Below, one piece after another: positions 1 to 64,000 of a stretch of DNA of 64,000 nucleotides. The position numbers and the translations under genes were made by a program. How positions within the stretch are numbered: position 1 is the stretch's first letter; the number at the start of each line of letters is the position of its first letter. Under the pieces are notes generated by a model. That model ran no database searches, was not told where the DNA came from, and saw only the letters and a list, made by a program, of their open reading frames with translations. Source of the DNA: Candidatus Peribacteraceae bacterium (GTDB taxonomy: Bacteria > Patescibacteriota > Gracilibacteria > Peribacterales > Peribacteraceae); the NCBI GenBank assembly GCA_041666245.1, contig JBAYHG010000003.1, positions 15,977 through 79,976 of the forward strand. The letters run 5' to 3'.

Positions 1-2141
1 CGTGTCACCGTGACGTCGTAGGAGACGGCGGGGAAAGCCGGAACGGGAACGGGGGGCTTCAGGAGCTCCGGGATAGCGAGGAGCGTCGTGAGATCCAGCG
101 TGGCGACGGCGGCGCGCGCGGGGAGATCGAAGCGCGTGGCGACTTCCGGATGCACTTCCGTGATGAAACCGACAGCCGTCTCGCCGACGAAGAGATCTGC
201 CGTGCGTCCGGGATGGCCGAACGGTGCGGTCGCGGATGCGGTGCGGACACTCGCCTGCCATCCTCCCTTTCGCAGCGCTTCCATTGCGCAATTCTTGAGC
301 TTCAGAAACGGCGCTTCCTTCAGCGATCCTCCTCTCTTGTCTGCGAGCAGGAGGCCGCACTCGAACCATTCACCCTGTGTTTTCGAGAAGACGTGCGCAC
401 ACTCGAACGTTGAAAGGACTTCCTTCACATGCGTGAGGTTCTGTGCCGCGTGCTCCAGTATCGCAGGGATCGTCGAGGTGCGGAGTCGGCCAAGTTCCTC
501 ACCGATGGGGTTCTCGACCGTGACGGTGCCTGCACTCATGCCTGCTTTCGCCAGCAATTTTTCACCGACGAGTGAGAGTGGCTGCAATTCGAAGAAGCCT
601 TCTTCCTTCAGTGCGGTTCGCAGCCGGTGCAGACGCGAGTCGCGGGCCGGAGGGACGAGAGCGCCTATGGGCATCACCGCTTCGATCGTGTCGTACCCGT
701 GGATGCGGCCGACTTCCTCAATCAGGTCATCATCAGTGTGGATGTCTTCCATGCGCCAGAGCGGCGGAGTGGCGGAAAGCGCATTCTTTTTCTCCTCCAC
801 AGCGAAGCCGAGCTTCTTCAGGATCTTCGATGCTTCCGCGAGTTCGATGGGAGCACCGAGGACACGCTGGAGGCGCGAGAGCTTCAGCGTGATCGCCTTT
901 GTTTTGTCATCCTCTCCCCAGGAGAGCGGAGCGGAGACGAGGCGGGCGCCGGGCACGAATTCCAGGAACAGCTCGACAGCCCGAAGCAGGCCTTCTTTCG
1001 CCGCGACGAACGGAACGCCCTTCTCGTAGACGGTGGCCGCGTCGGTGCGATGGCCCATGGCGATCACGGTCCTGCGGGTGTTCTGGGGATCGACAATCGC
1101 GCTGTGCAGCCAGATCTTCCTCGTCGATTCCTTCGTCGAGCCGCGCAGTCCTCCCATGATGCCGAGGAGATCAAAGATTCCTTCCGCGTCCTCCATCACG
1201 AGCGCGCCCGGCGAGAGCTCACGCTCCTGCCCGTCCAGCGTCGTGATCTTTTCGCCTTTCTTCGCTTTTCTCATGAGGACATCTCCTCTGATGTCGGCGG
1301 TATCGAAGCTGTGGAGCGGCATTCCCGTCTCCATCATCACGTAGTTCGTGATATCGATGGGCAGGTTGATGGAACGCCAGCCCGTCGCCTCCAGTCTTCG
1401 CTTCATCCAGTCCGGCGTTGTCCCGAGTCCGCTGATCTCCAGCGCCACCGCTTCGTAGCGGGGGACGAGCTTCTGCGTCTGGACTTTGATGGAGAAGGGG
1501 AACGGAGTGTCTGGAAAGGAGACACTCTTCGACGCCTTCTCCTTCCACTCTCCGAGACCGATCGCTGCGAATTCCCGCGCGAATCCTTTGTGGGAGAAGA
1601 GATCCGGCCGGTGCGTGATGGCATGGTTATCGATGCACAGCACGACGTCTCCGAGGCCCAGGTATTCCTTGAGCGGCTTGCCCACACCCTCATTTCCGTC
1701 TCCGAGATCAATGATGGAATGGCCCGTTGCATCCGGGAAGCGTGAGGCCAGATCCAGTTCCTCCGCCGCGCAGATCATTCCCTCACTCTCTTCGCCGCGG
1801 ACTTTCGCCTTCTCCAGCGTCACCATTTCAGTCCCGTGCCAGCGGACGCGTGCGCCGACGTGCGCGAGAGCCACGCGCATCCCTTCCCGCAAATTCGTCC
1901 CGCCGCAGACGACGTTCTTCTTCCCCTGATCCGTCTGCACTTCGCAGAGCGAGAGCCGGTCGGCGTTCGGATGCTTCTTCACGGAGAGGATCCTGCCCAC
2001 AACGACATGATTGAGGAGCGCACCCGCCGCTTCGACCTCGTCCACTTCAGACACTTTCGCCGTGAGGACGCGCGCGATCGTCTCCGGATCCTGTTCCTTC
2101 ATCGTGATGAAATCGGAGAGCCATTCGAGGGATATTTTCAT
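1..2141 (-). CDS. pheT: Phenylalanine--tRNA ligase beta subunit (about 713 codons; C-terminal end runs off the window start)
   Basis: Absent from the ORF track because no in-frame stop lies inside the window. My reverse-complement translation from the ATG at 2141 reads MKISLEWLSDFITMKEQDPETIARVL..GRILSVKKHPNADRLSLCEVQ..DNHAITHRPDLFSHKGFAREF..RIHGYD.. and stays open to position 1. The N-terminal tRNA-binding domain and core motifs are typical of PheT. The + strand ORFs 88..1029, 627..1745 and 1836..2387 are its antisense shadows. Confidence 0.9.
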   Translation of the reverse strand, partial: MKISLEWLSDFITMKEQDPETIARVLTAKVSEVDEVEAAGALLNHVVVGRILSVKKHPNADRLSLCEVQTDQGKKNVVCGGTNLREGMRVALAHVGARVRWHGTEMVTLEKAKVRGEESEGMICAAEELDLASRFPDATGHSIIDLGDGNEGVGKPLKEYLGLGDVVLCIDNHAITHRPDLFSHKGFAREFAAIGLGEWKEKASKSVSFPDTPFPFSIKVQTQKLVPRYEAVALEISGLGTTPDWMKRRLEATGWRSINLPIDITNYVMMETGMPLHSFDTADIRGDVLMRKAKKGEKITTLDGQERELSPGALVMEDAEGIFDLLGIMGGLRGSTKESTRKIWLHSAIVDPQNTRRTVIAMGHRTDAATVYEKGVPFVAAKEGLLRAVELFLEFVPGARLVSAPLSWGEDDKTKAITLKLSRLQRVLGAPIELAEASKILKKLGFAVEEKKNALSATPPLWRMEDIHTDDDLIEEVGRIHGYDTIEAVMPIGALVPPARDSRLHRLRTALKEEGFFELQPLSLVGEKLLAKAGMSAGTVTVENPIGEELGRLRTSTIPAILEHAAQNLTHVKEVLSTFECAHVFSKTQGEWFECGLLLADKRGGSLKEAPFLKLKNCAMEALRKGGWQASVRTASATAPFGHPGRTADLFVGETAVGFITEVHPEVATRFDLPARAAVATLDLTTLLAIPELLKPPVPVPAFPAVSYDVTVT

Positions 2142-2344
2142 GGAGAGAGTATGCAGGAAGTTCCGGAGATATTGAAGTGGAAGGAGAATGAGGTTTTGAG
2201 GGGAAACGGAACCGAAGAAGCCGGGGAAAGCACGTATGATCTCCGACGAAGAAGCGGGATTTGTCGAGCGATACCATTCCCCGTTCCTTGCGAATATTGC
2301 CGCAGATACGGTACGTTCACTGCCATCTCCTTCTCCGTTTTTCT

Positions 2345-2599
2345 ATGTTGTTTTGCAAGAAGTGTCCGCACAAGCCGATGTGCATGATCACGCACCTCGT
2401 GGTCGCCGCACTGCTCTTCCTCATGGCGGTCGCCTCACTCGTCGGCGTCGTGCTGTCGCACGTCCTCACCACGGGTGGCCTGATGTTCGGGAGCTCCAGC
2501 GGTTCGCTCTCCATCATCGCCTTCTCCGTTTCCGTCATGACTTTCATGAAGATCATGAGGGCATGCATGGGAAAGGGTGAATGCTGTAGCGGAAAGTGA
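2345..2599 (+). CDS. Small Cys-rich membrane protein (hypothetical, 84 aa from the internal ATG)
   Basis: ORF 2261..2599. The plausible start is the ATG at 2345 (MLFCKKCPHKPMCMITHLVVAALLFLMAVASLVGVVL..). It has two hydrophobic helices, CxxC at the N-terminus and CMGKGECC at the C-terminus. I recognise no family. Confidence 0.45.
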   Translation: MLFCKKCPHKPMCMITHLVVAALLFLMAVASLVGVVLSHVLTTGGLMFGSSSGSLSIIAFSVSVMTFMKIMRACMGKGECCSGK

Positions 2600-2736
2600 A
2601 AACCTACGGTTTTCCCTTTCCGGAAATCCCTTTCCCTTAGCAGTGTCGCTCCAGCGTCGGGGCCCGCCTTCGGCACCCAACGCTTCGCGACGATTGTTTC
2701 ATTGGTTTCTGTACGTTGTTTGTTTTGGCCAAGAAG

Positions 2737-3246
2737 TTACGAGATTTGTGCGAAAAGAACGACGTAGTTTTTGCCGTACACCTTCGCGCACTTGGGGCAG
2801 GTCGTGTAGGAGAAGTAGAGCTTCTTCAATTCTTTGTCCTTGTCCTTCACGTACATTCCCATCTCCCGCGCCCACTTGCCGGCGTTGTTGTACGGGCCTT
2901 CGAAGACCTTCGTCAGAAATGTGCCCGAGATCGTTGCCATCTTCGCTCCAGGAACATCTTTCGCGACATCGATGTAGATGTCGGCGCCCCACAGAGAATT
3001 CTCATCCGTCAGCATGAGTTGGTACGGCGCTTTGGCTCCCGCTCTCTCTATCAATTTCAAATTCCTGGTGATGACCTTCCCCATGTTCAGCGGGATATGC
3101 AGAAAGCTTGTCACATGATCTTTGACGAACTTCTTGTCCGTCCAACTGATTTCCTTGTCCTGCCAGGGGGCGGGATCGAAGATGTCGCAGCAGCCGGTAG
3201 GGGTCATTGGTTGATTGGGCATGCAACCGATTATACTTCTTTCCAT
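2737..3246 (-). CDS. Conserved hypothetical protein with N-terminal CC and C-terminal CPKC motifs
   Basis: 169-aa ORF with an alternative ATG at 3222 (MPNQPMTPTGCCDIFDPAPW..). The sequence is globular and protein-like (..FLHIPLNMGKVITR..GTFLTKVFEGPYNNAGKW..YTTCPKCAKVYGKNYVVLFAQ). I recall homologs of this pattern in databases with only generic annotation. Confidence 0.7.
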   Translation of the reverse strand: MERSIIGCMPNQPMTPTGCCDIFDPAPWQDKEISWTDKKFVKDHVTSFLHIPLNMGKVITRNLKLIERAGAKAPYQLMLTDENSLWGADIYIDVAKDVPGAKMATISGTFLTKVFEGPYNNAGKWAREMGMYVKDKDKELKKLYFSYTTCPKCAKVYGKNYVVLFAQIS

Positions 3247-3410
3247 TGAAGCGAAATGGAATTCCTCTGAGTTATTCTCTCTCCACCGAACTCTATGTAT
3301 GTGCCCTTCGACTCCACTTCGTTCCGCTCAGGGCATTCTAGTCCTACGTGAAATGTGGTCGGAGCTCTGAAGGAGCGGAGACCATGAGCGAGCGCCGCCA
3401 ACGCGAGTCG

Positions 3411-3502
<92 letters not shown>

Positions 3503-3549
3503 GTGGACATAGATTGTGCCATAACTTCCTCATAAGCGAAAACTCCAAA

Positions 3550-3590
3550 CCTCCCTGCCCTTTCTGCCTTTCCTTTCCTTCCTCCCCTCA
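3550..3590. repeat. Pyrimidine-rich (on +) low-complexity tract, member of the GGCAGARAGGGCAG purine-repeat family
   Basis: CCTCCCTGCCCTTTCTGCCTTTCCTTTCCTTCCTCCCC lies immediately 3' of the rpmB stop. Its reverse complement shares GGCAGAAAGGGCAG with the tracts at 7827 and 17478. Confidence 0.5.
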
Positions 3591-3800
3591 ATAAGCCGCC
3601 TTTCCCTCTGCCATCCTCTTTGCCAATGTCCGGAGGTAGCTCGTAGCCACTTTGATCGTCTTGTACTCGCCTGTCTTCGGGTCGAAGACGCGCTTCTTCT
3701 GAATGTTCGCCTTCCACGTCCTGCGGGTGTGGCGCAGCGAGTGGCTGCGGGTGTTCCCGAATGAGGTTCCTTTGCCGGTGCGGACGCATCTTCTTGCCAT
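3588..3800 (-). CDS. rpmB: 50S ribosomal protein L28
   Basis: The C-terminal 70 aa of ORF 3588..4007 read MARRCVRTGKGTSFGNTRSHSLRHTRRTWKANIQKKRVFDPKTGEYKTIKV.., the classic L28 signature. The ATG at 3800 was confirmed in the sequence. The upstream extension of the ORF crosses a repeat hairpin and is not coding. Confidence 0.9.
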   Translation of the reverse strand: MARRCVRTGKGTSFGNTRSHSLRHTRRTWKANIQKKRVFDPKTGEYKTIKVATSYLRTLAKRMAEGKAAY

Positions 3801-3851
3801 GCGGGTGCCGAGAATAGAGAAGGGCTCTTGTTCCGTCAATGTTCTTTTGTG

Positions 3852-3953
3852 GAAAAGGAAGCCGAGGAAACCGAGGAATCCGATGAAACCGAAGAGTACT
3901 GCTTTGGAAATTCCTCGGAATCTTCGGTTTCCTTGGTTTCGTCGGCTTCTTCC
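3852..3953. repeat. Long imperfect hairpin built from 9-nt periodic units (GAAACCGAG-like) in a divergent intergenic region
   Basis: The left arm is GGAAGCCGAGGAAACCGAGGAATCCGATGAAACCGAAGAG, the loop is TACTGC, and the right arm is TTTGGAAATTCCTCGGAATCTTCGGTTTCCTTGGTTTCGTCGGCTTCTTCC. Comparing the arms by hand, most positions pair, with a mismatch roughly once per 9-nt unit. Confidence 0.65.
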
Positions 3954-4000
3954 TCCAATCGGTTCCGGAAGCCCGAAAAACCGTGTACTCTGGCCGAACC

Positions 4001-4675
4001 ATGACACCTTTCCTCAACCCTACATTTCTGATCGCGATCCTGATCGCCCTCAGTGTCCACGAGGCGGCGCACGGATGGGTGGCGAACAAGCTTGGAGATC
4101 CCACGGCGGAGGCGGCGGGGCGGGTGACGCTCAATCCACTCGCGCACCTGGATCCCATGGGGACACTCCTCTTCCTCTTCGTCGGCTTCGGCTGGGGCAA
4201 GCCCGTGCCGATCAACCCGATGTACTTCCGGCAGCCCAAGCGCGACACGGCACTCGTGTCGCTCGCGGGGCCGGTGTCCAACTTCCTCGTTGCTGCACTT
4301 TCTTTTGCCCTCCTCACTGCGTTCTTCCCAAGTGTTGTTGGTTCGGCGAACTCGCTCCTCTCCTTCTCCATGAGCGGTTCTATCGCCGCGGCGTTCTTTC
4401 GTTCCGTTCTTCAGAGTCTCCTCTTCATTGACCTCGGGCTCATGGCATTCAATCTGCTGCCCATTGCCCCCCTCGACGGGTCGAAAGTCCTGCAGGCGTT
4501 CGTTCCGCTTCGTTTCGAGGAAGGCTACGAGCGCTACATGCAGTACGGTCCCTACATTCTCATCGGGCTTCTCCTCGCCGAGTCGTTCCTCGGGATTTCG
4601 CTCCTCTCGTCGTGGATCTATTCCATCATCGACGGGGCGCTGCGGATGTTTTCCTTTTTCTTCCTGCGCTCGTGA
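4001..4675 (+). CDS. Site-2 protease family (peptidase M50) membrane metalloprotease
   Basis: MTPFLNPTFLIAILIALSVHEAAHGWVANKLGDPTA..NPLAHLDPMGTL..GWGKPVPINP. It has the HExxH motif in TM1 and further TM helices. The ATG at 4001 is preferred over the GTG at 3983. Confidence 0.85.
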   Translation: MTPFLNPTFLIAILIALSVHEAAHGWVANKLGDPTAEAAGRVTLNPLAHLDPMGTLLFLFVGFGWGKPVPINPMYFRQPKRDTALVSLAGPVSNFLVAALSFALLTAFFPSVVGSANSLLSFSMSGSIAAAFFRSVLQSLLFIDLGLMAFNLLPIAPLDGSKVLQAFVPLRFEEGYERYMQYGPYILIGLLLAESFLGISLLSSWIYSIIDGALRMFSFFFLRS

Positions 4676-4708
4676 ACGCGATCTGGGCGGAGACGGTATA
4701 GTACGGAC

Positions 4709-6403
4709 ATGTCATATGTAGTCTCTTCACCACGAAGTCTTCTCGTGCGCGTCCGGCCCTTGCTCCTTCCCCTCCTCGCAGGATCACTCTTCACGCTTGT
4801 CCTGAATTCCCCGATGATCATATCGAGGATGCACGGGGATCCGGTCCTCCCTGCCATGGGCACGTCGGTGGACGAGGCGTTCTATTTTTCGCTCATCAAC
4901 AATGCCTCGCTCGGTGTCCGCAGAATGGGGAATGTCTCCCTTCTCGAGCACCGGGACAATCCCGACACCGGCTCGTACGCTCCTCTCATTCAGGGCGGAC
5001 TCAAGCGACTCTTCGGATGGGATATCGCGACGGCCGTCTGGTTCGGCGATGTGGTTTTCCCCTTCGTGACGGTCGTGCTCCTCTCACTCGCGTTTGCCTC
5101 GCTCTTTCCTTCCGCTGTCGTCGGAGCGGGAGCGGCACTCCTCGTGTCATCGATCATCGGGACGGGGTTCCTCCGTTCCATCAGTCCGCAGGTGACGCTC
5201 ATCTGGGTCGCGCTGTATCTGTGGGCGTTCCTCGGGTTTCGGCCCGGCAGGGGAGCAGCGATCTTGCGGGGGACTGCGATGGCACTCCTCTTTCTCTCAC
5301 ACTCAGTCACGTTGCCTTTTCTCCTCGGCGTCGAGGGGCTCGCTCTCCTCTTTGACCCGCGCGTGAGCGGTGCGCGGCGCAGGATCATGCTCTTCCTCCT
5401 GGCGCTCCTCCCGCTCGTTCCCGTGTTCGCGCTCAAGCTCGTCATGACCGGAAACGGTGATCCGGTAATCATCGCGGATACGTACAGACGCATGGGCATG
5501 ATTGCGAGTCACCTTCCTGCCGCACCCCTCCTCCAGATGAAGGTGCTGGCTGCGGGGATTGTTCTCCTGTTCCTTCGGCGGTTCGTTCGCGATGAGCGGA
5601 CGCCCGCGACGCTCCTTCTCATCCTTTGCGGGGCGCTCCTCCTCGCACTCAACCAATCGATCGTCCATGGCATCGACATCGTCTTCGGCCTCTACTACGA
5701 GCGCATGGCCCAGCTCGTGCTCCCGCTCGTCGGGGCGTACGTCCTCTTCCATTTTTTGCGAGGCAGATATCGCTTTGCTGCGGGGCTGATCTTCGCTGCT
5801 CTCGGACTCTCTCTCCTCACGGCGCAGGTCATCGTGACCTCCACCTCTCCTCCGAGCAGCACACAGCCGTCCGACGATCCCACAGAGATCCTGACGGCAC
5901 TGGGGCAGCTTCCCGGGGAGCGTGTCGTTCTCGCCCCGTACGAAATCGCGGATCTCGTCCCTGCGTTCACGAGGCATGCCGTCGCATTCAATCACTTCGC
6001 CCATTACCAGTATGCGGGAGACGGGGAACTGGCTCAGCGTTACCTCTTGCACGAGTCATTCTTCCCCATCTCCTCAGGTTCCCGCGATGACACATACCCG
6101 GAGATATTCAGTTATGCGGCGGGGAATATCGCTGCGCGGGAACGCACACTCTGCCGAGGCCTTTCACTCTTCATGAAGTCCGATGCCGCGTGCCGTGTCC
6201 CGATCCGAGACCGCATCGCACATCAAGAACTCCTTCCTCTTCTCGATCATCCTGCCATCGACCAGGCGGCGCTCTTCCAGGCGTTCCATGTGGACACGAT
6301 CGTCACCGATCGCCCCCTTCCTGCGTTCGCCGCGCGTATCTGTTCGCGAGCGGGCGAGGCCGGAGGATTCACGCTTTGGTCGTGCCCGCGGGTTTCCGAA
6401 TGA
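4709..6403 (+). CDS. Polytopic membrane protein with C-terminal soluble domain, GT-C-like (putative)
   Basis: 564 aa with at least 10 hydrophobic helices in the first ~370 aa. The acidic-aromatic motif VDEAFYF lies just after the first helix, as in GT-C glycosyltransferases. The C-terminal ~170 aa are soluble. The function is inferred from architecture only. Confidence 0.6.
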   Translation: MSYVVSSPRSLLVRVRPLLLPLLAGSLFTLVLNSPMIISRMHGDPVLPAMGTSVDEAFYFSLINNASLGVRRMGNVSLLEHRDNPDTGSYAPLIQGGLKRLFGWDIATAVWFGDVVFPFVTVVLLSLAFASLFPSAVVGAGAALLVSSIIGTGFLRSISPQVTLIWVALYLWAFLGFRPGRGAAILRGTAMALLFLSHSVTLPFLLGVEGLALLFDPRVSGARRRIMLFLLALLPLVPVFALKLVMTGNGDPVIIADTYRRMGMIASHLPAAPLLQMKVLAAGIVLLFLRRFVRDERTPATLLLILCGALLLALNQSIVHGIDIVFGLYYERMAQLVLPLVGAYVLFHFLRGRYRFAAGLIFAALGLSLLTAQVIVTSTSPPSSTQPSDDPTEILTALGQLPGERVVLAPYEIADLVPAFTRHAVAFNHFAHYQYAGDGELAQRYLLHESFFPISSGSRDDTYPEIFSYAAGNIAARERTLCRGLSLFMKSDAACRVPIRDRIAHQELLPLLDHPAIDQAALFQAFHVDTIVTDRPLPAFAARICSRAGEAGGFTLWSCPRVSE

Positions 6404-7232
6404 CGGCGTAGAGCGTGGCTGCTCCGTCCGCTGCCGGACGGAGACGATTCAATAGGAGATCGAGGTACTTCAGCGGGAAGAAGAGGAGAGAGAAGAATGC
6501 CATGAGGAGGCGCGAGATCGGTACGTTTCCGAAGGAGAGCAGGGTCGAGAGCCAGAAGGACGTTTGCAGGACCAGGGCAGCGGTCGGACCGCCGCGCGGA
6601 CCGCTCTGCAGGAGTTCGAAGTCTCTGCACAGTATCCGTACTCCTTCCTGCGACCATCGGTGGAAATCGTTCGGTGAGGCGTGAAAGGGGAAGAGGAAGG
6701 GGACGGCAATGTACGCGAGGCCCCCGGGTTTCAGAATGCGATGGATTTCCGTCATGATTTGCGACGGGTCCGGCACATGTTCGAGGAGGAATTCACAAAG
6801 GACGCCGTCCACGCTTGCAGAGGCGAAAGGCAGGGCAGCGGCGTCGGCAATCACGTCCACACTCGTGTAGGGAAACACGTCCACGTTCACGACCTGCTGT
6901 CCGTAACGGTGGACGCCCGAGCCGAGGCTCACCACAACCCCGTCCTTGTTCAATTGTCGAAGGAATTTCTTCGGAGTGAATTCCGTGAAGCAATCGGGGT
7001 TTGTGAGGTTGATGAGGAACACGTAGAAGTGCGGGAAGCGGCGGAGGAACGTCTTCAATGCATTCTCGATCCCGGATCGTTCCTCGTTGAGACTTTCCGT
7101 CATGTGTTGCGGAAGGAAAGAGGGGACACCGTTCTGCTGTCCAAAAAATTCACCATCCTGTGCGCGATAACCTCCTTCCACTTTCGTGAGAGGAAGGTGC
7201 GTAACGGGGTGGACGAGGAGGAGAGAGGACAT
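6369..7232 (-). CDS. Class I SAM-dependent methyltransferase
   Basis: ..VVSLGSGVHRYGQQVVNVDV..ADAAALPFASASVDGVLCEFLLEHVPDP..EIHRILKPGGLAYIAVP.. shows methyltransferase motifs I, II and post-I. The ATG at 7232 (MSSLLLVHP) is preferred. The 3' end overlaps the convergent gene 4709..6403 by about 35 nt. Confidence 0.8.
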   Translation of the reverse strand: MSSLLLVHPVTHLPLTKVEGGYRAQDGEFFGQQNGVPSFLPQHMTESLNEERSGIENALKTFLRRFPHFYVFLINLTNPDCFTEFTPKKFLRQLNKDGVVVSLGSGVHRYGQQVVNVDVFPYTSVDVIADAAALPFASASVDGVLCEFLLEHVPDPSQIMTEIHRILKPGGLAYIAVPFLFPFHASPNDFHRWSQEGVRILCRDFELLQSGPRGGPTAALVLQTSFWLSTLLSFGNVPISRLLMAFFSLLFFPLKYLDLLLNRLRPAADGAATLYAVIRKPAGTTKA

Positions 7233-7283
7233 GGTGCAGCCACGGATTTCCAATCGACTTCATTCAGGAGAAACCGAATCGAG

Positions 7284-7358
7284 TGGAGCCGCCGACGGGG
7301 ATTGAACCCGTGACCCCATCCTTACCATGGATGTGCTCTACCACTGAGCTACGGCGGC
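7284..7358 (-). tRNA. tRNA-Thr (anticodon GGT), 3' CCA encoded
   Basis: The reverse complement GCCGCCGTAGCTCAGTGGTAGAGCACATCCATGGTAAGGATGGGGTCACGGGTTCAATCCCCGTCGGCGGCTCCA folds into a cloverleaf: D arm GCTC-AGTGGTA-GAGC, anticodon stem CATCC/GGATG with loop ATGGTAA, T arm ACGGG-TTCAATC-CCCGT. Confidence 0.93.
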
Positions 7359-7415
7359 AAAAACGCCCGGCGAGTGTACGTTCTGTGGGCGCGGGGAACA
7401 AGCTCCTCCCATGGT

Positions 7416-7826
7416 TCATTGATCGCCATTCATCGTTTCTGCCCAACTCTGAGGCTTCATTCCCTCCATCGCCCGTCGGGCATTTTTCACCGCGTGGAGG
7501 CAGAGGAGGGCGCATTTGAGACGTCGCGGACCGACATTGACGTTGAGGAGCTCGAGAACAGCCTTCGGTTTCAGTGCCTCGACTTCCTTGATGGTCTTTC
7601 CGACGAGCTCGTCGGAGAGCATCGACATAGCCGCCTGCGAAATGGCGCATCCCGCACCCATCCACCCCACCTTCGTTACGATGTCATTCTTCACCTGCAG
7701 TTGAACCGTGAGGTCGTCGCCGCAGCTCGCATTGATCTCCCTTCGCTCTGCCGTCGGGTTCTTCAGGAGCGTTTTCCCGTGCGGACGCCGTGCGTGATCG
7801 AGGATATTCTCGGCGTAGAGATCCAT
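7416..7826 (-). CDS. sufU: SUF-type Fe-S cluster assembly scaffold / sulfur acceptor (SufU/IscU-like)
   Basis: MDLYAENILDHARRPHGKTLL..INASCGDDLTV..GAGCAISQAAMSML..RRLKCALLCLHAVK. All three conserved Cys motifs are present. The ATG at 7826 was confirmed. The longer track ORF (to 8078) overlaps sufS out of frame. Confidence 0.85.
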   Translation of the reverse strand: MDLYAENILDHARRPHGKTLLKNPTAERREINASCGDDLTVQLQVKNDIVTKVGWMGAGCAISQAAMSMLSDELVGKTIKEVEALKPKAVLELLNVNVGPRRLKCALLCLHAVKNARRAMEGMKPQSWAETMNGDQ

Positions 7827-7869
7827 GGAGAAGTGAGAAAGGGCAGAGAAGGCAGAGAGGGCAGGAAGG
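7827..7869. repeat. Purine-rich 9-nt periodic tract (AGAAAGGGC AGAGAAGGC AGAGAGGGC AGGAAGG)
   Basis: It fills the sufS-sufU spacer and shares the exact 21-mer AGAAAGGGCAGAGAAGGCAGA with 17478..17518. Confidence 0.6.
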
Positions 7870-7878
7870 TCCGACGGC

Positions 7879-9108
7879 TCAGGAACCGCGAAGTTTCTTG
7901 CAGATGTCGCGGATGGCGGGAGCCACGGTGCGGATTTCCTCCTCCGTGTTGTAGAGGGCGACAGAGAGACGAGTCGTTGCGAGGAGTCCGAGACGTTCAT
8001 GGAGGAGTTTGGCGCAATGATTGCCGGCGCGCAGACAGATGCCGCGTTCCCCCAGCAGGTGCGCGAGATCGTGCGCATGGACGCCGTCGACGGTGAAGAT
8101 CACGGAACCCGACCGTTCCGTAATATTCTGCGGTCCGTACATCTTCAGCCCGGACACCCCGCTCAATTCCTGCATGACGAGCGAGAGGAGGCGTGCTTCA
8201 TGCGCCTCGATGTCTTTCCAGGAATACTTCGAGAACCACTCAATGGCCGCGCCGAGGCCCACTACTTCCGCGACAGGCGGTGTGCCGCCCTCGAAGCGGG
8301 TTGGAATTTCTGCGGCGACGAAACTGTCCGAGCACACATCCTCCATCATCATGCCTCCGCCGAGGAGCGGCGGGAGTTTGTTCAGCAGATTCCCTCTCCC
8401 CCACAGAATTCCGATGCCGGTAGGACCGAAAAGCTTGTGTCCCGAGAAGGCGAGGAAATCGCATCCGAGCGTCGTGACATTCATTTCGTGGTGCGCGATG
8501 GATTGCGCGGCATCAACGAGGACGAGAGCTCCTGCGCCGTGTGCGCGTTCGATGATCGCCTCGAGCGGCGGGCGATTGCCGAGCACGTTCGACAGCGCCG
8601 TCACCGGAATGAGACGGACTGCTCCGTCCTTCAGGATCTCGTCGAGTGAGTGGAGGTCGAGATGCCCCTCCGGGTCGGTGTCGATCCATCGGATCTCGAA
8701 GCCTTTCTCCTCCCTCAGCATGAGCCACGGTACGAGATTGCTGTGATGCTCCAGGAGTGAGATGGCGATGGCATCTCCTTTCCCCCATTTCGCTGCGAGC
8801 CCGCGTGCGACGATGTTGATGCTCTCGGTGGCGTTCTTCGTGAAGATCACTTCCTCCTGGCGGGGCGCGTGGATGAACCGGGTGACCGTTGCCCGGGCGT
8901 GTTCGAATGCCTCCGTCGCCCGCTCCGCCAATGGGTGCATTCCCCGGTGCGGATTGGCATTGTCCCGCTCGTAGAAGTGCGTCATGGCATCCAGGACAAC
9001 ATGCGGTTTCTGCGTGGTTGCGGCATTGTCGAGGTACACGAGCGGATTGCCGTTCACTTGCTGATTGAGAGCGGGAAACTGGCGACGGATGGCGGGGAGA
9101 TCAAGCAT
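7879..9108 (-). CDS. sufS: Cysteine desulfurase, SufS type (class V aminotransferase)
   Basis: 409 aa: MLDLPAIRRQFPAL..VYLDNAATTQKP..YERDNANPHRGMH..FSGHKLFGPTGIGILWG..RAGNHCA... It sits directly upstream of sufU on the same strand. Confidence 0.9.
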   Translation of the reverse strand: MLDLPAIRRQFPALNQQVNGNPLVYLDNAATTQKPHVVLDAMTHFYERDNANPHRGMHPLAERATEAFEHARATVTRFIHAPRQEEVIFTKNATESINIVARGLAAKWGKGDAIAISLLEHHSNLVPWLMLREEKGFEIRWIDTDPEGHLDLHSLDEILKDGAVRLIPVTALSNVLGNRPPLEAIIERAHGAGALVLVDAAQSIAHHEMNVTTLGCDFLAFSGHKLFGPTGIGILWGRGNLLNKLPPLLGGGMMMEDVCSDSFVAAEIPTRFEGGTPPVAEVVGLGAAIEWFSKYSWKDIEAHEARLLSLVMQELSGVSGLKMYGPQNITERSGSVIFTVDGVHAHDLAHLLGERGICLRAGNHCAKLLHERLGLLATTRLSVALYNTEEEIRTVAPAIRDICKKLRGS

Positions 9109-9185
9109 CTGGAAAGCATGATAGCAGGTTGCTTTGCACGTTTTTCGTGGTTTGCCGCCAATTTTCTGCTAGGCTTCGCCACACT

Positions 9186-12011
9186 ATGCAGAAGAAAACC
9201 ATCCAGATTCTCTCCCTGATCCTCTTCGTTTGTCTCCTCCTTTGGGGGGGATTCGCGCTCCTCTCGTACCTCGGGATTCCCGTGCACGGGGTTGTCCTCC
9301 TCAATGAGGCCGCACAGAAGCAGGCGGAGACGGCATGCGCATCCGATGGGTTTTTCTGCAGAGGCCTCGCGGCGCTCCTGCCTTCCATCAGCCACTTGAT
9401 CAGTCGATCGGCACCGTTCTTCGGATACGCGTTCGTGTGCATGCTCCTCTGGCTCCTCTTCGCAGGTTGGCGTTTGCTCGTGACGGGAGAGGGCAGGGTG
9501 AGGATCTCCTGGCGGCCTATCTACTTCCCTCTTCTCTTCCTCGGTCTTGTTTGGGTGCTCTTCACCACACTCTCCGCGGGGTCCCAGGATGGCATGCCTG
9601 TGCGACAGATCGTGGAGCCGACGAGCCAGGCATACGGTTCGCTTAGCGGTAACCAGCTCCAGGCGCTCAAGACTAATTTCGATCAGCTTCAAAAGAAGGG
9701 CTGCCTCGTCGTGGCAGGCCAGGCCAGGGAGGGGATCAATGTGTACTGGATGCGCAATTCGTGCATTCAAAGTGCGTTCATGACGACCGCGTTGCCGCAG
9801 TTCCTTCTCGTGTGTGTCCTCCTTTTCGAGCTCCTCGTTCTCGGACGGTTCCTGCTCCGTCTCCTCGGAGTTCGAACGCGCACATTCGTGGAAGAGATTG
9901 CGCTCAGCGCCGGGATCGGGGCCGGAGGCTGGATCGCGTTGCTCTGGACTCTCGCTGTCGTCGGTCTCTATGTACAGCTGGCCGGCTGGCTCCTCGCCGT
10001 TCTCATTCCAATTGTCTGTTGCAAGGACGCACTCGCCTGGGCTCGTCGCTTCCTTCAGCCTTCCCCTTTCGAGTGCTCCTGGCGTTCGGTGCAGCTCTTC
10101 TTCGGCTGGCTGCTCTTCAGCTACCTCGCGCTCAATTTTCTCACGGTCATCCGCCCCTTCCCCATCGGTTGGGATGATCTGGGCAGCTACATCAATCGGC
10201 CGCGCCTGCTCGTGAGCTACGGGCACTTCATTTTCCCGATGTCGTCATTCCAGTGGGAGTACATCACGTCGGTGGGTTTCCTCCTCTTCGGTTACGACAG
10301 TCTCTTCGCAGCAACGGCCGCGATGGTCATCAATTGGACGGAAGGTCTCCTGGCGATTCTTGCAGTCTTCCTCTTCGGGCGGACGTTCCTCGGCAGCGGT
10401 CGTGGTCTGCTCTCCGCGCTCCTCTACTACACGCTTCCTATTGTCGGTCACTTCTCCTTTGCGGACATGAAGATCGACAACGCCGTGTTCATGAGCGGGG
10501 CATTGGCTGTTTTCTGCGTGTTCGTTGCGCTCTTTCCTCCCGAAGAAAGCGAGACACCTCTCCCCGAAGCGGCAGGATGGAGACGGTATCTTCCGTTGCG
10601 TTGGCAGTGGATTGTTCTCGGCGGATTGCTTGCTGGTCTCTCTTTTGGGATGAAGGCCACGGCGGCGATGGTCATCCTGGCCATCCTTGCGATGCTCCTT
10701 GGTGTTGCACATCTCTCCGCCGCGTTCGCCGGCGTCCTCTTCACGATCTATGTTTTTGTCACTCAAGGTGCTCTCAACCTCGGAGATGTAGCGACGCGAA
10801 TCGCAGGGGGGACGATGCTTGTTTCCCGGTCTTTCGTGATGGCGATTCTCGGTTTCATCATTGTGCTCCTCATGGGCTGGGCACTCCGGCGGCGACCTCT
10901 TGCAGTGGTTCGTTCCTTCGTGATGACCGCTCTCTTCCTCTGTGGCGTCGGTCTCGCCGTCGCCCCCTGGCTGCTTCACAACAATCTGCTCGCAGGCAAC
11001 GTCGTACCCCACCTCCTCCTCACGGCACCCAATAATTTCACGCCCCAAATGGACTTCCGCAACTTCGGTATCCGAGGGGCGCCGGGGCAGGACGTGCGCA
11101 CGCTCCCCGCCGAGTTGCAGCTGGATCCCAAGAACGCCGCCTGCGGTTCCACGGCCGGATCCGAGGAGCTCGACCGGTACTGGGGATTCGGCAAGGGTTG
11201 GAGCCACTACCTCACACTTCCCTGGCGCACGGTGATGAACCTCGATGCCCCCGGGTACTACGTGACGACCATGCCGGGACTCCTCATCTTCCCGCTTCTC
11301 CTCCTCCTGCCTTTCTTCTGGATGAAGCGTGGGCGTTGGTTGCGCTGGCTCTTCCTCGTCACGTCCGTCCTCATCGTCGAGTGGATGTTCCTCGCCAACG
11401 GCATTCCCTGGTACGGCATCGGCATGTTCCTCGGACTCGTCGTCGGTCTGGAGGCATTCATCGTCCATGCGCCGGATACACTCAATAAGACGCTGGCCGG
11501 AATTCTCATCGCATCCTCGCTCATGATCTGCTTCGCGATGCGTTTCTGGCAATTCGATCAGCAGCGCAACCTCCTCGAGTACCCCATGGGCAAGATCTCC
11601 GCGGACACGCTGCGGATCCGGACGATTCCCTACTACGATCAGATACGAGCATCGGTCATGGAGCGCAACACATTCATGCCTGACCGGCCGTACCTGTATC
11701 GCGTGGGGACGTTCATTCCCTACTTCATCCCGCGGAATCTGGAGGTCATTGGGATAACGGATCACCAGCTGGATGCATTCAATTGTCTGAATCAGGAACG
11801 CAACCCCGAGCTCACACTCAAGCGTCTGAAGGCGTTGGGATTCAACAGCATCGTCTTCGACACGAATACCGCGACGATCGAGCAGGACCCCAATGGCTCA
11901 CTTCACAAGAAGGTGCAGGAGTTTGCGAATTTCCTCAACACGCCCTCGCTCGGGCTGCAGATCGTCGTCAACGATCCTCCGCAGGGGGTGGCATTCATCC
12001 TCATTCCCTGA
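9186..12011 (+). CDS. Very large polytopic membrane protein with C-terminal soluble domain (putative GT-C-like glycosyltransferase)
   Basis: About 941 aa from the ATG at 9186 (MQKKTIQILSLILFVCLLLWGG). It has at least 16 hydrophobic segments and a soluble C-terminal ~130 aa. A GT2 + DUF2304-like pair lies downstream. The track start at 9129 is a TTG. The function is inferred from architecture and context only. Confidence 0.6.
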   Translation: MQKKTIQILSLILFVCLLLWGGFALLSYLGIPVHGVVLLNEAAQKQAETACASDGFFCRGLAALLPSISHLISRSAPFFGYAFVCMLLWLLFAGWRLLVTGEGRVRISWRPIYFPLLFLGLVWVLFTTLSAGSQDGMPVRQIVEPTSQAYGSLSGNQLQALKTNFDQLQKKGCLVVAGQAREGINVYWMRNSCIQSAFMTTALPQFLLVCVLLFELLVLGRFLLRLLGVRTRTFVEEIALSAGIGAGGWIALLWTLAVVGLYVQLAGWLLAVLIPIVCCKDALAWARRFLQPSPFECSWRSVQLFFGWLLFSYLALNFLTVIRPFPIGWDDLGSYINRPRLLVSYGHFIFPMSSFQWEYITSVGFLLFGYDSLFAATAAMVINWTEGLLAILAVFLFGRTFLGSGRGLLSALLYYTLPIVGHFSFADMKIDNAVFMSGALAVFCVFVALFPPEESETPLPEAAGWRRYLPLRWQWIVLGGLLAGLSFGMKATAAMVILAILAMLLGVAHLSAAFAGVLFTIYVFVTQGALNLGDVATRIAGGTMLVSRSFVMAILGFIIVLLMGWALRRRPLAVVRSFVMTALFLCGVGLAVAPWLLHNNLLAGNVVPHLLLTAPNNFTPQMDFRNFGIRGAPGQDVRTLPAELQLDPKNAACGSTAGSEELDRYWGFGKGWSHYLTLPWRTVMNLDAPGYYVTTMPGLLIFPLLLLLPFFWMKRGRWLRWLFLVTSVLIVEWMFLANGIPWYGIGMFLGLVVGLEAFIVHAPDTLNKTLAGILIASSLMICFAMRFWQFDQQRNLLEYPMGKISADTLRIRTIPYYDQIRASVMERNTFMPDRPYLYRVGTFIPYFIPRNLEVIGITDHQLDAFNCLNQERNPELTLKRLKALGFNSIVFDTNTATIEQDPNGSLHKKVQEFANFLNTPSLGLQIVVNDPPQGVAFILIP

Positions 12012-12024
12012 TCGCAGGGAAGCT

Positions 12025-12086
12025 CCAAATCCCAAGGAACCAAATCCCAAGAACGATTGGGTTTTGGGGCTTGGGGTTTGGGGTTT
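12025..12086 (+). terminator. Long hairpin of AAATCCCAAG-type units (terminator-like; no clear U-tract)
   Basis: CCAAATCCCAAGGAACCAAATCCCAAG..ACGA..TTGGGTTTTGGGGCTTGGGGTTTGGGG lies 14 nt after the stop of 9186..12011. The arms pair with G-U wobbles. It is homologous to 20827..20918. Confidence 0.5.
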
Positions 12087-12117
12087 CGATGTTCGGATTG
12101 TGCTACCCTATTTTCCA

Positions 12118-12783
12118 ATGATTATTGCGGTCATTCCGGCCTTCAACGAAGCCAAGCGCGTCGGTCCGGTTGTGGAGGGTGCGCGTCGCTTCGCGGAAGC
12201 GGTGATCGTGGTGGATGACGGATCCACGGACGAGACGGTTTCCGTGTGCGAACGGGCCGGCGCGCACGTCGTACGTCACCTGGAGAATGCGGGTGCGGGC
12301 GCCGCGACGATGACGGGACTGGAGGCGGCGAGAACGATGGGCGCGACGACGGTCATCACACTGGATGCCGATGGGCAGCATGACCCCTCCGATATCCCGC
12401 TGGTCCTCGCGCCGATCCATGAGGGGCGGGCGGACATCGTCTTTGCCAACCGGTTCGGTCAGCGCAACAACATTCCCGCGATCCGCCGCATCTTCAACAG
12501 CATCGGCAATGTGCTCACACTGCTCGCGGCGGGCATGTGGGTCAGCGACAGCCAGTGCGGATTCAAGGCCTTCGGGCCGAAGGCGCTCTCAGAAATCGAC
12601 CTGCGCATGACGGGGTTCGAATTCTGTACGGAGATCGTCCGGGAGGCGGCGGTCCGGCACTGGCGCGTCGCACAGGTGCCGACGAAAGTCATTTACTCCG
12701 AATACACTATGGCGAAAGGCCAATCCTTCGCCAATGGCGTAAAGACAGCTTTACGCATTCTCCTCCGATCGATCCTACGCTAG
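12118..12783 (+). CDS. GT2 family glycosyltransferase (polyprenyl-phosphate sugar synthase type)
   Basis: MIIAVIPAFNEAKRVGPVVEG..VIVVDDGSTDET..ITLDADGQHDP..SQCGFKAF.. shows the DxD and GT-A motifs. The ATG at 12118 was confirmed. The track ORF start at 11893 lies inside the previous gene. Confidence 0.85.
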   Translation: MIIAVIPAFNEAKRVGPVVEGARRFAEAVIVVDDGSTDETVSVCERAGAHVVRHLENAGAGAATMTGLEAARTMGATTVITLDADGQHDPSDIPLVLAPIHEGRADIVFANRFGQRNNIPAIRRIFNSIGNVLTLLAAGMWVSDSQCGFKAFGPKALSEIDLRMTGFEFCTEIVREAAVRHWRVAQVPTKVIYSEYTMAKGQSFANGVKTALRILLRSILR

Positions 12784-12792
12784 GATTCCACC

Positions 12793-13179
12793 ATGAGCCT
12801 CACGCCTTACCAGATTGCAGCCCCCCTCGTTTCGTTCATTGCATTGGTTTACGCATGGAATCTCGTGCTGCGTCAGAAGAAATCGGTGCTGGAGGCTATC
12901 TTCTGGACGCTTTTCTGGGGCGCTATCGCGCTCATTGCGCTGAAGCCGAATCTCGTTTCGTACCTCTCGACTGCCACGGGCATTGCCAACCAGGAAAATG
13001 CCGTCATCGTGACGTTCGTCGGCATCCTCTTCTTCATGGTGTTCTACCTCGTTGTGCGCCTGGAGGAGCTGGAGCAGCGGCATGCGAAGGTGGTGAGGAT
13101 TCTCGCATTGAGGGAAGCCGGATTGGAGAACGGACGGGAAGTAAAGGAAACAAAGGAAGCTAAGGAAGCTAAGGAATAA
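12793..13179 (+). CDS. Small 3-4 TM membrane protein, DUF2304-like partner of the preceding GT2
   Basis: 128 aa: MSLTPYQIAAPLVSFIALVYAWNLVLRQKK..FWGAIALIALKP..VIVTFVGILFFMVFYLVVRLEELE... The size, topology and position after a GT2 match the DUF2304 pattern as I remember it. The C-terminal KETKEAKEAKE is encoded by a 9-nt repeat. Confidence 0.6.
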   Translation: MSLTPYQIAAPLVSFIALVYAWNLVLRQKKSVLEAIFWTLFWGAIALIALKPNLVSYLSTATGIANQENAVIVTFVGILFFMVFYLVVRLEELEQRHAKVVRILALREAGLENGREVKETKEAKEAKE

Positions 13180-13213
13180 TATCCTTTGACTCCTTTGATT
13201 CTTCTGAATCCTC
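13144..13213. repeat. Imperfect hairpin of 9-nt AAGGAAGCT-type units spanning a gene junction
   Basis: The left arm is AAGGAAACAAAGGAAGCTAAGGAAGCTAAGGAA, the loop is TAATAT, and the right arm is CCTTTGACTCCTTTGATTCTTCTGAATCCTC. About two thirds of positions pair by hand alignment. Confidence 0.5.
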
Positions 13214-13233
13214 TGCTTCTTCTCTCCGAACGC

Positions 13234-14382
13234 GTGAAGACCATTCTTCTCATCAGCCCCTACTGGAAAGAGCCCCATCGCTGGATGGTGAGTTCGGTGA
13301 AGTTGGCGGAACTCTGGCGACGCCTGGGATATCGCGTGGTCGTTGCATGTATGGGGAACGCCCTCACCCCCAACCCCTCTCCCGCGGGGAGAGGGGAGCG
13401 CGTTTCCATGCAGTCGGTGTCCGATTCTCTGAAGATTTATCGTATGAAGGACATCTTTCTGAAAGACCCCTGGAACTACGGCATCGCGTTCGGGTTCTCC
13501 GGATTCGTGATGGACATTGTGAGGCAAGAGAAGCCGGATCTCATCGTCATCAACAAGCTCCTCTTCTGGACGTCGCTCTCGGCATGCAGACTCCGGCTCG
13601 CCGGGAAGAAATTCCTCCTCCTCACGGATGCGTTCGTGGGGATGACGTGGTGGCCGCGTGGACGATTGCCGAAGATCGGCGCTGCGATCTACGCGTGGAC
13701 GCTCGGATGGTTGATCCTTCTCTTCGCCGAGAAGGTCGTGACGTTCCATCCGCAGCCGCAGAAGCTTCTTTCGCGGCTTGGCATCGCGAAGAAGACGCAA
13801 GTCATTCCCACGGGTCTCGACCCCTCATTCCACGTGCCGCGCGTCCATCACCGCGATCCGCGCGTCATTGTGACGTACGTGGGGCGATTGGAATCGGTGA
13901 AGGGCGTCGATGATTTCCTCGAAGCCGTCACGCCGCTCCTCGCTCACCATCCCGAGGCGCTCATCCAGGTCGTTGGCTGGTACAAAGACGCACATCCTCT
14001 CGTTGAGCGTCACGCACATCAGGTGACGTTCACAGGCTTGCGGGAAGACGTACCGGCCATCCTTTCCGAGTCAGACATCTTCGTCCTCCCGAGCTACAGC
14101 GAGGGACTCAGCAATGCGCTCATGGAGGCGATGGCGAGCGGCTGCGCGTGCGTTGCATCCGATGTCGGCGGCAATCGTTTCCTCATTCAGAACGGTATCA
14201 CGGGCTTCCTCTTTCCGGTGGGGGATCGGGAGGCGCTGGCGGCGCATGTTCGGCGTCTCATCAATGATCCTTCGAAGAGACAAACGTTGGGAGAAGCGGC
14301 GAGGAAACGGATCGTCGAGCATTTTTCGTGGGAAGTCGTTTCAAAAATGTACGAAAATCTCTTCTCCGTATTCAACTCATGA
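13234..14382 (+). CDS. GT4 family glycosyltransferase carrying an in-frame REP-like insertion
   Basis: VKTILLISPYWKEPHRWMVSSVKLAEL..(NPSPAGRGE insert)..VTYVGRLESVKGVDDF..LPSYSEGLSNALMEAMASGCACVASDVGGN.. shows the EX7E-type GT-B C-domain motif. The GTG at 13234 is preferred over the TTG at 13186, which lies in the repeat. Confidence 0.8.
   Translation: MKTILLISPYWKEPHRWMVSSVKLAELWRRLGYRVVVACMGNALTPNPSPAGRGERVSMQSVSDSLKIYRMKDIFLKDPWNYGIAFGFSGFVMDIVRQEKPDLIVINKLLFWTSLSACRLRLAGKKFLLLTDAFVGMTWWPRGRLPKIGAAIYAWTLGWLILLFAEKVVTFHPQPQKLLSRLGIAKKTQVIPTGLDPSFHVPRVHHRDPRVIVTYVGRLESVKGVDDFLEAVTPLLAHHPEALIQVVGWYKDAHPLVERHAHQVTFTGLREDVPAILSESDIFVLPSYSEGLSNALMEAMASGCACVASDVGGNRFLIQNGITGFLFPVGDREALAAHVRRLINDPSKRQTLGEAARKRIVEHFSWEVVSKMYENLFSVFNS
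13374..13396. repeat. REP-like perfect palindrome CCCCTCTCCC-GCG-GGGAGAGGGG inside the GT4 coding sequence
   Basis: A 10-bp stem with a 3-nt loop, read directly from the sequence. It translates in frame as ..TPNPSPAGRGERV... Confidence 0.8.
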
Positions 14383-14403
14383 TTCATTCGAAGAATATCT
14401 TTT

Positions 14404-14620
14404 TTCCTTCCCCTACTTTCTCTGTCTGCCCGACAGAGAAAGTAGCAAAGAGAGCGCACCACGCGCCAAGGCTCCTCCGCCCGGCCCGGTACCTCCTCAC
14501 CGGCTCCTCCAAGGTTTCGGAGCCGTCTCGTCGGTATGTGCTGCGGCACCGGGCCTTCCCCTTCACCCCCCGTGGCGCGCGGGGCCTCGCCTGTATGTTG
14601 TTTGATGTTTGTTTTTGTAG
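14404..14620 (+). repeat. Structured intergenic repeat, copy A (full length)
   Basis: It aligns by eye with 24411..24615 and 27795..27885. It has a perfect 14-bp hairpin at 14413..14445, a second hairpin CCGGCTCC..GGAGCCG, a ~63-nt block nearly identical to copy B, and a T/G-rich tail ending at the start of the next gene. Confidence 0.8.
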
Positions 14621-14626
14621 GTGTGT

Positions 14627-15694
14627 ATGTTGAAATCTTCAATCGTCATTCTGTCGGCTTTCGTCACTCCCTTCCGCAGCGGGGCGGAGGCATGCGTGGA
14701 GGAGGTTTCGTCCCGTCTCAAGGATCGCTTCGACATCACCATCGTGACGGCGAGATTGCGTCGTGATTTGCCCGGGCGCGATGTCCTCAACGGCGTGAAT
14801 GTCGTGCGCGTCGGCATCGGATCGTCCGCTGACAAGTGGTTCTTCCCCGTGCTCGCCCCCTTCGCAGCGAAGAAGCTCCGTCCGCAGATCGTCCACGCCG
14901 TTCTCGAGTCCTACGCAGGGGCAGCGATGATGTTCTGCGGGTGCATCGTGCCCGGAGCGAAGCGGATCCTCACATGTCAGAGCACGAATACTTCCTTCCT
15001 CGTCTCCGCGATGCACAAGCTGGCGGACAGAGTGACCGTGATCAGCTCCGTGCTCGTCGAACGCGCGAAGAAATTCGGTCGGAGCGATGTTACGTTGATC
15101 CCGAACGGGATACCGTACGGCGCTATCCGCGAAGAGTGTTCGAAGACGCCGAAGGTGACAGGAAGGATCCTCTTCGTGGGCCGGCTCGAGCAGATGAAAG
15201 GCGTCGATACGCTGCTCGCTGCATTACGACTGCTGAAGGAGAAGACGGGACAGATCCCGGATCTGCACGTGATCGGCGATGGAAGCCTGCGTGGCGTTCT
15301 TGAGGCGCAGAGCCGTTCCTTCCTTTCAGAGGGCAGCTTCTACGGGTACCTCCCGCCCGCTGAAGTTCAACGCGAGATGGCCGAGGCCGAGATTTTCGTC
15401 GGACTCTCACGGTCAGAGGCGCTCGGCAATGTGTTCCTGGAGGCGCAGGCTGCGGGATGCGCGGTCGTCGGGACGAATGTCGGCGGGATACCGGATATCG
15501 TGAAGAACGGTGCCAACGGATTGCTTGTTCCCGCGGACGATCCGGCGAAGGCGAGCGTGGCGATCGAGAAGTTGCTCAAAGATTCACCGGAGAGGCTGCG
15601 GCTTTCCGAAGCGGGGATCGCGTTCGCGAAGCAGTATGACTGGCAGGGGATCGCGGAGAAGTATGCCTCCGTTTATGAAGCGTCGTTGCGGTGA
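14627..15694 (+). CDS. GT4 family glycosyltransferase
   Basis: MLKSSIVILSAFVTPFRSGAEACVEEV..ILFVGRLEQMKGVDTL..GLSRSEALGNVFLEAQAAGCAVVGTNVGGIPDIV... The ATG at 14627 is preferred over the GTG at 14621. Confidence 0.85.
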   Translation: MLKSSIVILSAFVTPFRSGAEACVEEVSSRLKDRFDITIVTARLRRDLPGRDVLNGVNVVRVGIGSSADKWFFPVLAPFAAKKLRPQIVHAVLESYAGAAMMFCGCIVPGAKRILTCQSTNTSFLVSAMHKLADRVTVISSVLVERAKKFGRSDVTLIPNGIPYGAIREECSKTPKVTGRILFVGRLEQMKGVDTLLAALRLLKEKTGQIPDLHVIGDGSLRGVLEAQSRSFLSEGSFYGYLPPAEVQREMAEAEIFVGLSRSEALGNVFLEAQAAGCAVVGTNVGGIPDIVKNGANGLLVPADDPAKASVAIEKLLKDSPERLRLSEAGIAFAKQYDWQGIAEKYASVYEASLR

Positions 15695-16404
15695 TCCCGG
15701 ACGAGTGATGAGGCTCTGTACAAACTCTCGAACGTTCCTGCGTCGATCCATTCTTTCCGCAGAATCGTCGCGGTCAGGTTCTTTCTCTCGAGGTATGCCC
15801 TGCTCACGTCCGTGATCTCGATCTCCCCGCGCGCGGACGGTTTGAGTGTCCGGATGATGTCGAAGCAATCCTTGTCGTAGACATAGCAGCCCGTAACGGC
15901 GTAGTTGGATTTCGGCTTCTTCGGTTTTTCTTCTATGGATACCACCTGAACACTTCCGTCCGTGTGTCCATCGAGCTCTGCGACACCGAAACGTTCCGGA
16001 TCGGGGACTTCTTTCAGGAACACGTGACCGCCGCTCTTGCATCGTTTGATCGTCGAAGAGAGATCGTCGAAGAAGATGTTGTCACCGAGGAGAGCACACA
16101 CCTGCTCATGATCTGCGAATTCTTCGGCAAGCCCCAATGCCTGCGCGATGCCACCGGGTTTTTCCTGCACTTTGAAGGCGAAGGTGCACCCGAAGCGCGA
16201 GCCGGATCCGAGGAATGCCGTCATCTGATCGAGGTGCTCGGGGCCCGTGATCACGGCGATGTCCTGGATCCCCGCGCTCAGGAGGATATGCAGAGGGTAG
16301 AGGATGAGCGGTTTGTCATACACAGGCAGCAGGCTCTTGTTCGTCACGTCCGTGAGGGGGCGAAGTCTGGAACCGGTGCCGCCGCAGATCAGAACTCCTT
16401 TCAT
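15673..16404 (-). CDS. rmlA: Glucose-1-phosphate thymidylyltransferase-like sugar nucleotidyltransferase (short form)
   Basis: MKGVLICGGTGSRLRPLTDVTNKSLLPVYDKPLILYPL..GGIAQAL..LGDNIF..PERFGV..EEKPKKPKSNYAVTGCYVYD... The G-x-G-T-R-L signature is present. It is divergent from rmlB. Specificity (dTDP versus other NDP) is not proven. Confidence 0.75.
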   Translation of the reverse strand: MKGVLICGGTGSRLRPLTDVTNKSLLPVYDKPLILYPLHILLSAGIQDIAVITGPEHLDQMTAFLGSGSRFGCTFAFKVQEKPGGIAQALGLAEEFADHEQVCALLGDNIFFDDLSSTIKRCKSGGHVFLKEVPDPERFGVAELDGHTDGSVQVVSIEEKPKKPKSNYAVTGCYVYDKDCFDIIRTLKPSARGEIEITDVSRAYLERKNLTATILRKEWIDAGTFESLYRASSLVRDHRNDAS

Positions 16405-16441
16405 GAGTTGGGGGTGTGACTACTATAGCTTCTTATGACAG

Positions 16442-16526
16442 AGGTGAGGAAGGTAAGGAAGGGTAGGAAGGTTTGTTTCATTGGGATTTTCTGCCGTTCC
16501 TTACGTTCCTGCCCTTCCTGCTTTCC
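16442..16526. repeat. Imperfect hairpin of 9-nt (T/G)NAGGAAGG units in a divergent promoter region
   Basis: The left arm is GAGGTGAGGAAGGTAAGGAAGGGTAGGAAGG, the loop is ~22 nt, and the right arm is CCGTTCCTTACGTTCCTGCCCTTCCTGCTTTCC. It lies between the starts of rmlA (16404, -) and rmlB (16546, +). Confidence 0.6.
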
Positions 16527-16545
16527 ATGCGCTACCATAGTCCGC

Positions 16546-17493
16546 ATGAACCTCTTGGTTACAGGTGCCGCAGGCTTCATCGGATCGCACTTCGTACTGC
16601 GGCACGTGGAGAAGTATCCGGACGATACCATCGTGGTGCTGGACAAGCTGACGTACGCGGCGGACAAGAAGCTGCTTGATCCGGTGATGAAGCGCATCCG
16701 TTTCATCGAGGGAGACATCGCGGATGTGGTCCTCGTTTCGCAGCTGATCAAGCGGTACGGCATCGAGACGATCGTGAATTTCGCAGCGGAGACGCACGTC
16801 GACCGTTCGATCAAAGACGCCGTTCCTTTCCTGCACACGAATGTCATCGGGGTGCAGGCGCTCATCGAGGTGTGCAAAGCTTTTCCGGACGTACTCCTCT
16901 TCCACATTTCCACTGATGAGGTCTACGGCGATCTGAAGGACGGGGAGCGCCCCAGGCGTCCCGAGGATCCGCTCTCACCGAGCTCGCCTTACTCCGCCAC
17001 GAAAGCGTCCGGAGATTTGTTGCTCCTTGCCGCCGTTCGCACCTTCGGCATCCACGTCCGCATCGCGCGTTGCACCAATAACTTTGGCCCGCACCAGGCA
17101 TCGGAGAAATTCATCCCGACCGTCATCCGGACCGCCATGGCCGACAAACCAGTTCCGATCTACGCGAAGGGGAAGAACAAACGAGATTGGCTCTTCGTCA
17201 CGGATCACTGCGATGCGTTGGAGATGGTGCTCCATGCCGATGGCGTTGATGGGAAGATCTTCAATATTTCCGCTGATGACGAGCAGGAGAATGTGACGGT
17301 GGCGAACATGATTCTCTCCATTCTCAAGAAGCCGGAGAGTTTGCTCTCCTTCGTTCCGGACCGTCCCGGCCACGACTGGCGCTACGCGCTCGATTCATCC
17401 CTGGTTCGCAGTATGGGATGGAAACCTTCCGTGACGTTCCGGGAGGGGCTGGAGAAGACGGTTGCTTGGTATGTTCAGAAGGCAGGGAGGTAA
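16546..17493 (+). CDS. rmlB: dTDP-glucose 4,6-dehydratase
   Basis: MNLLVTGAAGFIGSHFV..VVLDKLTYAA..FIEGDI..VNFAAETHVDRS..ISTDEVYG..SPYSATKASGDLL..RCTNNFGPHQ..EKFIP.. shows the GxxGxxG, TDEVYG and YxxxK motifs. The ATG at 16546 was confirmed. Confidence 0.9.
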   Translation: MNLLVTGAAGFIGSHFVLRHVEKYPDDTIVVLDKLTYAADKKLLDPVMKRIRFIEGDIADVVLVSQLIKRYGIETIVNFAAETHVDRSIKDAVPFLHTNVIGVQALIEVCKAFPDVLLFHISTDEVYGDLKDGERPRRPEDPLSPSSPYSATKASGDLLLLAAVRTFGIHVRIARCTNNFGPHQASEKFIPTVIRTAMADKPVPIYAKGKNKRDWLFVTDHCDALEMVLHADGVDGKIFNISADDEQENVTVANMILSILKKPESLLSFVPDRPGHDWRYALDSSLVRSMGWKPSVTFREGLEKTVAWYVQKAGR

Positions 17494-17518
17494 GAAAGGG
17501 CAGAGAAGGCAGAAAGGA
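17478..17518. repeat. Purine-rich 9-nt periodic tract overlapping the rmlB stop
   Basis: GAAGGCAGGGAGGTAAGAAAGGGCAGAGAAGGCAGAAAGGA contains the same 21-mer as 7827..7869. Confidence 0.6.
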
Positions 17519-17611
17519 TTTCCAGAGGTGCGTTATGGAATTTCGAGAGTCCCGGAGGCAAGAAAGTGCGCTATCATTGGGGGGTGAAGATTGTCTTGGC
17601 CACCCGTCTTC

Positions 17612-17650
17612 GCTCCTTCGGAGCTACGCCGGGCAGGCCGGGATAGCTCC
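17612..17650 (+). promoter_or_regulatory. Nested stem-loops in the 5' leader of the GT4 operon (REP-like sequence)
   Basis: GCTCC-TTC-GGAGC lies at 17612..17624. GGAGCTA..(CCGG-GCAGG-CCGG)..TAGCTCC lies at 17620..17650 and ends 9 nt before the ATG at 17660. Confidence 0.45.
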
Positions 17651-17659
17651 TTCTCCGTT

Positions 17660-18742
17660 ATGAAGATCATCCTTGCCACTGGGATCTATCCTCCGAGCAT
17701 CGGCGGACCGGCTACGTACGTTCGCAAGATCGCGGAAGAGCTCACGGCGATGTACGAGCAGGTGACGGTCGTCACGTTCCGGCCGTCGGGACAGGTGGCG
17801 GAAGCGCCATGGAAGATCGTGACCGTCTCGAAAGGGGGCGGGCCGCTCCTGCGATGGTGGCGTTACTCCCGGGCACTCAAGCGGGAGGCGGCGGATGCTG
17901 ATGTGGTCGAAGCGTTCTCCACCGTCAGTGCAGGCGTTCCACTCGTCCTCGCACGTCTGAAGAAGCCGAAGAAGGTCCTGCGGCTCGGCGGGGATTTCCT
18001 CTGGGAGCGCTATACGGATCTCAGGGGCAAGAAGTCATTGCGGCAGTGGTATGCGGCGCGCCCTCCGCTCCTCTGGCTCCTCGCGCGGCACCTCCGGCAG
18101 TTCGATCACATCGTCTTTTCCACGCTGTTCCAGGAGCAACTCTACCAACATGCATTCCCGCGTCTGCCGCGCCATTCCGTCATCGAGAATGCGCTGCCTG
18201 AGGGCGCGTTGACGCTCCATGCCCGGCACGATCCTCTGCGCCTGCTCTTCCTCGGTCGCTTCGTGCGATTCAAGAATCTGCGCCCTCTCCTCCATGCTGT
18301 CGCCGCTCTTCCACACGTGACACTCACGCTCCTCGGCAAGGGGCCGGTGTCGAAGGAGCTCTCGCTTCTCGCGCAGAAGCTGCACCTCAAGGGGCGTCTC
18401 ATGTTCGTGCCGCCGGTGTCGGGTGAGGAGAAAGACAAAGCCCTGCGCGAGCACGACCTGCTCGTCATCCCGTCCATCACGGAAATCAGTCCGCACGTGG
18501 CGCTGGAAGCCCGTGCAAGCGGGTTGCCGGTGCTCCTCACGGAAGAGACGGGGCTGGGGGAGGAACTTCGGAGCGGCATGGTCCTCGCTCCGCTTCGGAC
18601 GACGGAGGAGATCACGCGAGCGGTGCTCGAGATGGAGCATCGATACGAAGAGGTGGCGCAGCAGGCCGCTTCCCCGTTCCGGGAACGGCGGTGGGAGGAA
18701 GTTGCTCACGAACATCAGGCGCTGTTCCAGAGTCTGCAATGA
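17660..18742 (+). CDS. GT4 family glycosyltransferase
   Basis: MKIILATGIYPPSIGGPATYVRKIAEEL..LLFLGRFVRFKNL..IPSITEISPHVALEARASGLPVLLTEETG... The ATG at 17660 was confirmed. Confidence 0.85.
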   Translation: MKIILATGIYPPSIGGPATYVRKIAEELTAMYEQVTVVTFRPSGQVAEAPWKIVTVSKGGGPLLRWWRYSRALKREAADADVVEAFSTVSAGVPLVLARLKKPKKVLRLGGDFLWERYTDLRGKKSLRQWYAARPPLLWLLARHLRQFDHIVFSTLFQEQLYQHAFPRLPRHSVIENALPEGALTLHARHDPLRLLFLGRFVRFKNLRPLLHAVAALPHVTLTLLGKGPVSKELSLLAQKLHLKGRLMFVPPVSGEEKDKALREHDLLVIPSITEISPHVALEARASGLPVLLTEETGLGEELRSGMVLAPLRTTEEITRAVLEMEHRYEEVAQQAASPFRERRWEEVAHEHQALFQSLQ

Positions 18743-19839
18743 AACTCCTCATGATTTCCGGCGATCGTACGCTCGCAGCCGGAAGGCGCGGTGCCTTCTG
18801 GTACACACTCGAGCTCCTCCGAACGCACTTCACGCGGATCGACATCATCTGTCCGCAGACAAAGGGAGGGTTGTCCTTTCCGCAGCCATTTCCCAATGTG
18901 TTTCTCCACCCCTCTCCATGGGGACTCATGCGACAACCACTCTGGATTCTCAAGAGAGGGAAAGACATAGTTCGCCATCAACGTCCCGAGGTTATGACCG
19001 TGCATGAGTACCCGCCTTTTTTCAACGGCCTCGGCGCCTTCTTCCTCCATCGTGCCACCCATATCCCGTATGCGCTCGAGATCCATCACATCGTTGGCTC
19101 TCCCGTTTCGTCGTCTGTGTCCGAGTGGTGCGGTCGTCAGCTCTCACGGCTCTTCCTGCCGCTCGATGTACGGTCTGCGAAGCGCGTTCGTACGGTCAAT
19201 CATTCCGTCCGCGCGATGTTGCTCGCGTGGAGTGTACCGGAGGAGAAGGTCGAGGTGGTGCCGTCCCTGTACCTGGATATGCAACTCCTGCAGCCGTACC
19301 GGGATGCGCCGAAAAAGTATGACGTGGCCTTCTGCGGACGACTCGTCGCGAACAAGGGGCTCATGGGTCTCCTCCGCGCACTCGCGCTGGTACCGGATAC
19401 AACGCTCCTCGTGATCGGCGACGGTCCGCTGCGCCGGAAAGCGGAGAAACTTTCACAGCGGCTGGGTCTTCAGAGCCGTGTGACATTCGCCGGGTGGTTG
19501 CCTTCACAGAAGCAGGTGGTTTCCGCTCTCTCTTCCGCGCGCATGTTCGTGATGAATTCCCGGAGCGAGGGTGGGCCGCGCGTGGCTCTGGAAGCCATGG
19601 CGTGCGGTTTGCCTGTGATCGCGACATCCGTCGGCGTGATGCCCGAAGTCATCCGGAATGGCGAGAATGGCGTGCTCATTCCCATGCAGACGCGCGCCCT
19701 CACGGATGCCATCACGTTGCTGCGCAACGATGCCAAGCTTCGCGACAGCATGGCGCACGAGGCGGCGAAGGGCATCGAGCGTTTCGAGAGGAAGGCCGCC
19801 ATCGAGACGTACGCGCGTTTCATTTCCTCGCTCGCATGA
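18739..19839 (+). CDS. GT4/GT1 family glycosyltransferase
   Basis: MKLLMISGDRTLAAGRRGAFWYTLE..AFCGRLVANKGL..MNSRSEGGPRVALEAMACGLPVIATSVGVMPEVI... The start overlaps the previous stop (ATGA). Confidence 0.85.
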   Translation: MKLLMISGDRTLAAGRRGAFWYTLELLRTHFTRIDIICPQTKGGLSFPQPFPNVFLHPSPWGLMRQPLWILKRGKDIVRHQRPEVMTVHEYPPFFNGLGAFFLHRATHIPYALEIHHIVGSPVSSSVSEWCGRQLSRLFLPLDVRSAKRVRTVNHSVRAMLLAWSVPEEKVEVVPSLYLDMQLLQPYRDAPKKYDVAFCGRLVANKGLMGLLRALALVPDTTLLVIGDGPLRRKAEKLSQRLGLQSRVTFAGWLPSQKQVVSALSSARMFVMNSRSEGGPRVALEAMACGLPVIATSVGVMPEVIRNGENGVLIPMQTRALTDAITLLRNDAKLRDSMAHEAAKGIERFERKAAIETYARFISSLA

Positions 19840-20828
19840 GACTTCTCTTCATTACGCAGAAATTGCACGGCCAAGATTCGTTTGGGATTCATTGGGTACG
19901 GGAGTTCCGTCGGCAGGGATTCGACGTCACCGTTCTCTGTCTGGAGGATCTCGTCTCGCCGCTGGAATTTCCGGTGCTCTCTCTGGGCAAAGAGATCGGG
20001 ATCGGCAAGGTGGGGCAAGTTATCCGTTTCTTCCGTCACATCGTCACCGCGCGCTACGACCGCGTCTTCATTCACATGAGTCCCGTGTGGGGTCTGCTCG
20101 GCGCATGGTGGTGGGTGCCGTGCAGGATTCCCGTGTATTTGTGGTACACACACTACAAGAATTCGTGCTCCTTCCGCGTGACGGCGTCCTTCGCGAAGCG
20201 GCTCTTCTGCGCCACGTCCCAGAGCATGCCGACCTATGAAGGATCGCCGAAAAAAGTCGTCTGCGGCCATGGGATCGATCTCTCCGTGTGGCCCAAACGG
20301 GAGAATAAGTCAGAGGATCCGCGTTCGCTCGTCGCCGTTCATCGACTCTCCCGCTCGAAGCGCGTTGAGCTCCTGCTTCGGGCTCTCACGCTGCTCCCCG
20401 GGTACCGGCTGGATATCTTCGGGATCGCGGCGGAGCCCGATTACGTCGCGGAACTCAAAGCTCTCACGAAGGAACTCGGCCTCGACCGCCGCGCAGCTTT
20501 CCACGGAACCGTTCCCTTGCACCTGCTCCCGCAGGTTTACTCGATGCATCGCCTCATTCTCAATGAAGCGTCCGAGACCATCGACAAAACGATGCTGGAG
20601 GCCATGACGTGCGGCTGCTATCCGGTGACGACGAAGCGCAATGCTGAGGCCATCGGCATTCCATTCGCTCCGGAGGAGGACACGCCTGAAGCCATCGCAG
20701 CGTTTGTGACGGAGCATGCGGAACGATTGCCGATGAATCCCGAGGAAATGTACAACGTCGTGAAAGAGCGCCACAGTCTCGAGGGACTCGTGAGGAAGAT
20801 GGGGGAGTACATACGGTCGGGGACGTAA
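19836..20828 (+). CDS. GT1/GT4-like glycosyltransferase (divergent)
   Basis: MRLLFITQKLHGQDSFGIHWVREF..VAVHRLSRSKRVELLL..ILNEASETIDKTMLEAMTCGCYPVTT... It has a GT-B C-domain motif. The start overlaps the previous stop (ATGA). Confidence 0.7.
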   Translation: MRLLFITQKLHGQDSFGIHWVREFRRQGFDVTVLCLEDLVSPLEFPVLSLGKEIGIGKVGQVIRFFRHIVTARYDRVFIHMSPVWGLLGAWWWVPCRIPVYLWYTHYKNSCSFRVTASFAKRLFCATSQSMPTYEGSPKKVVCGHGIDLSVWPKRENKSEDPRSLVAVHRLSRSKRVELLLRALTLLPGYRLDIFGIAAEPDYVAELKALTKELGLDRRAAFHGTVPLHLLPQVYSMHRLILNEASETIDKTMLEAMTCGCYPVTTKRNAEAIGIPFAPEEDTPEAIAAFVTEHAERLPMNPEEMYNVVKERHSLEGLVRKMGEYIRSGT

Positions 20829-20918
20829 ATCCCAAGTGCCAAGGAGTCAAATCCCAAGGACGAGTTGGGGATAAGCGCTCATTTGAAAATCGATTGGGAT
20901 TTGGGGCCTTGGGATTTT
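20827..20918. terminator. Long hairpin of AAATCCCAAG-type units between convergent genes (bidirectional terminator candidate)
   Basis: The left arm is AAATCCCAAGTGCCAAGGAGTCAAATCCCAAGG and the right arm is ATTGGGATTTGGGGCCTTGGGATTTT. It uses the same unit family as 12025..12086. Confidence 0.5.
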
Positions 20919-20923
20919 AGTGC

Positions 20924-22018
20924 TTACGAGAATGCCTTCACCCCCTCGCAGATTTCCCCGATCTGTTCCTCCGTCAGTTCCGCGAACATTGGCAACGAGA
21001 GGATTTCTGTCGCGAGCTTCTCGGCATTCGGGAAGTCGCCCTTCTTCCATCCACGGAATGCGTAGGCTTTCTGCAGGTGGATCGGGATCGGGTAGTGGAT
21101 ACCGGAGGCGATCTTTCGTTCTGCCAGGAACTTCTGTAGTGCGTCCCTCTTCTCTGACCGGATGACGAAGAGGTGGTAGACCGCTGTCCGGTTCGGGGCG
21201 TCCACGATGAGTTCGACAGACCCTTCCAGTGCTTTCCTGAGGGATGCGGCGTGTTTCCTCCGTGTGTTGTTCCATGTATCCAGATGCGGGAGCTTCACGC
21301 CGAGGACCGCGCCCTGCAGCCCATCCATCCGCTCGTTCCAGCCGACCAGCTCATGCCGATACTTCTCGGGCGAGCCGTGATCCCGGAGCATCTTCGCCTT
21401 CGCGGCTACCGCGGGATCGTTCGTCGTGAGGGCGCCGGCGTCGCCGTAGGCACCCAGGTTCTTGCCGGGGTAGAAGCTGAACGCCGCACCGTCGGCGAGG
21501 CTGCCGGTTTTCTTCCCCTTGTACATCGCGCCGTGTGCCTGGCAGGCATCCTCGAAGACCTTCAGCCCGTGTTTCTTCCCAATGGCATTGATTTCATCCA
21601 TGTCGGCCGGCTGACCATAGAGGTGGACGGGGATGATCGCCTTCGTGCGCTTGGTGATCGCCGCCTCGATCTTTGACGGATCGATGAGCGCGGTGTCTTC
21701 CAGACAATCGACGAGGATGGGGGTTGCCCCCACATGCGAAATTCCCTCCGCCGTCGCGATGAACGTATTGGCCACCGTGATCACTTCGTCTCCCTGCCCG
21801 ATGCCGTTTGCCTGCAGCAGGAGAGCGATCGCCGAGGTGCCGGAGCTGAGGCCCACGCAGTGACCGGCGCCGCAGTACGCGGCGAAGGCCTTCTCAAATT
21901 CCGCGACGGCCGGTCCGAGGATGTAGGCGGAGCTGTCGAGGACGCGTTGCATCGCCGCTTCCATTTCTTTTTTAAGAGGGCGGTACTGGGCCTGCAGGTC
22001 GAGGAAGGGGGTGGGCAT
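20924..22018 (-). CDS. DegT/DnrJ/EryC1/StrS family sugar aminotransferase (copy 1)
   Basis: [78 protein letters not shown]... Confidence 0.9.
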
Positions 22019-22048
22019 AGTGGGCAGAGAATACTATCCTTCCGTCAC

Positions 22049-22585
22049 ATGGCAAATCGCGCTTTCGTCGTCCGGGGCACTTCCATCGGTTTGTCGGACA
22101 TGATGGAAAAAGACCAGCCGCTCTTCCGGAGTTGGCTTGCAAACAACGAAGAACTGCGTCGCCTGATCGATGATTCGCGCATCCCCACAGAAGAAGACCA
22201 GGCCCGATGGTTCGATCGGTGCAAGCAACCCGACAGGCGGTTCTTCTCGATTCTCACGACGGACGGAAGGCTCATCGGCAACTGCGGTCTCGTGGATATC
22301 GACCGGGAAGCGGGTACGTCGGTTCTTCGCGTCACCATCGGCGATTCGGAAGCTCTCGGAAAGGGCTACGGCACCGAGGCGGTGTCCCTCCTCCTGTGGT
22401 ACGCTTTCCACGAGCTGCCGATGCACGCCGTTTCCCTGCGAGTGCTCCTGCACAATACGCGGGCGATCCGCGCCTACGAAAAAGCGGGATTCCGTCCGAC
22501 GGGCGAAGCAAAAAGCAGCGGGGGTGAACCGGAGCTGATCATGACCATCCGGGCCGCCGACTTCTCCTCTCCGCTTCTCTCATGA
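22049..22585 (+). CDS. GNAT family N-acetyltransferase (RimJ/RimL-like)
   Basis: ..EEDQARWFD..RFFSILTTDGRLIGNCGLVDIDREAGTSVLRVTIGDSEALGKGYGTEAV..RVLLHNTRAIRAYEKAGFR... The start could be the ATG at 22049 or the downstream MMEKDQ. Confidence 0.75.
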   Translation: MANRAFVVRGTSIGLSDMMEKDQPLFRSWLANNEELRRLIDDSRIPTEEDQARWFDRCKQPDRRFFSILTTDGRLIGNCGLVDIDREAGTSVLRVTIGDSEALGKGYGTEAVSLLLWYAFHELPMHAVSLRVLLHNTRAIRAYEKAGFRPTGEAKSSGGEPELIMTIRAADFSSPLLS

Positions 22586-23562
22586 GCCTCACCCTTGTGC
22601 CCTACACCGACGATCAGGCGGGCGCCTGGGATGCCTTCGTGCGGGATTCCCGCAACGGCACGCTCTTTCACACGCAGCGGCTCCTCGGGTATCACCCGCA
22701 AGGTCGTTTCGAGGATCACTCGCTCCTCTTCCGCGACGGCTCTGCCATTCGTGCCGTGCTTCCCGGTGCGTTCAGGCGCGAGGAGGGGAAGGTGCGCTTC
22801 ATTTCTCACCCCGGCTCGACGCTGGGCGGGATGGTCCTCGCTCCCAGGGAGGGCGTGGCGACGACGATGGCCTGCCTGGATCTGCTCCTCGAACACCTGC
22901 GGAGTGAAGGAGTCTCTGCCGCGACGTTCTTTCGTCTCACGTCGTCACTCGCGCGCAGGGCTCCCTCCGATGATCAGGAGTACGCGCTGCTCCAGCATGG
23001 CTTCCGTCTCTTTCGCTATGAGCTTGGGAGCATGATTTCGCTCGACGGAGTCGGGGAGGAGGATCTCCTCGGTCTCTTCGACGTTCAGTGCCGAAACCAG
23101 GTGCGACAGGCGGAGCGTGCAGGTGTCGTCGTGCGACAGAGCGAGGATTTCGAGGCCTACTGGCCGATCCTCGAGCAGACGCTCGACGCGCGCCACGGCG
23201 TGCATCCGACGCACACCATCCCCGAAATGCGCAGGATCGTGGAGCGATGCCCGGGGGAAATCCGCTTCTACGGGGCCGAGCTTCAGGGTCGCCTCATCGC
23301 AGGTCTCATGACCATGTCGCTCACGGAGCGTTGCGAGTACGTGAAGTACATGGCGCAGGACTACAGTCATCAAAAGGCCCGGCCCATGAATCTCCTCATT
23401 GTCGCGACGCTGAAAGATTGTCTGCGTCGTGGCGTGGGAGTCCTCGATCTCGGCGTTTCCATGGATGTGAGCGGGGAGAAGATTCACCCCGGTCTCTTCG
23501 CGTTCAAGGAAGGATTCGGCGCTCACGGGGTTCGGCGTGAGAGCTTTACGATCGACCTATGA
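22582..23562 (+). CDS. FemAB-like / Acetyltransf_6-type acyltransferase (GNAT-fold duplication)
   Basis: 326 aa: MSLTLVPYTDDQAGAWDAFVRDSRNGTLFHTQRLLGYH..NQVRQAERAGVVV..IRFYGAELQGRLIAGLMTMS..YVKYMAQD..GVLDLGVS..GLFAFKEGFGA... The overall pattern resembles the FemX/FemAB-related proteins seen in exopolysaccharide loci. The assignment is by eye. Confidence 0.55.
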   Translation: MSLTLVPYTDDQAGAWDAFVRDSRNGTLFHTQRLLGYHPQGRFEDHSLLFRDGSAIRAVLPGAFRREEGKVRFISHPGSTLGGMVLAPREGVATTMACLDLLLEHLRSEGVSAATFFRLTSSLARRAPSDDQEYALLQHGFRLFRYELGSMISLDGVGEEDLLGLFDVQCRNQVRQAERAGVVVRQSEDFEAYWPILEQTLDARHGVHPTHTIPEMRRIVERCPGEIRFYGAELQGRLIAGLMTMSLTERCEYVKYMAQDYSHQKARPMNLLIVATLKDCLRRGVGVLDLGVSMDVSGEKIHPGLFAFKEGFGAHGVRRESFTIDL

Positions 23563-24374
23563 CCGCACCGCGGAGCATTCCCTGTTCGGTCCTCGTCCTC
23601 ACGCGCAACTCCGCCGCGACGATCGGGCGGTGTCTGCACAACCTCGCGCCTTTCGGCGAAATCCTCGTTCACGATGCCAACAGCACGGACGACACGCAGG
23701 CGATCGCGAAGAGCTTCGGCGCGAAGATTCTCAAGCAGGAGGACACCGATGAACCGGCGGTCCGCATCAAGAATTTCACCGATATGCGCTTCAAACAGCG
23801 TGATGCCGCCGCGTTTGACTGGGTGCTCTACCTCGATTCCGACGAAGAACTCAGCGATGGGCTGGTGGAGGAGATCGGTCGCATCCTTCCTCATGCGGAC
23901 GTGAAGACGATCGTGAAAGTGCGCAGGCTTCCTGTCATTGATGGTCGTGTGAGGAAGTACGGGTTGCGCACGCCGGAGATCGTTCCGCGCATCCACCACC
24001 GTCGGAGCGGTTGCACGTTCAAGACCGGCAAAGTCGTCCACGAAAAGTATGTCTACGACGAGTCCTTTACCGAGGTGCTCTGCAAGGAGCCACTCCTTTT
24101 CCCACTGCCCGCGTTTTCAGATCTGCTCGCGAAGGACGACGGCTACGTTGCGATGGACACTGCGAAGAGGCGAGAGGCGGGAATCCGTTTCGGCTGGTAT
24201 CTGCGCTGGGTTCTTCTCCGGGAACCGCTCCTCCTTCTGTCGCTCCTTTTCCGGATGGTGGTGCGTTTGCCTCTGTACCTGCGCCGCGACAGCGTTCCCT
24301 TCGCCTATGACTGGCGGTATGTCCGCTACCACTGGAAACTTCTCAAGGCGATGACGACGGCAATGTTTGCGTGA
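23559..24374 (+). CDS. GT2 family glycosyltransferase
   Basis: ..CSVLVLTRNSAATIGRCL..ILVHDANSTDDT..WVLYLDSDEEL.. shows the DxD motif. There is a C-terminal amphipathic/hydrophobic segment. The start overlaps the previous stop (ATGA). Confidence 0.75.
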   Translation: MTAPRSIPCSVLVLTRNSAATIGRCLHNLAPFGEILVHDANSTDDTQAIAKSFGAKILKQEDTDEPAVRIKNFTDMRFKQRDAAAFDWVLYLDSDEELSDGLVEEIGRILPHADVKTIVKVRRLPVIDGRVRKYGLRTPEIVPRIHHRRSGCTFKTGKVVHEKYVYDESFTEVLCKEPLLFPLPAFSDLLAKDDGYVAMDTAKRREAGIRFGWYLRWVLLREPLLLLSLLFRMVVRLPLYLRRDSVPFAYDWRYVRYHWKLLKAMTTAMFA

Positions 24375-24410
24375 AGGATGCCTGAGTATCGGGGATGAGA
24401 AAGAGTGTCT

Positions 24411-24615
24411 TTGTTCTTCCACCTTTTTCCATGCGAAAAAGGTGGAGCCAAAAGCGCGGGCGCTCCAAGCACCTCTCCGCCCGGCCCCGCGCCTCCTCGC
24501 CGTCTCCTTCCGGGCCGTACGGAGCCGGCTCGTCGGCGATGTGCTGCGGCACGGGGCCTTCCCCTTCACCCCCCGTGGAGCGCCACCCCTCCTGTTATTG
24601 TTCAGTGTATTTGTT
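24411..24615 (+). repeat. Structured intergenic repeat, copy B (full length) between convergent genes
   Basis: It has an 11-bp hairpin CCACCTTTTTC-CATGC-GAAAAAGGTGG at 24419..24445. It then follows the same order of blocks as copy A, including the near-identical ~63-nt block GGAGCCGGCTCGTCGGCGATGTGCTGCGGCACGGGGCCTTCCCCTTCACCCCCCGTGGAGCGC. Confidence 0.8.
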
Positions 24616-25548
24616 TTACGCGAGTATTTCCCCCTCCTTCCATCCCGTTTGGAATTCTCCGGGCGTCACGGGAACTCCATCCTGTCCCGCGAAGCCCGTG
24701 ATGGCCAGTGCGCCGTCGAGCGTCGCGACGAGGATTTCCTTGTCTGTGCATTGGATGATGGTGCCTGGTTCCAGCTGTGGCCGAAGCAGTCGCCGTTCCG
24801 TTCGTGCCACAGGAAGTGCTTGCCCCTCTCGTCCTGTTTCCGCGAATTGGAGCGGCGGGAAGGCGAAGGCGCGGATCCAGTGGAAGAGAATTTCCGTCGG
24901 ACGATGCCAATCGATGCGCCGTTTCTTGAAATCAATCGCGCGCATGCCGTAGTACGTCGCGCGATCGGGATCCTGCGGGGTGCGGGCGTTCGTTCGTGTG
25001 AGGATCGCGGGGAGCGTCTCCTCGAAGAGGATCGCCCCTTCCTCGATGCACTGTTCGAAGAGGTTGCGTGCGTTGAACGAGAGCGGGATCGGGAAGAAGC
25101 GCTGCGCGATGATGTCGCCGGTATCGATGCCATCATCGATGTAGTGGAGCGTCACGCCCATCTCCCGCTCGCCATTCAGGACCGCCCAGGCGATGGGAGA
25201 GCAGCCGCGGTAGCGGGGGAGGGGGGCGAAGTGCAGGTTGATCGTGCCATTCTTCGCTGCGGAGTGGATCGGCTGGCGGAGAATCTCGTAGTACTGGAAG
25301 GAGAAGATGAAATCGAGATGTTGCTCCCGGAGCCATTGGATGGATGCGGGAGTATTGAGCTTGTCCCGGCGAACGGGCCAGCCCAGTTCCTTCGCATGGT
25401 GAAACACCGACCCGCGCCATCCGCCCGAGCCATCATCGTCGAAATCCGGCACGACGCTGATCACATCGACTTTTCCCGCGAGGAGGTCCATGCACCGTAT
25501 GGCGATCTTCCCTTTGCCGCAGATGAGGACTCTCGGCAGCGGAGCCAT
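24616..25548 (-). CDS. Formyltransferase (Fmt/ArnA-N/sugar N-formyltransferase family)
   Basis: MAPLPRVLICGKGKIAIRC..FIFSFQYYEIL..TINLHFAPLPRYRGCSPIAWAVLNGEREMGVTLHYIDDGIDTGDII.. shows the N-LH-x-x-LP-x-x-RG and D-x-G-D signature. The ATG at 25548 was confirmed, 2 nt after the upstream stop. Confidence 0.85.
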   Translation of the reverse strand: MAPLPRVLICGKGKIAIRCMDLLAGKVDVISVVPDFDDDGSGGWRGSVFHHAKELGWPVRRDKLNTPASIQWLREQHLDFIFSFQYYEILRQPIHSAAKNGTINLHFAPLPRYRGCSPIAWAVLNGEREMGVTLHYIDDGIDTGDIIAQRFFPIPLSFNARNLFEQCIEEGAILFEETLPAILTRTNARTPQDPDRATYYGMRAIDFKKRRIDWHRPTEILFHWIRAFAFPPLQFAETGREGQALPVARTERRLLRPQLEPGTIIQCTDKEILVATLDGALAITGFAGQDGVPVTPGEFQTGWKEGEILA

Positions 25549-25550
25549 GG

Positions 25551-26567
25551 TCAGCGGGGGGATTTCCGAAGCGGGAGCACTCGTCCTCCCTCCTTCAGTG
25601 ACTGCGTCCCCGCCTCGAGGATGCGCACCATGGCGAGTCCCCGCGCGCCGCTCACAACCGGTTGTTCCTTCCCTTCGACGCACGCAAGGACGTGCTTGGC
25701 CTCGATGGCGAGCGTTTCGGCGTTCGGAAGCGCCGGGATGAGGATGTCCCCCGCACGGTACTTGGGGAAGAACGGATCGGGTTTCGTCGTGTCATGGTCC
25801 ACCCCGCTGTCGTAGAGGCGAATCTTCTCACTCGGCTCCGTGTCGTCGTAGACCACCATTGCCTTGCTGCCGCCGAGCATCGTTCTGCGCACCTTCACCG
25901 GCGAGAGCCAGCTCACGTGGACGTGGGTGGCGAATCCGGACGCGGTGGTCAGGTGCAGATGGACGTCTTCCTCCGTTTGGCCATAGTGCTTGCTGCCGTG
26001 TGCGCAGACCGTTTCGATGTCGTTCAAATCCAGGAAGGTGCTGAGGATGCTGAGGTCATGGATGGCAAGATCCCAGAGGACATTGATGTCCTTCTGGATG
26101 AGGCCGAGATTGATGCGGACCGAATCGAAGTAGAGGAGTTTCCCGAGGGAGCCGTCCTTCGCGAGATCCGCGATCTTCCGCACGGCGGGCGCGAAGACGA
26201 AGGTGTGGTCCACGAAGATCAGACGGTCCTTCTCCTTCGCGAGCGCAACCAGCTCCTCCGCCTCGGCCACCGTCGATGTCATCGGCTTCTCGATGAAGAC
26301 GTGCTTCCCGGCCTCGAGGGCTTTCTTCGCGAGCGGGAAGTGTGCGGACGTGGGTGTGGCGACGAGGATGAGGTCGAGTTTCGGGTCCTTCAGCAGATCT
26401 TCGTACGTTGATGTGAATGTGATGGCGGGGTAATGGCGACGCAGCTTCTCCAGGTTCTTCTCTGCGAGATCGCACGCCCATACCACCTCACATCCCGCTT
26501 GTGCGGTGAAGTTTCGCAGGAGGTTCGGCCCCCAGTAGCCCAAGCCGACAATGCCGATACGCACCAT
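25551..26567 (-). CDS. Gfo/Idh/MocA family NAD-dependent oxidoreductase (WbpB-like sugar dehydrogenase candidate)
   Basis: MVRIGIVGLGYWGPNLLRNF..ATPTSAHFPLAKKALEAGKHVFIEKPM..DHTFVFAPAV... Confidence 0.85.
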   Translation of the reverse strand: MVRIGIVGLGYWGPNLLRNFTAQAGCEVVWACDLAEKNLEKLRRHYPAITFTSTYEDLLKDPKLDLILVATPTSAHFPLAKKALEAGKHVFIEKPMTSTVAEAEELVALAKEKDRLIFVDHTFVFAPAVRKIADLAKDGSLGKLLYFDSVRINLGLIQKDINVLWDLAIHDLSILSTFLDLNDIETVCAHGSKHYGQTEEDVHLHLTTASGFATHVHVSWLSPVKVRRTMLGGSKAMVVYDDTEPSEKIRLYDSGVDHDTTKPDPFFPKYRAGDILIPALPNAETLAIEAKHVLACVEGKEQPVVSGARGLAMVRILEAGTQSLKEGGRVLPLRKSPR

Positions 26568-26625
26568 AAGGTCTGCTGTATGGTACAGGAAAAGCCTCTA
26601 CAATACCTCACTGTTTCCCGCAGCA

Positions 26626-27792
26626 ATGCGCATTGCCTACTGCACCAACGTCCGGCTCCCGAGCGAGCGCGCCCACGGGCACCAGATCGCGCACGTGTGC
26701 GATGCACTCGTCCGGCTCGGACACTCCGTCACGATTTTCGCACCGTTTCGACGGAATCCCGTCTCCACCGATTACACGACGTACTACGGAGCCCGACCGG
26801 AGGTGAAGCTCTGTCTCCTCGGTTCCTTCGATGCCATCAACCGCTGGTTCCTCCCCGGCGTTCTCGGTCTTTGGGTTCTCAATGTGTTGTTTCGGGGGAA
26901 TCTCCGGCGGGAGCTGACCACGGAACGGTTCGATGTCCTCTACACGCGCAGTCCGGCGTTGCTTTCCTCACTGCTCAAGACCTCCATTCCGGTCATCCTC
27001 GAATTGCATCAGCTGCCGCGGCGGGGGAGAGGGGGATTCATTTCTCTCTGCAAGCGATGTGCGATCGTCTCGTGCCTCACATCCGTCATGCGGGACGAAT
27101 TGCTCGCTGCAGGCGTTCCTCCGAACCTCGTTGTTGCGGAGGGGGATGCCGTGGACGAAGCGTGGCTCTCCACAGCCTTCGACCGGGAAGCTTCGCGGGC
27201 GAAGTGGGAGATCGAAAAGGAAAGATTCGTTCTTGGGTATGCCGGGTCGCTCTCCACGTTCGGTCTTCCGAAAGGAGCGGATCAGATCGTGCATGCAGTC
27301 GCTCTCCTCCGTCATCGGGGTGTCCCTGCAACCGCGCTCATTGCGGGAGGCCCGCCGGCTGCGGAAGCTGTTCTCCGAGAGACAGCTGATGCACTCGGAG
27401 TGGTCTCCTTCATTCGGTTCCTCGGACAACTGCCGCGCTCCGATGTTCCATCCGTTCTTGCCGCCTCGGATGTCCTCGTCTACCCGGCACCGGCATCCCG
27501 GCATCCCTACTTCCTTCGCGACACGTCGCCCCTGAAGATTTTCGAGTACATGGCCGCCTCACGTCCAATCGTTGCGGCGGACCTGCCGCCACTGCGGGAA
27601 ATTCTGCATGATTCGATGGCGCTCTTCTACACGCCGGGCAATGTCGAAACGCTCGCCGCCGCGGTCCATTCCGTTCAGAAAGATCCCTCCGGGGCCGTCC
27701 GCCGTGCCGCCGCCGCCCGCACGTTCGTTTCCGGTCGAACGTGGACGGAACGCATGCGGAGGATCTTTGCCGCTGCTAGGCTTCAATCATGA
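26626..27792 (+). CDS. GT4 family glycosyltransferase
   Basis: MRIAYCTNVRLPSERAHGHQIAHVCDAL..LGYAGSLSTFGLPKGAD..SPLKIFEYMAASRPIVAADLPPLREIL... The ATG at 26626 was confirmed. Confidence 0.8.
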   Translation: MRIAYCTNVRLPSERAHGHQIAHVCDALVRLGHSVTIFAPFRRNPVSTDYTTYYGARPEVKLCLLGSFDAINRWFLPGVLGLWVLNVLFRGNLRRELTTERFDVLYTRSPALLSSLLKTSIPVILELHQLPRRGRGGFISLCKRCAIVSCLTSVMRDELLAAGVPPNLVVAEGDAVDEAWLSTAFDREASRAKWEIEKERFVLGYAGSLSTFGLPKGADQIVHAVALLRHRGVPATALIAGGPPAAEAVLRETADALGVVSFIRFLGQLPRSDVPSVLAASDVLVYPAPASRHPYFLRDTSPLKIFEYMAASRPIVAADLPPLREILHDSMALFYTPGNVETLAAAVHSVQKDPSGAVRRAAAARTFVSGRTWTERMRRIFAAARLQS

Positions 27793-27794
27793 CA

Positions 27795-27885
27795 TTCTTC
27801 ATCCACCTTTTTCCGGCGAAAAAGGTGGAGCCAAAAGCGCCAGCCCGCCAAGCGCCCCTCCACCCGGCACCGCGCCTCCTCCCCG
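27795..27885 (+). repeat. Structured intergenic repeat, copy C (5' half only)
   Basis: It has the hairpin CCACCTTTTTC-CGGC-GAAAAAGGTGG at 27803..27828, followed by AGCCAAAAGCGC..CCAAGCGCCCCTCCACCCGGCACCGCGCCTCCTCCCC as in copy B. The 3' conserved block is absent. Confidence 0.7.
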
Positions 27886-27952
27886 GATATTTCCTGAGAC
27901 GGATGTATTCGACGTTACGCGCACGAGAGTATTGTTCCCGTCTGCTGTTTGT

Positions 27953-29038
27953 ATGAAGACCATTGTCAGCGTCTGTTCGGCACGACCCAACTTCGTGAAG
28001 CTCGCGGCCGTGCACCATGCGCTCATGGGGAGCGGGATATCGGCGAAGCACGTCATCGTCCATACCGGGCAGCACTACGATCCGCTCTTCTCCGATATCT
28101 TCTTCGAGCAGCTCTCGATTCCGACGCCGGACGTCAATCTCGGCGTGAAGGGAGGAGAACGTGCACAGGTCATTCGTGAGACGGAATGGGCGTGCGCCCG
28201 GGCGTTCGATGACATCCGACCGGACATCGTCCTCGTGTACGGCGACGTGAACGGGGCGGTGGGGGCGGCGAATGCCGCGAAACGATCGAAGATTCCCATC
28301 GGTCACGTGGAAGCGGGGTTACGTTCATTCGATCTCACGATGCCGGAGGAAGGCAACCGCATCGCCGTCGACCGGATCGCGGATCTCCTCCTCTGCAGCG
28401 AACCCTCGGGCGTGTCGAATCTGAAGAAGGAGAGGGCTCCCGGCGCCGCGCAGCTCGTCGGCAACACGATGATCGACACGCTCATCCGCATGCAGCCGCA
28501 GATCGAAGTCGCAGAGATTCCCGCGGATCTTCCGGATACGTACGCCATCGTCACTCTCCACCGACCGAGCAATACTGACGATCCGGCGATGCTCCGGCTC
28601 AATGTGGAAACGCTGACGGAACTCTCGGAACGCATTCCTCTCCTCCTGCCGCTGCACCACCGCTTCCGCGCCGCGCTCGAGCGCGAAGGGCTCCTCGCCG
28701 ATCTGGATCGCGCGGTCACGCTCCTCCCCGCGCTCGGCTATCTGCCGTTCCTCCGCCTCCTCTCCGCTTCCCGCTTCATTCTCACGGATTCCGGCGGTGT
28801 GCAGGAGGAAGCGACGTTCCTCCGCAAGCGCTGTTTCACGCTTCGCAAGAATACCGAGCGGCCGATCACGATCGAGAGTGGATCCAACATCCTCACGGAT
28901 CTGCAGAAGCTCTCCGATCGTCAGATGCTCCTTTCCGCCGCGGATACGAAGGGACAGCCGCGCATCACCGTTCCCGTGCTCTGGGACGGCAAGGCCGGAG
29001 AACGTATAGTAGAGGTCATCTCCTCTTACCTCGCATGA
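27953..29038 (+). CDS. wecB: UDP-N-acetylglucosamine 2-epimerase (non-hydrolysing) family
   Basis: MKTIVSVCSARPNFVKLAAVHHAL..HTGQHYD..VLVYGDVNGAVGAA..GHVEAGLRSFD..PEEGNRI..TDSGGVQEEA... The ATG at 27953 was confirmed. Confidence 0.85.
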   Translation: MKTIVSVCSARPNFVKLAAVHHALMGSGISAKHVIVHTGQHYDPLFSDIFFEQLSIPTPDVNLGVKGGERAQVIRETEWACARAFDDIRPDIVLVYGDVNGAVGAANAAKRSKIPIGHVEAGLRSFDLTMPEEGNRIAVDRIADLLLCSEPSGVSNLKKERAPGAAQLVGNTMIDTLIRMQPQIEVAEIPADLPDTYAIVTLHRPSNTDDPAMLRLNVETLTELSERIPLLLPLHHRFRAALEREGLLADLDRAVTLLPALGYLPFLRLLSASRFILTDSGGVQEEATFLRKRCFTLRKNTERPITIESGSNILTDLQKLSDRQMLLSAADTKGQPRITVPVLWDGKAGERIVEVISSYLA

Positions 29039-30210
29039 GAATACTGATGGTCATCGACAGTTTTTTCCCCGTCGTGGGGGGGAGCGAAACGGCGGTTCGA
29101 CGGCTCTCCGATACGCTCGTTGATCTGGGGCATACCGTGGGGGTGGCGGTTCTCTCGCGTCCGGATGCCGCAAATCCTTCGACGAAGTTCTCCTTCTGGA
29201 AGGTCCCGTCGACGCTCCTCGGCATCGATGCGAAATTCGTGGGGAAGATCGTTCATCTGCGTCGCATCATCCGGTCGTTTCGTCCCGATGTCGTCAATGT
29301 GCACTTCATGCTGGAATCGGGCTACGTCGGTGTGCGATCGGCGCGTGCAGAACATATTCCCGTGGTCCTCACCAATCGCGGACGCGGACTCTACAACGAA
29401 CCCACGAACGGAGCGGAGCGTTTGCTCTATCCGTTCTGGAACCGCGGGTCGATGCGGGCTGACGCCTTCATCGCGACGAGTCAGGAGATGGTGGATCTGG
29501 CGAAGGAGCGCTACGGCGTCGATTCCCTCGCGATCTCCAACGGCGTGGACATCGAACACTTCCATCCGTCGCGCGACGGACGTTCCGTGCGTAAGCGCTA
29601 CGCCGTTCCTTCCGGACGGCGCGTCCTCCTCTGCGTGCGGCGACTCGTTCCGAAGAACGGCATCGAGTACATCGTGCGTGCACTGCCGCTTCTTTCCCCT
29701 TCACTGGATGTGGAATTGTGGCTTGCCGCTCCGAAAAATCGTGAGTACGAGAAGCTCGTGGCGCTGGCGCTTGAACTCGGCGTGCAGGATCGTGTGCGCT
29801 TCCTCGGGAGCGTCGATCATGCCGAACTGCCGATGTACCTCGCGGCGGCCGATGTCGTCGTGCAGCCTTCCATCGCCGAGGCGCGCAGTCTCGCGTGTCT
29901 GGAGGCGATGGCGAACGGCGCCGCAGTGATCGCGACGGCGACCGGCGGGCTCAAGGAAATCATCACCCACGGTGAGAATGGTTTCCTCATCGCGCCGTTC
30001 CAGGAGAGCACGTACGCCGTCACGACGTTCTTCCAAGACGGCGTGCGCCGCGTCGCGGACGCCGTGAAGACCGTCCTGACGGACGAAGCGCTCCGCGCGA
30101 GGATGCAGAAAGGCGCGCGTGCCTACGCCGAGACGTGCAGCTGGCCGCAGATCGCCCGGCAGACGCTCGCGGTCTACGAGAAGGCCATTCAATCCCGATC
30201 CCGCTCATGA
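29035..30210 (+). CDS. GT4 family glycosyltransferase
   Basis: MRILMVIDSFFPVVGGSETAVRRLSDTL..LLCVRRLVPKNGIEY..QPSIAEARSLACLEAMANGAAVIATATGGLKEII... ATGA overlap with wecB. Confidence 0.88.
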   Translation: MRILMVIDSFFPVVGGSETAVRRLSDTLVDLGHTVGVAVLSRPDAANPSTKFSFWKVPSTLLGIDAKFVGKIVHLRRIIRSFRPDVVNVHFMLESGYVGVRSARAEHIPVVLTNRGRGLYNEPTNGAERLLYPFWNRGSMRADAFIATSQEMVDLAKERYGVDSLAISNGVDIEHFHPSRDGRSVRKRYAVPSGRRVLLCVRRLVPKNGIEYIVRALPLLSPSLDVELWLAAPKNREYEKLVALALELGVQDRVRFLGSVDHAELPMYLAAADVVVQPSIAEARSLACLEAMANGAAVIATATGGLKEIITHGENGFLIAPFQESTYAVTTFFQDGVRRVADAVKTVLTDEALRARMQKGARAYAETCSWPQIARQTLAVYEKAIQSRSRS

Positions 30211-31034
30211 GTACCGAGCCCTTCAAGGAAGTGTATCGGTCGCTCTCCGACCGCATTACCGAGAAGCGCTACCACTCCGCTTCTCCCATCCGCCGTCATG
30301 CGCACCGGACGCAGTACGAGACCATCGTGGCGCTCATTCCCGCCGGATGTTCCGTCCTCGATGCGGGGTGCGGGGAAGGGGTGCTGAGCATTCTTCTCGC
30401 GCAGAAAGGATGTCGCGTGACGGGTTTGGATTACTCCGCCCCCAATGTCGAAGCCGCGAAGGCGTATGCGCGGGAAGCCGGCGTGGAAGACAGGACAACG
30501 TTCCTCGAAGGCGATGCTGAGCATGTGCCGTTCCCCGACCGGTCTTTCGATTGGGTCGTCTCGAGTCATGTGCTGGAGCACCTTCCCGATTTTGTTCAGG
30601 GGGCCCGGGAAATTGCGAGGGTGGCGCATGCCGGCGCTGTCGTCGCAGTCCCCACGTGCCTCGGCCCCGCTTCCTGGGTGCTCCTCGGGGGGGACAAATT
30701 CTGGACGGTGTCGCGCCGGACTCCGATCGCCATCTTCATTGGACTGTTTCGAGTACTCGGAGCGTTGCTTAGAGAGGAGGAGGGTGTGGACGAGCGGTAC
30801 GAGGGGCGACATGAACTCCCACACATTTCTCGGTTCCCCTGGCGTGCAAGACGGCTCCTGGAAGAAGGGGGACTTCATGTCCGGACTCAGCGTGCGAGCT
30901 CCTTCACCCTTCCCTACGTCACTTTCCTCGTTCCGCTCTCGCGATTCCTCGAGCGGTTCGCAGGAGTACCGATCCTCCGTTCTCTCGGTCACGGCACGAC
31001 GTTCGCATGCACGTCGTCGGGGTCCGTCTCATGA
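30207..31034 (+). CDS. Class I SAM-dependent methyltransferase
   Basis: ..SVLDAGCGEGVLSILLAQKGCRVTGLDYS..LEGDAEHVPFPDRSFDWVVSSHVLEHLPD... ATGA overlap with the preceding GT4. Confidence 0.85.
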   Translation: MSTEPFKEVYRSLSDRITEKRYHSASPIRRHAHRTQYETIVALIPAGCSVLDAGCGEGVLSILLAQKGCRVTGLDYSAPNVEAAKAYAREAGVEDRTTFLEGDAEHVPFPDRSFDWVVSSHVLEHLPDFVQGAREIARVAHAGAVVAVPTCLGPASWVLLGGDKFWTVSRRTPIAIFIGLFRVLGALLREEEGVDERYEGRHELPHISRFPWRARRLLEEGGLHVRTQRASSFTLPYVTFLVPLSRFLERFAGVPILRSLGHGTTFACTSSGSVS

Positions 31035-31636
31035 GGACATCGCAGCGGTCGGATGACTTTCGCCGGAGTCCCCGCTGCGAGGACGAAGGGAGGAATGTCG
31101 CTCGTCACCATGCTCTTCGCGCCGATCACCGATCCCTTCCCGATCGTGACGCCCTTCCCCACCTGCACGTCCACGCCCAGCCACACGTCGTCCTCGATCC
31201 GGACTTCCTGCGGTTCTTTGTCCTCCAGATGCCGGCGCGGGACGGCGTCCACGGGATGGAAGCTCACGTCCGCGATGCGGCACCCCGCGCCGATCATCAC
31301 GCGCTTGCCGATGAAGACTTTCTTCTCCGCGTGAATCGCCGATCCGTTGAGACCCGCGTCATCACCGATTTCGATCACGCCCGTCTTCGTGGTGGAGAGG
31401 ACCATCCGCGGGAACGGCTGACCGAACCGGTAGATGGAACGCAGGGAATTCATCATCACGCGCTCGCCGATGATGATCTTCCCCTCGTGGCGCAGCAGGT
31501 TGGGGAAGCCATAGATTTTCGCCGAAGCAGGTACGGTGCACCCGAAGAGCCGCATCCATATTCTGCTGTAGAAGCAGAGGAGCGGTTTCTTGCGCAGCCC
31601 GACCCACCGTTTGGCGAGGCGTTGGAGGAGAGTCAT
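30989..31636 (-). CDS. Left-handed beta-helix (hexapeptide-repeat) acetyltransferase
   Basis: ..IEIGDDAGLNGSAIHAEKKVFIGKRVMIGAGCRIADV..IEDDVWLGVDVQVGKGVTIGKGSVIGAKSMVTSDIPP.. resembles the maltose/galactoside O-acetyltransferase type. Confidence 0.8.
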   Translation of the reverse strand: MTLLQRLAKRWVGLRKKPLLCFYSRIWMRLFGCTVPASAKIYGFPNLLRHEGKIIIGERVMMNSLRSIYRFGQPFPRMVLSTTKTGVIEIGDDAGLNGSAIHAEKKVFIGKRVMIGAGCRIADVSFHPVDAVPRRHLEDKEPQEVRIEDDVWLGVDVQVGKGVTIGKGSVIGAKSMVTSDIPPFVLAAGTPAKVIRPLRCPHETDPDDVHANVVP

Positions 31637-31685
31637 GAGAAGTACTCTAGGAGGAATGTGACACGAGTGCGAGTCGCAGGATCGC

Positions 31686-32996
31686 TCATGGTAGTTCGGC
31701 CGACGGAATCGTCTGGGAGCCGCCGGGCACCGGTGGTGCTCGGAGCATGAAAATGATCGAACATGCGGCGTACGAGAGACGCAGAAGTCCGCGTGCGAGG
31801 ATGGCGCCGATGAGCCCGTAGGTCGGGATGAGTGTGAGGAGAGAGATGAGGAAGACGGCGGTGGAGATCCAGCGCGTCCACTGGAGTGCCCGGATCATGG
31901 CTTGTGCCTCCAGGTATTGTGTGAGGATGCCGCTGGGCAATGTGACGAGCGTCAGGGCGGCGATCCGCGTGAGCCACACCGCTTCCGGGTAGTTGGGGAA
32001 GAGGAGCGCGAAGATCCACGGTGCGAGCAGGATGTATCCGATGATGCCCGTGAAGAAGAGGAGTGTCGCACGCAACGTGACGAAGAGGAGTCGCCGACGG
32101 CGTTCCGGAGAATCCGCTCCTCTCGATTGCACGGCGAAGAGGACCGGCAGGAGTTCCTTGGCCAAAACTTTCGATTGCTCGGGCAGGAGGATGGCAACGG
32201 AGAATACCGCGAGCTGATTGAGTCCGAAGAGGGCGGAGATCATGAGTTTGTCCACATACCAGGACAGCGAGATGGGCAGATTGGCGAGTGTGAGTTGCAG
32301 GCCGTAGCGCAGGATGGGTTTCACGGAAACGGCCGGGGATGGACGCAAGACAAGGGGGCGGCTGAAATTGAGAGACACGAGGGCGGGGAAGGCCATCGTG
32401 ACGGCTATGAGAAGTGCGGGAGAGGGATAGATGAGCAGGATGAGGAGGGCCGCCAGCACGATGGCTGCGTTGGAGATCACGTTGGCCTTCAGTGCGTAGC
32501 TGAACCGCTCCATCCCCACCGTGATGCTCGCGAAGATGGTTCCGGCGGCCTGTGAGACGGGGAAGAGGAGGGCGGCCAGGAGGAAGAGAGGCCAGAGCGC
32601 CTGTCGTTCCGCCGGGAGGAACGGAATGGCAGCGAGGAGGAGGATGGAGCCGACGATAGCGGCGAGGAATTGCACGCGTGCCACGGGCAGAATCGCCTCC
32701 CGCTCGCCGCGGGCCACTGCCCGGCTGAGTGCGTTCGTGATGCCCGGCAACCCGAAAGCCCCCACGGCTCCGACAGCGCTGAGGATGAACTGGTACTGTC
32801 CGTAGAGTTCCCGCGGGAAGAGACGTGCGACGAGGTATCCCGTGACGATGCCGCGCAGCACTGCCGTGGCGTACCCGGTGCTCACGAAGACAGCATTCTT
32901 CGCGAAGAAGCGGATGTCCGTACCAAGGAGACGGTGTGCCAGGGCGAGCGCGTGCCGATAGAGGGTATGGAGGAAGTGCATCAAGATGGCGGGCAC
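31686..32996 (-). CDS. wzx: Wzx-like polysaccharide flippase (MOP superfamily)
   Basis: 436 aa, about 12-14 TM helices, with an N-terminus ..FAKNAVFVSTGYATAVLRGIVTGYLVARLFPRELYGQYQFILS.. typical of polysaccharide biosynthesis (Wzx) proteins. The start is the GTG at 32996 or the ATG at 32981. The overlapping 605-aa ORF 31633..33450 is in another frame and was rejected. Confidence 0.7.
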   Translation of the reverse strand: MPAILMHFLHTLYRHALALAHRLLGTDIRFFAKNAVFVSTGYATAVLRGIVTGYLVARLFPRELYGQYQFILSAVGAVGAFGLPGITNALSRAVARGEREAILPVARVQFLAAIVGSILLLAAIPFLPAERQALWPLFLLAALLFPVSQAAGTIFASITVGMERFSYALKANVISNAAIVLAALLILLIYPSPALLIAVTMAFPALVSLNFSRPLVLRPSPAVSVKPILRYGLQLTLANLPISLSWYVDKLMISALFGLNQLAVFSVAILLPEQSKVLAKELLPVLFAVQSRGADSPERRRRLLFVTLRATLLFFTGIIGYILLAPWIFALLFPNYPEAVWLTRIAALTLVTLPSGILTQYLEAQAMIRALQWTRWISTAVFLISLLTLIPTYGLIGAILARGLLRLSYAACSIIFMLRAPPVPGGSQTIPSAELP

Positions 32997-33154
32997 GGCA
33001 CAGGGAAGGCCGGGAGCCGCGCAGGGAGAGTATACTGAAGAATGCGGGAGCCAACCGGAAAGTGTCCAAAACCGCCGGGAAAGCGATAATGTGTGGAAAT
33101 GGGAATTTTAAGCCGGCTCCGTGTCCTGTGTGCCTTCTGCTATGATCGGTGCTC

Positions 33155-33817
33155 ATGCGGTCCCTCGTCATTCTCGGCACCGGCGGGCAGAGTATCGATA
33201 TTCTCGATACCGTCCTGGAGCTGAATCGCATCGAACCTGTGTACGAGGTGCTTGGTTTCCTGGATGACGACGTTTCTCTCCACGGGTCTTCTGTCTTCAA
33301 CGTACCTGTGTTGGGTTCTCTGCAGCATGCAAAGGAGATGAATGCCGATGTGTTGTTCGTGAATGGTATCGGCAGTCCGGCGACGTTTTTCCGGAAAGCG
33401 GAAATCATCAGCGGCCTCGGCCTCCCCCGCGAGCGCTTTGCGACGATCATTCACCCGACAGCGTCGGTGTCCCGTCTGAGCAAAATCGGGAGCGGGACCG
33501 TTGTCCTGCAGCATGCGACCGTCGCGGCGCAAGCCGACGTGGGTGACCATGTCATGATCCTGCCTGGTGTGGTCATCTCCCATCACGATGTCATCGGGGA
33601 TTACTGCACGATTGCGGGAGGAGTGAACATCTCCGGGAGGGTGAAGATCTCATCGTCGGTCTACATCGGCACGAACGCTTGTATTCGTGAGGATGTCACC
33701 ATTGGTTCCGGCTCACTCATCGGAATGGGGGCTGTTGTCCGGCACGATGTTTCGGAGGGGCAGATCGTTGCCGGCAATCCTGCAGTCATTCTCCCTTCTC
33801 CGCGCCTTCCATCATGA
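33155..33817 (+). CDS. PglD/NeuD family sugar N/O-acetyltransferase (LbH)
   Basis: MRSLVILGTGGQSIDILDTV..VLGFLDDD..VNGIGSP..IHPTASVSRLSKIGSGTVVLQHATVAAQADVGDHVMILPGVVISHHDVIGDYCTIAGGVNISGRVKI... It has an N-terminal Rossmann-like subdomain plus hexapeptide repeats. Confidence 0.85.
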   Translation: MRSLVILGTGGQSIDILDTVLELNRIEPVYEVLGFLDDDVSLHGSSVFNVPVLGSLQHAKEMNADVLFVNGIGSPATFFRKAEIISGLGLPRERFATIIHPTASVSRLSKIGSGTVVLQHATVAAQADVGDHVMILPGVVISHHDVIGDYCTIAGGVNISGRVKISSSVYIGTNACIREDVTIGSGSLIGMGAVVRHDVSEGQIVAGNPAVILPSPRLPS

Positions 33818-34734
33818 CTCCCGTTCTCTCCATCGTCGTCCCTGTTCACAACGAAGCGGAAAGTCTCCCGGAGCTCCTCCGTCGCATCGACGCCTCTGTC
33901 CGTGCGGGGTTTCCGGAGTACGAGGTTATCCTCGTTGACGACGGGAGCACTGATGAAAGCTGGTCGGTGATCCGGAATGCAGCGAGTCACCATTCCTCGG
34001 TGAGAGGCATCCGTCTCAGCAGGAATATGGGAGAGCACATCGCTGTTTCCGCCGGACTGGACGCCGCTTCCGGGGAGCGCGTAGTTCTCATGGATGCGGA
34101 CCTGCAGGATCTGCCTGAGCACATTCCCGTTCTCGCCGCCGAACTCGGGCATGGGTATGACATGGTCTATGCCATCCGCAAACATCGGCAGCATGGCGTG
34201 CTCAAGCGCTGGACGTCGTCGTTCTTCTGGATGCTCCTGCGTCGCCTCACAGGTCTCGACATCCCTCCGGATCAGGCGACGCTGCGCATCATGACGAAGC
34301 GATTTCGCGACGCACTCGTCAGCCTTCCCGAGTCGAATCGGTTCATCTACGGCCTCACGGCGGTCATCGGATTCCCTCAGAAGGGGGTGGAGCTCGAGCA
34401 CGGGAAGCGTTTCGCCGGTCGGAGCAACTACAATCCCATGAAACTCCTCCTCCTCGCGGCGACCGGTGTTACGGCGCTCTCGAGCTTCCCCCTCCGCCTC
34501 GCATTCTTCGTCGGTCTTTTCCTCACCGCCACTTCTTCCATATTTGCGGTGGAGATCCTCGTGCAGAAGCTCGTCTTCAATTCGGTGAGCGAAGGATGGA
34601 CGTCCCTCATGGTCGCGATCATCTTCATGGGGGGAGTGCAGATGACCATGATCGGCATTCTCGGCGTGTACATGGGCAAGAATTACATGGAGTCCAAACA
34701 TCGTCCGCTCTATTTCATTTCCGATCGCACCTGA
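33814..34734 (+). CDS. ArnC/GtrB-type polyprenyl-phosphate (amino)sugar transferase (GT2 with two C-terminal TM helices)
   Basis: MTPVLSIVVPVHNEAESLPELLRRI..YEVILVDDGSTDES..RNMGEHIAVSAGL..LMDADLQDLPEHIP..plus two C-terminal TM helices and ..GILGVYMGKNYMESKHRPLYF. By eye it is collinear with E. coli ArnC ([21 protein letters not shown]..). Confidence 0.85.
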   Translation: MTPVLSIVVPVHNEAESLPELLRRIDASVRAGFPEYEVILVDDGSTDESWSVIRNAASHHSSVRGIRLSRNMGEHIAVSAGLDAASGERVVLMDADLQDLPEHIPVLAAELGHGYDMVYAIRKHRQHGVLKRWTSSFFWMLLRRLTGLDIPPDQATLRIMTKRFRDALVSLPESNRFIYGLTAVIGFPQKGVELEHGKRFAGRSNYNPMKLLLLAATGVTALSSFPLRLAFFVGLFLTATSSIFAVEILVQKLVFNSVSEGWTSLMVAIIFMGGVQMTMIGILGVYMGKNYMESKHRPLYFISDRT

Positions 34735-34735
34735 T

Positions 34736-35731
34736 ATGGATCTCGCAGGGAAGCACATCGTCGTCACGGGCGGAGCCGGGTTCATCGGCTCGCACCTCGT
34801 AGACGGTCTCCTCGCCGCGGGAGCGTCCGTCCGTGTCATCGACGATTTCTCCACCGGGACGCGCGAGAATCTCCGCGAAGCGGCCGCCCATCCCCGCTGC
34901 GAGATCGTCGAGGCCGACGTGTGTGACCGCTTGAGGATGATGGAGCTCACGAAGGGGATTGACGTCATCTACCACCTGGCCATCCAGTGCCTCCGCGTTT
35001 CGCTCGCTGATCCCTGGAGCAACCACCGCGTGAATGCGGAAGGGACGCTTTCCATGCTCGATGCCGCACGCACGAACGGTGTCAGGAAGTTCGTCTACGT
35101 CTCCTCCTCGGAGATCTACGGTACGGCCACCGTCGTCCCCATGACCGAGGAGCATCCGAAGGAGCCCATCACGGTGTACGGGGCTTCCAAGCTCGCGGGG
35201 GAGCTCTACACCAATGCCTATCACCGCACGTACGGCCTCCGGACCACGGTCATCCGCCCGTTCAATACCTACGGCCCCCGTGAGCATCACCTCGGCAAGA
35301 GCGCGGAGGTGATCCCGCGTTTCTACACGCTCATCACGCACAACCGTCCCATCACCGTGTTCGGCGACGGGTCGCAGACGCGTGATTTCACGTATGTCGC
35401 GGACACGGCGCGCGGCATGATCGCCGTCGGCGCATCGGATGCTCTCGATGGGGAGACCATCAACATCGCGCGCGGAGAAGAGGTGTCTGTTCTCGCCATT
35501 GCGGAGAAGCTGGCGGTACTCCTCGGGAAGAAACTCCAAGTCCGTCACCTCCCGGAGCGGCCGGGCGACGTGATGCGTCACTGGGCTTCGAACGCGAAAG
35601 CGAAAGAGAAGCTGGGGTTCGTCGCGGTGACGGACATCGACGAAGGGCTGCGCCGGTACGTCGACTGGTGCGCGAAGAGCGGCATCGACTGGGACAGCGT
35701 CGCAGCGTCATTTCCCGAAACCAACTGGTAG
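34736..35731 (+). CDS. NAD-dependent epimerase/dehydratase (extended SDR)
   Basis: GKHIVVTGGAGFIGSHLV..VIDDFSTGTRENL..VYVSSSEIYG..YGASKLAGE..RPFNTYGPRE..GDGSQTRDFTYVADT... Confidence 0.85.
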   Translation: MDLAGKHIVVTGGAGFIGSHLVDGLLAAGASVRVIDDFSTGTRENLREAAAHPRCEIVEADVCDRLRMMELTKGIDVIYHLAIQCLRVSLADPWSNHRVNAEGTLSMLDAARTNGVRKFVYVSSSEIYGTATVVPMTEEHPKEPITVYGASKLAGELYTNAYHRTYGLRTTVIRPFNTYGPREHHLGKSAEVIPRFYTLITHNRPITVFGDGSQTRDFTYVADTARGMIAVGASDALDGETINIARGEEVSVLAIAEKLAVLLGKKLQVRHLPERPGDVMRHWASNAKAKEKLGFVAVTDIDEGLRRYVDWCAKSGIDWDSVAASFPETNW

Positions 35732-35733
35732 CC

Positions 35734-36450
35734 ATGAGAACCTTCTGCTTCACGGTTGATACGGAGTGGTCCCCGCCGGAGGCGATGGCCGATCTGCAGG
35801 CGCTGTTCGACGCTGCGGGTGTGCCCGTCACGTTCTTCTGCACCGATGATGTTCCTGCGATCACCGGGAAGCGGCACGAGATCGCCCTGCACCCCAACAT
35901 TCATTCGCTCGACGAGGCATCGGCGAAGATTGAAGCACTCAAACGGCACTATCCCTCCGCCCGCGGTATCCGCACGCACACGCTCTTCATGAGTTCGCGG
36001 CTGAATGCCGTCTTCCATGCGCAGGGACTCTCGTACCAATCCAATGCCTACACGGGGGAACCGATGCAGAGCGCCGTGGATTTCGGGGAAGGGGTCAAAA
36101 GCCTCCCCATTTTCTACATGGATCACGTCAATCTCACGAATCCCTCGATCAATCCCGCGTTCACACTCGACGCCTTCGATCTCACGCGCGACGGGGCGTA
36201 CATCTTCGACTTCCATCCGGTGATTTCTTACGTCAATTGCCACAGTCTTGCGCAGTACAGTGAGGCCAAGCTCTGCTACCATGATGCCGTGGAGCTCCGC
36301 TCACTCCGGCGTCCCGGCCAGCGGGGCACGCGCGATCTCCTCGTCGATTTGCTGGCCTACGTCCGTGACGAGAAGATCCCCACGCTCACCTGCTTCGATC
36401 TCCTCTCCCGCCATGCAAAAGATTCCTCTCACGAAGCCGCTTCTCGGTGA
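35734..36450 (+). CDS. Polysaccharide deacetylase-like protein (weak; ArnD/NodB-superfamily candidate)
   Basis: MRTFCFTVDTEWSPPEAMADLQALFDAAGVPVTFFCT..HEIALHPN..IRTHTLF... A D-T-E metal-site-like motif is present. The 3' end overlaps the next gene by 38 nt. Confidence 0.5.
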   Translation: MRTFCFTVDTEWSPPEAMADLQALFDAAGVPVTFFCTDDVPAITGKRHEIALHPNIHSLDEASAKIEALKRHYPSARGIRTHTLFMSSRLNAVFHAQGLSYQSNAYTGEPMQSAVDFGEGVKSLPIFYMDHVNLTNPSINPAFTLDAFDLTRDGAYIFDFHPVISYVNCHSLAQYSEAKLCYHDAVELRSLRRPGQRGTRDLLVDLLAYVRDEKIPTLTCFDLLSRHAKDSSHEAASR

Positions 36451-37534
36451 TGAAGAGACTGCACTCGTTTCCGAGGTGCTCTCATCGGGCTGGCTGACGC
36501 AGGGGGCGAAAGTCCGGGAATTTGAGCAGGCGGTTGCCGCCTCCACCGGGGCGAAGGAGGGGATCGCAACCACCAGCTGCACAACATCACTCTTCTCCTC
36601 CCTGAAGTTGCTCGGAATCGGGCCGGGTGACGAGGTCATCGTCCCGTCGCTCTCCTTCATCGCGTCGGCCAATTGCATCGTGCATGCCGGAGCGACGCCG
36701 GTGTTCTGCGAAGTGGAGGAGGACACCTACAACATCGATCCATCCCATATCGAGCCGCTCATCACGTCGCGCACGAAAGCGATCCTTCCCGTGCACCAGC
36801 TCGGGATTCCGTGCGACATTGACGCGATCTATGCGCTCGCCCGCTCGCATCGTCTCGCAGTTGTGGAAGATGCGGCCTGCGCCATCGGTTCGTCATACAA
36901 AGGTCGAAAGATCGGATCGGGGGGGATCGTGTGTTTCAGCTTCCATCCGCGCAAACTGATCTCCACCGGGGAAGGCGGCATGATCATGACGGACGATCCA
37001 GCGTTCGCCGTCCGCGCACGTCAATTCCGAGCCCACGGCATGAGCGCGGACGATCTCAAGCGTCACGCGGCCGGCACCGTCACCATCGAGGAGTATCCGG
37101 AGGTCGGGTACAACTTCCGCATGACCGACATCCAGGCGGCGCTTGGCATCGTTCAGATGCAGCGACTGCCTTCGATTTTGCACCGGAGGACGGAACTACG
37201 CCGCGTTTTCGATGCCGCGCTCGGTTCCATCTCCTGGCTGCGGCTTCCACGCATTCCATCCGAATCGGAGTGGAACGTGCAGTCCTACATTGTGCGGCTG
37301 CTGCCCGGAGCGCCGCTCGATCAGCGGACCCTCATGCAGGCTCTTCTGGACAAAGGGATCGCGAGCAGACGCGGGCTCATGGCGTCACATCTGGAATCGT
37401 GTTACCGGCATGCGGCCGCGGCGCTTCCGGTCACCGAAGAACTGACGACGCACACCATCCTCCTTCCGTTCTACCCGCAGATGACGGAGACGGAGACGGA
37501 CCGGGTACTGGATGTCGTCCACTCGTTCGCATGA
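36413..37534 (+). CDS. DegT/DnrJ/EryC1/StrS family sugar aminotransferase (copy 2)
   Basis: MQKIPLTKPLLGDEETALVSEVLSSGWLTQGAKVREFEQAVA..VIVPSLSFIASAN..FSFHPRKLISTGEGGMI..GYNFRMTDIQAALG... Confidence 0.9.
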   Translation: MQKIPLTKPLLGDEETALVSEVLSSGWLTQGAKVREFEQAVAASTGAKEGIATTSCTTSLFSSLKLLGIGPGDEVIVPSLSFIASANCIVHAGATPVFCEVEEDTYNIDPSHIEPLITSRTKAILPVHQLGIPCDIDAIYALARSHRLAVVEDAACAIGSSYKGRKIGSGGIVCFSFHPRKLISTGEGGMIMTDDPAFAVRARQFRAHGMSADDLKRHAAGTVTIEEYPEVGYNFRMTDIQAALGIVQMQRLPSILHRRTELRRVFDAALGSISWLRLPRIPSESEWNVQSYIVRLLPGAPLDQRTLMQALLDKGIASRRGLMASHLESCYRHAAAALPVTEELTTHTILLPFYPQMTETETDRVLDVVHSFA

Positions 37535-38268
37535 AGGATACGGCGTACGCACTATCGGCGGCCGTGGAGTCGCGGCATTGGTGGTACCAGGGGCGGGCGG
37601 CGATTCTTTCATCGCTCCTGCAACGGTTCCTGCCACCTTCCGCTTCCGTCCCGCGGATCCTCGATATCGGTTGCGGAACCGGAAACGACCTGCAGTTCCT
37701 CTCGCGCTTCGGGGGCGTCACGGGGCTCGATTTCCACGAGAGCGCCGTCGCCGCCTGCAGGGGATTGGGATTCGATGTCGTTCAGGGTGATGCCACCGCC
37801 CTCCCGTTTCCCGACCGGTCTTTCGATGTGGTCTGTTCCCTCGATGTTCTCAATGGCATCCGGGAAGACGGCGTCGCCGTGGCTGAGGCAATGAGAGTGC
37901 TTCGTCCAGGCGGAATCTTCCTCGTCACCGCGGGGGCAGGTCCATTGCTCTGGGGGAAAACCGATGTGCTTTCGCAGCACTGCCGGCGGTATCGCCGTCG
38001 AGAGTTTCTTGCTCTGCTGGGGGGAGAAGGGCGGACGATTCTTTTCCGCTCGCACTTCAATACCTTCCTCTTCCCGCTCGCGTTCCTCGCGCGCATGGCC
38101 GAACGGCTGTATCCGTCCCACAGCGATCAGATCCCAGGTCTCTCTGTTCCCCCGTTTCCGTTCAACGGGATGCTCCGGACGATCTTCGCTTCCGAACGGG
38201 TCCCGCTTCGTTTCTTCCCTCTGCCCTTCGGGGTTTCCATCGTGGCAATCGTGAAGAAAGAGAGGTAG
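37531..38268 (+). CDS. Class I SAM-dependent methyltransferase
   Basis: ..HWWYQGRAAIL..RILDIGCGTGNDLQFL..GDATALPFPDRSFDVVCSLDVL..LRPGGIFLV... ATGA overlap with the aminotransferase. Confidence 0.85.
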   Translation: MKDTAYALSAAVESRHWWYQGRAAILSSLLQRFLPPSASVPRILDIGCGTGNDLQFLSRFGGVTGLDFHESAVAACRGLGFDVVQGDATALPFPDRSFDVVCSLDVLNGIREDGVAVAEAMRVLRPGGIFLVTAGAGPLLWGKTDVLSQHCRRYRRREFLALLGGEGRTILFRSHFNTFLFPLAFLARMAERLYPSHSDQIPGLSVPPFPFNGMLRTIFASERVPLRFFPLPFGVSIVAIVKKER

Positions 38269-38315
38269 GGGGGCTCATGCTATGCGGCTGCGGATGTCTC
38301 TGATAATCTGCAGCT

Positions 38316-38732
38316 ATGGAGCAAATTGTCCCTGTCCGGAAGGGCTCCGTGACTTATGCCCTCTTCTTTCGAGGCCGCCCGGCGGCGCCCGGCGGCGTGC
38401 GTTTCCTCACGGAACCGTTCGATGAGTTTCAGACGGGGGTGATGGAGAGACCGGCGGGAAGTCGCGTGAAGCCGCATACGCATCCCCGTTTCGACAGGAC
38501 GGTGAAGGGGATGAGTGAATTCCTCTATGTGGAGAAGGGGTCGATCCGTGTGACAGTATTCGATGAGGAGTGGAAGGCGCTCCGGGAGGAGACACTTGAA
38601 CCGGGGGATTTCCTCCTCTTCTTCCGTGGCGGTCATGGCATCGATGTTCTCACCGATTGCCGCATGATCGAAGTGAAGCAGGGGCCCTTCGTGGGCGATG
38701 CCACAGTGAAGTTCTTCCCTCCGGAGTCATGA
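38316..38732 (+). CDS. Cupin-fold protein (WbuC-like / possible NDP-ketosugar isomerase or epimerase)
   Basis: 138 aa: ..GSRVKPHTHPRFDRTVKGMSEFLYVEKGSIRVTVFDEE..LEPGDFLLFFRGGHGIDVL.. shows the two-motif cupin pattern (H-x-H ... G-x-H). Confidence 0.6.
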   Translation: MEQIVPVRKGSVTYALFFRGRPAAPGGVRFLTEPFDEFQTGVMERPAGSRVKPHTHPRFDRTVKGMSEFLYVEKGSIRVTVFDEEWKALREETLEPGDFLLFFRGGHGIDVLTDCRMIEVKQGPFVGDATVKFFPPES

Positions 38733-39841
38733 AGGTTCCCGTGAACATGCCGGTCATTTCTCCGGAAGCGAAGGCTGCCGTTCTCGAAGCGCTGGAGAGC
38801 GGGTGGATTTCCTCTGCCGGTCCGGCTGTCACACGTTTTGAGCAGGAGTTCGCGCGCTGCGTGGGCATGCAGCACGGCATTGCGGTTATGAACGGGACGG
38901 CGGCCCTGCACCTCGCTCTCGCCAGTCTCGGCATCGGTCGGGGGGATGAAGTCATCGTTCCCGATTTCACGATGATCGCGACGGTGACGGCGGTGCTCTA
39001 CACCGGAGCCCAACCCGTCTTCGTCGATGTTGAGCGCGAGACCTTCGCCATGGATCCGGCGCTCCTGGAGGCCGCCATCACTCCGCGAACCAAGGCGATC
39101 CTCCCCGTGCACCTCTTCGGGCACAGCGCCGATATGGATCCGATTCTGGCGATCGCGAAAGCCCACGGTCTCGCGGTCATCGAGGATGCGGCCGAAGTGC
39201 ACGGTGCCACGTACCGCGGAAAGAAGTGCGGGTCGATGGGGATCGCCAATTGCTTCAGCTTCTACGCCAATAAAATCATCACGACGGGGGAGGGGGGGAT
39301 GGTGGTCACTGACGATGCGGCGATCGCCGAACACGCCCGACGCCTGCGCGATCTCGCTCACAGTCCCGGGCGACGGTTCTGGCACACCGAGCTGGGATTC
39401 AACTACCGCATGACGAATTTGCAGGCGGCTGTCGGACTCGGTGAACTTTCCCATCTCGATGATTATGTCGAAAAGAAGCAGTGGATGGCGAAGCGGTACG
39501 CGGAGGAGGTATCGGGGATTCCCGGTTTGCGTCTTCCCGTGACCAAGAGCTACGCCACGAACGTCTACTGGATGTACGCGGTCCTCGTGGAGGATGAGCT
39601 GGGGATGACGAGAGACGCATTGCGGGCACGTCTCCTGGAGCGCGGCGTGGATACGCGCGACTTCTTCTACCCGTGCCACAGTCAGCCCTTCCTCAAGGAC
39701 CATCCCCAGGCGACGGGCTCCTTCCCCGTCAGCGAAGATGTCGCGCAGCGAGGATTCTACCTTCCATCGGGGCTCGCTCTGACGGAGGAGCAGCTGCTCT
39801 ATACATGCGAAGCTCTCCGGTCGGTCATCAGGGGCAGGTAG
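38729..39841 (+). CDS. DegT/DnrJ/EryC1/StrS family sugar aminotransferase (copy 3)
   Basis: MKVPVNMPVISPEAKAAVLEALESGWISSAGPAVTRFEQEFA..VIVPDFTMIATV..FSFYANKIITTGEGGMV..GFNYRMTNLQAAVG... ATGA overlap with the cupin gene. Confidence 0.9.
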   Translation: MKVPVNMPVISPEAKAAVLEALESGWISSAGPAVTRFEQEFARCVGMQHGIAVMNGTAALHLALASLGIGRGDEVIVPDFTMIATVTAVLYTGAQPVFVDVERETFAMDPALLEAAITPRTKAILPVHLFGHSADMDPILAIAKAHGLAVIEDAAEVHGATYRGKKCGSMGIANCFSFYANKIITTGEGGMVVTDDAAIAEHARRLRDLAHSPGRRFWHTELGFNYRMTNLQAAVGLGELSHLDDYVEKKQWMAKRYAEEVSGIPGLRLPVTKSYATNVYWMYAVLVEDELGMTRDALRARLLERGVDTRDFFYPCHSQPFLKDHPQATGSFPVSEDVAQRGFYLPSGLALTEEQLLYTCEALRSVIRGR

Positions 39842-39896
39842 AGTTGTTCTGTCTGACAGTTCCTGTAGACTCCCGCTGCTTGTTTCGAGCGTTTCT

Positions 39897-40625
39897 ATGG
39901 TTCTCACGAACGCCAGTGTTTCTGTTGTGCTTCCTTCCTACAACGAAAGGGAGAGCATCGGCGAAGCCGTCTCGAGGATCGTCGGCGCGTTGGGAGATAC
40001 CCTGAAAGAAATCATCATCGTGGATGACAACAGTCCTGACCGCACGTGGGAGGTGGTGGAGTCACTCGGCGAACCGCGTTGCCGTGTCATTCGCCGGATG
40101 GACAAGCGGGGCTTGGCTTCGGCACTCGCGGACGGGACACGTGCCGCAATAGGCGACATCATCGTATGGCTGGATTGCGATTTGGGAATCCCGCCGGAGG
40201 ACATTCTGAAACTCGTGGAGAAGCTGGATACATACGATGTCGCCGTCGGCTCACGGTACGTGCCCGGTGGGATGGATACGAGACCGGCGTGGAGGGCGTT
40301 CCTCAGTCTGGTGTTCAACTGCTACACCAGGATCGTCCTCTGGAAGCGTTTCTGGGACTGGACATCCGGGTTTGCCGCGGCACGCCGGAATGTCCTTGAG
40401 CGCATCCCTCTCTCCGAGCAGGGGTTCGGCGAGTATTTCGTGGAGTGGGTGTACCGGTGCCTGCGAAGCGGCGTGCGCATCATAGAAGTTCCCTATCGGT
40501 ACGGGCTGCGCAAGAACGGTACGTCGAAAACTGATGGCAATCTGTGGGTGTTCCTGAGGCTCAGCGTGCGCTATGCGCTGCGGGTCCTTGCTGTTAGGAT
40601 GGGGGGCGGTTCACATCATGCATGA
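39897..40625 (+). CDS. Dpm1-like GT2 (polyprenol-phosphate mannose/hexose synthase type)
   Basis: VSVVLPSYNERESIGEAV..IIIVDDNSPDRTWEVV..RMDKRGLASALADG..WLDCDLG..GSRYVPGG..SGFAAARR... Confidence 0.85.
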   Translation: MVLTNASVSVVLPSYNERESIGEAVSRIVGALGDTLKEIIIVDDNSPDRTWEVVESLGEPRCRVIRRMDKRGLASALADGTRAAIGDIIVWLDCDLGIPPEDILKLVEKLDTYDVAVGSRYVPGGMDTRPAWRAFLSLVFNCYTRIVLWKRFWDWTSGFAAARRNVLERIPLSEQGFGEYFVEWVYRCLRSGVRIIEVPYRYGLRKNGTSKTDGNLWVFLRLSVRYALRVLAVRMGGGSHHA

Positions 40626-41884
40626 TTCCTCCAGCCTCAACCCGTCCGGCTCCTCCCACGAAGACCATTTCGCGATGCAGAGTGTGTGGCAGCACGGAGA
40701 TCGAATCGCTCTACTCCCTCGGTGATCTGTACGTATCCGATTTCGTCCCGGATCCGCAGCAGGGGGTGCGCGCTCCTCTGGAGATGGTCATGTGCGGGGG
40801 GTGCTCCCTCGTGCAACTGCGCCATTCTGCACCCCAGGAGCTTCTCTACAGTCGGTTCTACTGGTACCGCTCGGGCGTAACCGACACCATGCGCAAAGCG
40901 CTTCGGGACATCACGGAGGACATCGAGCGGCGCGTACCTCTCGTGGCGGGAGACATCGTCTTGGATATCGGATCGAATGACGGGACGATGCTGCGCACAT
41001 TCGCGGTGCCTGGACTCGTGAAAGTGGGTGTGGAGCCGGCATCCAACCTTGCCGAGGAGGGCCGGCAGGGACTCGAGTACTTCATCAACGATTTCTGGAA
41101 CTATGAACAGTACAAGAAGATCGTTCCGAAGAAGGCCAAGGTCATCACGGCGATCGGCATGTTCTACGACATGGACGATCCCAATCAATTCATCCGCGAC
41201 GCGGCCTCCGCGCTGGAGGAGGACGGGGTCTTCGTCGCACAGCTCATGTGTCTCAAGAACATGCTCGACACGAACGACGTGGGAAACATCTGCCACGAGC
41301 ATCTGGAGTACTATTCCCTCTCTGCGTTGGAGTTCCTGTTCGAGAAGAACGGCTTCACGCTCATCGATATCGACCACAACGAAGTGAATGGGGGGAGTTA
41401 CCGCGTGTATGCGGGGCTCACGGGGGGACGGCCTCCCGCGATGCCGGGGGCGGCGGAGCGTCTCGCACGGTACCGTGCCGAGGAGAAGGGGCTGACATCC
41501 AAGAACGTTCACAAGGAATTCTTCGCGAGGATCGAGGAAAACAAAAGGAAATGCGTCGAGTTCATTCGCGGGGAGGTATCGAAAGGCAAACGGGTGTGGG
41601 TGTACGGCGCCTCCACGAAGGGCAACACCATCCTGCAGTACTACGGGCTTGACCACACCCTCATCGAGTGCGCTTCGGAGCGTAGCCCGCAGAAGTGGGG
41701 GAAATTCACGGTGGGAACCGGCATTCCCATTGTCTCGGAGGAAGATGCGCGCGCGGCCAGGCCTGATTACTTCCTGGTCCTGCCCTACGCGTTTTTCAAC
41801 GAGTTCTACCGTCGTGAGGAGTCCTGGAGGAAGAGCGGTGGAACGTTCATCGTTCCCCTCCCGGAATTCCGGATTGTTCCATGA
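40622..41884 (+). CDS. NDP-sugar C-methyltransferase (TylCIII/TcaB9-like: Zn-ribbon + SAM-MT + C-terminal C-MT domain)
   Basis: ..CRVCGSTEIESLYSLGDLYVSDF..MVMCGGCSLVQL..YWYRSGVTDTMRKAL..VLDIGSNDGTML..CHEHLEYYSL..GGSYRVYA..VWVYGASTKGNTILQY..FLVLPYAFFNEF... The four-Cys N-terminal domain and the whole domain order match sugar 3-C-methyltransferases as I know them. Confidence 0.75.
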   Translation: MIPPASTRPAPPTKTISRCRVCGSTEIESLYSLGDLYVSDFVPDPQQGVRAPLEMVMCGGCSLVQLRHSAPQELLYSRFYWYRSGVTDTMRKALRDITEDIERRVPLVAGDIVLDIGSNDGTMLRTFAVPGLVKVGVEPASNLAEEGRQGLEYFINDFWNYEQYKKIVPKKAKVITAIGMFYDMDDPNQFIRDAASALEEDGVFVAQLMCLKNMLDTNDVGNICHEHLEYYSLSALEFLFEKNGFTLIDIDHNEVNGGSYRVYAGLTGGRPPAMPGAAERLARYRAEEKGLTSKNVHKEFFARIEENKRKCVEFIRGEVSKGKRVWVYGASTKGNTILQYYGLDHTLIECASERSPQKWGKFTVGTGIPIVSEEDARAARPDYFLVLPYAFFNEFYRREESWRKSGGTFIVPLPEFRIVP

Positions 41885-42861
41885 AGAAGAAAGCTCTCAT
41901 CCTCGGCGTGACCGGCCAGGACGGCAGCTACCTCACCGAGCTCCTCCTGGAGAAAGGATACGAGGTGCATGGTCTCATCCGACGTTCGGCGACGGGGAAC
42001 ACGAAAAACATCGAGCACCTCCTTGACCGTATCACGCTCCATCGCGGCGATTTGGCCGATACGACGTCCCTCTACCGCACGATCCAGAGCGTCAGTCCCA
42101 GCGAGATCTACAACGAGGCTGATCAGGACCATGCGGGCTGGAGCTACGATCTGGTGGATTACGCGTCCGACATCACGGGGAGCGCACCCGGCCGCATTCT
42201 GGAGATCATCCGGCAGCTCGATCCGACCATCCGGTTCTTCCAGCCTCTCACGTCCAACATGTTCGGCCTCGCGGAAGGGGTCACGCAGAATGAGCAGACT
42301 CCGCTCCGTCCCCAGAGTCCGTACGCCTGCGCCAAGGTGTATGCGCTCATGCTGACCCGTTACTATCGCGAGGTACACAAGATGTTCGCGTCCACGGCGA
42401 TCTTCTTCAACCATGAGTCTCCGCGACGGACCGAGTCGTACGTCACCCGCAAAATCACGAAGGCGGCCGTGCGGATTTCCCTCGGGCTTCAGAAGAAACT
42501 CCGTCTCGGTGACGTGAGTGCCCGGATCGATTTCGGGTTTGCCGGAGAGTACATGGAGGCGGCGTGGCACATCCTGCAGCTCGACCGACCGGATGATTTC
42601 GTCATCGGGACGGGAGAGGCGCATTCGGTTCAGGAGTTTGCGGAAGAAGCTTTCACGCAATTGGGTCTGAAGGCCTCGGACTACATTGAGATCGATCCGT
42701 CGCTCCTCCGCCCGGGGAAGACGAGCGCGCTCATCGCCGACTATGCCAAAGCGAAGAAGGCATTTGGGTACGAGCCCAAGGTGAAATTCCGGGATCTCAT
42801 TAAGATCATGATTCAGCACGATCTAGAGATCGAGAAACGTCAGATGGGACAGCAGAAGTAG
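41881..42861 (+). CDS. Divergent GDP-mannose 4,6-dehydratase paralog (catalytic Glu position is Asn)
   Basis: [75 protein letters not shown]... It is Gmd-like throughout, but has TSN where gmd at 45141 has SSE. ATGA overlap with the C-methyltransferase. Confidence 0.75.
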   Translation: MKKKALILGVTGQDGSYLTELLLEKGYEVHGLIRRSATGNTKNIEHLLDRITLHRGDLADTTSLYRTIQSVSPSEIYNEADQDHAGWSYDLVDYASDITGSAPGRILEIIRQLDPTIRFFQPLTSNMFGLAEGVTQNEQTPLRPQSPYACAKVYALMLTRYYREVHKMFASTAIFFNHESPRRTESYVTRKITKAAVRISLGLQKKLRLGDVSARIDFGFAGEYMEAAWHILQLDRPDDFVIGTGEAHSVQEFAEEAFTQLGLKASDYIEIDPSLLRPGKTSALIADYAKAKKAFGYEPKVKFRDLIKIMIQHDLEIEKRQMGQQK

Positions 42862-42867
42862 TGCGGA

Positions 42868-43683
42868 TTACTCGTGTTTCGCTTCGGCGTGAGTGTCTTG
42901 CCAATGGCGCATCATCTCTTCTTCCATTCTTCTGCGGATGAAAGCAGGCAGCTGATCCGGCGCGGTGAGAACAATCCCTTTCTCCTTCAACCAACCACAA
43001 ATCATTGCTTCCACCCTCTCCGCCACGAGTCGTTCGGCGTCCCAGTACTTCATGCCGAGGCGCTGACACCGCACGGGATCGTCATTCAGATCCCCCCGCC
43101 TCGCCTCCGTTCGCGCGATGCGCTCCAATGGCGGCACGATTTCTCCATCGAGGAAGATGCCATCGATGTAGTACTGAAGGAGTTCTTCCTGCGGGATGTT
43201 CATGAGCTTCTGATCAATGCCTTCGCCCGTAGTTCTTTCGAAAATCCGATAGAAAAATTCCTCATTCGTGGCAACACGCAGTGCACCGGTCGGATCTGTT
43301 TCCTGATGCATTGACTCCAATGTTGTCGTGAGTCCGCCCTGTTCTTCAGCCGTGAAATCATCCGGCTTTCGTTGCATGTGTTTCTCCGCGTCGTGGATGA
43401 GGGCAAATTTTTCCATCCTCTCACGCTGTGCAACCGGCAATTCCAACGCCTGTCCCACGACATGCATCGCCACGGCTTGTCCGGCCTGATGTTTGACGAC
43501 ATTGTTCCAGCCTTCCCAGCGCTCTCCCACCCGGCGAGGACGTTTTCCAAGCTTCGCCTTACGGAGGAGAAGTGTCATTTCCTCTCGGTGTGCATTGCGG
43601 ACGAAGTCGAGCCAGTAGCGCAGGCGGATTTGAATCTGCCTCTCCGGATCTCTGTCGGCCGTTTGGCTCTGTTGTACTTCCAT
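42868..43683 (-). CDS. HD-domain-like hypothetical protein
   Basis: 271 aa: ..NNVVKHQAGQAVAMHVVGQ..MEKFALIHDAEKH.. shows the H...HD pattern. It is visibly less GC-rich than its neighbours and is the only minus-strand gene in a long plus-strand run. Confidence 0.55.
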   Translation of the reverse strand: MEVQQSQTADRDPERQIQIRLRYWLDFVRNAHREEMTLLLRKAKLGKRPRRVGERWEGWNNVVKHQAGQAVAMHVVGQALELPVAQRERMEKFALIHDAEKHMQRKPDDFTAEEQGGLTTTLESMHQETDPTGALRVATNEEFFYRIFERTTGEGIDQKLMNIPQEELLQYYIDGIFLDGEIVPPLERIARTEARRGDLNDDPVRCQRLGMKYWDAERLVAERVEAMICGWLKEKGIVLTAPDQLPAFIRRRMEEEMMRHWQDTHAEAKHE

Positions 43684-43685
43684 GT

Positions 43686-43724
43686 TTGTATATTACAATA
43701 ATTCCGATATTAAGCAATTATTGC
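43686..43724. promoter_or_regulatory. AT-rich divergent promoter region with two short palindromes
   Basis: TTGTA-TAT-TACAA lies at 43686..43698 and GCAAT-T-ATTGC at 43714..43724. Both sit within the most AT-rich stretch of the window, between divergent starts at 43683 (-) and 43833 (+). Confidence 0.35.
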
Positions 43725-43832
43725 GATACTCGATCGTCCGCGCGGCTCCCCGCTCCGGCGGTATCTAAATGTCATCGACACCCCCTATGGGATGCCATAG
43801 ACTCGCTGCACCCTATTTTTCCGATACTTTCC

Positions 43833-44702
43833 ATGCAGAAAAAAGGAACAATCTTCTTCGTCAGGCTGCGCCGCGCGCTCGCCCCCTCTTTGCGTTTCAT
43901 CCTCGAACACTGCGGGCCGTTGCGGTTCTTGGGCGTGACGCTGATGTCCTGGTACCTGAAGCCCGTCGTCCAGTGGGACGGTCACACGGTTTCCGTGGAC
44001 CCGACGGATTTCGGAGTGACGTTCGAGCTGGAATCGACGGGGGAGTACGAGGCGACGACCATGTCGCTCTGCAAGAAGCTGTTGCAGCCGGGAATGGTCT
44101 TCGTGGATGTCGGAGCCAATATCGGACTCTTCACGTTGATGGCGGCACGACAGGTTGGGCCGGCAGGACATGTGTATTCCTTCGAGCCGGGTGCGGCCAA
44201 TTGCGTTCTCCTGAGGAAGAACGTGGAGCAGAACGGGTACCACAACGTGACGCCCGTCCAGAAGGCGGTGACCGACCGCAGCGGATCCGCCATCCTGCAC
44301 CAGTCCGGTTTCAACAAGGCCGATCACCGTACGTACCACGTGTCGAAAGGGCGCAAGCAGGTCGCGATCGAATGTGTCTCTTTGGACGAGTACTTCCCGC
44401 CTGATGCACGCATCGACGTGATCAAGATGGACATCGAAGGAGCGGAAGGAGCGGCTCTTCGCGGTATGCAGCGCATCCTGCGTTCCCCGCATCCTCCGAA
44501 GCTCGTCATGGAATGCTGGCCGCCCATGCTCGTCAAAGCGGGGACGGATCCACTCCGGCTCCTGCAGTCACTGGAGGAGATGGGGTTTGCTCTCTCTCTG
44601 ATCGACGATGCTGCTGATGTCGTCACACCGCTCGATGCCGCCTCCATTCTGAAGATCTGCGAGGAACATGACGTCGGAAACGTTCTCTGCGTCCGTCGCT
44701 GA
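43833..44702 (+). CDS. FkbM family methyltransferase
   Basis: ..GMVFVDVGANIGLFTLMAARQVGPAGHVYSFEPGAANCVLLRKNVEQNGYHNVTPVQKAV..IDVIKMDIEGAEGAALRGM... The ATG at 43833 (MQKKGTIF) is preferred over the track start at 43572. Confidence 0.85.
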   Translation: MQKKGTIFFVRLRRALAPSLRFILEHCGPLRFLGVTLMSWYLKPVVQWDGHTVSVDPTDFGVTFELESTGEYEATTMSLCKKLLQPGMVFVDVGANIGLFTLMAARQVGPAGHVYSFEPGAANCVLLRKNVEQNGYHNVTPVQKAVTDRSGSAILHQSGFNKADHRTYHVSKGRKQVAIECVSLDEYFPPDARIDVIKMDIEGAEGAALRGMQRILRSPHPPKLVMECWPPMLVKAGTDPLRLLQSLEEMGFALSLIDDAADVVTPLDAASILKICEEHDVGNVLCVRR

Positions 44703-45103
44703 TGACGCATGATTCCTCCATGCCCCGGCTGAGGGTTCCGGTCATACAGTTCACCCAGTTCCTCCTGAGTGGCGGGGCGGCGGCGGTCCTTGCCATTGCC
44801 GTCTATGCTCTGCTTCTGCAAGCCGGCCTGTGGTACGTCTACGCTTCCGTGTGCAGCGACGGTGTGGGTCTCCTCACTCAGTTCTTCCTGAACAAGTATC
44901 TGGTCTTCCGGAAACGGGAACGCATGATTCCCCATGCTGTCCGTTACGCTGTCGTTCAGGCGGGGAATACGATCTTTCAGGCGGCTTTGGTCTATGTGTT
45001 CGTGGAATTCGCCGGCGTCGACAAAATCCTCGCGCGGATCCTCTCCATCGGCGTTTTTGTTCCCGTGAATTTCCTCCTCTACAAGTTCTTTGTGTACGTG
45101 TGA
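44702..45103 (+). CDS. GtrA family membrane protein (lipid-linked sugar translocation candidate)
   Basis: ..VIQFTQFLLSGGAAAVLAIAVYALL..FFLNKYLVFRKRE..VPVNFLLYKFFVYV. It has four TM helices and the GtrA-type NKY-x-VF motif. Confidence 0.8.
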   Translation: MTHDSSMPRLRVPVIQFTQFLLSGGAAAVLAIAVYALLLQAGLWYVYASVCSDGVGLLTQFFLNKYLVFRKRERMIPHAVRYAVVQAGNTIFQAALVYVFVEFAGVDKILARILSIGVFVPVNFLLYKFFVYV

Positions 45104-45140
45104 TAAGTCTCCTTCACTCTGCTAGAGTACGTAGCATTGT

Positions 45141-46187
45141 ATGGCCGCCAAACGCGCTTTGATCACGGGCATTACCGGACAGGACGGTTCCTACCTCGCG
45201 GAATTCTTGCTGGGGAAGGGGTACGAAGTGCACGGTGTCACCCGCCGGGCATCCACCTTCAACCGGGGACGCATCGATCATTTGTTCGTCGATGCCTTCC
45301 ACGCCAGTCCTCCAATCTTCCTCCACTACGGTGATTTGGGAGACAGTAGTTCCCTCACCAGAGTGTTGGCGGTTTCGAAGCCCGATGAAATCTACAATCT
45401 CGCCGCACAGAGCCATGTGGGTATCAGTTTCGACACACCGGAGTACACGGGGGACGTGACGGGGCTTGGGATCACCCGCCTCCTCGAGGCGCTCCGGACG
45501 AGCGGTCTGCCCGCCAAGTTCTATCAGGCGAGTTCCAGCGAGCTTTTCGGGAAGATTTCGACGCCGACGCAGAACGAAGAGACGCCCTTCTATCCACGCA
45601 GTCCGTACGCCTGTGCCAAGGCGTATGCCTATTATTTTTGCCGCAATTACCGGGAGAGCTACGGCATGTACGCAGTCAACGGGATCCTCTTCAATCACGA
45701 ATCGCCCCGACGGGGGGAAAATTTCGTCACGCGTAAAATCACCATGTCTCTCGCCCTCATTCTCGCGGGGAGGCAGAACTGCCTCTACCTGGGAAATATG
45801 GAAGCCCGCCGCGACTGGGGCTACGCGAAGGAGTACGTGGAAGGCATGTGGCTCATGCTTCAGCAGCCGAACCCCGAGGACTATGTGCTGGCTACCGGCC
45901 AGACACATTCCGTGCGCGAGTTTCTGGAACTGTGCCTGCAGTACGCCAATATTCCCTTTGAACGTGAGGGGACCGGGAAAGATGAAGTCTATCGTGACAA
46001 GAGGACGGGCAAGATCATCGTTGCGGTCGATCCTTACTACTACCGTCCTGCGGAAGTGGATGAGTTGCGCGGCGATCCTTCGAAGGCGGAGAAAAAGCTC
46101 GGATGGAAAGCGAAGACGACGCTTCCAGAACTTGTAGCTCTTCTCATGGAAGCCGACTACTCTGCGGCAGTCTCACGTACCCACTGA
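45141..46187 (+). CDS. gmd: GDP-mannose 4,6-dehydratase
   Basis: [107 protein letters not shown].. is collinear with canonical Gmd. Confidence 0.92.
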
Positions 46188-46221
46188 TTCCTCACTCGAC
46201 GGGAGCTCTGCTCCTTCCCTC

Positions 46222-48672
46222 ATGCGCGTTCGCCGTTTGCCAGATTGGCAGGTATTCCTTGGTACTCATACCCTTTTCGTCGCACTGGCGCTCGTGCCGT
46301 TTCTTTCCGGTGCCTGCCTGTATTCCGCAATGGGCATTTGGCATTCGTACCCCTTCTTCGAGCTCTTCTCGTTTCACAACCTTCTCTCCGGCGAAGTCTT
46401 CATGAATCGGCTGGGTATGAATGGATTTCCTTCCTTCGTCCCTGTCGGCTTCTCCCTCCATCCGCTCACCTATGTCTTCAATACTTTCCTGCCGCCCTTC
46501 ACCGATTTGCACTGGTTCGTCTTCACGATCATGGCTGCGGGTGGTGTGCTCTGTTCTCTCCTCCTCCGTCGTCTGGGCATTTCCAGGTTGGGGGCGATGG
46601 TCGGAGGAGCCTGCTACGTGACGGGGAGCTGGTGGCTGACGACCACGCTGGATTATGCCCCTTCCATGACCATGCTCCCGCTGATTCCCATGGTCCTCCT
46701 GCAGAGTCGCACGCGTCCCGTCCTCGCGACGTTCTGGGGTGCGCTCCTCTCCGGATACATCTGGTTCGGCGTGAATGCGCAGATGTCGCTCATGATATTC
46801 ACCGCATTTGGTGTCGGAGCCCTTGCTCTGGCGATGCGTGAATCCGTACGAGGCTGGCGCGCTGCACTGCGCCCGGTCGTCGTCCTCTTCCTGAGTCTTG
46901 CTGCGGGCACCCTTCTCGGGATTCCCAAGGTCATTCCCTCGCTGGTCTACGGCAGTCTCTCCTGGCGAGCCGGAGGGCTCTCTCTTGCAGAGGCGGGGGC
47001 GGGCGGGCTCCGTCCGCTCACAGCCGTAACCTATCTCTTTCCTTACATCAGCTTCCCATTCCTGAATTTCGGCTGTGATTTGCTCCAAGTGTACATCGGA
47101 GCGTTCGGATTCATGTTCCTGCTTGTTGGTTTTTGGATAGCCTTCTCCCGTCGTTCGAACGGTGCCGTGTCAGGTCTCGTTTCCTTACGGTGGTGGGTCG
47201 TTGCCTACGTTGTAGTTCTTGCTTTCGCGTTCTATCGATCGCCTCTTGTCGCTCTCCTGCACTCATTTCCACCCTTCTCGTTCTTCCGCGGTCCGGGGCG
47301 ATGGACAATACTCAGCAGCTTCGTTGCCGCACCGATCATCGGGATGGCGTTTGACGCTCTCGTACAGGGAAGAGTGGAACGCATGCGACGGGTGTTCGCG
47401 CTGCTCTTCGGAGTCGTTGCCGCGTTCATCAGCATCGCGTTCGCGGTGGTTCAACTGTCGTTGCAGTTCTTCTCCGGGGCGCTGATCACCATTTTCCAGC
47501 GCTACTTTGCTTACTTTCATTCCTCGCTGCATCTGGGGCCGCCCCTCTCCTACTACGAGACGTTCGTCGAACGGAGGATTCATGAGTTCGCCCTCTCCCC
47601 CATTTTCCTGCAGCCGCGCACGTTCTTTCCGTTCATCTCCATCGTGATTCTGGCTGTCGTCCTGCAGGATCGCGTGTGGGAGAAGGCCCGTCACAGAGCC
47701 GTGTTGCTCGTGACATGCAGCCTCCTGACGTCCGCCCTCACTCTCATTTGGTTTGATCGTCCTTTTCCAAGAAATGCTCTTCCGAAAGGAAACCCAGTGG
47801 AAGTGTTCTTGCAGGGGCATCCGGGAACTGTCCTCGATGTCTTCTCGAACGGCACGGCCGCGGAGCTCGCCCCAGGGTATCGTTTTTCGAAAGGGGATGA
47901 GCTCGTCTGGACGTTCGTTCATCACGTTCCAAATACCAATCTTCTCTCCGGCATCCATATGCTGGATTACTTCGACAACCTCGCATCGCGGCGTCCGTCC
48001 GCTCTCGCATCGTGGGTCGGGGCTGCAACCCTGCCCACGCCGTCCGCTTACCAACTCGTTGCATTCCCCGGGACCACGGCAGACAAGATCAGGGAGTTCG
48101 GTCGCCGGAAGGATGTTCTCGATATGCAGGGCGTGCGCTACCTCACGAGCTCTTTCTCTCTGAACGGTGCCTCCCTGCGCAACGTCTTCGAAACCCGTGT
48201 GACATCCGCGAATATTCCACTGTACATATACGAGAATCCCGCTGCACGGCCGAGTGTGTACTTCGCCGACAGTGTCGAGACGATGGCGGAAGACGAGAGC
48301 GAAGCACTGGAGCGTATTTTCCATGAACAGTGGCACGGGAGACGATCTCTCCTCGAGTGTGAGCCTGCCTGTTCGCTGCAAACTTCCAGCGGGAGGGGGG
48401 AGATAGAGACGGTTGAAGATCGTCCGCAATTCCTCACACTTCAGACACAGGCCGCAGAGCCGCAGTGGCTCGTGGTGACGATTCCCCGGCTTCCCGGATG
48501 GGAGGTTCGGATTGATGGTGAAGTGGCGAATTCCGTCTATGCCAATGCCGCCTTCTTCGGCATCCCGGTTCCTGCAGGTTCACACACCGTGACGCTTCGA
48601 TATTCCGTTCCCTTGCTCCTGAAAGAAGGCGTGGCGCGTCTCCTCACGGGTGGATACAACGATGTGTTCTAG
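46222..48672 (+). CDS. YfhO-like large membrane protein (GT-C-fold glycosyltransferase candidate)
   Basis: 816 aa. About 13 TM helices are followed by a soluble region, a late TM helix, and a C-terminus ..VVTIPRLPGWEVRIDGEVANSVYANAAFFGIPVPAGSHTVTLRYS.. that resembles the YfhO C-terminal signature. Confidence 0.7.
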   Translation: MRVRRLPDWQVFLGTHTLFVALALVPFLSGACLYSAMGIWHSYPFFELFSFHNLLSGEVFMNRLGMNGFPSFVPVGFSLHPLTYVFNTFLPPFTDLHWFVFTIMAAGGVLCSLLLRRLGISRLGAMVGGACYVTGSWWLTTTLDYAPSMTMLPLIPMVLLQSRTRPVLATFWGALLSGYIWFGVNAQMSLMIFTAFGVGALALAMRESVRGWRAALRPVVVLFLSLAAGTLLGIPKVIPSLVYGSLSWRAGGLSLAEAGAGGLRPLTAVTYLFPYISFPFLNFGCDLLQVYIGAFGFMFLLVGFWIAFSRRSNGAVSGLVSLRWWVVAYVVVLAFAFYRSPLVALLHSFPPFSFFRGPGRWTILSSFVAAPIIGMAFDALVQGRVERMRRVFALLFGVVAAFISIAFAVVQLSLQFFSGALITIFQRYFAYFHSSLHLGPPLSYYETFVERRIHEFALSPIFLQPRTFFPFISIVILAVVLQDRVWEKARHRAVLLVTCSLLTSALTLIWFDRPFPRNALPKGNPVEVFLQGHPGTVLDVFSNGTAAELAPGYRFSKGDELVWTFVHHVPNTNLLSGIHMLDYFDNLASRRPSALASWVGAATLPTPSAYQLVAFPGTTADKIREFGRRKDVLDMQGVRYLTSSFSLNGASLRNVFETRVTSANIPLYIYENPAARPSVYFADSVETMAEDESEALERIFHEQWHGRRSLLECEPACSLQTSSGRGEIETVEDRPQFLTLQTQAAEPQWLVVTIPRLPGWEVRIDGEVANSVYANAAFFGIPVPAGSHTVTLRYSVPLLLKEGVARLLTGGYNDVF

Positions 48673-48683
48673 GGAGTCAGCGT

Positions 48684-49454
48684 TCACCGAACCGTCCCAG
48701 AACCTCTCCAGCTCACGCCTTTGTATGGTGTGATAGAGATGTTCGTGAACTGCGACGGATCGAGCCATCGGGTGATCCGCTCCTTCGTGATGAAGTGTGT
48801 CTGCGGGGCGTTGAGCTTGTCGAACACATTGAGAAGATTCCTCCGGTAGCCGAGTTTGCGCCAGTTTTGGAAGTACTCGTAGAAGGGGAGGAAGGGCAAT
48901 GGCAGGAGGTAGAGCGTGTAGATCGGGAGATAGAGAAGGGTTGTCAGGATGTGGGCGAGAACAAGATTCACGTTCCGCGGTAGGCGCAGGAGGATGAGTC
49001 GTTTCAGCCACTCCAGGAGTGTGCGGTTGAGGAAGTTTCCTTCCTTCGAGTAGACCCAGACGATCACGCGGCCACCCGGCGCACAGTGGCGTGCGATATT
49101 CGCGAATGTCCGGTCCGGATCGTCGGTGTGGTGAAGCACGCCGATGCAGTAGACGATGTCGAACTTCCTCTGGAGATCCATTTCCGCCAGATCCGCCTCG
49201 ACCAGCCGGACATTGGGCAGATTCGCGGTGCTCGTAGCGGCGCAGCTGACCGCGTTCAGATCCACTCCCGTGACCGAACGGGCAACCGGTGCCGTGAAGG
49301 TGATGTGCTGGCCACCGCCGCAGCCGCAATCGAGGACGTCTTTTCCACGGAAATCCTCCAGCGTGTTCGGTGCGATCCAGTCGGCGAAGAGCCAACGATT
49401 GTCGTCGAAGAACGTTTGCCACTGCCAAGCCCACTGGGGATGCTTCTTCTGCAT
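48684..49454 (-). CDS. Class I SAM-dependent methyltransferase
   Basis: This is only the C-terminal 256 aa of track ORF 48684..50759: MQKKHPQWAWQWQTFF..DVLDCGCGGGQHITF..VEADLAEMDLQRKFDIVYCIGVLHHTDDP..CAPGGRVIVWVY... The upstream two thirds of that ORF are antisense to the asnB-like gene. Confidence 0.8.
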   Translation of the reverse strand: MQKKHPQWAWQWQTFFDDNRWLFADWIAPNTLEDFRGKDVLDCGCGGGQHITFTAPVARSVTGVDLNAVSCAATSTANLPNVRLVEADLAEMDLQRKFDIVYCIGVLHHTDDPDRTFANIARHCAPGGRVIVWVYSKEGNFLNRTLLEWLKRLILLRLPRNVNLVLAHILTTLLYLPIYTLYLLPLPFLPFYEYFQNWRKLGYRRNLLNVFDKLNAPQTHFITKERITRWLDPSQFTNISITPYKGVSWRGSGTVR

Positions 49455-49499
49455 GGAGGAAGCGTACGTGAAAGAGCCGCGTTCTGGTAGTCTCTCCGT

Positions 49500-51377
49500 A
49501 TGTGTGGGATTGCCGGCATCATCCGATTGAATGGCGAAACCGCTGATCAGGGGCATATCGACCGCCTGACGGACGCCTTGAGCCACCGCGGTCCGGACAG
49601 TCGGGGGACGTTCATCCATGGGAACGCCGGTCTCGGATTTCGACGACTCTCCATCCTCGATCTCACGCCGGCCGGGAATCAACCGATGGTCTCGGATGAC
49701 GGACAAACCGTCGTGGTGTTCAACGGGGAGATCTACAATTTCGCGCAGGAGCGCGCCGCGTTGGAATCGAGAGGACATCGCTTCCGTTCCCGTGGTGATA
49801 CCGAGGTGCTCCTGCACCTGTATGCAGAGTACGGGGAAGCGTGCCTGGAACACCTGCGCGGCATGTTCGCCTTCGCCATCCTCGATCTGAAGCGGGGCAC
49901 GCTCTTCCTCGCGCGGGATCGGGTGGGCAAGAAGCCGCTCAAGTTCTTCGCGACACCGACGCTCTTCGCCTTCGCCTCGGAGCTCAAGGCGCTGCGGACG
50001 TTGCCGGAGTGTCCCCGGGAGGTCGATGAGGAAGCTATGCATCACTTCCTGACGATGATGTACCTGCCTGCCCCCCTCACGGGATTCCGCGGCATCGAGA
50101 AGCTCCCCGCCGCACACGCGATGCGCGTCGATCTTCGCACAGGGGAGCGGAAGATGTGGCGCTACTGGGAGCTTTCCTATGAGCCGGATGACGGCCCCGC
50201 TCTCGCCGAATGGCAGGAGCGGATCAGGAAGACATTCGACGAGAGTGTCCGCTTGCGGATGGTGGCGGATGTTCCCGTGGGGGCGTTCCTCTCCGGCGGC
50301 GTGGATTCGGCGGCCGTCGTCGCGTCGATGAGCGGACTCTCCGATCGCCCCATCAAGACCTTCTCCATCGGGTCCGAGCACGAGAAGATGAATGAGCTGC
50401 CGGGCGCGGCAGTCATCGCGAAGAAATTTGGGACCGACCACCATCCGATCATGGTCGAGCCGGATATCGTCCGCCTGCTTCCGGAGCTCGTCGCGACGTA
50501 CGAGGAGCCCTACGCCGATCCGTCCTCCATTCCCACGTACCTCATTGCCCGGGAGTCCCGCAGGAATGTTACGGTGGCGCTGAACGGCGACGGCGGGGAC
50601 GAGAATTTCGCCGGCTACATCCGCTATCCCATCCTCCGCTTCTCGGAACGGTGGCATCAGTTGCCCTCCTGGATGCACGCGCTCGTCTCCGGCGGGACGG
50701 ATCTCTTCCATCGGCTGCGCAACGACACGTTCAGCTACCGTGTGCGGCGTTTCCAGCATTCGATCGGATTGCCGTTTCCGCGGCGCTACCTGCAGTACCT
50801 CAGTTTCTTCACCGAAGAAGAGAAGCAGGCGCTCTACAAGGACACGTTCCCGTCATTCCCCCGGACGGATGCATGGTACGAAGCGAAGACGGAGCATGCA
50901 CGGAGCCGGGGAGCCGACCTCGTCTCCCGTGCCCAGTCGATGGATCTGGAAACCTACCTCGCCGATGATCTCCTCCCGAAAGTCGATCTGGGATCGATGG
51001 CGCACGGCCTCGAGGCGCGTTCCCCCTTCCTCGATCACGCGCTCCTGGAACTCACGGCGCGCATCCCCGTTCGTCACAAGGTCCACGGGCGGGTGGGGAA
51101 GTGGATCCTGAAGGACATGCTCCGGAACACGCTCCCCACCGAAACGCTCTGGGAGAAGAAGCGGGGGTTCCGCCTCCCGCTCGATCTCTGGTTCAGGGGA
51201 GAACTCAGTGGTTTCGTTTCCGATCGTCTCCTCACCGGATCCCCGGCCTTCTGGCGTTTCTTCGACCGCGGCCGGATGGAGCGGTTTCTCGTCTCGTACA
51301 GAGGTTCCAGCGTCGATTATTCAGACCACGTCTGGGCGTTGCTCTGGTTAGAGGAATGGCTGCGGAGCAGCGTGTGA
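49500..51377 (+). CDS. Asparagine synthase (glutamine-hydrolysing) family amidotransferase (WbpS-like context)
   Basis: MCGIAGIIRLNG..HRGPDS..FNGEIYNF..GDTEVLLHLY..VPVGAFLSGGVDSAAV.. shows the N-terminal nucleophile Cys2 and the SGGxDS PP-loop. Confidence 0.9.
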   Translation: MCGIAGIIRLNGETADQGHIDRLTDALSHRGPDSRGTFIHGNAGLGFRRLSILDLTPAGNQPMVSDDGQTVVVFNGEIYNFAQERAALESRGHRFRSRGDTEVLLHLYAEYGEACLEHLRGMFAFAILDLKRGTLFLARDRVGKKPLKFFATPTLFAFASELKALRTLPECPREVDEEAMHHFLTMMYLPAPLTGFRGIEKLPAAHAMRVDLRTGERKMWRYWELSYEPDDGPALAEWQERIRKTFDESVRLRMVADVPVGAFLSGGVDSAAVVASMSGLSDRPIKTFSIGSEHEKMNELPGAAVIAKKFGTDHHPIMVEPDIVRLLPELVATYEEPYADPSSIPTYLIARESRRNVTVALNGDGGDENFAGYIRYPILRFSERWHQLPSWMHALVSGGTDLFHRLRNDTFSYRVRRFQHSIGLPFPRRYLQYLSFFTEEEKQALYKDTFPSFPRTDAWYEAKTEHARSRGADLVSRAQSMDLETYLADDLLPKVDLGSMAHGLEARSPFLDHALLELTARIPVRHKVHGRVGKWILKDMLRNTLPTETLWEKKRGFRLPLDLWFRGELSGFVSDRLLTGSPAFWRFFDRGRMERFLVSYRGSSVDYSDHVWALLWLEEWLRSSV

Positions 51378-51520
51378 GGGCCACCTAGCGGTGTCCCTCC
51401 CACGAACCCACCCTTCCCTTTGTTGTGTCCTCAGGCGCAGGACCCACGAGACCCGCGCCTTCGGACTGTTATTTCAATTCGTCTGTTGCCGCTGTTGTTG
51501 TGTATTGTATATGCGTGGTC

Positions 51521-52792
51521 ATGAACTCTCATCGCAAGTGGCGCGCAGGAATCCTCGTTGCGTCTCTCCTCATCTTCGGCGCGCTGACGGTGTACCAGCT
51601 TCTGCAGCCTGCCGGGCGGACATTTTCCAGCGACAGCGCCAGCTATGACGCGGGTGCGGTCAATTTGGTGCACTCCCTCACCTACTCGCTCGACGGCACG
51701 ACGCCGACGATGGAGCGGGAGCCGGGGTACAGCGGTTTCCTCGCTCTCCTCTACGGTCTCTCAAGCGATCATAACCGGTTCGTCATCTTCGTCGGGCAGT
51801 ACCTGCTCTTCCTTCTTTCACTCGGTCTCCTGCTGGCGGAGCTGCGGCATCGCATGTCCGAGCGTGTCCTCCTCCTCACGGCGGGGTTCCTTCTCCTCTT
51901 CCCATCACTCTTTCATGCTCATTTGAGCGTCATGCGGGAGAGTCTTCTCGCATCACTCTTCCTCCTCCTCGCGACTGCGATGCTCTCGCTCATCCGCAAG
52001 CCCCGGAGAAACGCCGCACTTGCGCTGGGCTTTCTCTCTGCTGCGATCATCCTCACGGGACTCCCGTTCCTGTTCCTGCCGTTCCTCCTCGCGGGATTTC
52101 TCCTCATGCAGCGCGTGTCGTGGCGGTATCTCCTGCCGCTCCTCCTCATCCCCTTCGTCTGCGTGGGCTTGTGGGGGATCCGCAACCGGGTGGAATTCGG
52201 CCGATTCGCGTTTGGAGGGGATTTCCGCACCACGGCGATGCTCTACGTGCGGGCGGAGCAGGCTGAGAAGGTGCATGGAGTGGAGGCATTCCGGTGCCTC
52301 TGGTCGGAGTACGTCTCACGTGATTGGACGGGACGGTCATCGGCCTGTTCTTTCAACGGTCTCGTGAACACGAAGTGGCCGGGGCGCGTCCCCACGGCAC
52401 AGGATCCGGAGATCCGTCGTGAGAGCATCGCGACGATCCTCCGGGATTTCCCCAATTACCTCTGGTTCTCGGTCTTCGAAATCCTCGAATACCACGTTCC
52501 CTACGTGGACGGCTGGGGACATCTGTACAACATCGCCGTCACGGTCGCACAGCTCTTGCTCTACGTCGGCTGCGCCGTCGCCCTGTTCCGATGGGAGAAG
52601 TGGGGGACCGTGGAATGGCTCTGTACGCTGCTTGCAGCCTATTCTCTCGGTATCTACATCCTCACCGATGCCACGCCCCGCTACCACGTGCCGCTCCTCG
52701 GGGCCTATGCGATCCTCGCCGCGACGGGGTACAATACCCTTCTGACCCGTTTCCATGAACGCCGTCTCCGTCATCATCCCGGCTTACAATGA
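51521..52792 (+). CDS. GT-C-like (ArnT/PMT_2-type) polytopic membrane glycosyltransferase candidate
   Basis: MNSHRKWRAGILVASLLIFGALTVYQLL..SSDSASYDAGAVNL..EREPGYSGFLALLYGL... It has about 11 TM helices. The acidic-aromatic motif lies after TM1. The 3' end overlaps the next GT2 by 38 nt. Confidence 0.65.
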   Translation: MNSHRKWRAGILVASLLIFGALTVYQLLQPAGRTFSSDSASYDAGAVNLVHSLTYSLDGTTPTMEREPGYSGFLALLYGLSSDHNRFVIFVGQYLLFLLSLGLLLAELRHRMSERVLLLTAGFLLLFPSLFHAHLSVMRESLLASLFLLLATAMLSLIRKPRRNAALALGFLSAAIILTGLPFLFLPFLLAGFLLMQRVSWRYLLPLLLIPFVCVGLWGIRNRVEFGRFAFGGDFRTTAMLYVRAEQAEKVHGVEAFRCLWSEYVSRDWTGRSSACSFNGLVNTKWPGRVPTAQDPEIRRESIATILRDFPNYLWFSVFEILEYHVPYVDGWGHLYNIAVTVAQLLLYVGCAVALFRWEKWGTVEWLCTLLAAYSLGIYILTDATPRYHVPLLGAYAILAATGYNTLLTRFHERRLRHHPGLQ

Positions 52793-53582
52793 AGAGGGAG
52801 CCATCGGCTCCGTCATCGAACGTCTGCGCAGGGTCGTCCCCGGCGCGGAGATCATCGTGGTGGATGACGGCAGCGCGGACGGCACGGCCGCCGCCGCAGA
52901 AGCGACCGGGGCGCAGGTTATCCGTCGTCCCGGCAACGGCGGGTACGGACGGAGCATCAAGGACGGGGTGAACGTCGCGACGAACGACACCATCGTCATC
53001 ACGGATGCGGACGGTACCTATCCCGTCGAAGAGATTCCTGCGCTGCTAGAGAAGAAGAAGGCGGGGTTCGACATGGTCGTGGGTGCGCGGCAGGGGAAAT
53101 TTTACCGCGGGTCTTTGCTCAAGAGAGCCGCCCGCTTCTGCCTCAAGCTCATCGTGGAATTCGCCACGGGCCGCCGCATTCCGGATGTGAATTCCGGCCT
53201 GCGCGTTTTCTCGAAGGCAGTCGTTTCGCCGCTCTTCCCGGATATCTGCGAGGGATTCAGTTTCTCGACGACGATCACGCTCCTCCACCACCTCACACAC
53301 CGGTCCGTGGCGTACGTTCCTGTTGCCTATGAGCGGCGCACGGGCTCATCCAAGGTCAGTCATCTCCATGACACGCTGCGCACGCTCCAGTACATCACGG
53401 AGTGCCTCATCCACTACAACCCGCTCAAGCTCACGATCCTCCTCTGTGCTGTCGTGTTCCTCGTGGGGGCTGTCACGTCCTTCTGGTTCGGTCCCTATGC
53501 AGTCCTTGAAGCATTCCTCTTCACGGCCCTCGTCTTTGCGCTCGGGTGCGTCATGGAGGGCAACAGGAAACCTCGCAGATGA
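52755..53582 (+). CDS. GT2 glycosyltransferase with C-terminal TM helices (polyprenyl-phosphate sugar synthase type)
   Basis: MNAVSVIIPAYNEEGAIGSVIERL..IIVVDDGSADGT..ITDADGTYP..SGLRVF..plus the C-terminal hydrophobic LKLTILLCAVVFLVGAVTSFWFGPYAVLEAFLFTALVFALGCV. Confidence 0.85.
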   Translation: MNAVSVIIPAYNEEGAIGSVIERLRRVVPGAEIIVVDDGSADGTAAAAEATGAQVIRRPGNGGYGRSIKDGVNVATNDTIVITDADGTYPVEEIPALLEKKKAGFDMVVGARQGKFYRGSLLKRAARFCLKLIVEFATGRRIPDVNSGLRVFSKAVVSPLFPDICEGFSFSTTITLLHHLTHRSVAYVPVAYERRTGSSKVSHLHDTLRTLQYITECLIHYNPLKLTILLCAVVFLVGAVTSFWFGPYAVLEAFLFTALVFALGCVMEGNRKPRR

Positions 53583-53609
53583 GACGCGGGATGTTGAGTG
53601 TGGGTCCTC

Positions 53610-54680
53610 TTACACGTAGACCAGAAACTTGTAGAAGAAGAAATTCCAGGACACGACCACGCCGATTCCGATGACTTTCGCCCACATGGGACCGATGCTC
53701 AAGTGGTCCACGAGGACGTAGACGATGAGTATCTGGGCGAGGATGTTCCACACCGTCAGGATGCCGTAGCGAAATGCGTGGTGAAAGAACCGCTCTTTCT
53801 TCCGGAAGACGAGGTACTTGTGCAGGAGGAAGGCGGAGACGATGCCGACGATCGCGGAGGTCGGTGTCGCGACGAGGTAATGGACTCCGAGGATGAGGAG
53901 GAGCTTGTACGACAGGAGTTCCAGTGCCGCGGCCGTGCCACCACTCGCGAGGTAGCGGAGGAATTGTGTGATCAAGTGCCGGTGCGTGCGAAGGAACGAC
54001 CGTTCGCGAACACAGATGAGAAGTCCCGTGAGGCATCCTTTCCATGCGTCGGCGAAGCGGATTTTCTTGCCTTCTTCCAGTGAGCGCGGGTGGTAGGTGA
54101 TCGGCACTTCGTGCATGGTGATCCCCCGTGCGAGCGGGTAGCAGCAGAGCTCGGCCTCCAGCTCGAACCCGCGCGCCGTGAGCGGCAGAGAGCGCAGGAG
54201 GTCTGTGGGGAAGAGTTTGTAGCAGGTGTAGGAGTCTGTGAGGCGGGACGCGAAGAGGAGGTTGAGGATTCCCGTCACGAACTTGTTGCCGAGGAGATAG
54301 CGCCGGTAGAGGTTGGGATTGGGACGGAGGAAGCGGGAGCCGAGAACCACGCTTCCGGGGTTCTGTTCCGCGAGCGTGAGGAGGGAGAGGATCTCACGGG
54401 GATCGTACTCAAGGTCGGCATCCTGAATGGCCGTGAAAGCCCCCGTTGCCTGTGTGATGCCGAGGCGGACTGCCGATCCTTTTCCACCATTCTCCTTCGT
54501 GAGAACCAGATCTTCAGGTCGTGCGTTTCCGTGGAGGAGAGCGAGGGAGCCGTCCTTCGAGCCGTCATCGACGTAAATGATCTGCGCTTCGGGGCATGCA
54601 TCCATGAGTTCCCGCATGGCGGCGAGGAGGGTCCGTTCCTCGTTGTAGACCGGCATGATGATGGAGAGGCGCGGGGGCAT
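53610..54680 (-). CDS. GT2 glycosyltransferase fused to a C-terminal GtrA domain
   Basis: MPPRLSIIMPVYNEERTL..IIYVDDGSKDGS..IQDADLEYDP..then ..ITQFLRYLASGGTAAALELLSY..FLLHKYLVFRKKE..VVSWNFFFYKFLVYV. The C-terminal ~130 aa parallel the free-standing GtrA at 44702. Confidence 0.85.
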   Translation of the reverse strand: MPPRLSIIMPVYNEERTLLAAMRELMDACPEAQIIYVDDGSKDGSLALLHGNARPEDLVLTKENGGKGSAVRLGITQATGAFTAIQDADLEYDPREILSLLTLAEQNPGSVVLGSRFLRPNPNLYRRYLLGNKFVTGILNLLFASRLTDSYTCYKLFPTDLLRSLPLTARGFELEAELCCYPLARGITMHEVPITYHPRSLEEGKKIRFADAWKGCLTGLLICVRERSFLRTHRHLITQFLRYLASGGTAAALELLSYKLLLILGVHYLVATPTSAIVGIVSAFLLHKYLVFRKKERFFHHAFRYGILTVWNILAQILIVYVLVDHLSIGPMWAKVIGIGVVVSWNFFFYKFLVYV

Positions 54681-55852
54681 CAGAGGATGATGAAGGGATG
54701 GACCGAGGTGGCAAGTGCAAGCGCCCCACCGAGGCCGAGCAGCAGCACAGCCGCGGCGAAGTACTTCGCAGGCAGCGTGTCACGTGTCGCTGCATGAAGC
54801 AAGATCGCGGGGTACACAGGCGTGATGACCCTTCCGATGGAGGTGATGGAGCCCCAGATGACGATTGGCATCATCGTCATGAGGGCGAGGAAGGTGAACG
54901 CGGCGAGCGGGAGGAAGGTTCGTTGCCGCTTACGGATCATTTCATCGAGGCTCCAGAGGAGTGCCGGAAGGACGAAGAGGAGCGCGAGAGGGATGGAGGT
55001 GAGTGTCAGACGGTTATACCCGTAGGTTCCCGCGAGGAGCGGTACGACCGCTCCGAAGGGGAAGGTGAATTTCGCAGTGCTCCAAAGGAAGGGGATCGAA
55101 CCGAAGATGCCGAAGATCACGCCGTGCCACGCAAGGAAGGCGCCTGCGGGGATGAAGAGGAGGAGAGCCTCGTGCCACTGTTTCTTCCATAGTGAATACA
55201 GGAAGAGAAGACCGACGACGAGGATATTCACTTCGCGCGTCAGGACGAGGAGTGAGAGGAGGAACAAATCGAAGGCATGGAGATGTGATCGTTTCCTATA
55301 TCGGAGAAGGAGCGCCGTCAGAAGGAAGATCGTCAGCGGTTCGGCGAGGGAGAAGTGCAGGCCGATGAGTGCGGCGGGGGAGAGAGCAAGAGCAAGGGCG
55401 TATGGCCACCAGCGTCTGTTCGTTTCGATGATCAGCGTCGCGGTCCCGAGCAGGCACAGGAATTGGATGAGGAGGAAGCTCCACGGCAGAAGAGCGTCCT
55501 GTCCGAGCGCAAAGGTGAATGCGAGGACTGGCAGGAGGATCCGCTGCCAGGCATAAGGGCCGGGGAGCCGCTGTCGCACCGCTTCCCATTGTCCGGTCAT
55601 CACGAGAGGGAGGGTCCGGGCGAGCTGGTAGTACTGCGCGCCGTCGTAGGCGGGGACCGAAAGGACGACGAATCCGGAAGGCGGGACGTGGTTCTCCGCG
55701 AGTGGTGTATCCAGATGGAAGAGCGCCGAGACATTGCCGTTGTACGGCAGGAGCGTCAGAGTAAGGAGACTCGCGAGGATGAAGGCGAGAAGCAGGATCG
55801 GCCAGTGTTTGCGGATCTTAGCGCGCATCAGATGCAGGAGCGTGCGCGACAT
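54680..55852 (-). CDS. Polytopic membrane protein (about 12 TM; glycopolymer polymerase/GT-C-like candidate)
   Basis: MSRTLLHLMRAKIRKHWPILLLAFILASLL..VPAYDGAQYYQLAR..then continuous TM helices. The stop shares 1 nt with the start of the GT2-GtrA gene. Alternative starts lie at 55888, 55852 and 55828. Confidence 0.6.
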   Translation of the reverse strand: MSRTLLHLMRAKIRKHWPILLLAFILASLLTLTLLPYNGNVSALFHLDTPLAENHVPPSGFVVLSVPAYDGAQYYQLARTLPLVMTGQWEAVRQRLPGPYAWQRILLPVLAFTFALGQDALLPWSFLLIQFLCLLGTATLIIETNRRWWPYALALALSPAALIGLHFSLAEPLTIFLLTALLLRYRKRSHLHAFDLFLLSLLVLTREVNILVVGLLFLYSLWKKQWHEALLLFIPAGAFLAWHGVIFGIFGSIPFLWSTAKFTFPFGAVVPLLAGTYGYNRLTLTSIPLALLFVLPALLWSLDEMIRKRQRTFLPLAAFTFLALMTMMPIVIWGSITSIGRVITPVYPAILLHAATRDTLPAKYFAAAVLLLGLGGALALATSVHPFIIL

Positions 55853-56555
55853 CCATGAAGGCTTCCTCCACTGTCGCTTTCCGCGCAATGACGCACAGAT
55901 GGCTGCCGGTGTGCGGGAAGAGAAGGAGCAGGAGACGAGTGAGGATGCCGCGGGCTTTCGATGTCGCGCCGATGTTTTCGATCACGAAACCATGTGTCTC
56001 GAGGAGTTGCCGGAGCATCGCAGGCGTGTAGAAGATCTTGTGTTGCGGTTGGAGCAGTACCTGCCCTTTCTCTCTCAATTCGGAGAAGGCGTTCCTTGCC
56101 TCATGGAAGGACAACGTGCGGTTGTCACCCATGGAACTTTCGCGGCGGAAGAGGAAACCCATGATAGTGCCGATGCGGTATGGATTGGGCGTGTCGAGCA
56201 GGAGGAGACCTCCCGGTTTCAGGATGCGCCGGCATTCCCGGATCATCATCGAAGGCGTCCACGTGTGTTCGATGATCTCTCCCGCGTAGACCGTATCGAA
56301 TGAACCGTTCTCAAACGGCGCATGTTCCAGATCGCCGACGACCTGATTCGGCAAGGCAAGTTTCCGCGTCAGGCCTTCGTTGGAGTCGAGGCCCACGTAC
56401 GTGCCGCCTTCCGCTTCCACCGCCCGCCTCAATCTCTCATTGGTCGACTCGCCGTCACCGAGATTTCCGGCATCCAGAAGCCGTATCGGTTTCTTCGGAA
56501 GCGACTCCAACACGAACCCGAGACGGCCGGGGTACGATCGAAAGGTGAAGCGCAT
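55818..56555 (-). CDS. Class I SAM-dependent methyltransferase
   Basis: ..IRLLDAGNLGDGES..YVGLDSN..DLEHAPFENGSFDTVYAGEIIEHTWTP..LKPGGLLLLDTPN... Confidence 0.8.
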   Translation of the reverse strand: MRFTFRSYPGRLGFVLESLPKKPIRLLDAGNLGDGESTNERLRRAVEAEGGTYVGLDSNEGLTRKLALPNQVVGDLEHAPFENGSFDTVYAGEIIEHTWTPSMMIRECRRILKPGGLLLLDTPNPYRIGTIMGFLFRRESSMGDNRTLSFHEARNAFSELREKGQVLLQPQHKIFYTPAMLRQLLETHGFVIENIGATSKARGILTRLLLLLFPHTGSHLCVIARKATVEEAFMDVAHAPASDAR

Positions 56556-56560
56556 GGGGA

Positions 56561-57835
56561 TCAGAGCGTAAGGTACGAGGCTCCCGTGGTCGAGACGACA
56601 GCAGGGTCGATGACACCCTTCAGGTCAAAGAGAATACCGTCCGGGGAAAGCGCCTTCAGCAACCCCTTTGCTCCCAAGGTGACGTACGGTGTGTGCGTGA
56701 CGAGCAGAACGATGGCGTCGTAGGGGCCACGTTCCAAGGTTCCCGGCCTGAAGCCGAGTTTCGAAATTGCCTCTTCGGGAAGAAACGGGTCGTGCGCTTC
56801 CACGGCGAAACCGCGCTTCATCAGGTGTTTCACCACATCCTGCGCCTTGCTGTTCCTGGTGTCGGGAATGTCCTCTTTGAACGTGAGGCCGAGGACGAGG
56901 ATGCGCGCATTCTTCTTCCCACCCAACGCCGCAGCCACGCGTTCCGCCACATACCCGCTCATGCCGTCGTTGGTCGATCGCCCGGCCGTGATCACGTGCG
57001 TCGTCATGCCGAGCTGCTTCGCTTTCTCCACGAGGTAGTACGGATCCACGCCGATACAGTGGCCGCCGACGAGGCCGGGAGAAAACTTGAGGAAGTTCCA
57101 CTTCGTGCCCGCCGCCGCCAGTACATCCTTCGTCGAGATGCCGATCTTTCCGCAGAGCATCGCGATCTCATTCATGAAGGCGATATTGATGTCGCGCTGC
57201 GCGTTCTCGATGGCTTTGGCCATCTCCGCCACTTTGAGCGACGGTGCGCGATGCACGCCCGCCACGATCACTGATCCGTAGAGATCCATGAGCGCATCCG
57301 TGGTCTTCTCGTCCTGCCCGGACACGATCTTCCGGATCTTTGTGACCGTGTGCTCCTTGTCGCCGGGGTTGATCCGTTCCGGCGAGTAGCCGAGAGTGAA
57401 ATCCTTTCCGCATTTCATTCCTGAATGTTTCTCGAGGATGGGACCGCAGAGCTCCTCCGTGACGCCGGGGTAGACGGTCGATTCGTAGACGACGATGGCG
57501 CTCTTCTTCAGGTTCTTCCCGACGGTTTCCGAAGCCTGGAAAAGAATCGTCATGTCGGGGTTGTTCTCTTCATCAATGGGTGTCGGGAGAGCCATGATGA
57601 CCACGTCACCGTTCTTGATGATCGCGGGGTCTGTCGAGAACTCGATCTTCGCCTCTCCCAATTGTGTTTCGCTCAATTCCAGCGTTGAGTCCTTGCCCGC
57701 CTTCAATTCCTCCACGCGCCGCTTCGAGATGTCATACCCGAAGACAGGATGCCCCTTCTTCGCGAAGGCGTGCGCGAGCGGGAGGCCCACGTAGCCGAGT
57801 CCCACGACGCAGATCGAACAACGGTCGGTATCCAT
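56561..57835 (-). CDS. Nucleotide-sugar 6-dehydrogenase (TviB/WbpO/WbpA-like UDP-N-acetylhexosamine dehydrogenase family)
   Basis: ..ICVVGLGYVGLPLAHAFAKKGHPVFGYDISKRRVEELKAGKD..ALPTPID..YESTVYPGVTEE..GYSPERINPGD..GGHCIGVDPYYL..LGLTFKEDIPDTRNS... Confidence 0.88.
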   Translation of the reverse strand: MDTDRCSICVVGLGYVGLPLAHAFAKKGHPVFGYDISKRRVEELKAGKDSTLELSETQLGEAKIEFSTDPAIIKNGDVVIMALPTPIDEENNPDMTILFQASETVGKNLKKSAIVVYESTVYPGVTEELCGPILEKHSGMKCGKDFTLGYSPERINPGDKEHTVTKIRKIVSGQDEKTTDALMDLYGSVIVAGVHRAPSLKVAEMAKAIENAQRDINIAFMNEIAMLCGKIGISTKDVLAAAGTKWNFLKFSPGLVGGHCIGVDPYYLVEKAKQLGMTTHVITAGRSTNDGMSGYVAERVAAALGGKKNARILVLGLTFKEDIPDTRNSKAQDVVKHLMKRGFAVEAHDPFLPEEAISKLGFRPGTLERGPYDAIVLLVTHTPYVTLGAKGLLKALSPDGILFDLKGVIDPAVVSTTGASYLTL

Positions 57836-57895
57836 GTGGGCATTCTACGGCAGGGGGTGCCGCCTGCAAGGGAGATGCGCTGCAGTTGGAATGTG

Positions 57896-59383
57896 ATGTA
57901 CCATGCCTTCATGCAGTCGGAAGCAGCGTCTTCTTGCGATGTCCTCATTCTCGGCGGGGGTCCCGCGGGCATGGCCGCGGCCATGGAGCTCGTGCGCGCG
58001 GGCCGGCATCCGTTGATCGTGGAGAAGGATGCACAGGTGGGAGGTCTCGCGCAGACCCTGCGCTTCGAGCAGCCGGAGGGCACGTACCTCACGGACATCG
58101 GCCCGCACCGCTTCTTCAGCAAGAACAAGTATCTGTACGATTTCATCGGGGATCTTCTCGGAGAGGAGTGGCGGAAGATCCCGCGACACACCCGTTTCTT
58201 CGTGGACGGAAAGTTCTACCACTACCCGGTGCGCCTCGGACAGGTCCTGCGCAACGTCGGTCCCTTGAACGCTTTTCACGCGATGTGGGATTACCTGCTC
58301 GCCCGCCTCTTCCCCCGCGAAATCCGCACGTTTGAGGACCATTCGATCAACACCTTCGGTCGCTGGCTGGCCGCGTTCAACATGCTCAACTACACTGAGA
58401 AGATCTGGGGGATTCCATGCAACCAGATCAGCGTGGACTGGGCGACACAGCGCATCGCAGACCTCAGCATCTGGTCCATCCTAAAGAAAGCTCTCTTCCG
58501 CGGACAGCAGGGTCCGAAGACGCTCACCGATTCCTTCTACTACCCCTCGCTGGGGAGCGGGCTCATCTACCGGAGGATCCGCGAACGGGTCGAGGAACGC
58601 GGCGGGGAGGTCCGTACGAGTGCGCAGCCCGTTGCCATCCATTGGGAGGGGCGGCGCGTGACGAGCGTGGAGGTTTCATCCGCGGGGGGCACACAGGCCT
58701 TCTCCCCGCAGGCGGTCGTTCATTCCGTTCCGCTCACGCAGACGGTACACCTCTTCCATCCGTCTCCACCGGCGGAGGTGATGGAAGCCGCCTCCGCACT
58801 CCGATTTCGCTCGCAGGTGTACCTCTTCCTCACGGTGAACCGCGAACGCATCGGACCGGACAACTGGGTGTATTTTCCGGATCTGGAAGTCCCCTTCGGT
58901 CGCATGAGCGAGATGAAGAATTTCAGCGAGCGCATGTGTCCGACCGGAAGGACGTCACTCTTCATCGAATTCTTCTGCTTCGAGGGGGATGACATCTGGA
59001 AGGCTTCGAAGGAGGAACTCTTCGAACGATCCATGCCCTGGCTGGAGCGACTTGGCTTCCTTCGTCGGGAAGAAGTGACGAGCATGCACCACCTGCGGCG
59101 GGCGAATTCATACCCTCTCTACGATCTGTCCTACCACGGGCACGTGCAGACCGTACTCAGGTGGCTGGACGGGTTCGAGAATTTCTACGCAGTGGGGCGT
59201 CCCGGTCGTTTCCGTTATACCAACCAGGATCACTCGCAGGAGATGGGCATCCTCGCGGCGCAGAGTATCCTCGACGGGCGCCGCCGGGATCTGGATCAGG
59301 TCGGTGCGGAGGATGAGTACTTCGAAAGAGGCTTTGTTCCTGAGCAGTACAAGCGTGTCATGGTGAGCGCAGTCGAACCATAG
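57896..59383 (+). CDS. FAD-dependent oxidoreductase (amine-oxidase/PPOX-like fold)
   Basis: ..CDVLILGGGPAGMAAAMELVRAGRHPLIVEKDAQVGGLA..YPSLGSGLIY..GRPGRFRYTNQDHS... It has an N-terminal GxGxxG dinucleotide fold. The start could be the ATG at 57896 or at 57911. Confidence 0.75.
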   Translation: MYHAFMQSEAASSCDVLILGGGPAGMAAAMELVRAGRHPLIVEKDAQVGGLAQTLRFEQPEGTYLTDIGPHRFFSKNKYLYDFIGDLLGEEWRKIPRHTRFFVDGKFYHYPVRLGQVLRNVGPLNAFHAMWDYLLARLFPREIRTFEDHSINTFGRWLAAFNMLNYTEKIWGIPCNQISVDWATQRIADLSIWSILKKALFRGQQGPKTLTDSFYYPSLGSGLIYRRIRERVEERGGEVRTSAQPVAIHWEGRRVTSVEVSSAGGTQAFSPQAVVHSVPLTQTVHLFHPSPPAEVMEAASALRFRSQVYLFLTVNRERIGPDNWVYFPDLEVPFGRMSEMKNFSERMCPTGRTSLFIEFFCFEGDDIWKASKEELFERSMPWLERLGFLRREEVTSMHHLRRANSYPLYDLSYHGHVQTVLRWLDGFENFYAVGRPGRFRYTNQDHSQEMGILAAQSILDGRRRDLDQVGAEDEYFERGFVPEQYKRVMVSAVEP

Positions 59384-59414
59384 ACACGCGGATGTTCCCC
59401 TTTGACGGAGCCTG

Positions 59415-59441
59415 CCCTGAGCAAAGTCGAAGGGCTCAGGG
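59415..59441. terminator. REP-like hairpin between convergent genes (bidirectional terminator candidate)
   Basis: CCCTGAGC-AAAGTCGAAGG-GCTCAGGG has an 8-bp perfect stem, read directly from the sequence. It lies between the stops at 59383 (+) and 59459 (-). Confidence 0.5.
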
Positions 59442-59458
59442 TGACACCGCTTCGAAAA

Positions 59459-60367
59459 TCATGTGTGCTTCAGATACCACGCGACCGCTTTCTCCATGCC
59501 TTCGCGGAACGGCGTTTTCGGATCGAATCCGAGCTCCTTGCGTGCCTTGGTGATGTCCGCCACGTAGTGTGTCACTTCGCCGGTGCGCGGCGGCGCGAAG
59601 GAGACGCTCGAGGAGCTCTTCGTGAGTTCCTTCACGATCTCGGCGCATGAAACGAGAGTGGAACCGCTGCCGAAGGCGAGATTGAACGTTTCCCCCTTAA
59701 TAGTGTCGAACCGTTCGAGTACCTGGATGATGCCGGAAACGGTGTCGTCGATGTACGTGAAATCCAGGAGTTTCCCCTTCCCGAAGATGACGAGCGGTTC
59801 GTTCTTGCGCGCCTGCCGGATGAAGAGCGGCACCACGCGGTCCGAGACGTCGTACGCGCCGTAGACATTGGAAAAACGGAGGATGACCGGTGTCAGGCCG
59901 TAGCATTTCTCGTAGGACGTTACGAGCGCTTCCCCGCCCAGCTTGCTCGCGGTGTAGGGGCTCTCGCAGTTCTCCACGCGCACGAGGTCCTCGGTGCAGC
60001 GTTCCGTCTTGATGTTGCCGTAGCACTCGCGTGAGGAGGCGAAGACGAAGCGGGGGATCTTGTGCAACCGGCAAAATTCCAGGGTGCGGAAGAGCATGAC
60101 GAAATTATCGAGCGCCCGGGCTGGTTCTTTCACCAGTTCATACACCCGTGCGTTCGCCGCCAGGTGCACGACCATTTCCACGTCATGTGGGAGAGCGTCG
60201 AAGACCTTCTCATCGCGCAGATCGGCGATCAACGTGCGTTTGTTGACCGAGGGATTCCACTGATTCGGAACGAGATCGGCGCCCACGACATCGTGCCCCT
60301 CCTCGAGGAGGCGCTCGCAGAGCCGTGTGCCGATGGTGCCGGAGGAACCGGTGACCAGGAGTCGCAT
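59459..60367 (-). CDS. NAD-dependent epimerase/dehydratase (extended SDR)
   Basis: MRLLVTGSSGTIGTRLCERLLEEGHDVVGADL..VHLAANARV..FASSRECYG..SPYTASKLGGE..RFSNVYG... Confidence 0.85.
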   Translation of the reverse strand: MRLLVTGSSGTIGTRLCERLLEEGHDVVGADLVPNQWNPSVNKRTLIADLRDEKVFDALPHDVEMVVHLAANARVYELVKEPARALDNFVMLFRTLEFCRLHKIPRFVFASSRECYGNIKTERCTEDLVRVENCESPYTASKLGGEALVTSYEKCYGLTPVILRFSNVYGAYDVSDRVVPLFIRQARKNEPLVIFGKGKLLDFTYIDDTVSGIIQVLERFDTIKGETFNLAFGSGSTLVSCAEIVKELTKSSSSVSFAPPRTGEVTHYVADITKARKELGFDPKTPFREGMEKAVAWYLKHT

Positions 60368-60428
60368 GCGAGAGACAGTCTGCCTGCAAATCGTGTTTCG
60401 GGCCAGTGGCGAAGATGTTGTTGGTGGG

Positions 60429-60791
60429 CTAGCTTGCCGGTTGCTCGTTGCTGGCTCCCGAAGCGGCCCCTCCTGCCTCCGTTTCTGGCGGCCGCCCGCG
60501 TCGCAAGGTCACGCGAACTCTTGCCTGTGCAATGGATGAGAAGTCTCCGAGTTGACCCATAATGCCGGAGAGAATGGTTTCGAGGGGTTGTGTCATTTCC
60601 GGCGGAACGGTCACGATCAACCGCGCATCTCCCACTGCAACTGACACGCCCATTTCCTGTAGAGCCTGAACAGTATCTTTTCTGACTTGGAGTACTTCAA
60701 GAAGGTCGTTTCGTCTGGTGACGACCCCCCGTGATGCTCCGGTGTTTATGCAGGATGAAAGTTCGTCGTCTGTCCCTACAGTATCGCTCAT
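60429..60791 (-). CDS. Hypothetical 120-aa protein with atypical codon usage
   Basis: ORF upstream of, and co-oriented with, the SDR gene. It uses many A/T-ending codons (gat act gta aca ctt tca ata aga caa att), unlike its neighbours. I recognise no motif, so it may not be coding. Confidence 0.35.
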   Translation of the reverse strand: MSDTVGTDDELSSCINTGASRGVVTRRNDLLEVLQVRKDTVQALQEMGVSVAVGDARLIVTVPPEMTQPLETILSGIMGQLGDFSSIAQARVRVTLRRGRPPETEAGGAASGASNEQPAS

Positions 60792-60872
60792 GACATGACT
60801 CTAGGATGTCACCATGTCTTGTCAACAATATTCCTATACCCGTCTCGGCGCGGGCTGCGGTATGCTGCAAGC

Positions 60873-61583
60873 GTGCTTTCGCTCATCCTTCCCACCTATA
60901 ACGAGGCCGGTAATATCAAAGCAATCGTCGAACGGCTGCAGAAGATCCTTGCGGGAATCCCGCACGAGATCATCGTCGTCGATGATGATTCGCCGGACGG
61001 GACGTGGAAGATCGTGGAGGCATTGTCGGCGCATGATACGTCGATTCATTCTCTCCGCCGTGTCGGGCGACGCGGCCTTTCATCAGCGGTCGTTGAGGGG
61101 TTTGGCATGGCGCACGGGACGGTTCTGGCCGTGGCGGATGCGGATGGGCAGCACGACTACACGATCCTCCCCGCTCTCTACCAGGCCGTGGTTGCCAATG
61201 CGGGTCTCGCCATTGGGTCGCGGTACGTGGAAGGGGGGAGCACGGGAAATTGGAACGAGAGTCGCAGGCTTCTCTCCCGGCTCGCGACATGGCTTACCCT
61301 TTCGCTCTGCCGCGTGCATGTTGCCGATCCCATGAGCGGATTCTTCGCCATCTCGCGGCAGACATTCGAGAGCATTCGTTCCCAACTCCGTCCACGCGGT
61401 TTCAAAATTCTCTTCGAGATTCTCCTGCATGTACGGAGTGATACGGCGGTTACGGAGGCCCCCTACACATTCGGCGTACGGAAAACGGGAGAGAGCAAAA
61501 TGACTTTTCACGTAGAGCTCGCGTTCCTCTTCATGCTCTTTTCGGCGGCATTTCACCGCATTTTCACACGATCCTCTCTGTGA
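60873..61583 (+). CDS. Dpm1-like GT2 (polyprenol-phosphate mannose/hexose synthase type)
   Basis: VLSLILPTYNEAGNIKAIVERL..IIVVDDDSPDGTWKIV..RRVGRRGLSSAVVEG..VADADGQHD..GSRYVEGG..SGFFAISR... The GTG at 60873 is preferred because the ATG at 60795 would leave no spacer to the divergent ORF at 60791. The start is uncertain. Confidence 0.8.
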   Translation: MLSLILPTYNEAGNIKAIVERLQKILAGIPHEIIVVDDDSPDGTWKIVEALSAHDTSIHSLRRVGRRGLSSAVVEGFGMAHGTVLAVADADGQHDYTILPALYQAVVANAGLAIGSRYVEGGSTGNWNESRRLLSRLATWLTLSLCRVHVADPMSGFFAISRQTFESIRSQLRPRGFKILFEILLHVRSDTAVTEAPYTFGVRKTGESKMTFHVELAFLFMLFSAAFHRIFTRSSL

Positions 61584-61885
61584 CCTCTTCCCGGACGCCG
61601 GCGCTCCTCTTCTGTCTGTTGTTCACGATCATCGCGGCGCCACTCCTGCTCCGTGCGTGGGCGATTCGACCGCTCTTCTTCGATGCCGCTGTCCGGTCAC
61701 AGACGCAGGTCGCGCTCTCGCAGGTCGCGCAGTCCCGCGGCTGGATCCTCTCCGACATTTCGCTTCGTTCCGTCACCGCTGATTCGCTGACTCTCGTTCA
61801 TCGCGAACACCGGCGCGTTCCCTCTGACGCCGCTTGTCTCATGGTGAAGCTCTCCACCTTCGAAGTCTCCCCATGCGAAAGCTGA
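61580..61885 (+). CDS. Small N-terminally anchored protein between the GT2 and the GT-C-like gene
   Basis: 101 aa with a GTG start overlapping the GT2 stop (GTGA): MTSSRTPALLFCLLFTIIAAPLLLRAW.. is followed by a soluble ~70 aa. Its end overlaps the next start by 13 nt. Confidence 0.5.
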   Translation: MTSSRTPALLFCLLFTIIAAPLLLRAWAIRPLFFDAAVRSQTQVALSQVAQSRGWILSDISLRSVTADSLTLVHREHRRVPSDAACLMVKLSTFEVSPCES

Positions 61886-63063
61886 CGCTCATCGCCGTGC
61901 TCGAAGCCTATGCCCTGTTCCTCGCATGGGTGCAGTCGCTGCATGGCGTTCTCACGGACGAGGCGAAGTACCTGCTGAATATTCCGTATCCCCACCCGCC
62001 GCTCATCCGATCCATTCTCTCCCTCACGACGGCGTTGTCCGTGCAGGAAATGCTCTGGCGCATCGTCTTCGCGTCACTCCTCGTGCAGGCGGTGTGGATC
62101 GTGTGGGAGATCGGGCGCGGGCTCTCGGGCGAGCAACGCTTCGTCCTCGGCGGGTCATGGCTCCTCTCCGCCGCACTCGTCCTGCAGGCAGGCACCATCA
62201 TGATGGCCCCCCTGACAGCGCTCGAAGGATTGGTGTTCGTTGCGCTGTATGTCGCAGCGGAAACGACATCCCGAAGCCGGATTCCACGATCGCCATTCCT
62301 CATCGGGGTCCTCTGGCTCGCGTCGCTCTTCACGGCGTTCCAGGCCGTCCTCTACCTGCCGCTCGTCTTCGCCATGTTCCGGAAGATGAGGGTTTCCGTG
62401 ATGGAGATGATCATCTACATCATCGGTCCCATGGTCCTCGCCGCCCTCTTCGCTCTCGCGGAGCCCCTCATTCTCGCGAGCTTCGTGAATGTCGGAACGA
62501 AGGATGTAGATGTATCCGCTTTGGGAAGGACGATCAATCTCTTCCGCGCCTGGAGCATTGGCGGGAGCGTGTTGCTCGGGCTCCTCGGAACGGCCGGCAT
62601 ACTCCTCGAGCGGCGGTGGGCGCTCCTTGGAAGCCTCCTTCTCGTCTGTGCGTACGTCTTCCTCTCATTCCATTTCTACTACGCGATTCTCTTCCTGCCG
62701 CTCTTCATCGGCGGGATGCCGGCATTCTTCCATCATCTCTGGAAGAAACCTGCGCCGCTCATTTTCCCGCTCATCTTCATCACGGGCATCATCCTCGCAC
62801 TCTTCCCGCTGAAGCTCTCGCCGTCTCCGGCACGTGCCGTTGCCCGTTCACTCCCCGTCTCCGGCACCGGGGTCCTGCTCATCAATGGTTCCTTCGGCCA
62901 TGAGTGGCAGTACGAGAGCCCCGTGCCCGTGCGGCGGTTTCAGCAGTCACTCCTCCCGGATGCGGAGGCGGTTGTGTGTCTGACACCATGCGAGGAAATG
63001 ACGAGGGTCGATGGCTGGAAGACGCTCGCCGGTCAATCGGTGGAGGTGTGGGTGAGGAAGTAA
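61873..63063 (+). CDS. GT-C-like (PMT_2/ArnT-type) polytopic membrane glycosyltransferase candidate
   Basis: MRKLTLIAVLEAYALFLAWVQSLHGVLTDEAKYLLNIPYPHPPL... The DE-x-x-Y motif follows TM1. There are about 10 TM helices and a C-terminal soluble ~90 aa. Confidence 0.7.
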   Translation: MRKLTLIAVLEAYALFLAWVQSLHGVLTDEAKYLLNIPYPHPPLIRSILSLTTALSVQEMLWRIVFASLLVQAVWIVWEIGRGLSGEQRFVLGGSWLLSAALVLQAGTIMMAPLTALEGLVFVALYVAAETTSRSRIPRSPFLIGVLWLASLFTAFQAVLYLPLVFAMFRKMRVSVMEMIIYIIGPMVLAALFALAEPLILASFVNVGTKDVDVSALGRTINLFRAWSIGGSVLLGLLGTAGILLERRWALLGSLLLVCAYVFLSFHFYYAILFLPLFIGGMPAFFHHLWKKPAPLIFPLIFITGIILALFPLKLSPSPARAVARSLPVSGTGVLLINGSFGHEWQYESPVPVRRFQQSLLPDAEAVVCLTPCEEMTRVDGWKTLAGQSVEVWVRK

Positions 63064-63066
63064 CTG

Positions 63067-63273
63067 TTATGCTGTTCGGCTGATGCCCATGACATTCGAT
63101 ACGCTCTGCCGGGTGCGTTGCGTACGACCGTGGACTCCTTCACCGTGAGGAGTTTCGAATCCCAATGCATTGATGGTCGTGAGCATTTCCTCACCGGTCA
63201 TGAATCGTCTCCTGTGACGAGGATCGGCGTAATCGACCGCCAACACTGTCTCTTTCCCTTCCGGATTACACAT
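63067..63273 (-). pseudogene. Possible gene remnant (methyltransferase-C-terminus-like 68-aa ORF)
   Basis: ..ETVLAVDYADPRHRRRFMTGEEMLTTINALGFE.. resembles the F-T-x-E-E-L..GF tail common in class I methyltransferases. It lies 30 nt downstream of the epimerase stop in a lower-GC spacer. This call is very tentative. Confidence 0.2.
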
Positions 63274-63303
63274 AGTTGTATGGTACTTCTATTCTGATGG
63301 CGG

Positions 63304-64000
63304 TCAAATTCCGAGATACTCCCGATACCAGCTCACGAAGCGTGGCACGCCATCTTTGATGTTGGTCTTTGGCTCGTAGCCGAGCATCTTCTTCGCCTTC
63401 GAGATATCCGCGGACGTCACGCGGACGTCGCCGGGCTGCATGGGGAGGAATTCCTTCTTCGCCTCTTTCCCGCAGGACGTTTCCACCATCTTCACATAGT
63501 CCATCAGTTCCTCCTTGCGTCCGCAGCCGAGGTTGAACACCTCCTCGTCGAAATTTTTGTCGATGGAGGCAAGGATTCCTGTGACGATGTCGTCGACGTA
63601 CGTGAAGTCGCGCTGCATCTTGCCTTCGCCGAAGATCTGGAGCGGTTTGCCGTGCAGCAGCGCGTCCGTGAAGAGGAAGAGCGCCATGTCCGGTCTGCCC
63701 CACGGGCCGTAGACCGTGAAGAAGCGCAGGCCCGTCACCTTCATGCCGTACAGGCGGTGGAACGTGTGTGCCATGAGTTCATTGTCCTTCTTGTTCATGC
63801 CATAGAGAGAGATCTGATCGTCGGTGCGGTCCGTTTCCGAGGCGGGAAGCTTCGTATTGCCGCCGTAGACGGAGCTCGAGGAGGCGTAAATCAAGCCGGG
63901 AATCTTCTGGAGACGTACCTCATCGAGAACGTTGAAGAAGCCGCGGATATTGATATCGACGTACTCAGCGGGATGTTCGAAGGCGTAGCGGACACCTGCG
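63304..64000 (-). CDS. NAD-dependent epimerase (UDP-glucuronate 4-epimerase-like extended SDR); N-terminus beyond the window end
   Basis: The track ORF starts at a TTG (63894), but the frame stays open to 64000: ..AGVRYAFEHPAEYVDINIRGFFNVLDEVRLQKIPGLIYASSSSVYG..YGMNKKDNELM..RFFTVYGPWGRPDMA..GEGKMQRDFTYVDDIV... Confidence 0.85.
   Translation of the reverse strand, partial: AGVRYAFEHPAEYVDINIRGFFNVLDEVRLQKIPGLIYASSSSVYGGNTKLPASETDRTDDQISLYGMNKKDNELMAHTFHRLYGMKVTGLRFFTVYGPWGRPDMALFLFTDALLHGKPLQIFGEGKMQRDFTYVDDIVTGILASIDKNFDEEVFNLGCGRKEELMDYVKMVETSCGKEAKKEFLPMQPGDVRVTSADISKAKKMLGYEPKTNIKDGVPRFVSWYREYLGI

What the first reader, a model, noticed from the sequence alone, without database searches (positions are those of the whole stretch)
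38316..42861. Cupin - aminotransferase - Dpm1-like GT2 - C-methyltransferase - Gmd-like: candidate route to a branched (C-methyl) amino deoxysugar
Five genes are linked by ATGA overlaps or short spacers. The C-methyltransferase has the Zn-ribbon + SAM + C-terminal domain order of TylCIII/TcaB9-type enzymes, which methylate NDP-4-keto sugars at C3. The cupin could be a 3,4-ketoisomerase or epimerase. DegT copy 3 supplies the amine. C-methyl-branched sugars are known mainly from antibiotic pathways and a few O-antigens. Here the methyltransferase is coupled to a GDP-mannose-dehydratase-like enzyme rather than an RmlB, hinting at a GDP-linked branched sugar.
Basis: inference. Interest (0 to 1): 0.6.

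Follow-up and report, generated by a model that had tools for sequence, protein, structure and literature searches.

The report
Lipid-linked C-methyl sugar pathway cassette
A tiny uncultured (Peribacteria, candidate phyla radiation) bacterium carries a gene cassette, shared with distant bacteria and archaea, that most likely turns GDP-mannose into a rare methyl-branched (probably amino) 6-deoxy sugar and loads it onto a membrane lipid carrier for cell-surface decoration; two of its enzyme families have never been characterised.

Summary
The five genes are real and tightly coupled: three ATGA overlaps and one 55-nt spacer. Domain calls hold for a small cupin, a perosamine-synthase-like DegT aminotransferase, a Dpm1/DPMS-like GT2, and a full TylCIII/MtmC/TcaB9-type C-methyltransferase (Zn ribbon, SAM domain, C-terminal domain).

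The "Gmd-like" gene is not a dehydratase. Its catalytic Glu is Asn, and it belongs to a single clade of Gmd-derived proteins that lack this Glu. Members of this clade sit next to, or are fused to, this type of C-methyltransferase.

The true Gmd lies 2.3 kb downstream, in a run of FkbM methyltransferase, GtrA, Gmd and a YfhO-like GT-C.

The GT2-CMT-GmdL triad, usually with cupin-DegT and a separate Gmd, recurs in Peribacteria, Elusimicrobia, Proteobacteria, and in archaeal genome bins labelled Methanosarcinales or DPANN. GT2-CMT and CMT-GmdL fusion proteins exist.

Best reading: a GDP-mannose-derived, C-methyl-branched (amino) 6-deoxyhexose is transferred to polyprenyl phosphate, flipped, and attached outside the cell. 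The order of steps is unresolved, as is whether amine and methyl end up on one sugar.

I rate this a new variant of a known kind, of moderate interest.

The parts
37531..38268 (+). Class I SAM methyltransferase (245 aa), translationally coupled to the upstream DegT copy. It is a candidate N- or O-methyltransferase of the sugar. Its membership in the cassette is uncertain.
   Evidence: Methyltransf_11/25 hits. ATGA overlap at 37531. PDB matches are generic only. 30-34% relatives lie near the cassette in archaeal and Peribacteria loci.
38316..38732 (+). Small cupin (138 aa) of an uncharacterised family with a metal-cupin signature (H54, H56, E68, H107 invariant). It is the partner of the aminotransferase. 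Candidate roles are GDP-4-keto-6-deoxymannose 3,4-ketoisomerase or epimerase.
   Evidence: Cupin_2 at 23.8 bits and WbuC at 28.2 bits, both below cut-off. 23-sequence alignment. AF2 pLDDT 90. Foldseek top hits are FdtD/FdtA, but at E about 0.02. hhalign against the FdtA family gives probability 3.3%. Single copy in 68 of 151 Peribacterales genomes.
38729..39841 (+). PLP-dependent sugar aminotransferase, GDP-perosamine-synthase-like (DegT copy 3).
   Evidence: PF01041 at 415 bits. Best PDB hits are 3bn1/3dr4/3dr7, Caulobacter perosamine synthase, 324 bits over the full length, with the lysine of FSF(Y/F)xNKIITTGEGG kept. Best NCBIfam hit is LegC-family (GDP-sugar), 343 bits, below cut-off.
39897..40625 (+). 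Soluble DPMS/Dpm1-like GT2 catalytic domain (242 aa, no TM segment). Predicted GDP-sugar:polyprenyl-phosphate glycosyltransferase.
   Evidence: PF00535 at 116 bits. Best PDB hit is the Pyrococcus furiosus Dol-P-Man synthase 5mlz, 142 bits, catalytic domain only; ArnC scores 52-55 bits. No hydrophobic segment. Orthologs are fused to the C-methyltransferase in P0004, P0029 and P0043.
40622..41884 (+). TylCIII/MtmC/TcaB9-type NDP-hexose C-methyltransferase (420 aa). It has a Zn ribbon (C19, C22, C58, C61), a SAM domain (VLDIGSNDG) and the C-terminal domain.
   Evidence: PF08421 + PF13489 + PF08484. Full-length PDB matches: MtmC 4rv9 at 188 bits, KijD1 5t64 at 136 bits, TcaB9 at about 131 bits. 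Orthologs at 56-81% identity in 36 genomes of several phyla.
41881..42861 (+). GmdL: a Gmd-derived extended SDR that lacks the dehydratase base (TSNMFG instead of SSELFG). Predicted C4 oxidoreductase working with the C-methyltransferase.
   Evidence: TIGR01472 at 342.7 bits, below the 415 cut-off. Asn126 at the Glu position, with Tyr-xxx-Lys, the RR loop and NHESPRR kept. 31 Asn + 1 His against 20 Glu in related loci. One clade of 64 non-Glu proteins with support 1.0. CMT-GmdL fusion P0121.
42868..43683 (-). Minus-strand gene of unknown function (271 aa) that interrupts the plus-strand run.
   Evidence: No Pfam or NCBIfam hit. A 62% relative sits in the same position after GmdL in L010.
43833..44702 (+). 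FkbM-family methyltransferase (probable start ATG at 43833). Candidate O-methyltransferase.
   Evidence: PF05050 at 81 bits and TIGR01444 at 101 bits. Start candidates. 62-65% orthologs in L003, L004 and L016.
44702..45103 (+). Free-standing GtrA/DPMS-TM-like four-helix membrane protein. Predicted partner or flippase for the lipid-linked sugar.
   Evidence: PF04138 at 80.5 bits. Hydrophobic segments. A GtrA gene lies near the cassette in 12 related loci and in all 10 base-module loci.
45141..46187 (+). True GDP-mannose 4,6-dehydratase. It is the only one in the genome.
   Evidence: TIGR01472 at 526 bits, above the 415 cut-off. PF16363 at 468 bits. Catalytic SSELFG motif. Whole-genome scan.
46222..48672 (+). 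YfhO-like polytopic membrane protein (816 aa; about 10-11 TM segments followed by a soluble C-terminal part). Predicted GT-C that transfers the sugar from the lipid carrier to an extracytoplasmic acceptor.
   Evidence: PF09586 C-terminal match at 41.7 bits. Hydropathy. 43-53% orthologs follow Gmd in L003 and L004. No PDB sequence match.

Best explanation
The block is the core of a horizontally spread cassette. The cassette converts GDP-mannose into a C-methyl-branched 6-deoxyhexose, most likely also aminated, and hands it to a polyprenyl-phosphate carrier for glycosylation outside the cytoplasmic membrane.

Proposed steps:
1. [quoted passage not shown] 2. The TylCIII-type C-methyltransferase adds a methyl group next to the 4-keto group, at C3 by analogy (inferred). 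It works as an obligate pair with GmdL. GmdL is a Gmd paralog that keeps NADP(H) binding and the Tyr/Lys redox machinery but has lost the dehydration base, so it can only oxidise or reduce C4 (inferred). The simplest role is 4-ketoreduction of the methylated product. The alternative is transient C4 oxidation and re-reduction around the methylation.
3. The cupin and the perosamine-synthase-like aminotransferase, which are co-translated, install the amino group on a GDP-keto-6-deoxyhexose (inferred; C3 or C4 cannot be told from sequence).
4. The DPMS-like GT2 transfers the finished sugar from GDP to polyprenyl phosphate. GtrA assists membrane handling or flipping. The YfhO-like GT-C attaches the sugar to a surface polymer (inferred by analogy with Arn and Gtr/CsbB-YfhO systems).
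5. FkbM and class I methyltransferases may add O- or N-methyl groups.
For: Domain and structure-sequence matches for every enzyme.

GmdL:
- Glu is replaced by Asn in all 31 orthologs (His in one), with the rest of the Gmd active site kept.
- Non-Glu Gmd-like proteins form one clade with support 1.0.
- The clade carries clade-wide substitutions.
- GmdL is present in 7 of 7 checked genomes that have the CMT and absent in 10 of 10 CMT-less relatives. All 17 have a true Gmd.

Synteny and fusions:
- GT2b-CMT-GmdL are adjacent in most of 36 loci from Peribacteria, Elusimicrobia, Proteobacteria, and archaeal genome bins labelled Methanosarcinales, Methanomicrobiales, Woesearchaeota or Nanoarchaeota.
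- GT2-CMT fusions and a CMT-GmdL fusion exist.
- More distant Thr-type clade members also sit directly after a CMT.

GDP chemistry:
- Nudix genes lie between CMT and GmdL in relatives, and PMT_2-type GT-C genes lie upstream of the cupin in archaeal loci.

Link between the amine and methyl modules:
- 19 of 20 Peribacterales genomes with the orthologous CMT also have the cupin, against 68 of 151 overall.
- CMT-less genomes carry cupin-aminotransferase-GT2 with a GT2 only 38-40% identical to GT2b.
- In CMT-containing genomes the cupin-aminotransferase pair has no GT2 of its own.
- GT2b is the best match of that base GT2 in this genome.
Against: - No biochemical data exist for any member.
- A plain 4-ketoreductase and a C4 aminotransferase would compete for the same keto group, so a single linear pathway needs an extra assumption: amination at C3 after ketoisomerisation, with GmdL re-oxidising C4.
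- One genome (Bacteriovoracaceae, L031) and the Thr-type loci have CMT-GmdL without the cupin. This shows the pair can work alone.
- The cupin fails all tests for membership of known sugar isomerase or epimerase families.
- The CMT family has only been shown to act on dTDP sugars, and RmlA/RmlB are present in the window.
- Co-occurrence could partly reflect physical linkage rather than functional dependence.
- The acceptor glycan is unknown.
Confidence: 0.6

Rival explanations
1. Two parallel sugars, not one. Gmd + CMT + GmdL (a plain NADPH-dependent 4-ketoreductase) make a non-aminated GDP-6-deoxy-3-C-methylhexose (evalose/virenose-like), which GT2b loads onto the lipid carrier. The cupin + aminotransferase independently make a GDP-perosamine-type amino sugar used by another transferase.
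For: - CMT-GmdL occurs without the cupin in L031 and in the Thr-type loci.
- GT2b is fused or adjacent to the CMT, not to the aminotransferase, in the fusion proteins.
- MtmC, the closest solved homolog, couples C-methylation with 4-ketoreduction (its bifunctionality is from established knowledge).
- The active-site motif HEH matches MtmC (3-hydroxy substrates) rather than the DEH of KijD1; TcaB9's alignment was not displayed.
- The aminotransferase is closest to a C4 enzyme.
Against: - Nested distribution: the orthologous CMT is found almost only in genomes that have the cupin-aminotransferase pair (19 of 20, against a 45% background).
- In CMT-containing genomes the amino-sugar module has lost its own lipid-phosphate GT2.
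- The order cupin-AT-GT2b-CMT-GmdL is translationally coupled here and conserved in archaea.
Confidence: 0.3
2. The C-methyltransferase works on dTDP-4-keto-6-deoxy-D-glucose supplied by the RmlA/RmlB pair elsewhere in the window, as in antibiotic pathways. The neighbouring GDP-type genes would then belong to other sugars.
For: RmlA-like and RmlB genes lie at 15673-17493; RmlB scores 393 bits, above the cut-off. All characterised family members use dTDP sugars (established knowledge; for homology).
Against: - Across phyla the CMT travels with Gmd, GmdL, a Per-like aminotransferase, a DPMS-like GT2 and a Nudix gene (a family that includes GDP-sugar hydrolases), not with RmlB.
- It is fused to a Gmd-derived domain in P0121.
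- It is 22 kb from RmlB here.
Confidence: 0.05
3. GmdL is a catalytically dead pseudoenzyme that only scaffolds or regulates the C-methyltransferase or Gmd.
For: Loss of the catalytic Glu. Fusion and adjacency to the CMT.
Against: - The Tyr-xxx-Lys motif, the catalytic Thr/Ser, the glycine-rich NADP motif, the RR loop and NHESPRR are invariant or nearly so across 64 clade members.
- New clade-wide residues (D81, D83, P122) suggest a reshaped rather than a decayed active site.
Confidence: 0.05

Closest known systems
dTDP-sugar C-3 methyltransferases of antibiotic pathways (TylCIII/EryBIII; MtmC, PDB 4RV9; TcaB9, PDB 3NDI; KijD1, PDB 5T64)
   Same: Same three-domain architecture (Zn ribbon, SAM domain, C-terminal domain), with full-length alignment (131-188 bits). 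The presumed chemistry is the same: methylation next to a 4-keto group. MtmC also couples methylation to 4-ketoreduction.
   Different: Only about 30-35% identity. This subfamily is 56-81% conserved across CPR bacteria, archaea and Proteobacteria. It is embedded in GDP-type rather than dTDP-type genes. It is partnered with, or fused to, a Gmd-derived SDR and a DPMS-like GT2. Its context is surface glycans, not secondary metabolites.
Proposed GDP route to virenose (6-deoxy-3-C-methylgulose) in Coxiella burnetii LPS (PMC3539893, PMC3204966)
   Same: Gmd, then a TylCIII-like C-methyltransferase, then 4-ketoreduction on a GDP-linked sugar. This is the only published proposal of a GDP-linked C-methyl sugar that I found.
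   Different: That route is an in silico model, and its reductase is a GMER/Rmd candidate rather than a Glu-less Gmd paralog. It has no aminotransferase, cupin or lipid-phosphate GT2. The Coxiella methyltransferase is reported as 42-44% identical to TylCIII, so it is a different subfamily.
GDP-perosamine pathway (Gmd + Per/RfbE; Caulobacter Per, PDB 3BN1/3DR4) and GDP-mycosamine pathway of polyene macrolides
   Same: A Gmd-derived GDP-4-keto-6-deoxymannose is transaminated by a Per-like PLP enzyme (324 bits to Per).
   Different: Here the aminotransferase is always co-translated with an uncharacterised cupin. Regiochemistry (C4 perosamine-type or C3 mycosamine-type) cannot be read from sequence (PMC8944477). 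No GDP-specific 3,4-ketoisomerase is known.
Arn pathway (ArnB/ArnC/ArnE-F/ArnT) and three-component systems (GtrA/GtrB/GtrC; GtcA/CsbB/YfhO); Pyrococcus DPMS (PDB 5MLZ)
   Same: The logic is the same: make a modified (amino) sugar nucleotide, transfer it to polyprenyl phosphate with a GT2, flip it with a small membrane protein, and attach it with a GT-C.
   Different: The donor is GDP-linked. The GT2 is a TM-less DPMS-like catalytic domain with a separate GtrA gene. The sugar carries a C-methyl branch. The host is a CPR bacterium whose envelope acceptor is unknown.
Sibirosamine / kansosamine-type 4-amino-4,6-dideoxy-3-C-methylhexoses (from my own knowledge, not checked here)
   Same: Natural sugars that combine a 3-C-methyl branch, an amino group and O/N-methylation. 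These match the enzyme set seen here (CMT, aminotransferase, FkbM and class I methyltransferases).
   Different: Sibirosamine is thought to be dTDP-derived in an actinomycete antibiotic cluster. No Gmd paralog or lipid carrier is involved. A literature search for kansosamine genes found nothing.

Membership tests
TylCIII/TcaB9-type NDP-hexose C-methyltransferase | N-terminal four-Cys zinc-binding domain (Pfam Methyltransf_13) | tested here: met
   PF08421 at 40.9 bits, above the 31.3 cut-off. C19, C22, C58 and C61 are present when the ATG at 40622 is used.
TylCIII/TcaB9-type NDP-hexose C-methyltransferase | Class I SAM-binding domain followed by the C-methyltransferase C-terminal domain (Methyltransf_14) | tested here: met
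   PF13489 at 56.7 bits and PF08484 at 133.7 bits. End-to-end alignment to MtmC, KijD1 and TcaB9.
TylCIII/TcaB9-type NDP-hexose C-methyltransferase | Methylates C3 of an NDP-4-keto-6-deoxyhexose (dTDP in all characterised members) | not testable with these tools
   Gene context points to GDP sugars. Activity needs an assay.
[quoted passage not shown] | Score above the curated equivalog threshold (TIGR01472) | tested here: not met
   342.7 bits against a cut-off of 415. The neighbour at 45141-46187 scores 526.
[quoted passage not shown] | Catalytic Thr/Ser-x-Glu, where Glu is the base for C5 deprotonation and dehydration | tested here: not met
   TSNMFG has Asn126. The position is Asn in 31 orthologs and His in 1, against Glu in all 20 true Gmd sequences of the same loci.
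[quoted passage not shown] | Extended-SDR NADP site and Tyr-xxx-Lys | tested here: met
   [10 protein letters not shown], the RR loop, SPYAxAK and NHESPRR are conserved.
GDP-perosamine synthase (Per/RfbE) | DegT-fold PLP enzyme with the Schiff-base lysine, closest to characterised Per | tested here: met
   324 bits to 3bn1/3dr4 over residues 4-364. The lysine of NKIITTGEGG is conserved.
GDP-perosamine synthase (Per/RfbE) | Amination at C4 of GDP-4-keto-6-deoxymannose | not testable with these tools
   Perosamine and mycosamine synthases cannot be separated by sequence (PMC8944477).
Polyprenyl-phosphate sugar synthase GT2 (DPMS/Dpm1, ArnC, GtrB) | GT-A catalytic domain closest to Dol-P/Und-P sugar synthases | tested here: met
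   142 bits to P. furiosus DPMS 5mlz and 52-55 bits to ArnC. The best NCBIfam hits are AglJ, Dol-P-hexose transferase and ArnC, all far below the equivalog cut-offs.
Polyprenyl-phosphate sugar synthase GT2 (DPMS/Dpm1, ArnC, GtrB) | Membrane anchoring by own TM helices or a GtrA-like domain | tested here: inconclusive
   No TM segment in the 242-aa protein. A separate GtrA/DPMS_TM gene lies at 44702-45103. Physical association is not testable.
FdtA/QdtA/Tyl1a sugar 3,4-ketoisomerase cupins | Match to the FdtA family profile | tested here: not met
   No PF05523 hit. No FdtA-family gene in the genome. hhalign of the cupin alignment against an FdtA alignment gives probability 3.3%.
FdtA/QdtA/Tyl1a sugar 3,4-ketoisomerase cupins | Small single-domain cupin with an HxH pair in the barrel, encoded next to the aminotransferase | tested here: inconclusive
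   H54-x-H56 is invariant. There is an ATGA overlap with the aminotransferase. Foldseek top hits are FdtD/FdtA, but at E about 0.02 and TM 0.4-0.47. The full HxH...E...H set instead looks like a metal site.
WbuC family cupin | Score above the TIGR04366 cut-off | tested here: not met
   28.2 bits against a cut-off of 42.
Three-component extracytoplasmic glycosylation system (GT2 + GtrA + GT-C) | All three components encoded together | tested here: met
   GT2b at 39897, GtrA at 44702, and a YfhO-like protein at 46222 with 10-11 TM segments. PMT_2 GT-C genes sit in the archaeal versions.

The most novel reading that the evidence does not exclude
The cupin is the long-sought GDP-4-keto-6-deoxymannose 3,4-ketoisomerase, and the Per-like enzyme aminates C3 to give a mycosamine-type sugar. 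GmdL is a Gmd that has been turned into a 'borrowing-hydrogen' enzyme. It re-oxidises C4 of the finished GDP-3-amino-3,6-dideoxyhexose with bound NADP+, so that the C-methyltransferase can methylate the amine-bearing C3 (as TcaB9/EvaC do). It then returns the hydride. The product would be a lipid-linked 3-amino-3-C-methyl-3,6-dideoxyhexose. This is the only single linear pathway I could construct that uses all six conserved enzymes.
Probability: 0.22. Interest if true: 0.8.

Novelty: new variant of a known kind. Interest (0 to 1): 0.58.

Why it matters
- C-methyl-branched sugars are known almost only from antibiotics and a few LPS structures, and always via dTDP (or via untested models). This cassette would be a widespread GDP-based route that ends on a lipid carrier. 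It sits in the minimal genomes of CPR bacteria and of DPANN-labelled archaeal bins, whose cell surfaces are essentially uncharted and are thought to mediate their episymbiotic lifestyle.
- It defines two testable orphan enzyme families. One is a monophyletic Glu-less Gmd clade that always accompanies a C-methyltransferase. The other is a metal-type cupin that always accompanies a Per-like aminotransferase.
- The cupin family is a concrete candidate for the GDP-sugar 3,4-ketoisomerase that is missing from mycosamine biosynthesis (PMC8944477).
- The enzymes could also be useful for glycodiversification with GDP-sugars.

Tried and rejected
- Sequence searches of the PDB with the cupin (single sequence and profile), GtrA and the YfhO-like protein found nothing informative.
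- Foldseek of the cupin model gave only weak cupin-level hits.
- hhalign of the cupin against a freshly built FdtA alignment was not significant. I therefore rejected filing it as FdtA-like. It also fails the WbuC cut-off. I did not score RmlC directly; Pfam returned only a weak Cupin_2 hit.
- I rejected the idea that 41881-42861 is a second dehydratase, or a member of the Rmd family with a solved structure. No chain named Rmd appears among its PDB matches down to E 1e-20, and it nests with Gmd.
- The acidic substitutions D81/D83 in GmdL might have marked an amino-sugar pocket. They are clade-wide, including the Thr-type members without a cupin, so they do not discriminate.
- The class I methyltransferase at 37531 could not be assigned to the sugar N-methyltransferases.
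- Literature searches for kansosamine genes and for characterised GDP-sugar C-methyltransferases returned nothing beyond the Coxiella model.
- A PHROGs scan of the virus-like contigs carrying Thr-type CMT-GmdL pairs was only partly informative.
- No Nudix homolog of the kind seen in relatives is present in the window.

Full report
**Observation.** All have coding-type GC3. The junctions are as described. There are ATGA overlaps at cupin/aminotransferase, GT2/methyltransferase and methyltransferase/Gmd-like, and a 55-nt spacer before the GT2. The coupling reaches further upstream: the preceding DegT copy ends in an ATGA overlap with a class I methyltransferase that starts at 37531. Pfam confirms the aminotransferase, the GT2 and the Gmd-like protein. 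It also confirms all three domains of a TylCIII-type C-methyltransferase, namely Methyltransf_13, a SAM domain and Methyltransf_14. The cupin hit is weak.

**The enzymes one by one.**
- C-methyltransferase. It aligns end to end with MtmC (4rv9, 188 bits), KijD1 (5t64) and TcaB9 (about 131 bits). It has four zinc-ribbon cysteines, provided the ATG at 40622 is used.
- Aminotransferase. It is closest to Caulobacter GDP-perosamine synthase (324 bits) and keeps the PLP lysine. Its best NCBIfam hit is the GDP-sugar LegC family.
- GT2. Its best solved relative is the catalytic domain of Pyrococcus dolichyl-phosphate mannose synthase (5mlz, 142 bits), followed by ArnC. It has no membrane segment.
- Cupin. 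It gives a confident AF2 model (pLDDT 90) with invariant H54, H56, E68 and H107. This is the ligand set of metal cupins. It does not match FdtA or WbuC at family level, and Pfam returned only a weak Cupin_2 hit. Foldseek places FdtD/FdtA on top, but only at E about 0.02.

**The Gmd-like gene is not the dehydratase.**
- It scores 342.7 bits against the Gmd equivalog cut-off of 415.
- It reads TSNMFG where Gmd has S-S-E-L-F-G. The rest of the NADP and Tyr/Lys machinery is kept.
- The gene at 45141-46187 is a bona fide Gmd (526 bits). It is the only one in this 1.32-Mb, 97.5%-complete genome.
- Among the loci fetched, 31 orthologs have Asn and one has His, while all 20 true Gmd sequences have Glu.
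- In a tree of 195 sequences, which includes the best 150 cluster representatives from 1.8 billion proteins, 64 of the 69 non-Glu sequences (Asn 38, Thr 20, His 3, Met 2, Leu 1) form one clade with support 1.0; five other non-Glu sequences sit singly among the Glu-type Gmd sequences.
- That clade has further clade-wide changes: A81D, S83D and A122P.

**Wider locus.** Downstream lie a minus-strand gene of unknown function, an FkbM methyltransferase, a free-standing GtrA/DPMS-TM protein, the true Gmd, and an 816-aa YfhO-like membrane protein with about 10-11 TM segments. Together with the DPMS-like GT2, these are the three components of an Arn/Gtr/CsbB-YfhO-type extracytoplasmic glycosylation system.

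**Comparative genomics.**
- The methyltransferase has orthologs at 56-81% identity in genome bins labelled Peribacteria/Peregrinibacteria (so the window is from this CPR lineage), Elusimicrobia, Delta- and Gammaproteobacteria, Bacteriovoracaceae, Sorangium, Methanosarcinales, Methanomicrobiales, Woesearchaeota and Nanoarchaeota.
- CMT and GmdL lie together in 32 of 36 loci, most of which also carry GT2b just upstream. Cupin-aminotransferase and a separate true Gmd are usually nearby.
- Non-Peribacteria loci insert a Nudix gene between CMT and GmdL. Archaeal loci place a PMT_2-type GT-C upstream of the cupin.
- Fusion proteins link GT2 to CMT (P0004, P0029, P0043) and link CMT to a GmdL-clade domain (P0121, Nanoarchaeia).
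- Thr-type clade members P0134, P0139 and P0176 also sit right after a CMT.
- The CMT-GmdL pair is therefore a general two-enzyme module.

**One pathway or two.**
- In 151 Peribacterales genomes the cupin is present in 68, always as one copy except for one genome with two. The orthologous CMT is present in 20, and 19 of those 20 also have the cupin.
- Ten genomes with the cupin but no CMT all carry cupin-aminotransferase-GT2 plus GtrA. They have one true Gmd and no GmdL. Their GT2 is only 38-40% identical to GT2b.
- In CMT-containing genomes where the cupin-aminotransferase pair is unlinked, the pair has no GT2 of its own.
- GT2b is the best match of the base GT2 in this genome.
- This nested pattern suggests that GT2b-CMT-GmdL is an add-on that modifies the product of an older Gmd/cupin/aminotransferase/GT2 amino-sugar module.
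- Against this, a Bacteriovoracaceae genome and the Thr-type loci have CMT-GmdL without the cupin. A C4 reductase and a C4 aminotransferase would also compete for the same keto group.
- The only linear scheme I could construct that uses every conserved enzyme puts the amine at C3, with the cupin as 3,4-ketoisomerase. GmdL would then transiently re-oxidise C4 around the methylation.
- The simpler alternative is two parallel sugars. I cannot decide between them from sequence. Perosamine and mycosamine synthases are reported to be indistinguishable by sequence, and no GDP-specific 3,4-ketoisomerase is known (PMC8944477).

**Comparison with the known.** A GDP-linked C-methyl sugar has been proposed only in silico, for Coxiella virenose (PMC3539893). 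No characterised cluster with this gene set turned up in the literature searches. The components belong to known families, and the overall logic resembles Arn/Gtr systems. The new elements are:
- the GDP context of the methyltransferase;
- the Glu-less Gmd clade;
- the orphan cupin;
- the lipid-carrier end point;
- the distribution in ultra-small bacteria and archaea.

Earlier notes of this scan describe the same cassette in other genomes, with both the single-pathway and the parallel-module readings. I treated them as leads and re-tested the Asn substitution and the fusion myself.

**Verdict.** The block is best described as the sugar-modifying core of a conserved, uncharacterised GDP-mannose-to-lipid-carrier pathway for a C-methyl-branched (probably amino) 6-deoxyhexose. 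I rate it a new variant of a known kind, with interest about 0.58.

Noticed in passing
window 15673-17493: An RmlA-like nucleotidyltransferase (minus strand, 257 bits to TIGR01207, below cut-off) sits divergent from a bona fide dTDP-glucose 4,6-dehydratase (393 bits, above cut-off). The same glycan island therefore also has a dTDP-6-deoxyhexose source.
   Followed up: partly
window 33149-37534: An upstream Arn-like run: PglD-type acetyltransferase, GT2, extended SDR, WbmS-like deacetylase and a second DegT. It is translationally coupled to the methyltransferase at 37531, so a second lipid-linked amino-sugar module directly abuts this one.
   Followed up: no
window 53610-54680 (minus) and 60795-61583 (plus): Further DPMS-like GT2 genes. 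One is fused to a GtrA/DPMS_TM domain (PF00535 + PF04138). The other is 36% identical to the base-module GT2. This 1.3-Mb genome carries at least four polyprenyl-phosphate-sugar-synthase-like genes within 30 kb.
   Followed up: partly
L077 (Logan SRR24472973 contig, 52.8 kb) and L084: Thr-type CMT-GmdL pairs lie on contigs full of small ORFs without family hits. L077 also carries a phage-type anti-repressor (Bro-N/BstA) and a phage DNA methyltransferase. These may be virus or mobile-element copies of the C-methyl sugar module.
   Followed up: partly
P0148, P0155, P0228 (representatives): Several Gmd and Gmd-like proteins of 630-750 aa are interrupted by inteins (Intein_splicing and LAGLIDADG hits) close to the catalytic region.
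   Followed up: no
search of 151 Peribacterales genomes: Six other species of the window's own genus (G013, G017, G128, G137, G146, G148) lack both the cupin and any CMT match; a seventh, G067, lacks the cupin and has only a distant CMT paralog (33% identity). The cassette is therefore accessory and variable within a genus. Many Peribacterales genomes carry one to three distant CMT paralogs (28-40% identity).
   Followed up: partly
L003, L005, L007, L008, L014, L015: A NodU/CmcH-type carbamoyltransferase (586 aa) and a GDSL/SGNH protein recur near the cassette in Peribacteria. This hints at carbamoylation or acylation of the sugar in those species. Neither is present next to the cassette in this window.
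   Followed up: no
window 42868-43860: The single minus-strand gene after GmdL is followed by an AT-rich intergenic stretch with short palindromes (TTGTATATTACAA, GCAATTATTGC) ahead of the probable FkbM start at 43833. This is likely a divergent promoter region that splits the cassette into two transcription units.
   Followed up: no

What the first reader, a model, noticed from the sequence alone, without database searches (positions are those of the whole stretch)
51521..55852. Two GT2 + polytopic-membrane-protein modules placed tail to tail
The plus-strand pair is the GT-C-like gene 51521..52792 and the GT2 52755..53582, which overlap by 38 nt. It converges on the minus-strand pair, the membrane protein 54680..55852 and the GT2-GtrA fusion 53610..54680, which share 1 nt. 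Only 27 nt separate the two stops (53582 and 53610). Tight coupling within each pair suggests obligate partners. The mirrored arrangement looks like a duplicated or recruited module with a different membrane component: an ArnT-like protein with SSDSASYD, versus a 12-TM protein with PAYDGAQYY.
Basis: partly seen in the sequence, partly recalled or inferred. Interest (0 to 1): 0.6.

Follow-up and report, generated by a model that had tools for sequence, protein, structure and literature searches.

The report
Two convergent lipid-sugar glycosylation gene pairs
In the cell-surface sugar locus of an uncultivated Candidatus Peribacteria bacterium, two unrelated gene pairs sit tail to tail; each pairs an enzyme predicted to load a sugar onto a membrane lipid carrier with a membrane enzyme predicted to transfer it outside the cell, which is a known kind of system, although one of the membrane enzymes belongs to an uncharacterised family.

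Summary
GTC_A (51521-52792,+) overlaps GT2_A (52755-53582,+) by 38 nt. MP_B (54680-55828/55852,-) shares 1 nt (TGATG) with the GT2-GtrA fusion (53610-54680,-). The two stops are 27 nt apart.

Both GT2s resemble polyprenyl-phosphate sugar synthases: GT2_A is closest to ArnC and GT2_B to Pyrococcus DPMS. Both membrane proteins give confident AlphaFold models (pLDDT 96 and 91) whose best PDB matches are all GT-C enzymes, with ArnT first. MP_B has no Pfam domain and scores below the cut-off of NCBIfam AZOBR_p60025.

Both pairs are conserved neighbours in 200 species genomes of the order:
- GTC_A with GT2_A: 43 genomes have both (15.6 expected), adjacent in 40.
- MP_B with GT2_B: 74 genomes have both (35.9 expected), adjacent in 55.

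The pairs are not duplicates. The GT2s are 29% identical and form separate clades at 99% support, and the membrane proteins are only remote GT-C relatives. The tail-to-tail junction occurs in 12 of 45 genomes that have both GT2s. Each pair belongs to a larger conserved block: TviB-like dehydrogenase-(methyltransferase)-MP_B-GT2_B, and AsnB-like amidotransferase-GTC_A-GT2_A. The GtrA fusion is specific to this lineage.

Verdict: two ordinary three-component-type extracytoplasmic glycosylation modules, of moderate interest.

The parts
51521..52792 (+). GTC_A: 423-aa polytopic GT-C-fold membrane protein (the frame opens at GTG 51425). Predicted extracytoplasmic glycosyltransferase that uses a polyprenyl-phosphate sugar.
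   Evidence: AlphaFold2 pLDDT 95.8. Foldseek top hits are ArnT 5f15 (E 6e-5), AglB, STT3, PglB and Pmt4. Pfam PMT_2 is below threshold. D38, Y42, R66 and E67 are invariant in 45 homologues. Present in 59 of 200 genomes of the order.
52755..53582 (+). GT2_A: 275-aa ArnC/GtrB-type GT2 with two C-terminal TM helices. Predicted polyprenyl-phosphate sugar synthase.
   Evidence: PF00535 E 7.6e-28. Best NCBIfam hits are AglJ, dolichyl-phosphate hexose transferase, PpgS and ArnC, all below equivalog cut-offs. Best solved relative is ArnC 9bhc, E 1.3e-22 over residues 3-239. Two hydrophobic segments at 217-269. Overlaps GTC_A by 38 nt.
53583..53609 (.). 27-nt spacer between the two convergent stop codons.
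   Evidence: Sequence read. No terminator-like hairpin. Folding z-scores are -0.02 and +0.52.
53997..54680 (-). GT2_B catalytic domain (residues 1-228 of the 356-aa fusion). DPMS/PpgS-type predicted polyprenyl-phosphate sugar synthase.
   Evidence: PF00535 E 2e-23. Best solved relative is Pyrococcus DPMS 5mlz, E 4.3e-14. Orthologues at 57-70% identity are free-standing proteins of about 226 aa, in 118 of 120 database hits and 47 of 48 loci.
53610..53996 (-). GtrA-type four-helix domain fused to GT2_B (residues 229-356). Predicted flippase or membrane anchor.
   Evidence: PF04138 E 5.3e-21. It is 44% identical (E 6e-27) to the free-standing GtrA at 44702-45103. The fusion is seen only here and in a metagenome contig at 86% identity.
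54680..55828 (-). MP_B: 382-aa polytopic membrane protein (alternative starts ATG 55852 and TTG 55888). GT-C fold, related to the AZOBR_p60025 family, and the predicted transferase partner of GT2_B.
   Evidence: No Pfam hit. NF046093 E 1.5e-29, 102.9 bits against a 150-bit cut-off. AlphaFold2 pLDDT 90.7. The Foldseek top 19 are all GT-C-fold proteins, with ArnT 5f15 first at E 7e-3 and TM about 0.5. Invariant residues include D62 (YDG), R96, E163, R198-E199 and R333. TGATG overlap with GT2_B.
55818..56555 (-). Class I SAM methyltransferase (MT2) between the dehydrogenase and MP_B.
   Evidence: PF08241 E 2.4e-14. Found in the same position in only a few relatives, for example L030, L051, L052 and L054.
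56561..57835 (-). TviB/WbpO-like nucleotide-sugar 6-dehydrogenase. First gene of the conserved block B and the probable source of the sugar for GT2_B.
   Evidence: TIGR03026 at 401 bits (above cut-off). TviB model E 1.5e-117, 392.9 bits against a 592-bit cut-off. Lies directly upstream of MP_B on the same strand in 44 of 53 loci.
49500..51377 (+). AsnB-type glutamine amidotransferase. Conserved gene upstream of GTC_A (block A).
   Evidence: PF00733 E 2.4e-93. TIGR03108 E 8e-171, below cut-off. Upstream of GTC_A on the same strand in 23 of 29 independently sampled loci.
48684..49454 (-). Class I methyltransferase (MT1), divergent from AsnB. Recurs with block A.
   Evidence: Methyltransferase domains. 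Found beside AsnB or GTC_A in L013, L029, L032, L036, L039, L042, L064 and L068.
44702..45103 (+). Free-standing GtrA (133 aa). The only other GtrA domain in the genome, so a candidate flippase for module A and the other modules.
   Evidence: PF04138 finds two places in the whole genome, this one and the fused domain. Orthologues at 46-63% identity in relatives.

Best explanation
The region holds two different, non-duplicated modules of the 'three-component' type of extracytoplasmic glycosylation, inside a surface-glycan locus of roughly 50 kb in a Candidatus Peribacteria (CPR) genome.

The proposed mechanism for each module is as follows. A cytoplasm-facing GT2 transfers one sugar from a nucleotide sugar to polyprenyl phosphate. 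The lipid-linked sugar is flipped by a GtrA unit: the domain fused to GT2_B in module B, and probably the free-standing GtrA at 44702 for module A. The partner GT-C-fold membrane protein (MP_B or GTC_A) then transfers the sugar to an acceptor on the outer face of the membrane. The acceptor is probably the glycan built by the many GT4 and GT2 enzymes of the same locus, or a surface protein. It cannot be lipid A, which this genome does not make.

Each pair is the core of a larger conserved block. Block B is TviB-like UDP-HexNAc 6-dehydrogenase, then an optional methyltransferase, then MP_B, then GT2_B. Block A is a divergent methyltransferase, then an AsnB-like amidotransferase, then GTC_A, then GT2_A. 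From this I infer that module B delivers an N-acetylhexosaminuronic acid and that module A may deliver its amidated form or a related sugar.

Shown here: gene structure, homology, predicted fold, synteny and co-occurrence. Inferred: enzyme activities, the direction of flipping, the identity of the sugars and the acceptor.
For: GT2 class:
- GT2_A matches AglJ, dolichyl-phosphate hexose transferase, PpgS and ArnC in NCBIfam, and its best solved relative is ArnC.
- GT2_B's best solved relative is Pyrococcus dolichyl-phosphate mannose synthase 5mlz, and it carries a GtrA/DPMS_TM domain.

GT-C fold:
- Both models are confident, with pLDDT 95.8 and 90.7.
- The top Foldseek hits are exclusively GT-C-fold proteins, almost all glycosyltransferases: ArnT, AglB, STT3, PglB, PMT, ALG3/6/9, AftA/B and Emb.
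- Each protein has an invariant Asp in the first loop after TM1, and hhalign aligns these two Asp motifs with each other.

Synteny:
- MP_B-GT2_B is adjacent in 45 of 48 loci.
- GTC_A-GT2_A is adjacent in 25 of 29 loci.
- In 200 genomes, GTC_A and GT2_A co-occur in 43 (15.6 expected) and MP_B and GT2_B in 74 (35.9 expected). GTC_A and MP_B co-occur in 51 (23.3 expected) and, where they share a contig, lie 0.7-13 kb apart.

Not duplicates: 29% identity and separate clades at 99% support.

Blocks: the TviB-like gene lies upstream of MP_B in 44 of 53 loci, and AsnB lies upstream of GTC_A in 23 of 29.

Other points: there is no LpxC in a genome that is 97.5% complete. The definition of three-component systems is taken from PMC11127046.
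Against: - No enzyme here or in either membrane-protein family has been assayed.
- The Foldseek scores for MP_B are modest (best E 7e-3, TM 0.47-0.51).
- GTC_A reaches only 19.4 bits on PMT_2, and MP_B is below the NF046093 cut-off.
- All NCBIfam matches of the GT2s are far below equivalog cut-offs, so sugar specificity is unknown.
- Module A has no flippase gene of its own.
- 16 of 59 genomes have GTC_A without a GT2_A orthologue, and 17 of 91 have GT2_B without MP_B, so the partnerships are not strict.
- The co-occurrence statistics ignore phylogenetic relatedness and incomplete assemblies.
- The sugar identity rests only on gene neighbourhood.
Confidence: 0.7

Rival explanations
1. This is the first reader's reading: the mirrored arrangement arose by inverted duplication of one GT2-plus-membrane-protein module, after which one membrane component was replaced.
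For: Both GT2s are Dpm1-like and align over about 200 residues (E 1e-17). The two membrane proteins share the GT-C fold and a weak profile match that aligns their loop-1 Asp motifs. The genes are packed tail to tail with a 27-nt spacer.
Against: The GT2s are only 29% identical. Each forms its own clade of orthologues that are 46-68% identical to the query, with 99% SH-aLRT support and long stems, and archaeal and Deinococcus reference enzymes sit nearer to GT2_A than GT2_B does. Their architectures differ: GT2_A has two C-terminal TM helices, whereas GT2_B orthologues are soluble proteins of about 226 aa. The junction is present in only 12 of 45 genomes with both GT2s; elsewhere the blocks lie 0.4-13 kb apart.
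Confidence: 0.04
2. MP_B is not a glycosyltransferase. It would instead be a polymerase, ligase or export component for a surface glycopolymer (Wzy-, EpsG- or WaaL-like), and the adjacent soluble GT2_B would be an ordinary cytoplasmic chain-building GT2.
For: The related NCBIfam family carries only the generic name 'cell surface glycopolymer formation protein'. Of 45 distant homologues, one hits Pfam EpsG and four hit GT87. The Foldseek E-values are weak. Most GT2_B orthologues have no membrane segment.
Against: The top 19 Foldseek hits are all GT-C-fold proteins, and no Wzy, WaaL, SEDS or flippase structure ranks near them. The Asp of the YDG motif in extracytoplasmic loop 1 is invariant across both the close and the distant family members, as expected for a GT-C catalytic loop. 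GT2_B's nearest characterised relatives are polyprenyl-phosphate synthases: DPMS, ArnC, PpgS and AglJ. PpgS-type synthases also lack TM helices (established knowledge). In this lineage GT2_B has acquired a GtrA domain, which makes sense for a lipid-linked monosaccharide.
Confidence: 0.15
3. The pairs are protein-glycosylation systems (PMT/OST-like) that modify surface proteins such as S-layer proteins or pilins, rather than decorating a polysaccharide.
For: STT3, AglB, PglB and PMT are among the best structural matches for both proteins. GT2_A's best NCBIfam match is the archaeal S-layer N-glycosylation enzyme AglJ. The genome has no LPS pathway.
Against: The pairs are embedded in a large polysaccharide-type locus with at least six GT4 enzymes, at least six GT2 enzymes, three DegT aminotransferases and several epimerases. 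Neither protein has the large C-terminal soluble domain or the WWDYG-type motif of oligosaccharyltransferases; this is read from their lengths of 382 and 423 aa and was not searched for formally. This rival is a variant of the best explanation that differs only in the acceptor.
Confidence: 0.1

Closest known systems
GtrA/GtrB/Gtr* three-component O-antigen glucosylation (Shigella and Salmonella phages; E. coli K-12 CPS-53 yfdG-yfdH-yfdI, L105)
   Same: It has the same logic and parts list: a GT2 polyprenyl-phosphate sugar synthase, a GtrA-family four-helix protein and a polytopic GT-C transferase, with tightly packed and overlapping genes.
   Different: Sequence relationship is only distant: E. 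coli GtrB sits on a long branch outside clades A and B, and E. coli GtrA shows no BLAST similarity to the fused domain. The gene order differs, with the membrane transferase first and the GT2 second. Module A has no GtrA of its own and module B has it fused. The host is a CPR bacterium without LPS.
ArnC/ArnT (with Ugd, ArnA, ArnB, ArnD, ArnE/F) lipid A aminoarabinose pathway (E. coli L104)
   Same: ArnC is GT2_A's best solved relative (E 1.3e-22), and ArnT is the top structural match of both membrane proteins. As in the arn operon, a nucleotide-sugar 6-dehydrogenase is encoded with the synthase and the transferase.
   Different: There is no lipid A in this genome and no ArnA, ArnB or ArnD equivalents in the pairs. 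GTC_A is 423 aa, against 550 aa for ArnT, and scores below the PMT_2 threshold. The dehydrogenase is of the TviB type (UDP-GlcNAc), not Ugd.
Mycobacterial PpgS (Rv3631) / Rv3779 / GtrA-like Rv3789 system, which adds GalN to arabinogalactan (from established knowledge)
   Same: It combines a small GT2 without TM helices that makes a polyprenyl-phosphate HexNAc, a GT-C transferase and a GtrA-family protein. GT2_A matches the PpgS model at E 8e-26 and GT2_B at E 1e-7. GT2_B orthologues are about 226 aa and soluble, like PpgS.
   Different: The scores are far below the PpgS equivalog cut-off of 370 bits. MP_B is not an Rv3779 homologue by any search made here. The predicted sugar (a HexNAc uronic acid) differs.
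Pyrococcus furiosus dolichyl-phosphate mannose synthase (PDB 5mlz), a GT2 catalytic domain fused to a GtrA-like four-helix TM domain
   Same: The architecture matches that of the 356-aa GT2-GtrA fusion. It is the best solved sequence relative of the catalytic domain (E 4.3e-14). Pfam names the TM domain 'GtrA/DPMS_TM'.
   Different: Here the fusion is a recent, lineage-specific event. Orthologues are unfused, and the TM domain is a paralogue of the locus's own free-standing GtrA (44% identity). phmmer aligned only the catalytic domain to 5mlz.
NCBIfam NF046093, AZOBR_p60025 family 'cell surface glycopolymer formation protein'
   Same: MP_B is homologous over the whole 232-position model (E 1.5e-29). 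All 45 distant homologues of MP_B that were tested match this model (best E 5.7e-57) and share the GYDGxxYY, RYQR, EP and TRE motifs.
   Different: MP_B and every other match found in the 301 CPR genomes sampled score below the 150-bit cut-off. The family has no Pfam model, and two searches found no paper and no characterised member.
Pseudomonas aeruginosa O6 WbpO/WbpP/WbpS route to N-acetylgalactosaminuronic acid and its amide (from established knowledge)
   Same: The locus encodes the same trio: a TviB/WbpO-like 6-dehydrogenase, an NAD-dependent epimerase (59459-60367) and an AsnB-type amidotransferase.
   Different: In Pseudomonas the sugars are built into the repeat unit in the cytoplasm. 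Here the dehydrogenase and the amidotransferase are each coupled to a lipid-carrier synthase and a GT-C enzyme. No specificity was tested.

Membership tests
Three-component extracytoplasmic glycosylation system (GtrA/GtrB/GT-C type) | A GT2 enzyme of the polyprenyl-phosphate glycosyltransferase class (GtrB/DPMS/ArnC-like) | tested here: met
   This is met by homology only. Both proteins hit PF00535. The best NCBIfam hits are AglJ, DolP-hexose transferase, PpgS and ArnC. The best solved relatives are ArnC for GT2_A and PfDPMS for GT2_B. DAD motifs are present (TDADGTY and QDADLEY). Activity cannot be tested here.
Three-component extracytoplasmic glycosylation system (GtrA/GtrB/GT-C type) | A polytopic GT-C-fold transferase with a conserved acidic residue in the first extracytoplasmic loop | tested here: met
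   The AlphaFold2 models have pLDDT 95.8 and 90.7. The top Foldseek hits are all GT-C-fold proteins. D38 and D62 are invariant and lie just after TM1.
Three-component extracytoplasmic glycosylation system (GtrA/GtrB/GT-C type) | A GtrA-family (or other) flippase for the lipid-linked sugar | tested here: inconclusive
   Module B has a fused GtrA domain (PF04138, E 5e-21), but almost all orthologous modules lack it. Module A has none. The only other GtrA in the genome lies 6.4 kb upstream of GTC_A.
Three-component extracytoplasmic glycosylation system (GtrA/GtrB/GT-C type) | The synthase and transferase genes are linked across genomes | tested here: met
   They are adjacent on the same strand in 40 of 43 genomes (pair A) and 55 of 74 genomes (pair B). 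Co-occurrence is 43 against 15.6 expected and 74 against 35.9 expected.
ArnT / PMT_2 (GT83/GT39) for GTC_A | A match to Pfam PF13231 or PF02366 above the gathering score | tested here: not met
   PF13231 gives E 1.3e-3 and 19.4 bits against a 26.1-bit cut-off. A few orthologues carry a precomputed PF13231 hit.
ArnT / PMT_2 (GT83/GT39) for GTC_A | Lipid A as the acceptor (ArnT function) | tested here: not met
   There is no LpxC in the window's genome, which is 97.5% complete, while the control genomes respond.
NCBIfam NF046093 (AZOBR_p60025 family) for MP_B | A score at or above the curated cut-off of 150 bits | tested here: not met
   MP_B scores 102.9 bits. None of 301 CPR genomes is over the cut-off. 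MP_B is homologous to the family but lies in a sister branch.
DPMS type III architecture (GT2 + GtrA-like TM domain, PfDPMS) | One polypeptide with an N-terminal GT2 catalytic domain and a C-terminal four-helix GtrA/DPMS_TM domain | tested here: met
   Pfam places the domains at residues 6-139 and 242-354. An independent contig at 86% identity has the same 356-aa protein without gaps.
Recent inverted duplication of one module | The two GT2s (and the two membrane proteins) are each other's closest relatives | tested here: not met
   The GT2s are 29% identical and fall into separate clades at 99% support. The membrane proteins show no BLAST similarity.

The most novel reading that the evidence does not exclude
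The two blocks form one coupled pathway that delivers an N-acetylhexosaminuronic acid (block B: TviB-like dehydrogenase, GT2_B, MP_B) and its amide or another derivative (block A: AsnB-like amidotransferase, GT2_A, GTC_A) to a CPR cell-surface polymer through polyprenyl-monophosphate carriers. In that case MP_B would found a new GT-C glycosyltransferase family, with no Pfam model, no characterised member found here and, as far as I know, no CAZy family. These would also be the first lipid-phosphate-linked HexNAc-uronate donors that I know of.
Probability: 0.2. Interest if true: 0.55.

Novelty: new member of a known kind. Interest (0 to 1): 0.35.

Why it matters
CPR bacteria are uncultivated, have tiny genomes and are thought to live attached to other cells, so their surface chemistry is central to their biology and almost unknown. 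This genome of 1.32 Mb devotes roughly 50 kb to one glycan locus, which holds at least four Dpm1-like synthases, four GT-C-like membrane proteins and both of the genome's GtrA domains. That suggests heavy use of extracytoplasmic, lipid-carrier-dependent glycosylation.

The MP_B family (40 representative clusters at E<=1e-30 and 766 at E<=1e-10) is an uncharacterised branch of the GT-C fold. It has a very clean genomic partner (GT2_B) and a likely sugar source (a TviB-like dehydrogenase). Its function could therefore be tested directly by heterologous reconstitution. None of this changes current concepts: it extends a known mechanism to a new lineage and a new enzyme family.

Tried and rejected
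- Bidirectional terminator in the 27-nt spacer: none was found. The consensus scan shows nothing there, and folding of 53565-53630 on either strand is no better than shuffled sequence.
- Recent duplication: rejected.
- Literature on AZOBR_p60025: no paper holds the term. A search for Peribacteria plus glycosyltransferase gave nothing relevant.
- Finding the namesake AZOBR_p60025 gene on plasmids, to read its annotated neighbourhood: tblastn with a closer family member (P0337) found nothing in PLSDB. An Azospirillum thermophilum plasmid does have a 423-aa hypothetical membrane gene directly upstream of an AglJ-like GT2, but that protein matches no NCBIfam model, so it is not usable as evidence.
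- Pairing outside the order: of six other CPR loci with weak NF046093-like hits (E about 1e-11), three have a GT2 directly beside the hit. This is suggestive only, because the family assignment of those hits is weak.
- GtrA genes next to unfused GT2_B orthologues: none was found within 10 kb at better than 34% identity. The fusion is therefore not a simple loss of a stop codon between neighbouring genes.
- Assigning sugar specificity from NCBIfam equivalogs: every hit is far below its cut-off, so no specificity can be read from them.

Full report
**1. Observation**

ORF listing and translation confirm four genes at the stated places.
- GTC_A: 51521-52792 on the plus strand.
- GT2_A: 52755-53582, plus strand.
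- GT2-GtrA fusion: 53610-54680, minus strand.
- MP_B: 54680-55852 on the minus strand. The public database calls it from 55828, giving 382 aa (P0005).

GTC_A ends ...CAATGA at 52792 while GT2_A starts at ATG 52755, a 38-nt overlap. The MP_B stop and the GT2-GtrA start form TGATG and share one base. The convergent stop codons are separated by 27 nt. That spacer has no terminator-like hairpin and folds no better than shuffled sequence.

**2. What the four proteins are**

Pfam finds GT2 (PF00535) in both GT2 genes, and GtrA/DPMS_TM (PF04138, residues 242-354) in the minus-strand one.
- GT2_A is 275 aa with two C-terminal hydrophobic helices. Its best NCBIfam matches are AglJ, dolichyl-phosphate hexose transferase, PpgS and ArnC. 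Its best solved relative is ArnC (E 1.3e-22 over residues 3-239).
- The GT2_B catalytic domain is closest to Pyrococcus dolichyl-phosphate mannose synthase 5mlz (E 4.3e-14).
- All NCBIfam hits are far below equivalog cut-offs. The class (polyprenyl-phosphate monosaccharide synthase) is therefore supported, but the sugar is not.

GTC_A has only a sub-threshold PMT_2 hit. MP_B has no Pfam hit, and its match to NCBIfam NF046093 (AZOBR_p60025 family) is sub-threshold: E 1.5e-29, 102.9 bits against a 150-bit cut-off.

AlphaFold2 models built on 45 and 42 homologues are confident, with pLDDT 95.8 and 90.7. Foldseek against the PDB returns only GT-C-fold proteins at the top for both: ArnT 5f15 first, then AglB, STT3, PglB, PMT, ALG3/6/9, AftA/B and Emb. 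The E-values are better for GTC_A (6e-5) than for MP_B (7e-3).

Each family has an invariant Asp just after TM1: D38 in SSDSASYD and D62 in PAYDGAQYY. A profile-profile comparison aligns these two motifs with each other at probability 60% and E 9e-5, whereas BLAST sees nothing. The two membrane proteins are therefore remote relatives within the GT-C fold and not paralogues in any recent sense.

**3. Organism and context**

Homologues come almost only from Candidatus Peribacteria/Peregrinibacteria, a CPR lineage. The window's genome is 1.32 Mb and 97.5% complete. It has no LpxC, so an ArnT-like role on lipid A is excluded.

The window from about 13 kb to 63 kb is one glycan locus. It contains:
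- at least six GT4 and at least six GT2 enzymes, and three DegT aminotransferases;
- several epimerases and dehydratases, and a UDP-GlcNAc 2-epimerase;
- methyltransferases, a YfhO-like protein, and a further unit of GT2, a small protein and a GT-C-like protein at 60795-63063.

The genome's only two GtrA domains are both here: the free-standing gene at 44702-45103 and the fused domain.

**4. Are the pairs conserved?**

Three samples agree.
- (a) 61 loci were fetched through MP_B. A GT2_B orthologue follows MP_B on the same strand in 45 of 48 loci with room. A TviB-like dehydrogenase precedes MP_B in 44 of 53.
- (b) 29 loci were fetched independently through GTC_A. GT2_A follows in 25, and an AsnB-type amidotransferase precedes in 23.
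- (c) Presence or absence was scored in the same 200 species genomes of the order (tallied).

| Comparison | Genomes with each | Both | Expected | Adjacent, same strand |
|---|---|---|---|---|
| GTC_A and GT2_A | 59 and 53 | 43 | 15.6 | 40 |
| MP_B and GT2_B | 79 and 91 | 74 | 35.9 | 55 |

Most non-adjacent cases of MP_B and GT2_B involve a divergent MP_B subgroup (31-36% identity) or split contigs.

The two modules also co-occur with each other: 51 genomes against 23.3 expected. Where both lie on one contig they are 0.7-13 kb apart. These counts are not corrected for phylogeny or assembly gaps.

The partnerships are strong but not absolute. 16 genomes have GTC_A without a GT2_A orthologue; in G137 the order is MP_B, then GT2_B, then a convergent GTC_A. 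10 genomes have GT2_A without GTC_A, and 17 have GT2_B without MP_B. Both modules are accessory. None of the seven other genomes of the same genus has GTC_A or GT2_A, and only two have MP_B.

**5. Is it a duplicated module?**

No. The GT2 domains are 29% identical. I built a tree of 15 members of each of three Peribacterial GT2 groups (orthologues plus the window's own protein), together with E. coli ArnC and GtrB (L104, L105) and archaeal and Deinococcus dolichyl-phosphate hexose transferases (L106, L107). Groups A, B and C are each monophyletic at 99% SH-aLRT with long stems, and the archaeal and Deinococcus enzymes sit nearer to A than B does.

The tail-to-tail junction (300 bp or less, opposite strands) occurs in 12 of 45 genomes that have both GT2s. 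It also occurs in the closest known relative, a JGI metagenome contig in which an 86%-identical GT2-GtrA converges on a 91%-identical GT2_A with an 18-nt gap. It is a recurrent arrangement of two co-resident blocks, not a defining feature.

**6. The GtrA fusion**

Among the 120 best database hits to the fusion protein, 118 are free-standing GT2s of about 226 aa with no membrane segment. Only the window's own protein and the 86%-identical contig carry GtrA. In the fetched loci, 47 of 48 complete orthologues are 223-247 aa.

The fused domain is 44% identical (E 6e-27, no gaps) to the free-standing GtrA 9 kb away. It belongs to the same GtrA subfamily, whose orthologues in relatives are 46-63% identical to that free-standing GtrA. 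No GtrA gene lies beside unfused orthologues. The fusion is therefore real, recent and best explained by recruitment of a GtrA paralogue. It recreates the architecture of archaeal DPMS. In another genome (L052) the same GT2 is instead fused to a polytopic extension of about 560 aa with no Pfam hit.

**7. The MP_B family**

A profile search of 1.84 billion representative proteins finds 40 clusters at E<=1e-30, 766 at E<=1e-10 and 2088 at E<=1e-3. All 45 distant members tested match NF046093 (best E 5.7e-57). Four also touch Pfam GT87 and one touches EpsG. They conserve GYDGxxYY, RYQR, EP and TRE.

No match found in the 301 CPR genomes sampled reaches the NF046093 cut-off. MP_B is thus a sister branch of an uncharacterised family, with no Pfam model and no paper found in the two searches made here.

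**8. Mechanism proposed**

Each pair is the core of a three-component-type system as defined for Gtr and related systems: a synthase that charges polyprenyl phosphate, a flippase and a GT-C enzyme (PMC11127046).
- Shown: gene structure, class-level homology, predicted fold, conserved loop-1 Asp, synteny and co-occurrence.
- Inferred: activities, flipping, acceptor and sugars.

The TviB-like dehydrogenase (TIGR03026 above cut-off; TviB model E 1.5e-117) heads block B. The locus also has an epimerase and an AsnB-type amidotransferase, the same trio that makes N-acetylgalactosaminuronic acid and its amide in Pseudomonas O6 (established knowledge). I therefore suggest that module B carries a HexNAc uronic acid and that module A may carry a derivative of it. 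I put about 0.2-0.3 on that sub-claim.

**9. Verdict**

These are conserved partner modules, but they are not duplicates and not strictly obligate.

This is a new member of a known kind of system. The points of moderate interest are:
- an uncharacterised GT-C family with a clean genomic partner;
- a lineage-specific GT2-GtrA fusion;
- the heavy investment of a CPR genome in lipid-carrier-dependent surface glycosylation.

Earlier notes of this scan on other Peribacteria windows describe similar clusters of GT-C and Dpm1-like genes. I treat them as leads, not evidence.

Noticed in passing
window 53610-53996 (-) and 44702-45103 (+): The GtrA domain fused to GT2_B is 44% identical to the free-standing GtrA 9 kb upstream, and these are the only two GtrA domains in the genome. 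The fusion is absent from 118 of 120 orthologues. It is present in one independent metagenome contig at 86% identity, where the GT2 part is much more conserved than the GtrA part.
   Followed up: yes
L052:11137-13521 (+); probably also G152:C9:6336-7076: In another Peribacteria genome the GT2_B orthologue is fused to a C-terminal extension of about 560 aa with at least five hydrophobic segments and no Pfam hit. This is a different way of anchoring the same soluble synthase in the membrane.
   Followed up: partly
window 60795-63063 (+) with 59459-60367 (-): A third unit, made of GT2_C, a small protein and a GT-C-like protein, has a divergent NAD-dependent epimerase beside it. The unit is conserved in many of the relatives' loci, a few kb upstream of the TviB-like gene (for example L002, L006, L014, L020, L023).
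   Followed up: partly
window 46222-48672 (+): An 816-aa YfhO-like membrane protein follows the free-standing GtrA and gmd. It is a fourth candidate user of lipid-linked sugars in the same locus. Only its last 70 residues match Pfam YfhO.
   Followed up: no
window 4709-6403, 9129-12011, 24367-25815 (+) and 31633-33450 (-): Four large ORFs (564, 960, 482 and 605 aa) inside or beside the glycan locus have no Pfam match at E<=1e-5.
   Followed up: no
GTC_A residues about 225-335 (window about 52190-52525): The GTC_A family has a conserved non-hydrophobic insert between TM segments, with near-invariant Cys residues (C259, C276) and the motif CLWAEYISRDWTGRSxACSFNGL. It is probably an extracytoplasmic, disulfide-bonded acceptor-binding domain.
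   Followed up: no
genomes G162-G170 (one genus) and G066, G082, G085, G114, G140, G145, G153, G161: One genus has GT2_B orthologues (57-61% identity) but no MP_B. Separately, a divergent MP_B subgroup (31-36% identity) is not adjacent to GT2_B. Both suggest partner switching within the family.
   Followed up: no
genome level (G018-G024): Neither module is universal within the window's own genus: none of the seven other species genomes has GTC_A or GT2_A, and only two have MP_B. The surface-glycan locus therefore differs between close relatives.
   Followed up: partly
L118 (Azospirillum thermophilum plasmid NZ_CP029358.1) 4599-6921: A 423-aa hypothetical protein with no NCBIfam match lies directly upstream of an AglJ-like GT2 (E 3.5e-60). 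This may be another pair of an uncharacterised membrane protein and a synthase.
   Followed up: partly
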